Positions 1 through 64,000 of a stretch of DNA of 64,000 nucleotides are shown here, in pieces. The first letter of the stretch is position 1. The number at the start of each line of letters is the position of its first letter. Source of the stretch: Tricharina praecox. Taxonomy: Eukaryota. The position numbers were made by a program, and so were the translations under genes. The stretch spans positions 1-64,000 of the forward strand of contig NW_026250412.1 of the NCBI RefSeq assembly GCF_024521635.1, given 5' to 3'. The notes beneath the pieces are model-generated. The model did not search any database. It was not told the DNA's origin and was given only the letters and a program-made list of their open reading frames with translations.

Positions 1-3000
1 CAAACGGACGGCCTTGCTGTGTGCACCCACCCACGACAAACCCGAAAGCTGGGGGATTATATGGGGGAGGCGGCCGCCGGCGCGGGAATGTCACATCACA
101 ACCAAAATCTGGGGAAGCCACGGGAAGGGAGGCGATACTGGAGTGGACAGCCCTGCTATAAACGATGTACAACAACGAAAACACGCACGGGAAGAAGCCG
201 TCTCCTCCGGGGTGGGTGGTGTGTCGTACCGCGTTTGAAGGTTGAAGGTTGAAGGAAGGACTCAGGATGGCATGGCATGGCATCTGCTGGAACTGGAACC
301 GAGTTTGCGTTCTGTTCTGTTCAAACGCCGGGTGTTCGATAGCATGAGGACTTTTTTTCCCCTTCTTCTTTCCTTGGGGCAGCGCAGCGCGTAGTTAGCG
401 TGCAGGCGAACGAACGAAGCCAGTTCGCGAATGGGAGCGCACCGTGAGACCTCCACCGACTCCGGAGACTCCAGTCTCCAGGTGCAGATTTAATTTATTT
501 CCTTGCCATCTCCACGGCCATCGCGATAGATATGATGGATGGATGGGGCACTTCCTTCTCCTTCTCCTTCTCCTGGAAAGCACAGAAAGCACAGGAAATC
601 AGCCCAGTCAGTCGCGTTTGGAATCGTTAATGCTTTCTGTGGGTGGTGGTGGTGGTGCGACGGCCGACGAATCAGCTGCCGCCATGTGGGCTGCCTCCAC
701 CACCGACACCACCACTACCAGCAGCCATCATCATCCTGGTAATCCACACTCCACTCCACTCCACACCACTCCGCTCCGCTCCACGCTCCACACTCCACGC
801 AAGCCAGCGCTAGATGGGTAGAGTACTCTATATACCGACACGGTCGAGTCGAATTGCCGCAACGGAACGACAACAACGGCGAGAAAAAGAGGGTGAGAAA
901 AAGCGACAGGACTCAGGAGCGAGAAACACGCGGAAGGAGAAAAGAAAAGCTGGGGAAGGCAGTTATCAGCTATCCGATGAGGTTGGTTAGCCATCTTCGC
1001 CGTTCGGGCTCCGAGACTCGCGAGGCGGGGAGGGGAGCGGGGTACGGAAGTACTAGTACCACGCTATGCTAGAAACGGGGGCCAGGATCCGGTCACGTGA
1101 AAGTGCCAACAGCCGGCGTCGACGCGCTGTGCCGGATGGTGGTGTTCGATCCCGAGTCCGAGTCGGACTCGGAAAAGGGGATGGGAGTGATCAAGCGCCG
1201 GGGGGGATGGACTCTATGTATGTGCAATACATAACTAGATTCCGGCAAGAGCTGTTCATGATGGATGGATGGATGGATGGCGTCGTGGAACGAGCGACTG
1301 GCTGCCTGCGCGGTGGAAAAAAAGACGCCGTCGGGCTGAGGAGTTAACGATTGGACGGATCGACTACCTACAGACTTGGTTAGTGGGTTTACTACTGCAT
1401 GCAATGCCACCGCTCTCCTCCTCCTCTTCCTCCTCCTGTACTGGTTGCCACAGCAAAGAGGCAGAAAGAAGCAAAACAAACAGAAGGAAGGGGGATAGCC
1501 CCATCCAGCGCGCGTGGTCCAGCGTCGTCCATGATCATCCACGATCATCCAGCATCATCCACCGGCATCCGCCACCTCAACTGTGGCGTTCTGTGGCTGA
1601 CACCTGCTTGTACCGTATGTAAGTAAGCTATCCCAATCGACGACCACGCAGCCGAGGCAAAACACCCCCAAATAGGGCTCCCACGCAGCTCACACGTATC
1701 CATCTCCATCATTCACCACCCCCCCTGTACCAGAGTACGCTTGGCAGCTGCGCAGCGGGCGGATGTGGTAATCCCCATCCGCAGGGTTGGTCGTTGCAGC
1801 CTGCCGCATTCGGACATTCAACCATTCGGCCATGCTGTGACAGTTCTGTTGCCCGTTCGGAATATGGTCGTCATGAGGTAAGTAGTTCCTTGGTCCCTGG
1901 GTTCGGGGGATATCTATCTGGGCTGGGTGCCCAACTCGGAGGAGGATGCGGAGGAGGAGCAGGTTGTCACCTGCTCGATAATAATACCTAATATGTATAG
2001 GCAGTACTCTAGGTAGATCTGGTCTGCAACCGATGCCGGTGGTGGTAGTAGTGGTGGTGGTAGTGGTGGTGGTGGTGGTGGTAGTGGTGGCGGCGAACCA
2101 GTGGTGGGGCGTGATAGATGCCCTCGCCATTGCCATCGCCATCGCCATCGCCAACCCCACTACTATGGTACCACCGCAGCATAGTTATCACCAGCAAGAC
2201 CACGCCAGCCAGCGAGCCAGCCCAGCTATGTATGTATCTACATAGGTACAACCAGCCAGCCAGCTGTACATACAGCTACGATAGAGCTACGTACCCCGCC
2301 AGATTGATCGAGCCTGCTGGCTCCCGGCAAAACCCCCCGTTCCTCGACTCGCGGGAAAGCGATGAGCATCTCATCTGCAACGCTGTCAGGCGGGCGGGCG
2401 GGTAGGCGGGCGGGTCACGGGTGGTCCTCCAGCCAGCCGGGTTGACGTCTGCGCAGGTACAATACGTACGGTAGTTACGGTAGTTACGGTAGGTAGTTAC
2501 TTGAAACTGCATCTGCAACTGAACCTACATACCGTGCCTACAGCAGGAGCAGCAGGAGCACCTGCCCTGCATCTAGATATCTACGCGAGTCGACGAGCTG
2601 TCTGCCTGTGTCTGCTCTCATCGTCGGGGCAGTCTGGTTACCGGTACCTACTCCAGGTCACGCGGAGGTACCGTATGTATCCACCGTCATGGCCGAGCTC
2701 GACAAGGACTCGACAGATTGTATGGAGAATCGTTCGTTACCCTGCGCTGCGCACATGTGATACATACTACCTGCCTCCGTGGTGGCCGGGATGGTTACGT
2801 ACAGTACCACGTCGCTTTGGTGCTCCGTCCGGCTGGCTCGGTGACGCGTTCCGATGCCCGGGCGGCGGGCGGCGGGCGTGGGGCTCGAGGCGGAGGTTGG
2901 AGGCGGGAGGCGGGTGCGGAGGCGGTGGCTGGAGGCGTAACTTGCACTTCACTTGACCCGTTCACGCCCGTCCACAAGAGGCGTTCGTTCACCAAAGCCA

Positions 3001-6000
3001 GCCGTTCACGAAAGCCGACCGTCCACGAAAGCTATCCACACACGGCGGCAATCCTATGCAGGGCCGAGTGGCAGTGCGGAGAACAAACAAACGTCGCTGT
3101 TCAGTTTGTCCAGTCTCCCCACTTTATAACAGCAACAGCAACAGCTTTTTTGTTCGGTAATCTATGATAAGTATAGTAAGCACATAAACCCACCCGTCCC
3201 CCGCTGTTGACATGAGATCTCCCCCCTCCCTCCCAGCACCAATCCCTGCCCTGCAATCAGATTCTCGGCATGTGCGTTGCGCCTCAGATGGAATCTCAAC
3301 GCGCCGCTGCAAGTGGTTACTCCCGTTATGTGGCACCGCGGCAGGGATGGATCATGGATGGGGATTGGACGTGCTACTTATCTTCAGCCTCACTTTGTTC
3401 AGAATTCAGGCTGCGGGATTCAAGCTGCGGGGTCCAGGGCTTCCCCGCGTTGTTCAACTCTGGATGTGGGCTTGGGTGGGTTGGACAAAGAAAGAATGAA
3501 TGAAAGAAGAAAGAAGGGAAGAAGCAGGAGATGGATGGAGGATATGCACGGCTGAGAGCACGGGGGCGTCTGACGGACTGCTTATTCGGGAACTTTTACC
3601 TCCGACAGCCCTATGCTGTGAACTTGAAGGACACAGAGTTGAGACAAGACAAGACAAAGCGCGGGCGCGGACGCGGCTTGACCTGCTTGATGGATGGAAG
3701 CGGTGATACAGAGTGGCGGTAGTTGCGGTAGTCGTGGTAGCAGTGGCAGTAGCAGTGGCAGTGGCAGTGGCGGTAAGTACTACGGTATCGCCCCACACAC
3801 TGACTGCAGTTTCTCTTCGCCACCACCACCGCCAGTGACAACCATGGACATCTCGAGGTACTGCTTCATCTCGTTTCTTACTCTACTCTTAACCAGACCG
3901 AACTGGGCAGTGGGCAGTGAACAATAAACAGTCGACAGCCCACCGCCGCGTCCGCTGCGTCCAGCGTCCACGAGACTGATGTTTGAACTTTGAACTGGGT
4001 TCGATCGAGCGGCGCGGGGGTCATACTGTCACAGTAGGCAGATAGTTACCCATACGGCAGGCAAGAAAAAGGGCGGGATAAGGACGGGATAAGGATTAAA
4101 TCTCGAAGCCTGCATCTCAAAGATCGAAGCGTCGAAGACCGACGTCCCATGCCCTCGAAGAGTCGAAACATCACATCGCTCTCGACTCTCTCGAAAAATC
4201 CGATCACATTTGATTTGTGAACATCGCGGCCGCCACCACTGGCTGGCACTGGTTGGCAGGCGGTGTACTCTACCGATCACGCAGCGCTTGGGAAGCGTGA
4301 GGGTAGAGTAATGACCCCAATCCGGGAGTGTTGACTATTGGTTAGCGGGTAGTTAATGCTCCGTCTCGGGGCATAGATGAAATCGAATGTAGTGGCCCTT
4401 TCGGGCGATATATCGCGGTCGCTGTGGATTCCATACATAAGTCCGTACTTTTTGTTTTCATAGGTACGTGATCATGCTATGATCCGGCCAGATATGATCC
4501 AGCTACCTATGCAGGTTCGACTATCGAGGGGGAATTTATGTAGAATTACAGATGTACCAAGTAGAAGCCGGGTACCAGGAGCTGGCCCCTGGGTGCGTTG
4601 GCTGGAGTCCGCATGGAGTAGTTACCGGTACTTATTCGTTCTTTGATGGAGACCGTAGTTACCGTAGGTACATATGGTGCATTGGTGCTAGGGGGAAGCG
4701 GGAAGGGCCATTCGATCCGGCTGTCGTCCTGTCGTCCTGTCGGTCGGTCGGTCGGTCGGTCGCACTGCAGGAAGGCATGGAAGGACCGGGAAAGAAGAAG
4801 AAGAAGCGGAGGAACAGGCGGAAAAGAAGAAGATATCGCTCCTGTGTATGTGTGTTCCGTGGCACAGTACCACAGTACTATACACGCGCGTACGTTTTTG
4901 GCCGGTGCGTTTTAGTTCTCCGGTGGAGGAGGAGGGGCGAGGACTCAGGGGTAGGGCGGGGTGGGGCGGAACACCGATTAGAAGGGCGGGGCGAGGCGGG
5001 GCGGGGCGAGGCGGGGCGGGTATAAGATAATCACCACAATCATCATCCGCATCAGCATCAGCATCATCATAATCATCACCATCACCATCATCATCATCGC
5101 TCCATATGGCTCGGCCATCCATGGCTCAGCGGTCGGGGATCATGGGTTGGGGGGATCGGCGTCAATGACGAAAGGCAGCGTGGATCCGGACGCGATCCGG
5201 ACGGGATCCGGACGGGACGGGGAGACGTCAACGACGAGCGAGGAGCGTGGTGCCGCGGATGGCTGCTTGGGTATGTACCCACATACTGGTAGATTCACTC
5301 AGCAATCCCCGATATCCGATATCTGGAGTCAGGAGGGCTCAGGGGGGACAAGTGCCGGGAGTCGGGAGTCTGGACGGACGACGCCGCCAGCCTTCTTAAA
5401 GCCAACCGGCTCTACGGTACTAATAAAATACCTGTGGCTTGGGTCCTGGGACCTGGGTGGATCGTATCTAGCTGGATAGGAGCATAGGTAGGATGGGAAT
5501 AATAATGGCCCTCTGGTGACCCGTATGTATTTGGAGTACAAAAGTACATACCGGTACTTGGACGCGCAAGTTGGGTTGGTGACAATCTATGTACACACGA
5601 GTACCATACATACTCCGAGTACTACTACCTATACTTGAGGCGTACCCAAATACCTATCCAGCCTCATCTATTGAGGTATTGATGAATCGAGGTAATTATG
5701 CAAGTAGTTTCCGGACACGAGGCGGACATAACTATCATACCTCGTCGCCTCGTTGCCTCGATGGCACCTCCCTTCTCCTCTCCCCTCACCCCTGCCGAAC
5801 AGCCCGAGCCAATCATTCGCAACCGTCAGGTTCCTCAGACAGGCCACGCTGAATCATTCGCCGCCGATGCCGCCGCACCACTACCTAGTCGTTACCTGGA
5901 TACTTGGATACCTTGTGCTTTCCGGATAGACAGACAACCAGAGGTTCGTCGTTTTTAGCCAGTACCGTCGAAAAGACACTGGCCGTAGAGATGGCGATGT

Positions 6001-7954
6001 TCTGCGTCTCCCTTTCTTTGTCCTCTCGAACCAGCTCCCACGCATCCGCTGCGGCAGAAGCACAGTGCACCTGCCGGACTCTAGAGCAGCCGTACCCAAG
6101 GTACGCACCTGCCTTCTTACCGCACCAACTCCAATCCAATCCAGCCCAACCACACCGCATATCCCATCTCGAATGAGAATATTCTCCTCCTCCTCCTTTG
6201 CTTTTCTTCGGTAGGTGTGTAGATAGGCAGATATGTAGATGGGCGTGGCCTCGTTTACCCTCCCTCTGCCTGCCTGCCTGCCAGTCCGCCCCTCACCCCC
6301 GTCACGCTTGTCCTCTAAAGTTCTACCGGCCGCCGTACGGTACTCTACCAGGCCCGGGGTGCTTGCTTGTTCCCCCCAGCCCACAAATCTGCGAGCTGCC
6401 TTCCCCGCCATCGTTCCAGTCCACACGGGAGATATCGATAACTATACACATTACACACACCACCTTCACCTTCACCCACACCCCCCTCCCCCCATCGCCA
6501 TCGCCAGCATCATCACCCCTCCTCCTCCGCCTCCCATTCTCTCCTCCTGATCCTGCACATTAAACAAGCAAAACGCGAGGAAACGGACGTCACGGCAGAA
6601 GCACCTACGCTGTTACACCCTCCCACCTACATACTGCCCCCCACTCGAGTACAGTATCATCTCAAAGTCCTCTCCCTCCCCCCCTCCATCCTTCTCTCCT
6701 TCGTCCGGCCATCGAAGCATCACACACAGGCGTTGACCTCGACCACCACCACTACTACCACCACTTCCGCCATCGCCATCACCACCAAACCCAAACCAAA
6801 CAACATACATAACCTGCAGACATAGATTGTCTGTGTAAAGACGGCGGTTGCATTAGCTTGCGAAACCGCTCAGCTCCCCGCCCTCGGGCTCGCAATAATT
6901 TTCCCCACTTGCCTTCTATCGTTGTATCCCACCAACACCTCCGAGTCCGATCAGCCTCTTCGCCGAACGAACAAAGTCCGCTCTCCCTCTCCGGACACAG
7001 ACCGTGCTATACAGTACATAGCAGTTCGGCCTCCCGGCGACATCTCGATCGACTGTTGGCATTTACGTACATATTTTTGATTTCCCTGCTTCGAAGCGTA
7101 CCTTGATCGTACCGACCGAGTATACCTATTTCAATCTTTTCGCCCTCGTCTCCTTCTTCTTCAACGTCGTCGGCTTGTCCGTCCATCCGGGATTCACCAC
7201 GATTCCCTCAGGGTTCTGGGAGCCACTTAGTCACAAGCCACAACACCGTACTAGTTACTCCTCATCCTCCTCATTGCTGCACCGGCAATCACAACCCTCC
7301 CCGTCCACTTTATAGTACATACAGAGGCCAGTCAGGGAAACCGAGCAATCAGCCTCCTCCTCGTCTTCATCCTCCGCCGCCTCCGACTCCTCATCGTCGA
7401 CCTCCAACAGCAGTAGCGACATCGACGAATTGATTGCCCCCGTATTCCTGCCGTTGACTGGTCTTTCGTCCTCTTAGCTGCCTCGAACGCACACACACAA
7501 CGGCAAGTACCTGTGGAATCCAGCCAGCCAGCATCCAGCCAGCCAACCAACCAACCAACCGCCAACCACCACCGCCAACCACCACCACCAGCACCACCAA
7601 CTACAGTACATACTTCTCCTTCTCGCTCTACATCATATTTTCCTTCGATATATTCGATTCATCTGTGTGGTCCGCCCTGTCTTGCCCTCGTTCCTTCGGC
7701 ACCCAACCACACAACACACAGTATCATCAAACTCTTACGTCTCATACTCGCTCTTCCCACTCTTGATTCTTGCATACATTCTCCCTATATTTTTTTGTCT
7801 CTCTTTCTCTTTCGCTCAAGAATCCCTCGCACATCATCAACAACGTCGTGGTCTTCTTCGTCATTGTTCGCTGTCCGACCCCCCGTCAGTCTCGCATATT
7901 GTTACTGTCAGCATTTGCTTTTGCTTGCTTGCTTGCACTGCGCCCCCCCACTCG

Positions 7955-8231
7955 CTCTCTCGCTCGCTCTCTCTCTCTCTCTCCCTCTCTATCTCTCTCT
8001 CTCTCAGTCTCACATTCGACTCTCCTCGATTCGCCCGTCATCGCCAATTTGATCGATTAGCAACCACCACCACCACCGACTTCCCCTTCCGAAGAAAGTC
8101 GTCGATAATTTTATTTCCCCCCTACCCCTCCCCCCCGCTCCTCCCAAGAAAGGACCGGCAATAATACTTGGAGACTTCTTACTTTTCGCGGGTGAAGAGA
8201 TCGATCAGCTTTTCTCACTTCTCACTTCTCA

Positions 8232-8268
<37 letters not shown>

Positions 8269-8291
8269 ACACACACTCTCTCTCTCTCTCT
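7955..8291. repeat. (CT)n and (CA)n microsatellites upstream of the J-domain gene
   Basis: Visible CT run at ~7955-8005 and CA then CT run at ~8234-8291. Confidence 0.9.
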
Positions 8292-8433
8292 CTTACGCTA
8301 TATCCGACATAGTCCCACGACGCTACATCGCCACGCTGGCCTGCGATTCTCTAGCATCCCAACCCACAACAACCATCACCCCCCTCGACAACACCACCAC
8401 ATCCAAACCCCCCTTCGATAAATCCCACCCATC

Positions 8434-10657
8434 ATGGCGGTCGGCTCAGCACTCGATCCTTATGCGGCCCTCGGAGTTCCACACGACGCCGCGCCCGCCG
8501 CGCTTCGATCCGCATACAAGAAACTAATGCTGCAATGTCACCCCGACAAGGTCCGCGACGAGGCCCAGCGAGCCGAGAAAGCCACGCAGTTCCAGAAAGT
8601 GCAGGAGGCCTACGAACTACTCATCGATCCCCGCCGGAGACGCAAGTACGACGAGGAGTTGGCGAGGAAGGGTCCGGCTGCGGCACAGGCGGCGGCGGCC
8701 AACGGGGGCTCCAACGGTGCGAAACCGACGCCATCGACCTCGGCTAATCCCGCTTCCGGTGGTGGAGACGACGGAGCCAAGAAGGAGCGACGGAGGAGAC
8801 GGCACGACGACGAGCACCGGCGGTCGCGGGAGGAAGCAACCTTCGACGCCAAGGATCGGGAGGAGAGGCAGTCGTATCAGCGACGGTTCAGAAAGGCCGA
8901 GGAAATGGCCGAGGAGGCGATGAGGGCGTCGGAACGTGCGCACTACGAGCGTGAACAACGTCACAAGGAAGAGCAACAGCAACAGCAGCAGCAGCAGAAG
9001 CACAGCTCGTCGTCGTCGAGACACGCTCACGGTTCTAGTACTGCGAATCGATACGCTTCCGCCGATGATCCCCCGCCTGCGAGAAAATCGTCGTACGAAC
9101 GCCCTCCCCCGTCTCAGCAACATCAACAGCAGCAGCAGCAGCAACAACAACAACACGTCCCGCGTCCCGCACCTCCTCCTCCACCGCAACCATCGTCGCG
9201 CCCCTCGCCCCCGCAGTCCGAGCCGAGAGGTCCTCCGTCCGAGACAGATACGGAGAAACCGGCGGTGCGACCCGGCTACGAGGAGACGAGGGCGGCCGAG
9301 GACGCCAAGCTCGAGGCCGTTCGGAGGAGACTACGCGAGGCTCAGGCCGGACCGGGATCACCGCGGACACAGCGCAGCAACAGTCACGAGGAAGACCCTT
9401 ACGTCAAGACGCAGACACGCGCCACGATGGAGCAGATCCGACAGCAGCAAGTGCAGGCGGAACGGTTACGGATGGAACAGGCGGAGCGCATCGCCAGGGA
9501 AAAGTCGGAACAACGGAAGGCACGGCAGGCGGCGAAGGAACAGCATTCGGATCATTCGGAACGGTCCGGTCGGCCGACCGAGATTCCAGCCAACCGACCG
9601 CGAAAGGTGTCGGCATCCCCAATGGGACGCCGCCGCGGATCCTCGTCCGTATCGCGTGACGAGTTTGCGACCACGCCGCCGTTCGCCACGAAGCCGCCGA
9701 TGTTTAGCGGATCGGTGCCGACCACGTCTGCCTTCTACGGGACGCCTCCACATGTTGGTGGGCCCGGATATCCTCAGGTTAGACGCCGACATAGTGTGTC
9801 AAGTCCCAGTTTGGAGAAACAAAATTCACGCCTGCAGAGGGACCAGCAGGCTTCGTGCGATTCAGGGTATTCCAGTCCCTCCCCTAACCACAACGACACC
9901 ACTCCATCATTCACCTTCGAGAAGAAGCACGTCTCATCAAACTTGAACCCAAACCCCAGCCCAACGGTCCCGAAAGCGGACGGGTGAGCACTACCGTTAC
10001 TTTCACCCCGCTCATTTCCCATCCCATTCCATCGCATCGCAACGCACACACCGAGATGACCTTTTTTGAGTCGAAAGCTGACATTTTTTCTTCTGAAGAT
10101 CTACCGTCCACCCTCGCGATCCATCGGCGCAAAGCACTCCCGGCTGGAAGAAATTCATCGTATACGTTCAGGAGGATGGTGAAACGACGACCACGCCGAT
10201 CGACGGACGACGGAAAACGTCATCGTCTGGCACCGGCGGTTCCCCCGACATGCAGCACGCCGAGCCAGTAACGAGTTCCGAAGGCCCCCCACTGCCGCCC
10301 GACTTCTTCGTCAAAGCAGCCGGCTCCGGTCTCGCGGGCGGCAGCACGTTCTTCGTCACGTCCAGCGGCGTGCCGCCGAATCCCTTCGGCATGCCCATGC
10401 CCTCGAACTACGCGGGTAGCCACGCCGGGAGCCACTCCAGCCACTCGAGCCCGAGACAGCCCCCGATCAGACACCACAGCGTCCACTACCACCCGCACCC
10501 CTCGCCAAAGATGTCGGAGCCGCCGTTCACAATGCCGAGTCCGCAGCTCAGTCGCGCCAGCACCACTACCGGTTCTAGCCGTCGCACGGCCGGCTCGCAG
10601 GTCCCGTACGGCTTCCAGGCGCCGGTCTTTACGAGGGGCGAAACCTGGGGCCCGTGA
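8434..10657 (+). CDS. J-domain (DnaJ/Hsp40-type) protein with long low-complexity C-terminal region, ~702 aa; join(8434..9983,10099..10657)
   Basis: N-terminus LDPYAALGV...LRSAYKKLMLQCHPDK...FQKVQEAYELLIDPRRRRKYD is a canonical J domain with the HPD motif. An intron GTGAGC(9984)...GCTGAC...GAAG(10098) joins ORF 8434 in frame to ORF 10250..10657. Confidence 0.9.
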
Positions 10658-12210
10658 ATCGCGGCCGGCGCGATGCGCCTTTTACGTGTCGCGTCCATCA
10701 TTGCAACTAGAGTGTTTCTTGCCGCGTCTGTCGATTTTGCGTTCCGTTTTGATCTTGGGGCCTGGGTTTTCTTTTGTTTCTGTGTTTGGGTTTTGGAGTT
10801 TTCTAGGGGTGTTGATGAGGTTGACGACGCGTTGCGCATGCTTGCTTGCTTGCTTATCCTTTGGTTGTGTGCTTATTGCTCATTTTTGATGACTTTATTC
10901 TGCTTTGACTTTACTTTACTTGCATGACCACCTTACCATACCATACCATACTATACTACCATACTACACTACTGACGAACTGAAGATGAAGATGAAGATG
11001 ATGACCGAAGACGACGATGATGATGAGGGTTGGGGTTGGGGTTGGGGGGCTGGCTAGGCGATGGGGTTTTTTATTTTGATATTGATTGCTATTTCGCTAC
11101 ATTTACTGTGCTTTGCTTTTCGTTCGCGTTGAAACTCTCCTACATTATACCTGCCTGTCTGCCCGCCCCCGTGCCAGTGCGCGTGATGACTCGCTTGTTT
11201 CTCTGTTTCTTATCACTTTTTTTTATTTTTCACTGAACTCAACTGATGCTGAAATGGGGCTGAAATTGGTTATATTATACTGTATGAGAGTCACGTATGA
11301 TATTGTTTGCAAATGTGTTTTCTTTTGTGTGCCTGCCGGTGGTGGTGGTGGTAGTGGTGGTGGTGGCGGCGGACGCGTGGAGTCAAGTTAAGTTGAATGA
11401 AGGGTGTTACCTATAATTTCTGGTCTCTGATCGTGGTGGTGGTGGTTACAGCTGATGACGTGACGTGATAATGATGGTGAGGACTCCCCGACTCCCGGGA
11501 TGGGGTGGGGGGAGCCGGTGGTGGGCAGAAAGAGGGGGAGAGGAGAGGAGAGGGGAGGGGAAAGGAAGGGAAGGGTGCACGTGGGCGTGGGCGCGAATGG
11601 CCCCCACCTTGTCTGGGCTACGGTACCCGTGCCTGAATGACCTGTTCGGTGTTGTGAGTTTTATGGTGGTGGTGGTGGTGGTGCTGGTGATGGCAGTTCT
11701 TGGGAACAACTCTGTGCTTGCCACTTGGGGTGTTGGAACTTGGAAGGAGCGAGCTGCGCGGGTGGCTGGGCGTGGGAGGGGGGAGGTTACCCCGCACTTG
11801 GGATGGGGACTGGGAGGGGATGGGAACTGGGAGGGGGCACGTCACGCTAGGAGGCTGAGATCAGACCAGCAGACCCCAGAGTCGTGACCACCACCACCAC
11901 CACCACCACCGCTCGAGTAAGGAAGAAGTGAGAAGTAAGTACCGGGGCGGGGTGGGCGGAGGGAGTGCGAGTGCGAGTGTGCGACTGTCTGTACATGTGA
12001 AAAGTAAGTCGTGACCACACTCGTTTCGCCGAAGTTCCAAGGATGTGGTTCTTCACACAGAATCGCACGCGATGTCACTCATATCCCTGTTCTAGGACTA
12101 GCTGCCCGTAAAGTGTAATAGATGTGGTCACCACTTAAGGCTTCGTTTTTGCACGTCGAGTACACAAATCGAGTACCACCATCACCACCACCGCCCACGA
12201 GAACTAACTA

Positions 12211-12291
12211 CCATGTCCACGACCACGACCATGTCCACGACCACGACCATGTCCACGACCACGACCATGTCCACGACCATGTCCACGACCA
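12211..12291. repeat. 18-bp tandem minisatellite (CCATGTCCACGACCACGA), ~4.5 copies
   Basis: Units read directly; one unit is shortened. Confidence 0.9.
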
Positions 12292-15200
12292 CGGCCGCGC
12301 ACGGGAAAGGGAATGTTCTTAGCGAGGCGGCAGAGTGGTGGACACTGGCAATAACTACAATTATTTTTCTTTTTTGTTCTTTCTTTTGTTTTTGTTTCTT
12401 TCTTTTGTTTTCTTTTGTTTTCTTTTGTTTTCCTTTATGCTTCGTTTCGTTTCGTTGTGCTCTTGCCGCGCGCGCGCCGGCGATGATGCCGGTTGGAGTT
12501 TGGACGTTGGAGCTTGGAGGTTGGGCGTGGTTGGCTACTGTGGCTGTCGCTGTAGCGGGCTCCGAGCCGTCGAAACTCGAAGCAATAGTTCGACTCTGGA
12601 CTCTGGACTCTCGACTCTGGAGAGATATGGACTCAGACTCTCTGGAGGGAAGGCAGGGACGGGGGACGAGGGACGCGGCGTTTGCAGTGTGCACTGGATA
12701 ATGGATAACAGCGGGCGGTGGAAAGTGGGCGGTTCATCTGATAGTACGGCTTGCTACAGGCAAGATTGCTGTGTGCTCTACATACATGCAGCCATAATTA
12801 TGGGCTCAGTTGAGACCCAGTGCAGTGGGGCGAGGAGATCACGCCAGTCCCTCCCTACCTACCGTGGGCGGACGGACGCCGGACACCGCCGGTCATGGCG
12901 ATGGCAGGTACCTAGGCGGTTAGGTGATGGCTGGCTGGCTGGCGGGAGCTGGAGGAGGGGTAGGTGAAGGGGTAGGAATCGAGCTAATGGCGGGGTAAGT
13001 TATCCAGACTCCAGAGGAGTGTTTCCAAAGACTTCTCCGACACTCCGACTTCTCCGACTTCTCCGACTACCTGGAGGCTGAGCACAGAGCCCAGTCGGTA
13101 AAATGTTCTCGCGCATCGAGGGCTCGCATGTAGTGGGGTGTTTGTCACTTCGCGGGGTTGGTTACTTCGAGGAGGTTGATGCGGATGCGGGCGATATACG
13201 CCATGTATGATATGTATGATATGTAGGTACATGAGGGTCATGACGATACATACCTCCTCGTATCTAACAGTATGTATAGGTGTTTATGTATCTGCGGCAT
13301 CCGTTCCCCACCTCGTCCACAGCCACCCGCCAACGGAGAATGTGTATGTGTGTACTTACGCATAAACGCCGTTTGGAATTCTCCGACTTCCTCGCCCGAT
13401 CCCACGATCCCGCCCGCATTGCTGTTGCCTTGCTGTTGCATTTGCATTGCTCTTGGGTTGGGTTGTGTATTGTTGGGTTGGGGCGTTTACATCAGCGCCG
13501 TTTAAACCTCCGCACTCTCCGCACCCTCCGCACCTTCGCACCTTCGCAACTCCGCATCCACCTACCTACCTCTACCGCGCGCGCCCCGGGGGTCTCCCGG
13601 GGGGCCGGTATAGAGTACCTAGAGTAGTTACTGCACGGCAGATCCGGGGAGGAAAGCATACCCATACGCATACGCATAGTTACGCATGAGGGAGGGGGAG
13701 GGAGGTTATGCTTATATCCTCCTAGAGGCTAGGCGTGGAGCCCTGCGTGATGGGTAGAGTGCATGGCAGGGCAGGGCAGGGCAGGCAGGCAGGCAGGTGG
13801 GCTGAAATCGCGGAGATGCGAGATGGGGTCGGGGGTTGGCGTTGGCGTTGGGGAGGGGGATGTTTCGGTGGTGGGTGTCGGGTGATGCTGGCACACACAT
13901 CCTGCGGAGAAGGACGAGGAGTAGGCAGGAGGACACGAGGGAGGAGGCGGGACAGAAACGTAAGTACGTGCTGGGGCAGTGGGGCCTGGGGCCTGGGAGA
14001 GGAGCGATAACGATAACGCTGCATGCGGATCGTGGAGAACTGGGAGATATCCAAAGCGTCGCACGTAATAGGTAGTACCGTTGAAACGACGGCCTTTTGT
14101 TTTTGTTTTTGTTTTTCGTTCCATCGTTAATCGCTTCCGGCCCCATCCACCGGTATTATCTAAACCACAGTGGAGATACACGCTCCACTTCTCCATCCAC
14201 TGTGGACTCGAGCCGAACCTTTTTTCTTTTTTTTCCGCCAGGCGTTGGCATTCGATTCCAACGCCGAGTGATATCCCGTAACTACTAGTAGGTACTCCAA
14301 CCAACCCGCGCGCGCGATAAGCCAGACAGATATGTATAGCCCCCGAGCGTCGCTGCTAGACCGATCTGTGGGTGCCGTGCAGTAGCACTCGATCATACTG
14401 GCTCCTTGACACCATTCGATCGAGTCCGTCTCGTTTGTATCCCCCTCCCGTAGGACGGGGATGCAAGCGGATAGCAGGCGTGCAGTCGGTGCGCGGTAGA
14501 TCTGATCATCACGCATCGACTGCAGCGGTGCGGAAGAATCCGCCGCCCGCCCACCCGCCGGATCCGGATCAGATCACGTCAACGCCTTATATAACGAGAG
14601 CGTATGTATGGGACTCGGCTCATCGGTATCGGTATGCGTGCGTGCGTGCGTCCTAGGTGGGTCGGTGGGTCGGTGGAGTGGGTGAGATGTTCTGTGGGAC
14701 GGTGAACGTGTGATGGTCTGCCAGTCTGGCACCCTGTGACGTGAGATGCATGCGGGGAGTCGGCGGCTCCTTCGGGAGTAAGGATGGTGAGGCGAGGTGA
14801 GGTGAGCTGCGCGGATGGTGAGCGTCCTTGTCAGCGCTACACGTGCTCACACGCCGCCGGGGTGGGTCGGCGATGGGTCTCGCGGCGGAGTGCTCCAGTT
14901 GTTCGGTCCCTTGTCAAACCGATAATGTATACCAAAGGTGGTACTCCAGCTCGATACTTGCTCCGAGGATGGTTGATTAGTGATCAGTGAACATATCCGC
15001 CCGGATAAACCGTCGGCTGTGTCGAGTGATATCGTGTAGACGGTGCCACAGTGCCACACTATATACGGCGAATCACGACGCGGCTGTGTATCAAGGTGTG
15101 TCTGAGGGCGTTTTCAATGGCAATGGCTGCTTACGGCTGTTTGTGTGGAATAATAACAAATGATTCTTCTGCGTACTATTGTTGACTGAATCTGGCGCGA

Positions 15201-15409
15201 AGCCAGCGGGTGTGGCTGGTGAGAGATAGTAGTTCACGAAGCCGCTCCACTACTAGCTGATTTAGGTTTGGAAAGCGACCTAGACAGACACGGACACATA
15301 AGCCGAATAGATATCCTGGGTGGGAAGGTGAAGGGGTGCTCTCTGTGCTACACTTTGCACATTTACCGTTTTTTTTTTGGCTGGGAGGACGTCAACGAGT
15401 GACAGGCTA

Positions 15410-15780
15410 TATGACTTGGGTAGCCCCATCACTTGCCTATCTGAAGCGTGTCAGCTCGGAAGCCAGGTGGAAGGAAGCCAAGGCATGGGCGGACCGAAAA
15501 GTCATTCACAAGAAGTATCGGTACAGCCGGAAATCTGGCTAGAGACCGCTGACCCAAATCCAGGGATGTCCCCCAAGCACCTTGCCTTGAGATTCTACCA
15601 ACTCAAGACAGGAAACTGCCTCACCGCCAGTATCTCCAATGCACGACGAACCGTCCCAATTCCCGTAGCGGCTAGTGCCAATACAGAACCCAGACCCTGG
15701 AAGAGAGAGCGGAGCTGACGCGACTCGAGGAGGAGGAGGAGGACGGTGCGGAAATTGAGGAGTCAGGCGATGTAGAATAG
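15410..15780 (+). mobile_element. Degenerate 3' fragment of a fungal non-LTR retrotransposon (LINE, Tad-like) ORF2
   Basis: Stitching across frameshifts gives SLAYLKRVSSEARWKEAKAWA...KKYR / KHLALRFYQLKTGNCLT / QYLQCTTNRPNSRSG*CQYRTQTLE. This matches the recalled fungal LINE C-terminal motif (RFYQLKTGHCLTGQYL...CWWCQY..QTREHL) downstream of RNase H. Stops and frameshifts are present. Confidence 0.75.
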
Positions 15781-16135
15781 CTGACTAGAGACGTGCGGCG
15801 GAGGTGGCAAGATTCGAGGGCCCGGAGGGCGCGGGTGCGGGTACGGGGGATGAGTGTACGGGGGGCGCGGGTGCGGGGCGAACGGTGGAGACGGACGTGG
15901 TGAGAGGGAACGATTGTTGCCTGTTCGTAAAGTACCAGGTCAAAAGTTTTTGTACACCTCCTCAACAGCGCCACCACACCACAGACATATGTCTCTCTAA
16001 CACAACAACTACACATTATGAAGTAGTAATAATTGCCATATATCATGAATATATACTAATAAAGCTTCAATGAGACTTCCAGCCCGCTAGGCTGATCATT
16101 GTAAGCGAAGTAGGGTGGCTTGGTGGATTTCCCTT

Positions 16136-17400
16136 TCACGGAGGCAGATCATTGTTCGCCAGATATACAGCAACCATAAGGTAGTATAAAAATATGTGGA
16201 CCACTAGAAGGTCTTCTAAATCAGGTAGAGAACCTCGATTAAAATCGGCACATAATTCTAACTGGTTATGGTTGAGTAATGCCGTATGGGAGAAAAGTTG
16301 GTGGTGAAACTGGTTTTCGCGCAATAATTGTACAAGGGGGCCCCATACAAAATCTGAAATCATTCTCCAACCCGTGCACAACACCAACCCATGCGCCACC
16401 AATCCGAAGCAAAAGCCGTCCGAATTCTTATATGTGATGCATCTTGCGATTCTAAAGCTTCTATGAAAGACTCGATTTTTTTCCGCCACGTGAAGGGTGG
16501 GTTTTGGTTGCTTGAAAATGGGCATTTTTGGTGTAAAACGGCCCCCGTACAAAAACTTTTGACCAAGTACTTTAGCTCTGTCTCTGCTTGGTGAGCTCAA
16601 CTACTTTCGGGAAAGGCCACGGCGGAGGGCAGGGAAAGCCACCTCGGGCCGCTCAGTGGAAGCTGAGTTGGACAGTGGTGTGAAAACGGGGGGGGGGGCT
16701 GAACAGGGTGATATTGCCATAATCTGGATAGGTCGCATGCTATCAATGAATGGACAAAGAACAAAGACGGTGATGCGGACAGTTTATGGGACGGCGATGA
16801 TACTGGCGGTGATGAGTACGGATCGTGGGACGGTGACGGTGACGGCTAGGCTACATATGATGAGTGAAACCGGTGAACGGCTGTCGCATGATAGGCGAGA
16901 GCGGATACGATGGCGTGGCCGGATGGTTGACATCGCGGGTTCCCAGATGGTCCTCGAACAGGCGAAGAGGCAGAGTACATGATCTCCGGTAATTCCGCTG
17001 ATTACCGACGATCTTCAAGCTGCTTGCGCGATGAGGTGATGTCTAGCGTTGAGCGATGTGACTTCACGTGGACACGACTAAACACCGGCTGTCACTCGGC
17101 CTCTACTCCAGCCCTGTTGTCAAGAAAAGTGGTATCGCGACATAGTGTATTAAGTATCAGACACGGCAGAAAGAAAGGTATATATACAGAAAGGCTCGGG
17201 AATGTTTCGGATGGAGGCCCACGCCGCCGCTCGGCACCTCCGTGTAAGAACAGGTAACTGAAGTGTCTCAACATAGCGAGTGATGGTACATGACCTGGTC
17301 CGCGGAAGTGACGCGGTATACAGAAGTTCGTGAGATTATGACACTTCACCCTCTTGCTGTGTTCCATACAATGAAGGGAGATCAGCAGCAAGAAGACAAA
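16136..17400 (-). pseudogene. Possible degraded gene of unknown function
   Basis: The 154-aa ORF 16136..16600 has globular-protein composition. Upstream segments on the same strand are interrupted by stops. No family recognised. Confidence 0.3.
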
Positions 17401-17662
17401 CAAATTAAAAAAAGAAAATATGTGCTTTATCCTCGCTAGCCTCGTTAAAACCTATGCAGTAAACCTTCGTGAGAAAAACCTGCTAGGAAAGAGTACCTGC
17501 TAGCAACATACCACACCCGGCCATCCTGCAGCTCCACTCTCTGTTCCCGCTCCCTTAGCTCCTACTCCAACACCTCACTTGCTGCATCTTCCTGATCAGT
17601 CTCTAGGATCCGTCTGCCCAGTTCGTCTTTTCCACTGCTGTGGAGGAACTCAAAGATGCAGC

Positions 17663-19804
17663 ATGGAGATGAGTAAACGCGGTTCCGACAGCGGAAACAC
17701 CAGCGAGAAATAACCCAAAGCTGCTACGCGATCCCCACTCGCGTCAGTAACTAATAACGTCGTCCTACCGAAGACTAAGCCCGCTGCCATTCCCTTGCCG
17801 AGATATGGTATGGGATCGGGATCGGGATCTGACACCCTTCGGTTGAAGACACGGAGACGCGGCAGCTCCGACGCGAAGAACACTGCTATAGACACACACT
17901 TGAACACACCATCTCCTGAAGGCCCGAGTAGTCGAAGGGTGCGATTGACGAACGATGCCCAAATCACTCCTGCCCAGCCACCGAGATGAATGTTTCGACG
18001 TAGTTGAAGCAGACCAAGGATTCCAAGGAGTGCAATGAACCGAAGGAGACGAAGGACTCCAAGGAGTCAAATGAATCGACCGAGAAGATGGAGACCGAGA
18101 AGAAGGGGTCCAAGGAGACGACGGACTTGAAGGAGCTCAAGGAGAGGATATCACTACTCTCCGAGAAGCTGGATGCACGCGGGCGCAGCCCTAGCACGGG
18201 TGCATTGAAGCAGGGTTTCAACATTCCGATTGAAACACAGAGGCGGCGGTGGTCCGGGGGGATGGTGGGACGCGAAGGGAACCGTGAAATGGACGGCTTT
18301 AAGACGAGGCTCGGTGCCCTCAGGGAGAGGCTCGACATGAGGTTTGACAAGCAGGGGTGGCAGAAATCCGAGAAGGTAAACGATGCCCCACTTGGTCCAT
18401 CCACAGCCACTGATCTGACCATCGCGATACAGTCGAAGGAATCGAACGATTTGCAGGAGACGGAGGAGAAGAGGGAGACGGAGGAGAAGAGCGAGCCGGA
18501 GGAGAAGAGCGAGACAGAGGACGTGAAGCCCGTGAAGCCCATGAGGGAGTCGATCAGACGGCTATCCGAGACGCTCCTGGTACGTGAACGCAACCCTGGC
18601 ACGGATGTATTTCAGCTGACATTCGATAAGAATATTGAAACTCAGAGGCGGTGCCGCTCGGAAGAGCTGGTGGGACGTCTTGCACGCTGGCATAGCTTGG
18701 ATTTGCATAAGACAGGACTCAATGACTTCAGGGCCAGACTCAACGAGAAGGTTGAGAAGCAGAAGAAGCGGTCCGAGAAGATGGTGCGAGCTCAACGCAG
18801 GCGGAGCTTGGATCCGTATAAGACGAGACTCAATGTTTTTCGAGAGAGACTCAACGCGAAGGTTGAGGGTATGATGCGGCAGCGCTTCGAGAGGATGAAG
18901 AATGCTGCAACGAAGAACGTCCAGGAGAAACCTCAAATGGAATAGGTGATAACGAAGGACAAGGAAGGAAGATTGGACATACAGAGGAAGAAGGTGGTGT
19001 CTCCCAGCACGAGACAGAGCTCGAGATCGCATGCCAGATCCGTGGATGCAGCGACCGAAACCATCGATGACCGCAGAAGAGGAAAGAGTGTTACACCTTC
19101 CCCGCCCGCGCTAGCACCCAATGGAGGCGTCGTATTGAGAGCAATGCCCGTTATCCTCCCACCGAGATTGGGCTTGGGGTCCGAGTCCGACTTCAGTCTG
19201 TCGAGGAAACGGGGACGGAGCAGCTCCGACTCCACGAGCTCTCTGGTAGAGCCGGATAATCGACGAGTACGATTTACGTACGATGGCGATTCGAAGTTCC
19301 AGCGAAAGGAGAAGCTGGCGGGACAGCAGGGTGGCCCTGGCATGGATGCCTTCAAGGGGGGGCTGGATGCAACGAGGCGGAGGTCCGAAATTCCGCCGTC
19401 ACCCGCACCCGCACCCGCTCGGCGTCCGAAGCCCACACCCTCTTACACGCGGATGGTGACTTCCCGCACCTACCTCCCGCCGCCAGCGCACGCCCAGCCA
19501 GCGAAAGGTCTTCTCCGGGCCCCGGCAGTCTTCGACTCCTCGCCGGACACCCGTACCTCTCCCAACCGATTCCAGCGGGTGGATCAGGAAGCTGCAGGAG
19601 TTGAAGGCAGAGTTTGACCTGGAGAGGGCCAGAGCCAGGTCGATAGTTCATCAGGCGGATGTGATCATGAAAGATTTCTCCCCGAGATCGAGGGAGGAGA
19701 TTGAGAGCATGGGGGTCGGGCCTGATCCGGCGCAGGGGCTGGGCTTCGACTACAAAGACGACGAGGACTGTGGGGACAATGACGATGACGATGAGGAGTA
19801 TTAA
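17663..19804 (+). pseudogene. Disrupted gene for a charged coiled-coil protein with internal duplications
   Basis: Consecutive ORF pieces 17663-17989, 18004-18945, 18946-19617 and 19601-19804 are separated by an early in-frame TAA, a frameshift plus TAG at 18001, a single in-frame TAG at 18943 and a frameshift near 19600. Repeats such as IETQRR and (Y/F)KTRL...RERL are evident. Confidence 0.65.
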
Positions 19805-20508
19805 TAGCCAGGAAGATGGTAATAATAATGCATAGCTAGTAATTAGGGAGCTTAACTTTTACGGGGATGAGGATGATTCATTGGTTTTTTGGGGGGTCGA
19901 GGTTGATTGATTATTCTTTGGGGGGACGAGGATACATAGCCCACATTAAGCGCAGCAGTGTCAGTAAATAATACAAGAGAGAGAACATCAATTGATTGTC
20001 ATTTGCAGCATTACTAGACCATACAACCTAGGACTCCCCGAAGAGTAACAATGCCTATGAATGCGCCTTTCTGCACGTAGAGGCATAATGGCCTATGCCT
20101 TTGCATGTTGAGCAGCGGAGTGGGGTACGATCATCTGGGATATCTGGTAACCCACCCTCATGCTCCTGCTGGTACTTCCTTCTCATGCAGCGTCCTTCAT
20201 CCTCTCGAAGCGCTGCCTCTCGAATCGCTGCTGCCTCATATCCTCCCTCGTCCAGACAAAAATAAAAAACTGGATCATCCACGTCCCCCAAGAAAAAACT
20301 GGATCAACCTCGTCCAGACAAAAAAAACTGGATCAACCTCGTCCAAACAAAAAAACACTGGGTCAACGTCCCCGTAAAATTTAAGCTCCCAATAATAACT
20401 ATGCATCACCGTCGTCCTCTTCGTCCTCTTCGTCCTCGTCATACTCGTCACTATCCTCACCGTTCTCACTGTCCTCGTCGTCTTCATCGTCGAAGCCCAG
20501 GCCCTGCG
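19731..20508. repeat. Degenerate ~200-bp inverted repeat (19731-19933 vs ~20270-20508), right arm with ~28-bp tandem units
   Basis: GCAGGGGCTGGGCTTCGAC...ATGCATAG...GGGAGCTTAACTTTTACGGGGA matches the reverse complement of the right arm. CTCGTCCAGACAAAAAAAACTGGATCAA-like units repeat at 20245-20375. Confidence 0.85.
20055..20291 (-). pseudogene. CCHC zinc-knuckle-containing fragment (gag- or transposase-like remnant)
   Basis: CSTCKGIGHYASTC is an exact CX2CX4HX4C motif at the end of a short ORF. Confidence 0.55.
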
Positions 20509-21724
20509 TCGTCCTCTTCGTCCTCGTCATACTCTCGACGGAGCCGATCCTCACCGTTGACGCTCAGTCACGATTGATGTCCGATGATGCTGACTTCGCT
20601 GTTCACCACGTGTCAGCCTAATTGGATAGCCATCGCTAAAACTCTGGCTACGATTCCATGCCGCCTCGATCGGCCATAATTGATTTTGCCGATTGGGCTG
20701 GTAGTCTACCAGCGAGGGACCAGGGGGCCGGAGGGGCCCACGGCCGACTTTGGTAAGAGCGGTGGGGTCAAGTTGCGCCGGGAGGGTGGTTGCGACAGGA
20801 GGGTGGTAGCGCCGGGAGGATTGTGCGGCGATGATTGAGCGAGGAGGGTTGCGCGGGGGGTTACGCCGGGAGGGCTAGGCGGAGAGCAATAGAGAACCGT
20901 TATCGAGCTCCCGGCCGTTCAGCGGTCCGGGACAGCCGGGTGGAAAAGGTTATATAATATGCCATGATTAAGGTCGAATGCAATGATGATTGAACAAGAA
21001 AAAAAGCGGTGGGGTCAAGGGTGAGAAAAGAGGTTCACAAGTTGTGACACGGAAGAAGGAATTAGGTGAGAAGGTGAAAGCGAGTCAAGAGACCCAATAT
21101 TAAAAGAGGCACACTCGAAGAAAGCAAAGAGGAGCTAGCCTGAAGAAAGCAAGCAGCAAAGAAATCAAGTGATGAATAGATGATCTGAAGAAAAGTGATG
21201 ATGGATGATGAACGACACATGACACGGCCTATAGAAAAGTGAGGCCCTCCCCCGGATTAAATACAACAGGTCGGCCAACTTTGGCCGCCGCCTCATTGTC
21301 GTACAACCGTCAAGAAGAACACGAGCGATCAAAACAAGACAGAATCGACGAGCAAAACAAAAACAGCCCCCCCCCTGCAGCCTCAGGTACGACGGCCGGT
21401 CCCAACATCTTGGCAACAAATCCTCCCAAGGTCCGCAGCCAAGGGCCGAATAATGGTGCCAAGACGTCAGTTCCAGCTGCGTCCCACACCGGCGACTATA
21501 TTACACGTAGGTCGAGGGAGGGAGCGCGGTATGGTACGTTCAATCTACGATTCTCTGGTCGTGCAAAGTTGGGTCTTCACGGAAATCTGGTTTAACTTCA
21601 CTCGTCTCACATTGTCGGTCGTGCGTCAGTTTTGCCGGCTCCTCGCGTCCCAGCACATTCAGCCCTCGCGTTCTCTGCGGAGGACACCGAATAGTGCCTG
21701 TGAGCCCAAATCTTTGTGTTCCTC

Positions 21725-22060
21725 GCCTTCTTCCCTTCCCTCAATGATGAAGTTCATCGTAGGGATTCTCGCCTCCACAGCCGGCAGCGTAAGATGTGTC
21801 ACGTGATATCACCGAGTGATATCCAAGTACTTACTAGTGTCGCCGTCCCGCCCAAAACAAAAACAAAAACCGTCACCACCCCCGGTGGGTGGCTTGGAAA
21901 CACCAAGAGTTGAATGCAAAGGTCTATTACCTGAGTTGAACACAGAGCTTTCCCTCAACTCCCCTCGTCGATTGCATGGCCTATACCACTAGACCACGCG
22001 CGTGTTTTTTCCGTGCTGAAAACATTAATTCGATGCTTATAGAGTGCTGCGTGCCCCCGC
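21725..22060 (-). repeat. Dispersed repeat copy 1 with a tRNA-like (Pol III A/B box) core
   Basis: The minus strand reads CAGCACGGAAAAAACACGCGCGTGGTCTAGTGGTATAGGC...GTTCAACTC...TTTTTG. It is homologous to 40150-40470. Confidence 0.8.
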
Positions 22061-24451
22061 GACGGACAAGCTCCGCCACAAAGCTGTCTGCATTGAACGA
22101 GCGAGCGAGTGAACGTCATGTCGTGTGTTTTGAATGGATTTGATGCGACGTCTTTCTGCGGTTGAACGAACTAGGTATGAAGACAGCGCGGTAAACACAG
22201 CGGGTCTAGCAGGTCTTTCGCGGCGAGGAGCATTATGGGGACATGGTGTTCGCGGCGAGGCCGGCGCGATAACCACGGCAATGAGAGCGTCGTATCCACA
22301 GCGACGCCTGAGAGCTATCCACAGCGATACCAGCAGGATACAGGCCTGGCAATCGTCCGTCCCGTCCGTCCGAGGCTGTGTCTGGCACGGGACGGAATTT
22401 GTCGGGCCCGGAATATCAAGGACTATAGGGCTCCGGGCAAGCCGGGGGACGACTGGGGCCCCATTCGGGCCCGGATATTTTTGCGCTAGTACTAGCCTTG
22501 GGCTGTGGCGCTGTGGCTTAGCAGGCAGGAAAGACGCTAAGATTTGGCAGCACGGCGAGGAATAGACGGCTAAGGATCTGGCCCCACGGCGAGAATTAAG
22601 CAGTTGGAAATGGGCACTCCCGTGTCTGATCGGATGCAGAATTTTCACTGGCCAAAAATTTCCGGATAGCCGTCACCGTACACGTAGTAGCCAGCCGCTT
22701 CGGCACTAAATATTTCCGGGCCCCGGGCTTTTTGGACCTGGGACGGAGCCCGACTTGTCCGGCCAAATCCTCGCCCCAGACGGGATGGCGCCGCCGGGTC
22801 CCAATAGTCTTCCGTCCTTCCGGACAATTCCCAGGCCTGGCAGGATATCCGTGGAGAAGAGCAGCAGAGGAAGACGCTCTCTGCGGCAGATCCAGCAGGG
22901 TATTCGCTGTGCTGCCAGTGCTGTGTCCGTGGCGGCGAGCAGTTGGAGGGAGAAACTATCCGCGGCAAGTCTACTGGCGAGTTATTCACTACATTTTCTA
23001 TTCGGGAATTGTGGAGACGTCTAGGTCCCTACGGTCTCGGAATCCCGCCGCGGTGCCGCACAGGCAGTGGGCACGGAGTCCATCGGTCGACCTGATGAGA
23101 CTCAAGAGCGCAGAGAATTCCCTAACTGCGGCCGCCTGATTTTCCTCTAACAGCGATTTTGTTTTTGCTGATCATCATAGCATTCGACCTTGTCAGATTA
23201 TGGCTGTACACACGTCCAGTTCCACCCCACTATCTCCGACTGCTGGCCGCGAGCTCGATGTGGGTTCCCTATTGCTCCCCGCCTGGCCCATCCGCACATA
23301 GAAAGAGAGCCAGAAAGAAAGACGAAAAACATGCCCATCAGTCTTTTTCAAAAACTCCCATTATAGCTCCCTTCTCCAATCATTTCCTCCATTCACTCTA
23401 ACGCCTCATCTATTCCCCCGTATACCGGGATCTCCGGCCGTCCAGCCCGCTCTAACAAAGCGAGAAGCAACATTGATCTGGAATCCTCGGAATCGCTCGA
23501 TTTCCGCGTGATTTGTTGTGATGCAGCTGCCCGATCCCATCTTGTTACCTCGAAACGTCGGAATAGCGGGGTTGGCTTGTGTGGGGCGATAGATAAGGGT
23601 GTGTCCAAAGCACTTTACTCTAGAGTCTAGAGCGTTTCGATCGCATCCACCGCAAACGCTCTATTTGACATATATTTCAGCCGCTGCGGGGTCAATACTG
23701 GGTGGCAGAGTAAATTGGCGCCGGTGGAGCTGTGGGGGGCCGCGCGGGGTTATTCCGATACAGCCCCGTATTTCCAGACGAATACAATCATATAAAGAAA
23801 CGCGTGCCCCCCAAGAAAGTTGGCATTTGGACTGCCACTGCCACGGTCATCGCCCCCTCCCCCGAAAAATGAGCCAAATACTCACGATGCGCCCGGCGCA
23901 TACTCACTTGGCCGTTGTGCGCAATCAGTGTGCGTTCGGTCCACGCAGAATACGCGGTAGAAATGGAGCACCTCGCCACCGGATCATGGATCCAGCAGGT
24001 TAAATACCGACCGCCCGTGTCTTTTCTTCCTGCGCATACCCACCTGTTAGCGATATTGGCATTATTGCCCTTCATCGTTCACTCCGGCAAAAGGTCACCT
24101 CCCCCTCCCACGCCGTACAACTGCGCCGTTACACACCGTCTTCGGTAAAATCCCCGCGCGCGTACGAATGCCTCGTCCATGTATGTACTCACTAACGTCC
24201 AGTACCAGTTAACTACCATTGATTATCGTTTACGTCCCTATCGACTTTTCATTCCAATCCAAGGCCCTTTTGAAGTCGTTGTCAGATTTGAAGCGGAGGG
24301 TTTGAGACGAGCACCCTCCCACGGATTCACTCCTCACACATCACCTGCTGAAGCGACGGGATATCAGCCAGCAGCTCTTCACTCGACTCGCCGCACAGAA
24401 ATTGTGCCGACGGAACATTGATGCCTACGGGTCAACGAATCGCTCTCTAGG

Positions 24452-26647
24452 ATGCCCACCGCCGACAACTCATTGACACGAACGGCCCTTGGAATAAGAG
24501 AGTACTCGAAAGCAGGAGCCGCGAAATCGAACACTGATTCATCCGAGAACGCGTACAGAGGTGGGCTCCCTACTCATATCCAAAGCTGGCTCGACACGGG
24601 GTACTATAGGGTAAGCATAATACTTATCGTTTACTACCATTCATCACCATGATTCGTGCCGGCCGGACAGCCCCCGGGGAAGGAAGAATTCGGCTAATGC
24701 ATGTTTGAGTTGGCAGAGATCACCGCCACCACCGCCGCCGCCACATAACGACGAGAGCGCCTGGGTGCTCGCGCGAAACGGATTCAACGGCTACACCCAG
24801 AACCGCAGACAGATCATCCGACAAATCATAGATGAAGTCGACGCGGTATTTGCAAAGTGAGCGTGAAGCAAGGTCCAGCAGTGGCCGTGTCGTCGGTAGT
24901 GCTCAGAGAGACAACAATCGCAAACGACAATCGAAAGAGCCTGCCATCCCCTCCGATTTCACGGTGGGAAGGAAGAAGGCATGTCCGGGAAGTGGGCAAC
25001 ACGATACCAGGCAAAACGAGGAGGAAGAAGGCGAATATGAAGAGAGACAATCATCAAGACAAGGCGCGGATGGTGGCCGATCACGCAAAGGGCCCCCCTA
25101 TCACTGCATGACGCCGGAGGACGGCTGTGAGGACCTACTGTTTCAGACCGTAGAGGAGCTCTGGTGAGTACCACCAATTCCATGGCGACACTCGGATCCG
25201 ACCACAGTGCCCGAGTCTTACCTCTGGCCAATGTTTAGGGATCACATGATGTGCCAACACAAAAAGAACAATTGCTGTCTACTTTGCGAGGAGAAGTTCG
25301 TTTTGATCAACAATCGATGGCACTTTCGGCCGCGGAATTACAAGATTCCGAACCTACCCACGCATGCTCAGATGAAGAACCTCTTTTTCCGTCATCCCGC
25401 GGCTATGAAGTATGGCATAACCCCCGTGCTACCTATTCCGGTCATCTGTTGATATCTTTCTAGGTGGCATATACTACGGATCCACATCCGGTCCTATCAA
25501 TGCATGTTGTGCGTGGGCCCGCCGGACAGGCGTCCGCGATTCGAGAAAAGGGCCTACGCAAAGCATCTCAAAGAAAAGCATCGCATACAGGACAAGACCA
25601 ATATCCCCAAGCACTCCAACATGGAGTATCCCGCGCTCAAGGAGCTAGCCAAAATGTTCGAAGGAGCATGCACCAAGGCCACGATGCAAGGATTTCTGTA
25701 TAAGAACGGCGTGAAAATCTACGATTACGAGGACGGCACGGACAGTGAGCAGCTCTCCCCTGGATTTTCTCGGTGATGTCCGCTTGACCCAGACCTTCTG
25801 ACTTTGGATGCGTGCTGCAGGACTCCTGAATCCTCCGCGACCACAGGAGATTGCCGAGGAATCGGAGAGCCAGCCAAGAGGACATTTTCACGAGGGCTCA
25901 CAGGCAGCCCAGACACCCGAGGCCGCTTCTCAGCAGGGCTCTTGGCTCCGAGATCGCTCCCGTGGTCTATCTCCTGCTTATCCAGGATCACCGGCAAGAT
26001 TCACCACCGTGCCTCTTCCCTCCGGCCACCACCAACACGAAGCTGCCAATGTCCACCCCCTTCTCGACCCCGGACTGCTCCCGGAGCCGAGCCGCGCACA
26101 TCAACCGTCCGGCGCCTCCTATCAGCCCCGCTCAATCGCGCCTAGCTGGAAGCCCCCCGCTCACGAAGTGCGCGCCTACCACCCGCGGCACTCCAGCGCG
26201 GCGGTAAACCCCGCCATCGGCCCCGCGATGGAAGACTACCGAAGGACATACAACCTCACCGACAGCGAGTGCGCGGTGATCGGGTCGCTGCCGTGGCAGC
26301 AGCGGTCCGATCTCGCCAACCTGCTCAAGAACTTCGAGCGAGTGTCGTCGTACTGCGGTCCGCACACCGATGGCGGCGACGAGGCCGCGCGAGTCATCGC
26401 CAAGATGCTAAACTCCGAGCCCTCGCAAGCGCTCAGTAAGACCATCGAGAAGTTCCAAGCAGACCTCGATTTCCCCCGCGTTTGGAACGATATGTTCCAT
26501 GGACGGCCTCCGACGCCGTTCAAGCTGTCAAATCGTGAGCCCGCTGTGCTATATTACATGTATCACACTAAGCCTACCTGCTGATTTTCTTGCACAGCCC
26601 TCATTCCTGCTCCCGACAGCGGACACGAAACCTTCCTCACCCAGTGA
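24452..26647 (+). CDS. Triple C2H2 zinc-finger protein A, possibly frameshifted; approx join(24452..24610,24717..25163 [frameshift or 43-nt intron 24857..24899],25239..25409,25464..25744,25821..26534,26598..26647)
   Basis: Spliced fingers are CMTPEDGC...ELWDHMMCQH, CLLC...MKWHILRIH and CMLC...YAKHLKEKH. GT-AG introns restore the frame, and the model is collinear with the gene at 27979-31077. Start and last exon are uncertain. Confidence 0.75.
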
Positions 26648-27978
26648 ACTAGTCGCGGCATCCTGGCGACTATATCAGAGGATCACCCACGGGGGAATCG
26701 ACATGCATACATGGGGGATCCACAGTCACGATGCGGTGTGATTCCCCACAGCGAGACCGTGCACCGGAGGTCCGGAGGAGCGCTTCGGTGTGGTGTGGGA
26801 CTTGCTACCGGCGATGACGCCAGAAGATCGACTACGGATTCAAACTCGCAGCCGACTTGAAGCCCCTTCATCGCATCGCATCTTCCCTGATCCCCCACAA
26901 CTGGCATTCGGAGAACAGTTCATCTGGAAACAGCTGCGCACCGTGGAGATCGTAGTCTCCGTGCGGCCGTGGGAAGCGTTAGGGGAGGGGGCACAGCTAG
27001 CGTCGAGACCGTCATTGGGACACACGGAGGCGCTGGAGGAGGGGGAGGGGGGGGGGGCGGGGGGGCGGGGGGGAGCGGAGAATTAGAGGGACTTCTATTC
27101 TCATATCTGCTGGACGCACTGAATGAATCTTGATGAAACATGTGTGCCGAAGAGAGGGCGGACGGCGAGGAGTCGCGACCAATCTAACCGGGTTTGTTGT
27201 CTGCCATCATAACGAGAGGTGCGCTATGTCAGATGGAGGTGGTGGATAAGATCAGAGCGACAGATAAGATAAGATGAGCTCGCAGGCTAGCCGGATGGGG
27301 TGGTTCCGAATGGTCATTCGTGAAGGACCGACGCAACTCGTCTTTAGTTAGTCTGTAAGCAGCGGGGCAGTCATAACTACCTACATCATGATGGCACTGA
27401 GAAGTTGAATATGTAGAACCTTAATTCGCCATCATCCTTTCTTTTCAGCGTTCCCACTCTACGGCTACGTCACCTCTCATTGTGATTTGCGCACTCACTC
27501 TGCGAGGCGGCTTATCTTATGAGATGTCAAGGGCGAGTGATAGATGATCAAAGGTGCTTGAATGTATTTTTAGATATGCAGAGAACCCGCTAACTACCGC
27601 TATCTAATCCATCCCATCGATTCCTCTCCACTTCCTTCATAGTACCCATTACATGCCCGCTGCCGTTGAACGTCCCCCAGGAAACAAGAATATACAAAAT
27701 TATGTGCAAAAACCATAAGGCCATCTACCCCACCCAAAAAACCCATGCAAAATCCGACAAGACCGACCAACAAAATCGTCGCTCAGCAACGCAGTAGAAT
27801 GTCCGTGAAACAAGAATAAGAAGGAAATAGGTATTAAGTGATCGCTCAGCAGATGAGAAAAAAAACAACAGAATGGGGTTCCCGGGTACAAATGTATTTA
27901 CATAGTAGTAGTTGAACTGTCGTGTTCGCGCCTTCTCGGACTTCAACCGGCTACTGCAAGTAGGGGAGCAGTTCGCCC

Positions 27979-30900
27979 CTACGCGACACTGTCGGCATCG
28001 ATGGCGCTATCGGCGTGCGTAAACGCTTCTAATCGACCAGTCAGTACGGTCTTTCCCCGAGAATCCAACGGAACATGGTAGGTATGCCAACTGACCTGAT
28101 TGTGGATGCCTTCGATTGAAGGTTGCAGTATCTTCGTAAACATCGCCTGGATATTTCAGTTAGCGGTACACTCGTTGGACGGTTAAGTACATACCCGGAG
28201 AAGTTGACGTGTCTGGCGCGGCCAAAGCGGTGGCCTCATCCGCATACTGACGTATCGCTTCGATGAGCGGGCAGGACTCGTCCCCGCAGAGCAGCTTCGC
28301 CAGGATAGCGGCTGTGTTTCTGTTCGCGTTGGAAGACATCGCCTCCCACAGCCTCCTGAACCTCTTCAGTTTCATCAGGACTTTGTAGTGCAGGGAGTTG
28401 AGCTCCTCGTCAGAGATCCCGTAGCCGGCGATGGTGGTGGTGGTGGCCTTCGACGAAGACTGTTTCGGCCAAGCGGTGAACTCCGGTTTGGCGGCGGTCG
28501 TTCCGTGCGCGAGGATCGCGAGGATCAGTGCTCGCGATTCCCATGCGTAGAGCATCTTGGCCACCGTCAATCCGTTTCCGTGCCGGCGGGTGGTGCTGGA
28601 AATTAATGCCGCCAATTCGCGAAACTCCTCGAGGTCTACCAAGATATTGGCACCTAATGCGGTAAGATCTTTCCCGGCCTCACCCTCGTCCTCCTCTCCG
28701 GGTTCCTGGTCGCATCCTTGCGATTCTTCGTCCTGGAGCCCGGAGCAATGTGAGCCCTGCTGTTCTGCGGGAAAGACGGAGGGTTGGGTTCTCCGATCCA
28801 CCTGTGCAGGTACTATGAGTGCCCCACCACCAGCGCTGGAATTGCCCGCGGTGTTGGACGAGTTGTCGATCAGACTTAAAGGAGTGGAAAACTCGTCATT
28901 AAAATCACTGTACAGCAAGTTCAAATCAAAATGCACCCAGTCTTCTAAAACTAATGGCGATGACAAGCGAGAATCAATGAGTGGGTGCTCCATCACCGCG
29001 GGGTCCACATCCTGGGTTGCCGGAGGTGGCCCCGGTTCGAAGGTGTCTGGCGCAGTGGCTGTGGGATTTGGAAGCTGAGGCGGTAATCTGGGTGTGGAGG
29101 AGGTGCTCAGGGCGGTCGCAGCATGATGTGGGACTGCAGGTGTCAAATGCATTGCTCCTGGGTGAGATTGTCGCTCACCGGCCGGAAAGTTGTGGGAGAA
29201 TTGCGGAGCAGTAACAGCCATGGGTGCGAGGCCTTCCCCAGAAGCTGGGCCGTTGTGCTGGAAGGGCGGTTCGGCATAAGACGACGCAGCCGGGTAGGGT
29301 TGCTGAGTGTGCTCGTTGGGTTGGCTGCGACCCGCATCGCCGTTGCCAAAAGTGAAGATTGCAGCGTTGTTTCCAAAAGTCTGTCCTGAGCCAGGTCCAA
29401 TTGCTGTACCAGCGGGCTCAACCGGATGGTCGGGTACCGGTGCTGCCTGGATGGACGGCACGGCAGGATTCGTCGGGCGTCTCGAACCTCCATGCACTCG
29501 TTTGCCTCCGCCCCTCCGGCTTCGTGAGTTCACCCGTCGACTAGTACTCCGACCGTACGGAATGCTGCCGTGCGTTTCCAAATCTTTACCGCCAGTTAGT
29601 AGGGACCTAAAAGATAAACCCCGATGGGAGTCCAGAGAGTACTTACTATCGACGATTTTCGATAGGTTTTCGCAGTCGTAGAGTTTCGTCCCGTTTCGGT
29701 ACAAAATTCCCCTCATTGTTTCTTTATCGGGGCAATTGTTTTTGAATAATAGTACAAGGTCCGTGAGTCGCTGATATCCAAGATTGGAGGCTCCGGAGGC
29801 GTGAAGCATGCTGTAGATTATGGCTTCGTCATAATGGTGTAGTTCCCGCAAGTGCCTCTTGTACGAGCCGTTTCCCAATCGCTGGCCGCAATCGGTAACT
29901 GGACACATGTAGGGCTTCAGGTGAATCCGAGAAATATGTTGCCTGTAGGTTAGATTAGTACTTGAAACTTCTATGACAACACAAAAATCGGCAGGATATT
30001 ACTTCATATCTGCATTGTTTCTAAAAAAGGTGATTTCGGATTGTGGCGGGACAACCCAACGACCGATTTCATCCGTTTGCAGCTTCTCTTCGCATATGGG
30101 GCAGCAATGAATTCTGACCCGATGCTGTCTGATTGAGGCAGGAGATTTTAGAGAATGATCTTCAGCAGGAATTTGAAGGCCTAGCGGACTTACAGAAGCT
30201 CATCCGTAGTCGTGAACAGTGGATCTTCAGGACATAATGAGCAGAGTATCGCATTAGCACTGCCAGCGGAAGGCGCGTCTCCACCAGTTGACGCGTTGTC
30301 CTGGGGTGGCCCCCGTCCCGAATCCGCGCCTCCGTTGTTGGACGACTTGTGCCGCTTCGGCGGCTGTCCACCCGCTCCCGACGCCCTGTAATCACCCTTT
30401 GATCCGCTGCGCCGTGTCTCTCCTCCACGTCCGTGCTGTCGTTCGTGCTGTCGTTCGTGCTGCCCTTCGTATCCGCCGGAATGGGCTTGGGCGCCCACGG
30501 CCGGCTTCGAAAGCAGCAATGTGCTCAGATCGATCACGCGGGCAATTTCTTCGTCGCGCTTGGCTCGGTTGCTTTGCACTCGGTACTTGAGTAACTGCCA
30601 GGGAGTGAGGTCGGTCGAAACCTTTACCCAGCAATCAGCTTTTTGAGACTTCCAAGGCCCAGATCACCGGTATTGCGGGGGATAACTCACAGTGTAGGTT
30701 CCGAAGTTCACCCACACCCGAGTGCGCTCGAATGTATCGCAGTCGGGCAGCCTCTTGAGATCGCGGAGAATCTTGCTGCTTGAGCCCATTTTTGTTGACG
30801 AATCCGATGATTCGCTCCCCGATGAGCTGCGCCAATCGACGGTTCTAAGCTGTTGCTCATGGATTAGTAAATGCCCGGGGTAGGAACTCGTCTCTCCAGA

Positions 30901-31077
30901 TCTTCTACATACACTTTCATGGCCGTATGGATCTTCATCCTCCAGACCCCTACCCCATGATTCCATCGAAGGAGTCTTCCTGAGTTCCTTGTAGGGTGGG
31001 GTGCGAGCTCTGCCAAAGGGGCCCGTCATTCTGGAAACCCCATCGGTATCTCTTTTCTGGCCATCGTCCTTGTCCAT
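27979..31077 (-). CDS. Triple C2H2 zinc-finger protein B with duplicated C-terminal helical domain; introns 30622-30690, 30129-30193, 29943-30002, 28147-28194 and one near 28030-28096
   Basis: Spliced fingers are CSLC...ELLQHRVRIH, CPIC...MKQHISRIH and CPVTDC...YKRHLRELH. All introns are GT-AG and keep the frame open. The 5' end is uncertain. Confidence 0.8.
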
Positions 31078-33195
31078 ATGCGAACATCCGGAGTCACGAT
31101 CGAGTTTGAGAGTGACGGAATACAAGACGCTCTGCGCTGCGAGTAGCCGCCCGTCTCTGATAAGACCGCGTAGCTCGTGGTAATGTAGAATAAACGGAGG
31201 CTGAAGACGCTTGTCGTACGGGCGGAGAACGTGTAGCTTGGAGTTATTCGTCGAGGCGGAAGTGGAACGTATCGAGTTCTATATACACAATTCGAGGAGT
31301 CAGTCAACAATAGTCGCGAGCCGGTGACATGGCTCAGCTGACCAGGCGGCCCGGCGACGGCAACGAAAATTGCACTACCGGAATCATGTTTCGGCTGCCT
31401 GAGATTCAAATAACCTTAGGCAAAGGAATGGATTCTGAAGTTCAAGTATAAACAAAATCGTAGGAACAGAGCTGATATTCAGGCGATGGTGGGCTGAAAG
31501 GTGGGGGTGGGGGGGACTGGATGGTCAGAGCTCGACGGTAGAGGAATGATGGGGAAACCCTCGGAAAAGACCTCTGTCCCTCCCCAGAGGCCCAGGTTAA
31601 ATGAGGGAGTGTGATAGCTTCTGCGCACATTTTTGCGCGTTGCAAAAATTGGTGTTTTCGGCACAGATTCGTGGTCGGCACAGATATGTGCCTAGAACTG
31701 AGCGCCGGAGGGCCGGTGGAACTTATATCGTGCTCGGAAAGCCCAGTGTACAGCCTGGCGTATCTCTCACGTGCCTCCCTCATCCCAGCTGCTAGCTCAG
31801 CCCCAGGTCTGCTGCGGATGTGTTGGAATCTTCACGCAAACACTTCCATCCTTCTACTCTGGGCATAGTTCGGAGGAGATGCGCATTTCTTTTTCGTGGT
31901 TATGTAATGGCTGGGAGCGCGCAGAAGCGCGCAGCTACCTACGTGTGAGCCAGGGTGCTAGTAGAAGCACAATGCAAAGCTATTTTTGGTGGAGAGCCAA
32001 TCCTCTTGATACTCCGTGGCCATTGGTAACAGTCAAGTCTGTGCGGCAATGTGCGATGTCGCAATGCCGTCGTCGAAGATCATCGACGGAAATAAGGTAA
32101 GGCTGAGGCGGCAGAGCGAAGCGGCCTGACAGCTCTCCCGCTACATCGGACCCGCGCCGGTGAGATGCATTTACGCAGCCGCTGTCATCCCGAGCCTGTT
32201 ATGCAGGTATCCGCAACCCCTCTCGGGTTATGTAAACGAGTGCTACCCCCATGGTATTCTGCTCAATCTCTCGCAGGCAGAGAACCAATGTCTTCGCTTT
32301 CCACCATCGTTCAGCCTATAAATCGATGAAAACGAAATAAATCTGGCAAATACCGAAACACGCCTATTTAACACACAAGTTCACAGTTAGTGCCAGCGGA
32401 GGACCCTGCACCTACTGGAGGGGACACACCTTGCTGCCAGCTGCTGTGCCAGTTGAGCCCGTCACGATCGTCGCAACTTGGTACCGTCAATAGACTACTG
32501 CCGCGTACGTATGTGCGTTTGCATTCCCGTGATGTGTCAAGTGATGGCTCCCTCGCTGAAGCTGGCATGATACTCTTCCAACGATCGTTAGTTTCCCATC
32601 TGTTCCGTGGAGTAACACTCCGCCCACCTGTTTAGAGGAAGAGGAATGATTAGAGCCACTGTGTGGAGGAGTTGAAAGTGGCATGCACATACTTTCGCAA
32701 TGCTCGGAGGGGAAGAGGAGGAGTAATAGAGCAGTTTTTTTAATATTAATAATGAGGGGCTTTTTACTGTACAACGTTCCATTCGACATCTCGTGATGCT
32801 TAACCGCGGTTTCGCAGACGGCCTCTTTGTAAACACCTTTCCGAGGCGGCGGATCGAGAAGAGAGCACACACAGAAGAAACAGGAGGTAGAGGTTGATCG
32901 ATTGTGATGTGAAAGATGACCAAGAAAATGGAAGAAGAAGAAGAAGAAACCCCCGCCTCCACAGTTGACCGACCCCGCCATGCCCACCAACGTTGAAGCC
33001 CGCCAATATGGAAGCCCGCCACTGTAGAAGCCTGCTACTAAACACATTTGTTCTCTCCCGCCGACAGCTCCTGCATCACTCCATCACTCCGTCACACTTG
33101 CACTATGCGTAGATATCTACGTCACACGTTATTGAGAAACAATCAGAAAACAAAGCTTCCGCCTCCTCTAAGGATCAGACCCGGCATAGGATATC

Positions 33196-33343
33196 AAGTT
33201 ATACGCGTATAACGTGGTTTACTATCCCCCCACGTTATACGCGGAGGTCTTCTTCCTTTCAGAGCAAAGGTTTTTCCTCCGGCCATTCACGAGAGGCATG
33301 CATGCGCCATTAGCCAAAATGTTAGTGCTCTGGCCGCTGTGCG
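33196..33343 (+). repeat. ~150-bp hairpin-ended dispersed repeat, copy 1
   Basis: Inverted homolog at 41202-41352. Contains the perfect palindrome GTTATACGCGTATAAC and a 14-bp stem CGCGTATAACGTGG/CCACGTTATACGCG. Confidence 0.85.
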
Positions 33344-36300
33344 AGACAACGACATTGACGTGGTGCGCTGGTTGGTTTGCGGATTGTTTGCTGCTGAGGG
33401 TGGTAGTGATGGGTGTACGAAGTAGCAAACGTACATGCTCCGCGAAGAACTACACCTTCTCTGACAGTTGGACCAAGGTTCGGTGACTGGTACGGTGCGG
33501 TCGGGGGTTTGATTGAGTCGGGATAGAACTATCTTCATCCCATCAACCAATGTCCTTCCTCGTCAATCCGACACCATCATCGAACCCTTGTTCCGACTGC
33601 GAAACCATGAAGAATCCGAGTGCACCCCCATGAACCGATCTCACCCTTCAATCATCAAAATCCATCTCGTGCCCATTTCTACCAATCATGCAAGAAGCAG
33701 TAATACTCCGATTTTAGTGCATGTAAGTTTCATCGAAATCTCACGGGAGATTAGGGATTGGATTGGAGAATAGAGTGCGGCTTCTTTTGGTGGTTTCTTT
33801 TGCCGCCTTCATGCTGTCAAGATGCAGGCACCATAGTACATTTTCTGATTTGATACCATCATCACAATGCATCACTGTGGCGGAGAGATGGAGGATCTGT
33901 CGGGAATGGATGAGCTGCCAGTGAGAGGAGGAAGTGAAGGAACACTCCTGTCGGCGAGGGAAATCGAATGTGGTTAGTACAATAGTGCGCATCTACGTTG
34001 GCGGGCATGGCATGGTCTTGTTCTTCCTCTCCTTCTTCTTTCTCGATCATCATCTATCGAATAGACGGCCTACCCCCATCTCCGCTCTCTCCTCTATTTA
34101 CGCCTCCCTCCTCGTCAGGCCCGGAGAGGCATTGGCAAAGAGCCCTCGCAAAACCGTCACCGTCATCATTATCCAACCGCCAGACTCCCGAGTCCCGACT
34201 ACTCAGCTCCTTGGTCCGTCGCGCGTTGAGAAACTACCCCGAGGTCCCACCTCGCACACCAAAAATCCCAGATACACGCACTGGTCCCGAGATTTTGCGG
34301 AAGAACCATGGGTTGCTCCCGCCTGGGCGTTGGGTCGTGCACGTATGAAGCTATGTATAACTGACACTTCCCAGGGTTCATATCGTCAGCCTTTCCGATC
34401 CGTGAGGCTTGCTGGCGCTTTTCACCACCATCGTTTGGGCTTGGAATTACAACTCTCGTCGCAATAGCCGTCGTCGCCGCCACCGACAGCCCTACATATC
34501 TAGTGCACCTTCTCCGGTTTGGCGGACGCTCCTCTGCAAGCCACCGGCTGTCACGACTCTGGCCTGAAAGGAGAGGTCCCCCGGGAGAAGATAAGAACAA
34601 GAAAGACGAAATTGGTGTTTGTACGTACCTATTCTACATACCGGAGAGAAACAGAAGCGCCCTCGCTATTGGTATCGAGCTACTGTACCAGTACGGGAGA
34701 TACCCCATGCTAACTAACTACCCCGCTACTAGTGCACTCGGGAACCAATCTAGCCCAAGAATCCAAGACATATCTGCTCCAATTGCCTCCAGCTATATCG
34801 TCAGAACCACGCCGCCGCCACGTCGGGCTTAGGACAGCTTGGATACATACGGCAAGTTCCTTAGGATACCAGTACGCGTGAATCTTATTCCGTGAGGATC
34901 AAGGTGTACTAGGTATAGTGGTACGGTTACCGCCGCTTTGAAAGATCCTTAAAAATCTTATCATGCATAGGTACTCTTTTCGAGTGTGTATCCCGGGGTC
35001 TACATATGAGTAGGTACTGCAGTTGCTCGGTTCAATACGGTACTAACTATACGCTGGCCTTCGAGAAACGGGAGTCTATCATAGCTACATATTCGGTGAA
35101 GATGGCAGGATCGTCTTTGCCGTCGATTTCCGTGCCAGCCGGGGCGAATCGGCAGGCGCACATCGAATCCACTCAGGCCGTTACCGCTCACATCTGCAGT
35201 CACCGTCCCCGATTCCGGAAATCCCGCCGATTCTAGTACGGAAACCTCGATGCCACTGCGCGGATATCTCTTTCATTTAGGATATGTACATACCTCCCGG
35301 CATCGAACACGAAGGCTTGGTTCCATCGAGGAGCTACACGGGGCATAAGCAGAGCCAGTATTCTCCCCCCGTGGGCCGGATATGCACACAGGCACCGCAG
35401 CAAATGGCTCTGCCGGCTCCTTGTCTGGCTCCGAACACTGCAGGTGCTGCGCTGGAACCTGTTGACAGATATGGAAGGTGGGCGATGTTGGCATCGACAA
35501 CGATAACAACTACAAGTCTACGACTCGCGCCAGCGTCCGCCACTCTGTATCCGGAAGTAATTGGTGGGTAAATACCGGCAGCAATGGGTTGGCAGCAGTG
35601 GCTATGAACTAGCACCGATGGCTGGTCACATCGCTTAACTGCCGCCGCGCCGCGTGTTCGCCAACAAACAGACCGGTCTGCGGCAGCCAACGCTAGAGAG
35701 CGATTGTCAGTTGCGGACCAGATTCCCCGCTCGGTTACGGAGGCTACATGGGGCGCTATCATGGAACTCTGAAAATCCGCACGGCTGGTGTGCACATACT
35801 CCCATGATCCTCCATGAAGAAAAAAAGAAAGACACTCGAAGCCATCTTCAACAGAAGCAATTCTGTGTGTGCAATGTGCATCAGACGGACCCCCCCCCCC
35901 CCCCCCCCGCCCCCCCGCCCCCCCCCCCCCCCCCTGCGCATCTTTTAAACCGCTTCCGCCATGTACATATGTATGTACTCTATGTACTCGGGTGTAAGGG
36001 TAAGTGGTGCGCCCCATTAAGCACCATGTGGTAGTGGTGGTGGTGCACGACTTTTTCTCACACCCGAATACAGGCCCTTCGAATGCCCCCGAACACTTAC
36101 CGTACCGTGCATATTTACAATACACCTCCGCATCGTCGATGGGCGACGCCATTTCTTGGTATGTATGCATACTCGACGCATATGCGGAAGATTCTCACCA
36201 TGGCTTAATGCTGTGTCGAACCGATTGGATGAGCGAGTGCAACCGCCAGCGCACTGGCTCTCGGCCATGCAGGAGCACGAGCAACGCCTACTGCGTTTAG

Positions 36301-37686
36301 AGTACCATCCGGGAAGGGCAATACGATTCGCTGCTACTCTACTCTATACCGGTTTTCGAAGTGGAGGAACTGCGGCGGACAGGAGTCTTCGCTTCGGCCA
36401 GAGTGGAGAGTTGGAGCGGTTCAAGAACACAACCAAGCCCAATGGGCTACTTACGTGCGGCTGGCATACCATTAGTTAGCCGGCAACCCAGCATGCGGGC
36501 TCGCAGGAGACGCCATCCCGACAGACATCCATCATGGAGAATCCGGATTCCTCCATCGTCCTGCCTGCCTGCAGGTTACCGGAAGTCCGCGCTGTGGGTC
36601 TCCCCCATGTACGCCGTGCGTCTCTGCTGCGTCTCTCCGCTTTTTGACATGCACCACATGCATCCGACTTCTGTGTTGGAACTTGGAACTTGGAGGTGGC
36701 TTTTAGACAGGGGGAGGAGTGGCCGACGATCTCACAGTGCATCACCGATTTCGCTCACAGGGTGAGAGACGCACGCAAGTACTCACTCGCTCCCGGTTGC
36801 CTTGTGCGCCCCACTCGTCCGGCGTCGCTGTTGGGTCGTGCTTGCACCGCGCTCGCCGCTCGCTAATTGCCGGCAATGGGCTGAAGCTGATTACGTACTT
36901 GTACGGTTGTGGTGGTTAGGGTTTTGAGTTCGAAGGCTGGCATAGGTATACCGGTACTACATACATATTCCTCTTCGTACGAAGGTAGGCACCTGGAGAG
37001 GCCCGATTTCATTCGGAGCCGAGATGGATGCACAATCGTGCTGGGCACATGGACGTGATACATAGGCACTGCAACTTTCAGTGCATGAAGCATTCTCCGA
37101 ACCAGTCGTCTTCCGTCCAGGATTGCCGTCCGAGCATGGTTACATCGGCAAGTTCCACAGTCTCCAGAGTCCAGCGTCGCGGTACCGGATGCTCACCACT
37201 AGGACATATCTGCACTTTCATCGGGTCCCCTTTCATCTCGTCCCTCCTCGGAGCTTCCACGTGTATCTGTATTACCAGCGAGCCAACCATGGAAACGGCG
37301 CTATGTATGTATGAATGGATTCTTGTGTGTAGCTGGATGGTTAGGATTCAGCTGTCCACGTAGAACCGATACCGGTAACTACTACTTGGGTAAGTACTCT
37401 ATGTACTTGCATAGTTACACTCAGCAGTAGCGCCACCATCACAATACACCCCCAGTCCACTCTACTACTCTTGTTATCCTTCCATCCACCCAGAAACGCC
37501 GCTCCCGACACCACTACTACGATCCCCTCGTCCTCCCCCCGTCCTCCCCGCAGTCTACGGCCGGTCCCTCAGCGACCGGGCGAGGGATAAATAGGTAGCA
37601 TCCCTCGCCGTTTCTGGGTGCGGACGGCCCCACAAAGCTTGTTCGACTCCAACAACACTCCAAAAAAAACATCGAAAATCTTCACG

Positions 37687-39033
37687 ATGGCTACCGTGAA
37701 CGCCCCAAGTGCCAACATCGAGGTCGACCCGAAAGTGGTGAGTAGCCGGACACATCGCAGTGGACATTCGAGTGAAATCCGGGAGCTGATACCGTTGCGC
37801 AGTACGAGAATGACGACTCCGACTATGGCTCCGCCGGCTACGACACTAGCTCGACATCCCTCTCGTCCTCCGTGCACGAATACATCTTCGAGAACGGTAG
37901 CTCTTCCCATTGTCACATCCTCCCCCCTCCTCGCTGACACCGTCTTTCCTTTTTCCACTTAGGCCGTCGCTACCATGCCTACTTCGGAGAAGACAAGAAC
38001 CTGCTGCCCACTGACGAGAAGGAGCAGGACCGGATGGACCTGCACAACGAGATCCTGCTGCGACTGTTCGACGGGAAACTGCACAAGTCGCCGTTGAAAG
38101 ACCCACAGCGCATCCTCGATGTTGGCACAGGAACCGGAATCTGGGCGATCGATATGGCCGATCGGTATCCCATGGCGGAGGTTATCGGAATCGACCTGAG
38201 GCATGTCTAAAATCGAAGTCGGAGTCGGAAACATGTATGGGAACCGTACTGACGTGCTCTCCCTTCCCTTTCCGCCATACAGTCCGATCCAACCAAGTTG
38301 GGTACCCCCGAACTGCAAGTTCACCATGGACGATGCCGAGAAACCCTGGACATACGCCGATAACACCTTCGATTTTATCCATTTCCGAAATGTCGCCCAG
38401 GCTATCTCCAACTGGCCGGCCGTGATGGCGGAAGCGTACCGCTGCCTTAAGCCCGGCGGATATATCGAGATGGCGGACACGAACGGTACCCCCCGCACCG
38501 GAAAATCACTTTACGCATGATTAACTAACGTCTATTCTCACAGTCGACATCTTGTGTGACGACGGCACCATGAAGCCCGATAATCCCGCCAAAGTGTACT
38601 GCGACATCCTCAACACCGCGCTGGACAAGATTGGCAAACCCACGACGCGAGAGGGCGACATCGACAAGCTGCTCACCAACGCCGGCCTCGAGGGCCTACA
38701 CACCTTTGCCGTGCGGCATCCATGGGGTCCGTGGGCGAAGGACAAGCGGCTGAAGGAGGTCGGCGTCATGATGCTGCTGCAGGGGCAGACCGCTTTCCCT
38801 TCATACGGATTGGCGGCACTGACGAGAATCTTGGGTTACGACGTCGCGAAGGCCCAGAAGATTTGTAACGACGGATACCAGGCGACGAGGAATAAGAATA
38901 CCCACATGTATTCCGTTCAGTAAGGCTTCCTTCCTGTCCTCCCACTGAGTTTTTTTTCTCTTTCTTTCGAGGCGAAAGCTAACGACAACCTTGCAGCTAC
39001 GTTGGATACGCGCAGAAGCCGCTGAAGAACTGA
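37687..39033 (+). CDS. LaeA-like SAM-dependent methyltransferase; join(37687..37737,37803..37896,37963..38200,38283..38485,38544..38919,38997..39033)
   Basis: [78 protein letters not shown] and PWGPWAKDKRLKEVG are family hallmarks. The spliced frame is open. Confidence 0.95.
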
Positions 39034-40149
39034 TGAGCGGGCGCTGATGGAGATGAAGGATCGGAAGTGACTACTCGCGTGGGTTTGTGTTTGGGCTGGG
39101 CTGCGGTACATTCATCGAAGCCTTTTTCTTTCCTTATTCTTTATTCTTTTTTATGTTCTTCTTCTGTAATAGGTAATGAAGACACGGACTTTGTATTGAC
39201 TGAATTGGCCGATTGGCCCAGAGAGCGTATTGGCCCACATCCCCCGCCCCCGCACCACCGCTACTGCTGCAGTGCAACTGCAGTGCCATCGCCCAATCGA
39301 AATCCGCATAGGGGATATAGTACCAAATCCTCCAAGCGGCGATTAGCTAGCGGCGAGTAAGTAAAGACTGGGGGCCGGCAGAAGATAGCACCGTACGTAT
39401 CTCCTCAAATCCCCCGGCTGGGGATATGTACCAACGATATGTATGCACACGGCCAACCACCCACCCACCTATTATAGTATCCAGACGCACGCTCAGTTCC
39501 GGCCCCCACCCTCCCACACACACTCGACATGCATGCACGCACGCACGAGTCCCGGATGATGGATCATGGATCCTGCACCTCAGTCTTCAGCGAGCGGCTC
39601 GCGGCAAGCGGTAGTACATACGCACTCTGGAATCTGGATGGATGCGTCTCCGCCGCTACCAGTATGTACGGTACAAAAATATATATTCTGCGGCGGCGGC
39701 GGTGCGTCCGTAGACCGTATGCCATCGCAGCCGAGACCCCCCGCTCGCGTGCCCTCCCAAGTCCGGGAGTCCCCAGTGATCTCGCGACTACCTAGTTCCG
39801 TATCCCGATGGCCACGCCCGTTAACGGGTACTGCGAGGCCGATCTCGGGGGCGAGGGAGAGGGCGATCGAGAGCGGAGGGCTGTTGTCTCGGCTGTGCGG
39901 CCGGATATGTGCGCGGTGCGCGTCGTCTCGGAAGACTGGGGCCGGTGAGGTATCGTGGGGCCGATGCGCACTGAGGTGTGGTGGGGTCCGCGAGGAGGAG
40001 GAGGAGGGGGAGTGGGTGGAAGCGGTCGGGGATGAGGGGGGGGGAGGGGGGAGGGGGGGCGGCGAGTGATCGATGCGTGCAGATCGCACGTGCACACGAG
40101 CGGGCGGGCGGGTATCACGAGTGCCGCTCGTTGAAGTATCCTCGTAGAT

Positions 40150-40470
40150 ATGGGGGACACCTACTGTCACTTTGTAAACATCAAATTCATGTCTCCAGCA
40201 CGGAAAAAACCCCCGCGTGGTCTAGTGGTCGGTCTAGGCCTCGCAATCGGCGAGGGGAGTTGAGGGAACGTTCTGACTTCCACCCAGGTAACTGACCTTT
40301 GTATTCAGCTCTTGTGGGTTTCCAAGCCATCCAATGGGGTGGGGAAGGTTTCTGTTTTTATTTTTCACAAGTTTTGGCTGGGCGGAGGTAGCATTAGGTG
40401 GATATCACTCGGCGGTATCACGTGTTATTCCCTTTGATGGACTTGATCATCGATGGAAGGGAGGAAGCAA
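40150..40470 (+). repeat. Dispersed repeat copy 2 with tRNA-like core
   Basis: CAGCACGGAAAAAACCCCCGCGTGGTCTAGTGG...GAGGGGAGTTGAGGGAA...TTTCCAAGCCA...GGATATCACTCGG matches the reverse complement of 21725-22060. Confidence 0.8.
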
Positions 40471-41201
40471 AACGGATAGATGGCGAGTGACACAACTCAC
40501 CCTACAGGGGGGGTAAGTAGATATACAGATGGATCAGGATTGGAAGATGTGTATGTTTTCTCCACCTCCGGTGCGTGGGCGACGTTGTGGCGGAGTGATG
40601 GAGTACATAGTACCTACAATGGCGGTGGGATATGTAGAGTAGGTAGTCTACGGTGCTTTAGTATCCGCGCTCAACCTATTTACTGAGAGTCTGAATAGGT
40701 ACCGCCACGGCTTGATCAAGCCCCGCACTACTAGTTGGGCTCCTCGTCCGCCGCCGAGATACACCATATACTGCTACTAGTAGTAGTACGGTGTACCTGC
40801 TATGATCCACTATTAACCTTCCTTCGCTTAATCACCCGCCTGCTGCCGCCAAACGTCCGTCGATCATCGCTTCGGAAAACGCCTGCTTCCAGACAAGCAC
40901 TGATTCGATCATAGTTAAGCCAGATCTCAGACACAAACGTACATATCACGTATCTGGTTAAACCATGTCAGATTACGGCGTCCGGAGAACATGAAGGATC
41001 TCTCCTCATTTCCGTTATAAGGAGATGGAGAAGTTTCAAGGAGCTCTGTTTTTGAAGGGTCAAGGGCTCGGTCATGCGAACTGTATCTGGGGGTGGAGAT
41101 GTGTGGTCTCGCCGAAGGGTCTATCTCTCAATGGCACACATATTCTGTATATTTAGAAGGGCACGGGCCCGTAGTAAACGAAGAAGCCGACGTCATCCTC
41201 A

Positions 41202-41568
41202 CGCACAGCGGCCAGAGCAACAAAATTTGGCCAATGGCGCATGCATGCCTCAACTGCATGCATGGCCGGAGGAAAGACCTTCGCTCTGAAAGGAAGAAGA
41301 CCTCCGCGCATAATGTGGAGGGATAGTAAACCACGTTATACGCGCATAACTTAGGGCGGTAGTAGACCGAGTTATACCTTCTTTAGTTTTGTTGTTTTCT
41401 CGTCCGATACCGCCTGTAGCCCTGTTTCGGAGGCATGGGCCTTGGCCATGCATGCGGCATGTCTCTCATACATGACATGCATGGCCAGGAGGAAAGACCT
41501 TTGCTCTCTCACAGCAAAGGAAGAAGACTTCCACATATAACTTGAGAGGGTAATAAACCAAGTTATAC
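41202..41568 (-). repeat. Hairpin-ended repeat copy 2 (41202-41352) and partial, more diverged copy 3 (~41478-41568)
   Basis: Aligns by eye with 33196-33343. GGAGGAAAGACCTT...AAAGGAAGAAGAC...TAAACCA.GTTATAC occurs twice. Confidence 0.85.
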
Positions 41569-44052
41569 TTTCTTATTTTTTTTCTTCCTCGTCAACACGA
41601 AACCGTCTGTCACCCAGTTTCGGAGAGGCCATCCAACGGGAGCAAGTCGGCTCTCACCCGACTTGGACCCCCGGAGGAAGGGGGAAAGAACTTTGCCGGC
41701 AGCAGAAGAGAAAACCCCGTCCTTGGATCTTTTCTGCTCAGCCTCGAGGGTTGGATCCGTCTATGGGTGCAACAGTCTACTTTGTAGACCAGCTGCACGG
41801 ATCCCTCAGTTCCTCGCTATTACGGCTGAGCAGGTTAGCTCTGTAAGGTTATCCTAGAAGTAAGAAATGGGGGGGGGGGGGGATGACGTATCTTGAGGTT
41901 TGATCCCGAGATCAGGTGGAAGGAAGGAAGGGAGCGAGGAAGGCGAATGAAGGAAGGAAGGCGAATGAAGGAAGGAAGGAAGCTGTGGTAGTTGTAAAGA
42001 GAAGGAGAGAATGAGGAGCAGAAGAGGGGGTTTTTATAAGTGATTTAGGAGCCGCGAGGTTCCAAGCCAGTTTTTGCCGCGGCTGGAGGGCTAGCTAGAC
42101 CTTACCAAGACTTGCTCATCCGATGTGAAGAGCGAGCACAAGTGACGACCTAATCGCTGGAGACGGGTCGATCACCTCGCGCGCCGAACAAGTCACAAGA
42201 GCTCGGCTTGATCCTCCGCTCCCCCTCAGTTAACCATTCCTAGGTTGCAAGTATTTATCCGAGTCATCCGTGGAATGGAGGGTGCCTACGGAGTGATTTC
42301 GCAACGAGATTCCACGTCGCGTCTGCAGCAAACGAGTGACAAACTATGCAGCGCAGCAGCAGCCATCGCGCGGCCGACCCTTGGAATGGCTCTTGGATGC
42401 TCTTGTTGGCGACCGTATTACCAACCTCGGGAGCCACGCACTACTGATGATGGGGCCGGGACTTGCCATGCATCAGCGCTTATCACGACTAAGCTCTCGT
42501 GCGGAGGCCCGAGGGCAGTGATCAGTCGCGTGGTGTCCTACTCTAGTTTTCGCTCGCCCCCCCCCTCCGGGCCCTCCCCCCCCCCCCCCCCCCCCCCGCG
42601 ACTCTACACGTGGCGGGAGTGATAAGATCACCGCACGCCTAACTACTAGCATTGTCTGAGTTCGTGATTTCAAAACCGCTGTGTCACCGCGAAGTTCGCG
42701 ATGAGCGAGTGAGCAGGCGCGCACTGAGGAACCGAGATTCTAGATTCGAAAAACTACCGTTGGGCGGACGAGCTGGTTCAACAGCTGAAGCTGAGGCTGG
42801 AGCTGGTAGATTACCCGTCGATAGTTCCAGCTTCCGTCGAAAAGGTACTGTAGACCCCGCTCTGGGCCCATCCGGCCCATCCGGATTGTGAATTTATGAT
42901 CCACGCAGTACCGCCGTGTGGGATACGTGAGCTGCATGCTTACTCTTCACAGCTGACAGATAATGAATTGTACATCGCTCTAGATCTCGCTCGGTTTTGG
43001 AGAGCAGGAATAATATTGGTAAGCTTGCTATGGCTTGCTGTGGCTTGATGATGTGATATTGAACGAGAATCGCAATAACCAGCGATGGCGAGGTGCATCG
43101 GGCTTATTCATGCTAACTATTACAATTCAGTCCTTTCTCGAATCTCGTGATCGACCGTCGGTCCGTTGCTGGCTCGCATGGACTCAACGATCCACGATCA
43201 ACTATCACCCGAACCAAACGTGGAATTAGATTATCGGAAGTAGAATCAAATGAAATCCCTAGAATATAAAGGTACCGACGTATTGTATGGATCAGAAAAA
43301 CCCCACCTAGAGCCACAGCTCATATTTCCAAATTCCTTCAGGCGGTTGGGATACCGGTATCGCCGCATCGGCCAGTTGATCTCCTGTTACCATAACACTT
43401 CTCCGCGCGTTTCCAGCCGCAGCCTGCGGAAGATTTCTATGATACCGGTACGCTTGTTACGGGGGGGGACTGGTACGGGAGCGGGCTTTGGCGCAGCATC
43501 GCAGGGCTAGATTGCCGCACACTAACGGGTGGGGGGGGGAGGGGGGGGGAAATCATTTTATTGACGTGTCTATAGACCTAAGTAGATCACGACGTCCATA
43601 CTAAAGAGATCCACCGCCGCGAGACTAGCTAATCGGGGTCTCTCGCCTGCCCGTGAGAGAGAAGTACACTATTCAATAAAAAAACAAAAGAAAAGAAAGT
43701 TAACTCCAACCAATTCACACCTTCCGCACCCGCTGCTCCCGGCCGCACACTAACTTCACACGTGTCAACCGTTAGCTTTGGCGGGGTGCCGTACGGCGCG
43801 GGCCAGCAGAGCGGGACGACGGAGTGTGCTTTCATAAGATATGGAATCTGCATTCCCTCGTGTATTTCTCGCCGCATCTCTACGCTCCCGATAGATATCC
43901 CAACTCCCAATCCGCAACGCAACCCAACACCAACCCAACCCCACGATAACAAAAATGATCGAACCAGCGCCTGAAGAAAACTGCAACCCAGCGAAGATAA
44001 AGAAATGGACAATGACATGGAAGAAAGAAAGAAAACGAAAAAGAAACACTGA

Positions 44053-46200
44053 TCAGACCGAGTTATAGTTCATCTTCCCCTTCATCCGTCGGTACGCAAA
44101 CAGGCCGATGATCTTGTCCATCCACAGGGCTGCGGCGGGTTAGCGAGGGTACGGGGAGGGGAAGTGGTGGGGGAGCTTACTGATAAACATGACAATACAC
44201 ACGACGGGGATAGGCCACGGGCTCGCGATGAAGTCATCATACATGAGAGGGTCCGCCTTAATCCTCTCGAGCAGACAGAAGGTGATACCGACGACGAATC
44301 GGAGGGTGACGGCGATGTAATCCCAGACGTCCTTCTTCCTGCGGACGAAGAGGCCGAACAGCCCCAGCATGAAGAAGATGCACCCGAACGCGGTAAAGAA
44401 GTATGTAAACACGAAGCGGTAGACGGCCGTGATGTCCTTTGAGGGATCGTAGTCGGGCGAGAACGGGTCAAGGAACGTCTGCTCGGTCTTGGCCTTCGGC
44501 ACCTTGATCCCGTAGAACTCGGCGTATCCGCGGAACAGGTCCGTCGTCACGTGGCCCAGCGTTGTCTGGTTCTCGACCGACCAGCTGTCGATCGGAAGGT
44601 CCCGCAGATACGGGATCTCGTCCACCAAGAGGTAGTACTGCTTCAGGATCGTCTTCGACGTCTCGTCGTGGTACAGGTACTCCACGTACTTGTCGATAAT
44701 GTCGAGCGTTTGGTTCTTGAGTGCATCGCGGCTCAGCGTGCCGACGTTGTTGAATTCGCGGGAAATCACGTGCTGCGCCTGTAGGTAACTCCAGTAGGTC
44801 GTCCACTGCCGCAGCCCTTCGACGGCGAGCACGATCGACAGGTGGTATGGAAAGTGAAGCACCGCCCAGAACTGCTGTCGGATGGTGCCGTAGTGGACGC
44901 CTCGCGGGGTGTAGTCGAAGTAGAACATGTAGAGCATATACTAGTTTTCCCGTCAGCAGTCAACCCCCCCACAGTGCACACTCCCGGAACAACCAGGGGA
45001 TACTCACAATCACCATCACCGCAGCACCGACGATGCAGAAGATACTCGCGCTCCATCCGCGGCCGTACGCTGATCCCTTTTCGACCACGTTCACGGCCTT
45101 GAGCATGACGATGATGCCCTCGCCGATGACGATGAGCGTCAGGAGTCCCATGCGCTCGACGAGATGCGTCATCTTGAAACTAACAACTTTCCACACCGCC
45201 GACGTCACTAGCACGGCGATAACCTCGACCGCGATCACGATGAACATGGCGATGTAGGCGCGGGGCTGTGTGCCGTTGCGGAACACGAAAAAGAGCTGTT
45301 ACGGAGACTGTCAGTCACTCCAGTCCTATGTCTATGGTGAGGGGGCTCATACACCGAGGTAAACGGCACCAGCGATAAACATCATTGCGCTGTGCAGGAT
45401 CAACGGCAACATCCCCTTGTTGACCCTCCGGGCATACCCGGCGGCGACACCATACTGGATACCCAGTGTGAACCTCGACGCCATGAGGGTGATGGCCATG
45501 AACTGCAAGTTCGCAACGGTGCTGGGAAGCGTGGTATCCATAGGATTCCAGTTGGTCGAGACCGACGCGAACCCGATCATGACGGCGAAGTGGATGGCCT
45601 TCATGCATCGCTCGTAGACGGAGTCGACAGAGAAGCGGATGTCGTACAGCGTGGTCTGCAGCCACGAGAACCACAAGATGATGAAGAAGAAGATGTACGA
45701 GATTAGAGCTGCGCGGAGACACCATCTGTCAGTTAGGGCGGTCCCACCGAGCAACTTGGAGCCCACGAGCTTGCGGGGGGTTCAACTGACTGTTGTAATC
45801 GGTCATGTAATGCACGGAAGTGATGGTGGTCAGATTGGCAACGAAGAACAGATCGTAGAACAGCTCTCCGGAGGTGGCCTCTTCGGCCTCAATCTCCTCG
45901 TAGAGGATCTCGTCTTTCTCGGCCACATTCGACACGTTCTGCACCTTTGTGGGGCCTGCTGCCTCCTCCGTGGTCCGCAGCGGCTTGTGTACGTGCTCGT
46001 CATGGTTCGTGTGGAAGAAGTGGGTGAGAGGACTCGCGATCCACGGAAGGAGCTGGCCTTGCCGCTGCTTCAGGCGCTGTCTAGAGAACGGTGAGTGACT
46101 GGCTGGCTGGTGGTTTCGAAGGTCGAACTTACTGCGCGCCAGCCTTGGGCGTGGGCTTTTGACCGAATGTCATTGCCATTGTAGGACGTCTCATTGCCAT
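44053..46200 (-). CDS. LtrA-like (low temperature requirement A) multi-pass membrane protein, multi-exon
   Basis: EATSGELFYDLFFVANL, W.QTTLYDIRFSVDS and HLVERMGLLTLIVIGEG motifs, many hydrophobic helices and canonical introns. Ends ...KMNYNSV*. The start is uncertain because two acceptor AGs near 46080 give different first-exon frames. Confidence 0.88.
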
Positions 46201-47773
46201 TGTAGGGCGTGTTGTGCTCGGAGTTGCTGCTGTAGATGCTGACTCTGCCCCGCTGGTGGGATCGACTGTGTGAACGGGCTGGCTGGCTGAATACTCGGCG
46301 GGGAGATGAACTCGGTCTTATAATTCCTTCCCCGTCGTCAAAGTAAAGCAAAGCGGAGTAGCCCGAAAGATTTCGGCAGACAGCTGTGGGGTGGTTACTC
46401 CTAGGCACCTGTGTTGTGTCGAGCTAGCAGCTTCACCGGTGGGGTCGATGCCAGTACACACATACAGGTTGGGGCTTGTCTCTAATTCAGCGCAGTCAGC
46501 ACGATTACATCCCGGTGTCGCGCCAATGTAATATCGGTTTTGTCAGGCCTAGTCTGGTCTCGTCTGGCGGCCGTCGTGGTGGTGGTGATGGTTCCCTGAG
46601 GAAAGTCGTTTCAATCCGAGCTAGTCAACTGTTAACCAACTACCAGTAATAGTAGCAGATGTCCACGCTAGTTAGCCATGCAACTTATCACAGGTCCCAG
46701 CAGGTCTCATATGTACCGTAGCTATCTTACTTACATATTCGTTTACCTTGAATAAAGTCGACGGGGTGAAAGGTAGGCACATGGCGTTCTGTCATTGGTG
46801 ACGGACCGACGGGCGTGGATTTGTTGTTGGCGGGGTTTTCGCGCGTCACTCCCTGTGAATATTCCCCTCCAATATGCTTTTCCGGCGAGCTCAGGGTCTC
46901 ACTTTTCCCCGCTCCATTTCGGCAGTGCGAGACCAGCCCTCCAAAAGATAGAATTCGACTGTGAATGGCAATTGTTCATCTCTGGTGAGTCATGTCTCTC
47001 AGTTCTAACTAACTACCCTGTGTAGAATAGTAGAGTGGAGTACTCGGCAACTCAGCCCTGCCGACCGGGATTCGGCAAAACGACATTCGAAACAGAAATC
47101 CCCAAAGGACATACAAACCCAACAGCCAACCCCAGCATTACACCTGCCACTTCTCTAAGCCCTGGGACCAATTGACCATGCCAATCACGCAGCGGGTATA
47201 AACAGATAGAGTACAATATACCTACATAAACTATATGCAGTACCGGCATCATATGCCGCCCTCAGAATTGTAGATTCCTACTAGCAGTTAGTTTCCTACA
47301 TACAGCCCTACATACCCAGCTGAAAGCCCTAAAATAGCGCACCCGTCGTGGAGTCGTGGATCGTGGTCTGTCGGGAACCGAGCCCTACAGCACTGCCCAG
47401 CCCGTTGCCCGCAGATGTTCTCTATGGTGCCGGACACTTTAACGGGCTAGCGTCTTGGTATATCCAATGGAGGTGGGCCCGCCAAGATGTCGAGTGCGAA
47501 CATATGATCCCACCAAAACCTATGGCGGTAAACCAATATTTCAGCCAGTTTTTGTTCGATTAACTTGACTTTGGTTCGTCCTATTGGGCTACTCACCACC
47601 ACTTCAGCCGTGCCCTCGTAGACCCACTTTTTTCTTCCGTGTGTATAAGTTGTTTGGGTACTCATCAATTTCACTCGATCTGTACTAATATGGCTAGCGT
47701 CACGTTTAATAGGGTCTAGCGTATGTCCAATGGCATACCCCCCTCACACAAAATACCCGACTTTTCAAGTCCC

Positions 47774-47889
47774 ACTCCTCTCCACCAACCACCAATAATT
47801 TAATTTTGAAACCGTAGAACCGTTCTAGAAATACTACTCTATCATTCTACGGTTCCAAATAAATTCTTTTTGTTGTGGTGGAGAGGAGT
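47774..47889. repeat. Fold-back / MITE-like inverted repeat (~46-bp arms)
   Basis: ACTCCTCTCCACCA...AACCGTAGAA pairs with TTCTACGGTT...TGGTGGAGAGGAGT. Confidence 0.75.
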
Positions 47890-50800
47890 AGCGGTCGGCG
47901 CTGGGGGTCATTTTTCGTCCCTCGCTTGCCCGTTAAAGCGTCCGGCACCATACATCACCCCCGCCCCCAGCCATCGTGACAATTAACCTCCCCGGCACTG
48001 GTAGGCACAGGTAGGTACCCTATTCTCCCTCGGTGAGAAAACTCAAATCCGTCATACATACGGTAGGAATGCTCGCTCGCACGCTCGCTCGCGGCTAACG
48101 ATCCATGCACGGGCAGGCCGCAGGCAGCAGCAGGAGAGCTGCAGCCGTGTAATTACAATTCAGTTTCAACCGGCGGCGGTCGATGGCGCAGACACGAATG
48201 CTACCGGCCCATATACAATAGCACTTCGCGACGGCTCGGCGTACTCTACATAAGTAAGAAACTTTTGTCACTGGGGGTCGGCGGTCGGCGGTCGCGACTC
48301 GCGCATGATCTTGGCCGTCATCGCTTGGCGGGTGTAATCCGCTTCTATCATAGGTAGTAGGTACGCTACGTTACGTCCGTGCGTGCATTTTCACTCGCCC
48401 ACTCGAGCGAATGCTGAGTTTGACTGAGTGGCTGACTGGTTGCTTGATTGACTAAATGCGCCGCTGCGGCACTGCGGCGCTGCGGGGTAGTATTTGGAGT
48501 ATTATCGGGCTATTTTCGGCGGGCGGGCGTCGCGCGGGAGTGGGGCGTCGGCAACCGAACTGAGATTTAGAGATTCGGAGATCGAGAGCTGAGAATCTGA
48601 GATCGAGAGCTGAAGAAGAAAGAAAGGAAGAAAGAAAGAAGAAAGACAGAGTTCGCCCGTCGCTTACCTCACATAAATCGCTTTCGAAGTGCAAAAACAA
48701 CGCCACCAATTGCGTGCTACGTTGCTATGCACACCCACAGCCGACCAATTGGTGATGATGATAATAATGATGATGAGGAAACAAGCTTTTTATTTTGAGC
48801 CGGGGGCATGCCGCGTGCGTTCCTCCTGCCGTGCGACGGGCTCCCCCAAATACGGTACTTACTATACATACGCGGTGCAGTTGAATCTCAAGGCCGTCGC
48901 GACGGGTGGATAAATGCCGTGATCAGTAAACGGAATACGGAATACGGTATGCACATATCTACTCGTACGGAGCTTTTCAGTGAGCGCAGATGCTCGCGCG
49001 GCCGCCGGCGGCCTGACATCAGCGTTGCGCTGGCACTGTGGTGGTGGTCGTGGTGGTGGTCGTGTTCGTGGCTCCAGGTGCCCCCCGCATCCTGTTTGAT
49101 CGATCGAAAGCTCGCGACCAGAAAAGATCATTAATTCAGATTCGGCTTCAGATTCAGCTGAAGTCGACGACCGTGTTGCGGTATACGCTGCAACAACGTG
49201 CGCTACTACTACTACTAGTAGTACTACTAGTAATAGTAGTACGATGGTAGGTACTAGGTACTCGCTCCTCGGTGATCTGCAGGTTGCTGCCTATTCGTGC
49301 ATATTCCCTATGGCTGACCGGAAACCAGCGGCCAGCCAGCGCTGTTACAGGTGTACCGTAATAACTATATCTACATACTCTATTCCTTTCGACACTCAGG
49401 TGTCTGGTTGGATACCGTATTTAGCGTGAGGACATGGCTGCTTATGTACATACCGTGCGGTACATTATCGGTACATAACGACTGGAGACTGGAGTCTCGG
49501 GGGGGCCGGCGGGGACGCTTCAACGTTCTTCGTCCTCGCCCTCGTGAGTCGTGCCGGCTTCTGCAGTACCGCAAGTCTGCAACCCTCTCCCGGCCGGTTC
49601 TGCGTCGTCGCTGCTGAGTGTGTTCTTATCAAACACACAATTTCAAAAGCATGCGCGCCAGACCCTGACCAGCGACCGCCGATTGGTCTGTAGTCGGTGA
49701 TCGGTGGCGTCCGGAAGCGAGTGGAGTGGAGTTGAGTGGCTGTGCGCCCCCCAGTCGGGTTATCGGACTATCGGGCCTCCCCTGCCAGCTTACCCCCGCC
49801 AAAACATCTTGGCCTCTGCACTGCGATTCAGCCCTAAGCTTGGCGGCTTGGCCTTCAGCTGTGCCGGTGCAACTTTCATTTCCCGTGGCTTGGTCGGGAG
49901 TCGGGTGGGGGCTTGGAGTGCATTGAGTGGCGTTCATCCCTGCCTCGCTGCTCCCCTGCAGAATACCTTATGTACTGAACAATATGTAGAAGCGCCACGA
50001 CGTATTTTGTGCAGAAGATTGTGCAGAAGACCAGAAGTTCAGCAGTCTTGGCAACAACTTCAGCTTCAACTTACACGATTATATCTTCTGGCGCATGCAG
50101 TCCGGCAAACGCCAGTTCCTTGGCGGCTCTGTCCGTGATGTCTACATATGCGATGGCCATCGATGATCGGATCGGGCCGAATCTTCGGGGTCGACAGGCG
50201 TGGTGCACGGGGGAGGGAGGGATCATGCCTCGCTCGGCTTGCCGGTTGAATGCTGGATGCGGGTGATATTGGGATTCGGGATTCGGGATCCCGGCCCATC
50301 CGTTCTGCGCGGATCGTACAGTAAAGGCCTTCTTCCTTCGTCGTGGCTACCGACTTGGTCTCAGGTACCCGCTTTCTTCTCAGGTACCCGCTTTCTTCGT
50401 TCTTCTTCGACCAGGCCCTCGAAGTCTCTACCCGACTACCTACACGTAACCGACGGCCCGACAGACGCCACGATCTATATACCGGTAGGTCGCTGGTATT
50501 GCGACTGAACAAACGAAATCGACGAATGCATAGCATAATGACGCAGCGCAGGAATGGAGACTCTGTGCCTTCTACATAGAAGAGGGATTATCGCTTCAAG
50601 GAACAGGTAGGAACATGAGCACTCAGCACTAACGAGGTTTGTTGGTCTGTTTGTCTGTAGATCTAGTAAAGGCCGAGAGAGAATACTATATAGTTTATTG
50701 ACATAGCCTTACTATGATAGTTACTAGACTATGGCGAACAAAACTGCATACCCAACCATGCCTGCCTGTTGTATGCCAGTACTCTGACGGGGAGCGAGCT

Positions 50801-51075
50801 GGGAAGGGCCATCGGCACGTGACGGGCTGACACTGCACGTGAGGAGGCTGGAGGAGGCTGGAGGAGGCTTGCGGTATGATGGATGGCTGGAGTCCACACC
50901 GAGAACGAATCTGTTTCTGGCAGCGCTCGCAGACAGCTACACACGGTGGTTTCCGAGCGGGAGATAGACGGAGAGCATTTTTCTGATCACATCACACTTT
51001 CGTTGAGTCCGGCAGTGCCGTGCATCACTTACCGCACTGTCGCCGCTGTCGACGGTCGAGGTAATGTGAAGATGA

Positions 51076-52736
51076 TAGCGGGACTGCGACATAGCGAGCG
51101 TCAGTACTACTACGCATAGCTAGGCGAATCGGCGGCTCTCTCGCAAGCTTTTGAAGCACAAATCACAATTCAAAGAGCAAGCCCTAACGAGTGATCAGCG
51201 AACAGGAAGACCCGAAGAAGCCGACGCTAGCGTATGAGAGTCTTAGCGCCGCCAACAAAACCCTACTTCCTCGACACCTTCCTCTACATCTTCCTCTCTT
51301 CCTCTACATCTTCCTCCCTTCTTCCTCCCTTCCTCTCATCTTTTTGAAAAAACACTAACATACCATCAACACAACAATATCATCAGCCCCCGGTGGCCTA
51401 ACTTGAAGAACTTCTGGATCCTTCAGCAATGCATCGATCAAGTACGCTTCGCGACAGCTTCCTCGCGCCACCTGGGGATTTCGCCGTTGGCCCATTCACT
51501 AAAATGTTGGGGGTCACGGCTCCCCAGGTGGCTACAGACTACGCATCAGCTGTTCTCCGACAGAGGATATCCGATCCTCGCACCAGCGTCGCTGCTGGTG
51601 CCGGCGCTTGAGTCGGAGAACCTCGAGCCGTGGAAGAAGATCAGGTCTGCGGGTTTCCCCGCAGAGTCCTGACCATCAGCACTGCTGTGCTGTTGTTTCC
51701 CGGCTGAGTGAGTATTTCCCTCCGATTCAACAGTACTCTTGTGGTGTGGTGGCCGACTTCGAACGAACGAAAACTAACGTCAAGAAGGAGTTACTCGAGA
51801 GAGTATAGACACTGTTCGTGCCGGGTCGCGGTAAGAACCTGCACACCACCATGAGGCATCTGATGATGATATGGTCGCTGACTGCTAGAAGCTAGTAGGA
51901 TAATAGAGCGTACCCGTGGCCTGCGGGCCGAGCTTCGTGCCCATAGCCTTCACATCAAAGCAACCACTGCACTCAATCCCGACTCAAGCGAAACATAAAA
52001 ATATGATGAAGATACCGCTCTTCAGAACCTTCGAACGCATCAAAAAGGTTGCCAAGAAGGCAGCAAGGGCGTCGGTGCTTTTCGTGCCGAAGCGTGGTAT
52101 GTACTATCTGCTCACCACTCACCATTCGGCATTTAATCATGGTCGCTGACTGCTAGAAGCTGGTCGGATGCCGAAGGGCACTCGCAGCCTGTGGGCTGAC
52201 TCGCGTGAGCGAGACCAGATGGATGGTGCGTCTCTCGAGACGCATATGGGATGGTAGGGAGTACTAGTACTCCTATCAAAGCGGGTCTTGGTGAAGCTAG
52301 TGAGGAGAAGGGTGCTTCTCCTGACAAACTACTTCCACGTAAGCATCCTCGAAACACGAACCTCGGCAGTGGAGACACCAATCGCTGACATGAGTACTCA
52401 TAGCATGAGCGACTACATTCTAGTCGCGGCCCTTGAAGAAAGCTTTTTACTTGAAAGCTTTTTTTTTGGCTTAATGATAGTTTTTTCCTTGCTGCTTGCA
52501 GCGAATAATGTTGTTTCTTTGGCTGCTGGCGAGAGGATGAAATTGTTCGTTTACGAGCTTGCTCTCTTCGGTTGCGCTGCTTGGCTTCACGGCAGTGCTT
52601 CATTGTTGAATTCACTTCACTCCCTACAGCCGGTATTAGTGATTCAAGAAGATATTTTTACACAGCCTACTATGTCATGAACTAGATAATCTTAAGGCTT
52701 CTTGATCTGCAGCCGATATCGGCATCGTCATCGATC
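51076..52736 (+). repeat. Left arm of large inverted duplication (near-identical 51076-52399, diverged ~52400-52736)
   Basis: The same ORFs recur on the opposite strand at 61615-62364. The inner part matches 60140-60470 and 60617-60635. Confidence 0.97.
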
Positions 52737-53131
52737 CGACGTGCTGTCGCCAGCACTCGCCAGTGTCGTAATATGTCACTCGTTACTTAGTCGCTTACGC
52801 GGTCATGGCGGCGGGAAGCACTGGCCACCTACCACCCCTCTTTTCTGTCTTCCCTCGAGGCTTTCACAATCCAGTCTATACACAATAACAATACTTATTC
52901 ACACATTCCAACAGCCAGTCCGCCGGAAGGAGCGAGTGCCGCCAGAACCGAGACCCTCAGCCTACAGGTCGGCTCTATGAAAATCACAGATTGCACCCCG
53001 GAAGCTATTCGTACACTTCGAAGGTTGCTTCTCCTCGCTTTGGATATTCGTGCATTTCGTCATACTAATAATACAGATTGTATGTACGAGTTCCTGTCCC
53101 CGTATGCACATCCCCGCTGCTTCCTATCTAC

Positions 53132-55031
<1,900 letters not shown>

Positions 55032-55078
55032 CGGCGCTCGTGATGCATTGAGTTCAGGTTCGAGTTGGAGCTGGAAAT

Positions 55079-55213
55079 CCGGGGAAGCTGGGGAATCTGG
55101 GGAATCTGGGGTAATCAAGGTTAAGGTTATCTCATGTCGCCTGCTGAAACTCGGTAAATGACAGGTCCTCGGCCGGGATTTGTCCGGGGAAATAACCATG
55201 GATTGATCCGGGG
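55079..55213. promoter_or_regulatory. Cluster of six SYGGRG (CreA/Cre1-type) motifs upstream of the esterase
   Basis: CCGGGG 55079, CTGGGG 55088, 55097 and 55106 (9-bp period), CCGGGG 55184 and 55208. Confidence 0.5.
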
Positions 55214-55818
55214 TAATTGACATCTCGGCTAGAGTGGGATTATATCCATGTCGAGCTCTGGCTATGTACCTAGATGAATTTACCTTTTCCGAAGCGATAT
55301 GAAAGCGATGGTGATGGCATAGTATGCAGAGATCTAGACCGATGGCAGCCAGGCAGCGTCGGTTACGGAACGCAGGATCTGCGACGCGCGGCTGCTATGT
55401 ACTTGAAATTGGAATGCGGGGGACCTGGCATGTTCGGTCGATCGCCATCAGCAGCGAGATCTTTCATAAATCCCCGAAGTTGATTGCAACTCGTGCTATC
55501 TCGTGCCTACATACTGCAATGGAGACGAAGCGCCCTAGACCATTTCGGTACGGTCTAGAGTGCTTGACACATTCTCCCACAGAGTGTCATTTTTTTTTCC
55601 ATTCATCTCTTATTGTGTGTGATCTTCCTTGCTTAGATTCATACACACGCAATCCGTGTAAGCCACAACCAAGTTCATTGCAGTGACCTCTCTTCCCGAC
55701 AGTGTCTCTTATCATCCCGTCAAATTCGCATGTGAAAATCGAGTGCTCTGCCATAGAACTCGTCACATGCTAGATAAAGCGAGTGATTGACCATGCACCG
55801 ATCTCCGTAACGACACAC

Positions 55819-55915
55819 TGACGTAAGTCACCCACCCGCTATCGAACATCATGACGTCGACGGCATCCACGACCGCGATCATACCGACCGCCACAGCCCG
55901 ACCGCCGTATATAAA
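55819..55915 (+). promoter_or_regulatory. Two CRE/ATF-like sites and a TATA box of the small gene at 56012
   Basis: TGACGTAA 55819, TGACGTCG 55852, TATATAAA 55908, followed by a CA-rich leader. Confidence 0.55.
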
Positions 55916-56011
55916 TTATACCTGTTCATCAACCGTTCCATTCATCAACTGCACTCACTTCTGAAACTCACCACCCAATTACCACTCCCACATCACACAC
56001 GCACACACAGA

Positions 56012-56342
56012 ATGTCCACCTCATCAACCAACCACCAAAACTCCGCCATCCGCGGCGGCGCCGGCGCAACGCGTACTCCAGCCAATACCGTGACCGATCC
56101 TGACTCGAAGACGTCGACCGGGGTTCTGGGAGGGATGTTTTCGAGCGAAAAGCCGGTGCGTGTCTCCGAGTGTGTAAGGGAGTAATGATGGAGATGGGAT
56201 GGGATCGAGCTGATTTGTGATGTGCGTATAGGGCGCGCCGAAACGGCCGGATAACGACGACGCTTCGAAAAATACGTCCGGGCCGGGACTGCTCGGAAAT
56301 CTCGCGTCAGGTATCAGGGATCAGCTGGGGGCTTCGAAGTAG
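56012..56342 (+). CDS. 84-aa small hydrophilic protein; join(56012..56155,56232..56342)
   Basis: ATG follows a TATA box and CA-rich leader. The phase-0 intron GTGCGT...GCTGAT...TAG leaves an open frame to TAG at 56340. Confidence 0.75.
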
Positions 56343-56938
56343 TGCTGGGGGACACATGGGGGAGACGCTCGTCGGTCGGTGCTGTAAGATACAAGTGTAC
56401 TATATATTTCTGAATGAATCCAGTCTTCATCATCCTTACGGACCGTGTCTGTTTCGACCTGAACACTCAGCTGTTGTGCAAACTAATCCCTGGACAGACC
56501 CGTCGCTAATCCCCCTTCCTCCGTGCAAGTTGCTAGGATACTGACATGATGTCATGGATGCGTCTTCATCTCTACCTCAACTGAGGAGCGTGTCTGGTGC
56601 AGGACGAAAGGCTGCTACCTCACCGGCCATTAATACCTATCACAATAATTGCCGCCATCCAACGGTTAAACGCCAAAACTGCAGGTCCGGATACGCATTC
56701 AAAGGGATATGTCGCGCTCGCAGCTTGAACCGAGAATCCATGGAAAGGTGCGCACCAGGTGCTATATGATCAACCGCTGATCTCTTCAGTGATAGATCTC
56801 CCCAAGACGTATTTACGCTCACATCACGAATGGTACCTTTCGCAGGAACATGGCGTGGCATACTAACAAACCCGTACGCTTTGCAGATGGGATTCACTCT
56901 AGAAGTTTCACGGGCAGCTCTCGAATCTTCCAACCAAA

Positions 56939-58265
56939 TCAATTACTCCCTCGCCTTCCACTCAGCGGCACCATTTCCTCGCCACCGAGCGGACTCCTCC
57001 TGCCTTCCGTCTGGCGACTACCACTCTCCAACTCTCTTGTCGCAAAGCCTCTCTGCCTCCCCCTCGGCTTCCTCACATATGCTTCGACCACAGTCCCGGT
57101 ATCCCCACTATTCTCGGCGTCCCGCGACAGATACCCGGCCAACCGCCGTATCCCCGGGATAACCCGCAGCGACGGCAAAGACCCCGCCATCAGCGCGAAC
57201 GAGAACTCGACGTTCATCCAGATCCCGCTCTTCGCTACCGAGTACGTAAAGTCCACCTCGTCCTTGGTGTACGCCAGCGTCGTGAAGCGGATCAGCGAGG
57301 CAGCGCAGGCGATGGTTCCTGGTGGTGGGTGTTAGCCGGCCGTTACGAATTAGCGGAGGCGGGTGGGGACAAACCAAGTCCGAACAATCCAATCAACGGA
57401 ATCCTTTCCCTTAGCGGGACTTTCAGCCTCCACAGCGGGCGCAACGGGAGGACGAGGATGATCGCGTCCGTCACGAACATCACGACGGCCTGATAGACGG
57501 TGATGGCAAACAAGGTGTTTTTGCCCAAACACCTGGCGCCCTCGACCGGCTCCCACATGGCGCGCACGGGCGAGCACTGGAATGTCAACGGGAGCTGCCC
57601 GGTGATCGTGAACACCACGAGGAACACTACCAGTCCTCGCCCGGTCTTTTGGATGATGGCATCAGGGAAGTGCCGCATCAGGAAGACGAGGAGGCTGATC
57701 TTCACCGAGAGCGCGACGTAGAGGTAGCTACAGAGCGCGGCGAAGTAGATCTGCTGGTGCACGTGGTTAGTTAGGGTAGTGCGGGTGATGGTGGGTGGGA
57801 TGTGCGGGTGAGAACTTTGAACAGTGTCTGCAGAGTCCTGGAGGAGACGTTCCATAGATGCTCGCCTACGCCGTGGTAGGTGGTGGCGATGGTGAGGGCC
57901 GCGAATAGCGAGTTCATTATCTACATACGGAGGGACGGTCAGCTTCGTCGACGATAGTCTGGGTGGGGAGGAATAGGCACCATTGCGATAATTACCATCA
58001 CATCATCGATGCCGAATCTGTGCACCACGAAATACCGTACAACCAGCTATACTTGGCGCAAGCGGTCAGCACCCCCCTTCTACAGCGGCCCGCTCGAACG
58101 AACGCAAGTCCTACATACCCTCATAGAACATATGACGAAAGCCATCGCGGCCACTACCGCAATCGCCACACGCGTCTCCGTCAAGATATCATCTTGCGGC
58201 AGCGGCAGCTGCCGGCCCTCCACTTGATGAACGCGAATGTCGTGCTCGGTAGGAGGTAGGTACAT
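56939..58265 (-). CDS. PTH11-like / fungal rhodopsin-domain integral membrane protein, multi-exon
   Basis: R...R......FGIDD, YHGVGEHLW, KISLLVFLMRHF, FQCSPVRAMW, TDAIILVLPLRPLWRLK, LFGLG...SLIR and W..VEFSFALMAGSLPSLR motifs. Confidence 0.92.
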
Positions 58266-59752
58266 TACAGTGGGTAGCCGGAGGGTGATCTGATGGCCAG
58301 AGTGATGTCGACCGACGACGACGCCGCCATGGACGGAGCTGCGAGAGTGCTGTGGGAACGAAATTCCGCAGGCACCCTTCTAGTGAAAACCGATCGCCCT
58401 CAGCAATCCGTTTACGTATAGGTAGTAGAGTACCTAGCCGACACCCTCCCCCCCCCCCCCCCCCCCCCCCCCCCCACCCCCGAGAAATGATAAATCCAAG
58501 GGGTCGGGTGGCAACCCGCATTCTTCAGGCAGGGTTGATCGGGTGTGAAGATTATAATTTATATGGCGAGGTTGTTATAGCCGCCGTAAAGGCCAAAACA
58601 GGGTACTGGGCCGGCCGGTGGTCCGTGCGAGCCGATCCGCGACATGACTGGCTCTGGCGGGTCTCACTTCCAGCTAGCGGCCACGCCAGCGGTGGAAATG
58701 ATGGTCTCGTGGGGGAAGCGGGGAGCCATCGGGAGGCGCATGGTCTAATATTCCGCCGCAACTTATGTACAAACACGGGTGTCCGAGCCGCTGGGCCGCA
58801 TGAGCATGTCGAGCTTCACATGCCGAAAGCTGGAACCGATGGCAAACTCCGCAATGCGCAGCGACAAGAGCTGAGGGGCTCATAATACATGCCCTCCGAT
58901 GCCAACCCCAGGCCGCGGGGTCGATTGGAACGACGCATCGCGGACGTCCGTCAGGTACCTATTCGATTTCCCGGGGAAAAATAGACGTGAAACATGAGAT
59001 CAGATGCCCGCTAGACGACGACGACGACCACGACCACGACCACGAAGCGATCAGAGATTCAGAGGTGCTCCTGTCCGGATCATCCGCCTGGCCTCGGGGA
59101 AGCGGATTGGATTGGATTGAGAATTCGGAGGAAAGGAAATCGATACTCTACATATGATTTGCCTACATACAAAGTGATGCCGCCTACAGCGCTCGTGCAC
59201 GGACGTTAGCCCCCACTCCGCGTGTCTCATCTCACAGTGATGGCCAAACGTCCATACCCAATCATGCCCGTCCCAATCCAGGGAGTTGGCGCAAGCGAAA
59301 AAAGCTTCGCCGAGTTCGAGCGAATACGACGACTACTAGTAGTACTAGTACATAGAGTATGATGCGGTTTGTCGGTTGTGCCGTCAACCGTCCTCCGCAA
59401 CGAGGACCTTGGGGGAAAGGTCGGCCCAGTTCGACGTCTGTCCGGCCCGGCGGATTCGCAACTTCATATGTTCTAGAATTGATCCCCAATTGCGGTTGAG
59501 GATCAGCATCATTCACCACTTGTTGTCACATGCTCCTACACCCCCCCTTGTCTGGCAGTACCTGACTCGCCCCCGAACCACAAAAAAACATTCTCGTCAC
59601 AATCCATCGCGCATCTACTAGAGAGTAGTCCATAGAATATAGAGTACCTAGAATCAACTTCTAATTTCCACAAAGACAGGCTCGGACGATGAGTGGCGGA
59701 TATCGCAACCACTGCGCAGTGCGCAGAGCAGTCTGTTCAGAGCCGAAGCCTG

Positions 59753-60138
59753 AAGGACCAAACGCGCATATTACGGTAGTCGCTCTCAACCCACTCTAAA
59801 ATACCAATCCGTGCGCATATCGGGACCTAAAGCGCAGGGGGAGGTGAACGGAATCCTCCACGCCCCGGTCCTTCGGAATAATAGTGCGGTGCGGCTGACA
59901 TTTATAGCCTACGGGATCACTCGCTGTTCACGTGACGGCCTATCGATCCTATGACACGTTGGTCGTGCGGAGGCCCAAATCCAACGGTATGGCACAGCTT
60001 CATGGAACATTTCAGAGCGGTACTCATGCTCACTGTACTGCTCCTGACGTTTTGACGGAATGCGCACCATAGGTACCTAGCCGAATAGTCCACGGAGTGG
60101 ATCATCAAATATCACGCACTATACACGGAGTAACGGAA
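59753..60138 (+). repeat. ~390-bp diverged direct repeat, copy 1
   Basis: TCGCTCTCAACCCACTCTAAA...ATCGGGACCTAAAG...AGCCTACGGGATCACTCGCTGTT...CACGGAGTAACGGAA recurs at 62736-63141. Confidence 0.92.
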
Positions 60139-60139
60139 T

Positions 60140-62691
60140 GATAAACGACGACGCCAACATGGGCTGCAGATCAAAGAGCCTCGAGACTATCTAGTTTATG
60201 GTATAGTAGGCTGTGTACTATGTAGAAATATCTTCTTGGTTTGTATGTAATCACTACTACCGGCTGGAGGGAGTAGAGTGAAGTCAACAATCACGCACTG
60301 CCGTGAAGCTAAGAAGCGCAACCGAACAGACCAAGCTCGCCAACGAACAATTTCATCCTCTCGCTAGCAGCGAAAGAGACAAAATTATTCGCTGCAAGCA
60401 GCAAGGAAAAAACTATCATTAAGCCAAAAAAAAGCTTTCAAAAAGCTTTCTTTGAGGGCCTCGACTATATAGTCGAATAGTTCCCCTCCGGACGACCAAC
60501 AAACGTTGGAATCTGTATAACCAACCTGTCAGCGGATGTGACCAGCTTCGGGAACTTGGAAGCTCCGTCTCGATGGGAGTAGTACTCACTACCATATCAT
60601 GGTCTTCCGGCAATGATCGCTCATGCTATGAGTACGCGATGACGACTGAATACTATTTGCACGCCGGGAGGTGACGAGATGGTAAACACAGTTTGGTGGC
60701 TTTCCGCCGAAGGCAATACGGCAACGGAGTGTCACGCGATTGGATCGTGCAGAAAAACAGACCCCCAGTTTCACATTCAAATACTAAAACGATTCCCGTA
60801 ACCCAAGTGTAATATTTCCCCAACGCCAACGCAAATCCCTTGTCCAAAGTATAAAATTTCCCAAACGCCAACGCAAATCCTTTGTCCAAAATATAAAATT
60901 TCCCAACCGCCAATGTAACTCTCTTGCTCAGAGGATAGGATGTCCTAGTAGTACTACTTCATGGTATGATGGATTCAAGATGTTGTAAGCTATGACCACG
61001 TTCGCCGGTTTCTAGGTCTGCCCCGATGACTCGTTGGCGGTTGTCCATTGTTTATGTCGCCCAGGACTCTCGTTTGGACTACATGCTCACAGTCAGTTCA
61101 AGCTGCTGAAGAAGGACGTAATTTGCCTTACCATGAAACTGCGGTGTAGGCGTGATTGCTGGACCCGCAAGCTGGCGGTTCGTGAGACGTCTGCGCCTCG
61201 GGGCACGATCATCGGGGGTAGCCGTATCGGCCGCACGAGCTGCGAACGCCATCCACCGTTGTACAGCGGCATTGTCGGTTCGCTCGGGATTGCTTGCAGA
61301 TGCAAGCTCGGGGGCTGTTGCATTCGTGAGGGTGTTCTCCACGGGACTGGTTGGGTCGGGCCGCGAGTCCTCATGTCAGCGATTGGTGTCTCCACTGCCG
61401 AGGTTCGTGTTTCGAGGATGCTTACGTGGAAGTAGTTTGTCAGGAGAAGCACCCTTCTCCTCACTAGCTTCACCAAGACCCGCTTTGATAGGAGTACTAG
61501 TACTCCCTACCATCCCATATGCGTCTCGAGAGACGCACCATCCATCTGGTCTCGCTCACGCGAGTCAGCCCACAGGCTGCGAGTTCCCTTCGGCATCCGA
61601 CCAGCTTCTAGCAGTCAGCGACCATGATTAAATGCCGAATGGTGAGTGGTGAGCAGATAGTACATACCACGCTTCGGCACGAAAAGCACCGACGCCCTTG
61701 CTGCCTTCTTGGCAACCTTTTTGATGCGTTCGAAGGTTCTGAAGAGCGGTATCTTCATCATATTTTTATGTTTCGCTTGAGTCGGGATTGAGTGCGGTGG
61801 TTGCTTTGATGTGAAGGCTATGGGCACGAAGCTCGGCCCGCAGGCCACGGGTACGCTCTATTATCCTACTAGCTTCTAGCAGTCAGCGACCATATCATCA
61901 TCATCAGATGCCTCATGGTGGTGTGCAGGTTCTTACCGCGACCCGGCACGAACAGTGTCTATACTCTCTCGAGTAACTCCTTCTTGACGTTAGTTTTCGT
62001 TCGTTCGAAGTCGGCCACCACACCACAAGAGTACTGTTGAATCGGAGGGAAATACTCACTCAGCCGGGAAACAACAGCACAGCAGTGCTGATGGTCAGGA
62101 CTCTGCGGGGAAACCCGCAGACCTGATCTTCTTCCACGGCTCGAGGTTCTCCGACTCAAGCGCCGGCACCAGCAGCGACGCTGGTGCGAGGATCGGATAT
62201 CCTCTGTCGGAGAACAGCTGATGCGTAGTCTGTAGCCACCTGGGGAGCCGTGACCCCCAACATTTTAGTGAATGGGCCAACGGCGAAATCCCCAGGTGGC
62301 GCGAGGAAGCTGTCGCGAAGCGTACTTGATCGATGCATTGCTGAAGGATCCAGAAGTTCTTCAAGTTAGGCCACCGGGGGCTGATGATATTGTTGTGTTG
62401 ATGGTATGTTAGTGTTTTTTCAAAAAGATGAGAGGAAGGGAGGAAGAAGGGAGGAAGATGTAGAGGAAGAGAGGAAGATGTAGAGGAAGGTGTCGAGGAA
62501 GTAGGGTTTTGTTGGCGGCGCTAAGACTCTCATACGCTAGCGTCGGCTTCTTCGGGTCTTCCTGTTCGCTGATCACTCGTTAGGGCTTGCTCTTTGAATT
62601 GTGATTTGTGCTTCAAAAGCTTGCGAGAGAGCCGCCGATTCGCCTAGCTATGCGTAGTAGTACTGACGCTCGCTATGTCGCAGTCCCGCTA
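60140..62691 (-). repeat. Right arm of large inverted duplication (longer copy, with ~0.9 kb mostly absent from the left arm)
   Basis: 61365-62691 is the near-exact reverse complement of 51076-52399. 60140-60470 is a diverged reverse complement of ~52420-52736. Confidence 0.97.
60801..60914. repeat. 42-bp tandem repeat, ~2.7 copies
   Basis: TCCAAAGTATAAAATTTCCCAAACGCCAACGCAAATCCTTTG-like units. Confidence 0.85.
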
Positions 62692-62735
62692 GCGTCGGCT
62701 TCATTAGGTGCGCCAGTTCGCCGATCCACTGGCAA

Positions 62736-63141
62736 AAGGACCACACGTGCTTACGGTAATCGCTCTCAACCCACTCTAAATACAAATCCTTGCCCATATC
62801 GGGACCTAAAGTGCAGGGCGAGGTGAACGGAATTCTCCATGCACTATAGTAGTCCTTTGGTACAATTGCGCAGACGGCGAGGCCGACATGTAGATATACA
62901 GCCTACGGGATCACTCGCTGTTAACGTGATGGCGTGTCGATACCCACCATGCCGCGTTAGTCGTGCAGAGGCCGAAATCCAATGGTATGGCGCAGCTTCA
63001 TGGAGCACCTCCGTGCAATACTCATGCTCGCTGCACTGCGCCTGACGTTTTGACGAAATGCGCACCGCCGCATAGGTAGCCGAACTGTCCACGGAACGAA
63101 TCTTTGTATAGATATCACTCACTATGCACGGAGTAACGGAA
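62736..63141 (+). repeat. ~400-bp diverged direct repeat, copy 2
   Basis: Aligns along its whole length with 59753-60138. Confidence 0.92.
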
Positions 63142-63886
63142 ATTAATCTCATTCCAGAATCACACAGAGCTGACATTCCTGCTCGAAAACTAATGGATAG
63201 TACTTGTTGGAGATGTCATTCTTGTCACCCAACCCAACCTCGTAGAATTCATTCTCCCGTAGAATTATCAACAGCGAGTGACATTCAATGAACAGGACAG
63301 GACAGCTAATCGTCTAGGCCACAAGCATGGCCGGCCAGATACAGTATATGTGATGTATCATGTATTCCCCACAGCAAAGTGAGTGTATGAGGACGATATC
63401 CAATGGTTTGAGGCATCTTAGGCAATCCTATTTCCGCTAAGGTACACACAGAAAAACGCAGAATCCCTCATCCTCCACCGTAAACCGTAAACCGCAAGCT
63501 ACCCAGCCCCTAATCCGCTAGTGTGAATTGCAGCATGTCGCATTCGTAGTTGTCGGTTCCGGTGGATGCATCGCGAAATACCCGCTGTAGGTAACGACAT
63601 GTATTTCGAGTCTGGGAGGGCCAATAAGCGATATGGGAGACACGCGGGAAGGGGGAGTGCCTACCTGTGTTGCGAATTTATTCTGGAGCGCACATAACAA
63701 GAGCTTAGAGGGGGACCGGCCACGCCCCCTCTCCCCCAGCCGACAGCCGGAAAGTTGAAACCAGCCGACCCTGGGACCGATGAACACAAACTAACAAGCA
63801 AAGCAGCCATGCAGAAAGAAAATGAAATCAAAAGAGAGTATGTGCGTGAGGATGTTTTGGGTGACATCAGGGTTGGCGAGTGATAC

Positions 63887-64000
63887 TCAGAAGTTGGTGG
63901 AAATATTGGAGAGGCGGCTGTCCCATACGTGCATCGGGGGTTCCATTTCCTGCACGTACCCTTCCGTGAACGTAGTGTCGGTACCTTCCGTTGGTGGATT
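63887..64000 (-). CDS. Possible 3' end of a gene entering from beyond the window
   Basis: 38 open codons (NPPTEGTDTTFTEGYVQEMEPPMHVWDSRLSNISTNF*) followed by a pyrimidine-rich, 3'UTR-like stretch. Confidence 0.3.
   Translation of the reverse strand, partial: NPPTEGTDTTFTEGYVQEMEPPMHVWDSRLSNISTNF

Follow-up and report, generated by a model that had tools for sequence, protein, structure and literature searches.

The three genes between two 1.3-kb inverted arms in Tricharina praecox are bracketed by what is probably (roughly 0.68) an old local inverted duplication, whose arms were recently homogenised by arm-to-arm recombination or gene conversion, without an enzyme of a mobile element. The locus lies in the 64,000 nucleotides analysed here (the window; positions 1 to 64,000 of contig NW_026250412.1, assembly GCF_024521635.1) and comprises the following features.

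51076..52399, plus strand: left arm (A), starting with TA; sequence that is non-coding or decayed and shows intron-like signals
52394..52411, plus strand: 18-nt block (m), inward continuation of the repeat; 18/18 with the inverted copy at 60618-60635
52410..52736, plus strand: B, inner and old section of the inverted duplication; 82% to 60140-60475
52762..52915, no strand assigned: short dispersed repeat, unrelated to the arms; takes 32 of the 45 matches from the interior search
53132..55031, minus strand: carboxylesterase (PF00135), 532 aa, 5 introns, intact; single-copy at the DNA level
56012..56342, plus strand: small gene, open two-exon model with 1 intron, 84 aa
56939..58265, minus strand: PTH11-like membrane protein (fungal rhodopsin domain, PF20684), 357-358 aa open, 4 introns
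59719..60138, plus strand: C, old direct repeat; 78% to C' just outside the right arm
60140..60475, minus strand: B', partner of B, followed by ~140 nt (60476-60617) absent from the left copy
60618..60635, minus strand: m', exact partner of 52394-52411
60636..61370, no strand assigned: segment X, 735 nt, present in the right copy only, between m' and the right arm
61365..62691, minus strand: right arm (A'), ending with TA; 99.5% identity to the left arm
62687..63141, plus strand: right flank, a 40-nt copy followed by C' (62708-63141)

Aligned as reverse complements over 1327 columns, the arms are 99.5% identical and differ by three substitutions (left-arm positions 51968 and 52179 and, at the inner edge, 52395) and one 3-nt indel (the right arm has one more TGA unit, following left 51860). 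These are the differences listed in the earlier note, which had recognised the near-identical inverted arms from the letters of the window. Its arm limits stood in part: both arms are real, but the repeat does not end at 52399, and homology of lower identity goes further inward. The left arm also holds an old internal duplication (51757-51931 against 52029-52199, 66%). Among the 28 repeat pairs of at least 100 nt in 294,000 bases of the contig, the arms are the sole pair above 95% identity. A genome-wide search with the arm, which the earlier note had proposed for copy number, returned two matches in 38 Mb, the arms themselves. For two other inverted pairs in the window, the same search had 57 and 44 matches, with identities of 72-94%; diverged families are thus visible to it. 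Independent double insertion of a high-copy repeat, raised by the earlier note as a competing origin of the arms, is ruled out by the two matches, and it is the other two inverted pairs that are dispersed families.

The arms appear to be the young portion of an inverted duplication that is itself old, because the 18-nt block and a block of ~330 nt (82%) beyond the left arm recur on the right past segment X. In register, homology past the arm reads 60/60, a 735-nt gap, 18/18, a ~140-nt gap, 168/185 and 59/72, and B includes an identical run of 50 nt at 52460-52509. Segment X is a dispersed relic; its borders carry a 6-nt imperfect direct repeat, and parts of it have 71-86% homologues on contigs C15, C24 and C39. 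The 18-nt block plus one base had no match in JGI metagenome contigs. On the minus strand, one frame at 60388-60528 contains what we take to be a kinase-like word, which belonged to no Pfam family and had no paralogue beyond B.

Soil-metagenome contigs allow the age of the arm identity to be compared with the divergence between strains. The four runs (X1-X4) are mixed soil communities from one study, the run shares of X3 (0.12) and X4 (0.11) are small, and the comparison rests on the 40 of 301 variants and 32 of 468 contig pieces that were listed. Outside the arm, the X2 strain is 1.1% diverged from the reference (45/4133 letters in seven listed records), and at all 15 arm positions listed, its arm contig carries a letter found in neither reference arm; eight of these 15 letters also occur in run X4. 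The arms are therefore more alike within the genome (3 substitutions) than either is to X2 (15 listed sites), with both arms resolved in one genome only. At a divergence of 1.1%, three or fewer differences in 1319 positions have a probability of 3e-4, and arm-to-arm and strain divergence differ by Fisher's test (p = 0.007). All four arm junction types are present in the contigs, spread over different runs, the right outer junction being read via C' mapping onto C. In X4, which is more diverged than X2, and in the reference-like X3, the arm's outer end is joined to C-type sequence, that is, to the right flank. Both arm locations look older than the strain split. Uncovered stretches in X1 (around 61207-61284, with a depth of 0 at 61207 and 61284, which leaves the junction of arm and segment X uncovered) and in X4 (50468-50963) were not counted as absence.

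We infer gene conversion as the cause of the arm identity, and the following order of events. A local inverted segmental duplication of at least 1.66 kb (arm, 18-nt block and B) in non-coding or decayed DNA would have come to bracket three ordinary genes. The copies would then have diverged, to 82% in B, and gained two indels, segment X (735 nt) and the stretch of ~140 nt. Homologous recombination within the chromosome would recently have overwritten one arm with the other in the lineage leading to this genome, and the tract would have ended at the outer limit of homology and at the segment X indel, which would be why a 99.5% arm lies beside an 82% block. A crossover between the arms would invert the 9-kb interior and leave the sequence within 1.3 kb of the breakpoints unaltered, so that little effect on the genes would be expected. 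No element-encoded enzyme would be needed for any of these steps.

The arms themselves gave no sign of such an enzyme. No Pfam family was found in them at E <= 1 (19 queries, read through with X), and open reading frames of the arm and segment X had only chance-level matches to Pfam (best E 0.073). The one arm frame of six that was searched had no relatives among 1.84 billion representatives, none of 77 candidates was a relative of the 141-aa open reading frame of the arm, and the genome matches of two arm open reading frames were the two arms only. An apparent third-position bias of the strain differences did not stand up, since none of the six frames made more than 6 of the 15 silent. Repeat-induced point mutation (RIP) was likewise rejected for the arm, whose dinucleotide indices (0.88 and 1.13) are close to those of the window (0.76 and 1.08). 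Six-frame searches of 46000-52740, 59600-61364 and 62600-63500 gave no Pfam match. The profile searches in and beside the arms thus bear out the earlier observation that no transposase or recombinase is recognisable.

The three genes reported between the arms (carboxylesterase, small protein and PTH11-like protein) were all recovered as open splice models. One of four open models of the carboxylesterase is identical to the database protein P0001 of Tricharina praecox, and a hydrophobic N-terminus, judged by eye, predicts that the enzyme is secreted. Contigs C10 and C85 hold paralogues of the PTH11-like protein (68-82%); the interior between the arms is single-copy and occurs at one location in the genome. 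Within 5 kb to the left of the arm no Pfam family was found, and on the right the nearest one, and the only one up to 7 kb past the window, was FAD_binding_4 in an FAD-binding oxidase ~3-4 kb out; no obvious promoter would therefore be swapped by flipping. JGI metagenome contigs contain 58 carboxylesterase loci, with 25-59% identity in the best segment, none of which matched any of seven neighbouring window regions (tblastn). These loci are therefore non-orthologous and uninformative on gene order.

It is possible, at somewhat less than even odds, that both orientations of the interior exist. Flipped-type joints occur in two runs, with one contig each (X2, 52399 to 61364; X4, 52460 to 60440). 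The X2 contig (1726 nt) runs unbranched from 51005, with 71 nt of left flank, through the arm to 61364 on the opposite strand. This path from left flank over the arm to the right inner side is, however, no proof of orientation, because collapsed short-read contigs give the same graph either way. Of the mobile or flipping 11.6-kb unit proposed in the earlier note, the flip is thus reasonable and hinted at by the two joints, but the mobile element is without support.

The X2 contig also bears on an alternative history, in which the second arm is new. A recent inversion of the interior, through staggered breaks or template switching, would have placed a copy of the arm at the other breakpoint, in addition to the older B/B' and C/C' scars, and X2 would represent an ancestor with a single arm and the opposite orientation. 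The unbroken X2 path would be the expectation for a single-arm, flipped haplotype, since two collapsed arms should break both ends of the contig unless two branches were lost. Short microhomologies lie at the ends of both indels that distinguish the left copy, and inverted duplications are reported as common at inversion breakpoints in Drosophila (17 of 29; PMC1885836). However, the depth of the X2 arm contig is 8.8, against 3.5-5.3 in the seven other listed records (in X1 11.9 against 5.4-9.9 in seven), contig depth not being a copy number. In addition, the right-flank junction of the arm is already present in X4, and the 18-nt block and B follow on from the inner end of the arm in register, as if all had been duplicated together. 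We regard a new second arm as unlikely beside the preferred history of old duplication and recent conversion.

Transposition fares considerably worse. The proposal would be an 11.6-kb non-autonomous cut-and-paste element comparable to ToxTA, with 1.3-kb terminal inverted repeats (TIRs), a TA target duplication and a three-gene cargo. ToxTA is described as a 14-kb non-autonomous fungal element with TA duplication (PMC12506042), and here TA stands at both outer ends (51076-51077 and 62690-62691). Homology past the outer ends is not above chance, as the observed score is equalled or exceeded by 63-179 of 200 shuffles in four window sizes. The earlier note had seen no clear target duplication; direct repeats at the ends are indeed 2-mers only, but with TA at both ends a target duplication is possible. 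However, 4.3% of the dinucleotides here are TA, and as it is its own reverse complement, a TA target duplication is indistinguishable from the arm's own end. The terminal 16-mer has two exact occurrences (the arms) and 15 further ones at <=2 mismatches, compared with 25 for a reversed control, and the terminal 200 nt have three genome matches, all at this locus (the arms and the right flank). The single location of the interior also speaks against transposition. Furthermore, the right-flank 40-nt copy (80% to arm-internal 62535-62574) and the C/C' repeat straddle the right outer end, which insertion would not give, and arms of 1.32 kb that continue inward as older homology differ from the reported Tc1/mariner TIRs of 20-30 bp and up to 169 bp (PMC12506042). 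We therefore consider such an element very improbable. The odds are just as long for a combined version, in which a non-autonomous 11.6-kb DNA element with a true TA target duplication and unusually long TIRs (1.3 kb) would have arisen out of the local inverted duplication. Mobilised in trans by an unrecognised transposase, it would carry the predicted secreted esterase and the PTH11-like receptor and be elsewhere or missing in other strains. In the search for an empty site, which covered the left outer end, none of the 24 loose ends listed out of 241 (four runs, one study) lay at 51075.

The composite or non-autonomous mobile element suggested by the earlier note was hence not supported: the arms belong to an older, longer duplication, and we found neither a transposase nor a terminus family around the single-copy interior. 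A composite transposon was rejected as well, as a single arm contains no inverted match within itself and the arms have no further copies, no Pfam family (0 in 19 queries) and no relatives (1 of 6 frames). The described hallmark of Starships is a DUF3435 tyrosine-recombinase captain at the 5' edge (PMC12506042). A Starship was discarded here, with no captain seen, the six-frame Pfam search of arms and flanks empty and only FAD_binding_4 in the first 7 kb past the window.

A regulated flip/flop switch in the style of the Ogataea mating-type locus, in which orientation would set the expression of the enclosed genes, is highly improbable. The geometry and the two flipped-type joints fit, but no mating-type or regulatory gene was recognised among the carboxylesterase, the 84-aa open reading frame and the PTH11-like gene, the Pfam search found no recombinase, and the same contig graph arises from both orientations when the arms collapse. 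We give equally little credence to an assembly artefact (one false arm, or two diverged copies made alike by polishing): the four junctions never occur together in one run, but each arm has its own differences, the metagenome contigs contain all four junction types, and the reference-like X1 has a contig break at 51076, where the pieces overlap by 30 nt as would happen at a branch of the graph, every letter of its collapsed arm contig being found in one or other reference arm. The metagenome contigs thus did not bear out the concern that reads might fail to support two copies.

Old duplication followed by recent conversion, if true, would add one more case, in a pezizomycete, of a known process, inverted-repeat conversion with possible inversion, with a clear tract boundary located at an indel. 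The locus would be usable as a marker of ectopic recombination in wild strains and would advise caution against taking near-identical inverted repeats for the ends of a transposon. It opens no long-standing question, and there is no sign that orientation affects the three genes; its weight would rise with an empty site, a second location or orientation-dependent expression.

Among known systems, ToxTA (formerly ToxhAT) of wheat pathogens is similar in size, lacks its own transposase and has TA at both ends. As described, however, its TIRs are 74 bp long and it occurs at several locations, with empty sites, unlike the 1.3-kb arms with older homology inside, the one location and the absence of a terminus family seen here (PMC12506042). 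The mating-type locus of Ogataea polymorpha likewise has a segment between inverted repeats that is invertible by recombination, but its reported inversion is starvation-induced and puts MAT genes under centromeric silencing, and no such genes or context were seen here (PMC5720833, PMC4238957). The flip/flop (FF) region of Saccharomyces chromosome XIV, with 4-kb arms that carry sporulation genes, 15 enclosed genes and a centromere nearby, has been proven to occur in both orientations across a genus (Salzberg et al. 2022, PMC9731477). It shows the same pattern as the present locus in that unique genes lie between near-identical inverted copies, that no dedicated recombinase is described, that copies are closer within a strain than between strains (here with both arms resolved in one genome) and that an insertion in one copy interrupts the similarity in some FF strains; in contrast, the arms studied here are 1.3 kb long and contain no gene that could be recognised, and there are only hints of a polymorphism in orientation (PMC9731477). 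In Candida albicans, inversions of ~4-103 kb lie between long inverted repeats that, like our arms, are kb-scale and highly identical with spacers of several kb or more, although most repeats there hold open reading frames and the inversions were PCR-confirmed, neither of which applies here (Todd et al. 2019, PMC6591007). Human inverted segmental duplications, between which recurrent inversion was shown by genotyping, share with our locus, where inversion is only a possibility, a short near-identical stretch within a more diverged duplication, exemplified there by 782 bp at 99.9% inside 7-kb copies at 94% (Aguado et al. 2014, PMC3961182).

The left arm (51076-52399) and the right arm (61365-62691) are inverted copies with 99.5% identity over 1327 alignment columns, and the differences that the earlier note had read from the sequence were all recovered: one TGA unit, two internal substitutions (located at 51968 and 52179) and a third at the inner edge (52395). 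A whole-genome search returned exactly two arm copies, which rules out a high-copy arm family. The same search detected 72-94% matches of two other window repeats, so a diverged arm family would have shown. One is an 88% inverted pair (33196-33346 and 41199-41352), both copies belonging to a dispersed ~160-nt family with 57 genome matches; the other is a 76% inverted pair (21800-22046 and 40168-40424) from a dispersed family of 300-420 nt, with at least 44 matches among 40 scored candidates out of 147. The contig contains 28 repeat pairs of at least 100 nt in 294,000 bases, of which the arms are the sole pair above 95%. An old tandem duplication (C2:118978-125912, about 3.3-3.7 kb, 68-83% identity) that contains a small internal inversion (121146-121447 versus 125159-124833) indicates local duplication and micro-inversion elsewhere on this contig too.

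The genome comprises 38.4 Mb in 104 contigs, and the window is the initial 64 kb of a 1.2-Mb contig. The source organism is a pezizomycete fungus. Introns interrupt the window genes, and the carboxylesterase between the arms has the same sequence as P0001, a database protein labelled Tricharina praecox; its next-closest relatives come from Sphaerosporella, Maublancomyces, and Pyronema. The three-gene block recognized earlier was confirmed, all three genes being intact by splice model.

Genes between the arms and their nearest recognizable neighbours
44140-46100, minus strand: LtrA-like membrane protein, nearest recognizable left neighbour of the arms
55031-53132, minus strand: carboxylesterase, 532 aa (one of four open models equals P0001)
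56012-56342: two-exon ORF, 84 aa
58265-56939: PTH11-like protein, 357-358 aa, PF20684
L003 (DNA right of the window), about 2700-3030, minus strand: FAD-binding (PF01565) oxidase, nearest recognizable right neighbour of the arms

The interior between the arms occurs once in the genome, and 32 of 45 matches in the search with this interior land on a short dispersed repeat (52762-52915). Elsewhere in the window, a long ORF (8422-9987, plus strand) has, by eye, a J-domain-like start with an HPD motif.

The arm may be a decayed gene, as it carries intron-like signals and an internal duplication at 66% identity. Intron-like stretches lie on the plus strand at 51708-51787, 51831-51891, 52097-52159, and 52339-52403, two of them within the internal duplication, and on the minus strand at 51363-51184; no open spliced model is evident in the arm. 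None of 19 queries from six frames of the arm plus inner block B, the right block, and the right flank matched Pfam, the one arm frame of six that was searched had no relatives among 1.84 billion representatives, and none of 77 candidates for the longest arm ORF was a relative. Arm differences between strains give no clear sign of coding constraint, with 6 of 15 silent at most. The earlier observation that no transposase or recombinase is recognizable also holds for the neighbouring 5 kb to the left and 7 kb beyond the window. A frame word at 60388-60528 (minus strand) resembles the hinge region of CAMK-type kinases; this reading was rejected, with no Pfam family and no paralogue beyond B.

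While the arms stand as first delimited, the repeat does not end at 52399; homology continues inward at lower identity. Aligned with the reversed right side, the left inner side matches at 60 of 60 positions at the arm end, followed by a 735-nt gap that corresponds to segment X (60636-61370) of the right copy, an 18 of 18 match (52394-52411 with 60635-60618), a further ~140 nt in the right copy, and block B (52410-52736 with 60140-60475). Block B is 82% identical overall (168/185 and 59/72 in the aligned segments, 52460-52509 being an unbroken 50-nt identity), and the dispersed repeat at 52762-52915 starts 25 nt past its inner end. Segment X has a 6-nt imperfect direct repeat at its borders and was either inserted into the right copy or lost from the left; homologues of parts of it (71-86%) occur on three other contigs, which makes it an old dispersed relic. 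It contains three tandem 42-nt units (60794-60919), and one contig of strain X2 skips 60779-60985 in this region. An old direct repeat (78%; C at 59719-60138, C' at 62708-63141) frames the right block, and the outer end of the right arm is straddled by a 40-nt copy of arm-internal sequence, so that related sequence lies on either side of this arm. The flanks past the outer ends show no homology to each other (63-179 of 200 shuffles reach the score). In all, the inverted duplication measures at least 1.66 kb: the arms form its outer portion, and its inner portion is much older.

Four soil-metagenome runs from one study (strains X1-X4) contain part of the region. Their short-read contigs were mapped on 46500-61364, which contains the left arm only, and the results rest on the listed 40 of 301 variant rows, 24 of 241 loose ends, and 32 of 468 contig pieces. 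X1 is nearly identical to the reference; its flank contig stops 30 nt inside the arm, and its arm contig starts at 51076, as at a graph branch. This collapsed contig (51076-52489) differs from the reference solely by right-arm letters at all three internal differences and continues into B, the left inner junction, a combination reflecting either chance (1 in 8) or further conversion. Arm contig depth was 11.9 in X1 (5.4-9.9 in seven other listed records) and 8.8 in X2 (versus 3.5-5.3), depth not being equivalent to copy number. In X2, which diverges from the reference by 1.1% (45 of 4133 letters, seven records), a single contig of 1726 nt leads from 51005 across the arm into 61364 on the opposite strand. 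In X3 and X4, position 51076 is connected with opposite-strand sequence of the C type, a link that represents the right outer junction as read through C'; X4 also connects B-like sequence at 52460 with 60440. Outside the assembly, each of the four arm junction types is present, spread over different runs, and the two-copy inverted repeat is real.

X2 differs at 15 listed arm positions, and at every one of them the two reference arms share one letter, which places the arm likeness after the X2 split; three arm-arm substitutions are fewer than expected at 1.1% (P = 3e-4; Fisher p = 0.007). X4 shares eight of these 15 X2 letters, their polarity not being certain. That both sites were occupied earlier is suggested by the left junction in X2, the right junction in X4, and the 82% block. 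Recent gene conversion would explain both young likeness and old occupation: it would have re-matched the outer part of an old local inverted duplication, within a tract bounded outside by the end of homology and inside by X. We give a probability of roughly two in three that the arms are the recently converted part of such a duplication.

Conversion between inverted repeats keeps the structure and crossover inverts the spacer, which is a standard view (PMC6895784). The repeat would be passive and possibly invertible. Flipping by arm recombination, as proposed earlier, is in line with the flipped-type joints in X2 and X4. These joints do not prove inversion, however, since a collapsed repeat yields the same graph whichever the orientation, and contigs can cross it when low-depth branches are lost; we tentatively consider it slightly less than an even chance that both orientations exist in the population.

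A rather unlikely alternative is that the second arm arose by recent duplication at a breakpoint and that X2 is a single-arm, flipped haplotype. The X2 contig does pass both arm ends unbroken, and in Drosophila 17 of 29 inversions reportedly have inverted breakpoint duplications (PMC1885836), but the doubled X2 depth and the junction of arm and right flank in X4 speak against it, neither firmly. The proposal that the 11.6-kb unit is a composite or non-autonomous mobile element fared worse and is very improbable. No clear target-site duplication had been noted; TA at both outer ends is a candidate, otherwise only two other 2-mers occur, at slid boundaries. TA recalls ToxTA, a 14-kb non-autonomous fungal element with a TA duplication and 74-bp TIRs (PMC12506042), yet TA is palindromic and constitutes 4.3% of dinucleotides. 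The terminal 16-mer had 15 further matches at two mismatches (25 for a control), the terminal 200 nt match this locus only, the unit has one location in the genome, and related sequence straddles its right end. A review cautions that many repeat pairs flanking a spacer are really segmental duplications to which the name of non-autonomous element has been wrongly given (PMC5718144). Composite transposon, Starship, and mating-type switch all failed on the features tested.

The listed titles and abstract openings on this species and its genome contain nothing about the locus. As a recently converted part of an old duplication, the arms would place it in a known kind of homogenized inverted repeat, the process not being new. 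Comparable cases are the long inverted repeats found at inversions in Candida albicans (PMC6591007) and the near-identical stretches that lie inside older human duplications (PMC3961182). The locus would behave as the Saccharomyces FF region does, where the inverted repeats are described as homogenized within strains and the orientation shifts over evolutionary, not laboratory, time; homogenized arms are the feature found here, orientation polymorphism and genes in the arms being features of the FF region (PMC9731477).
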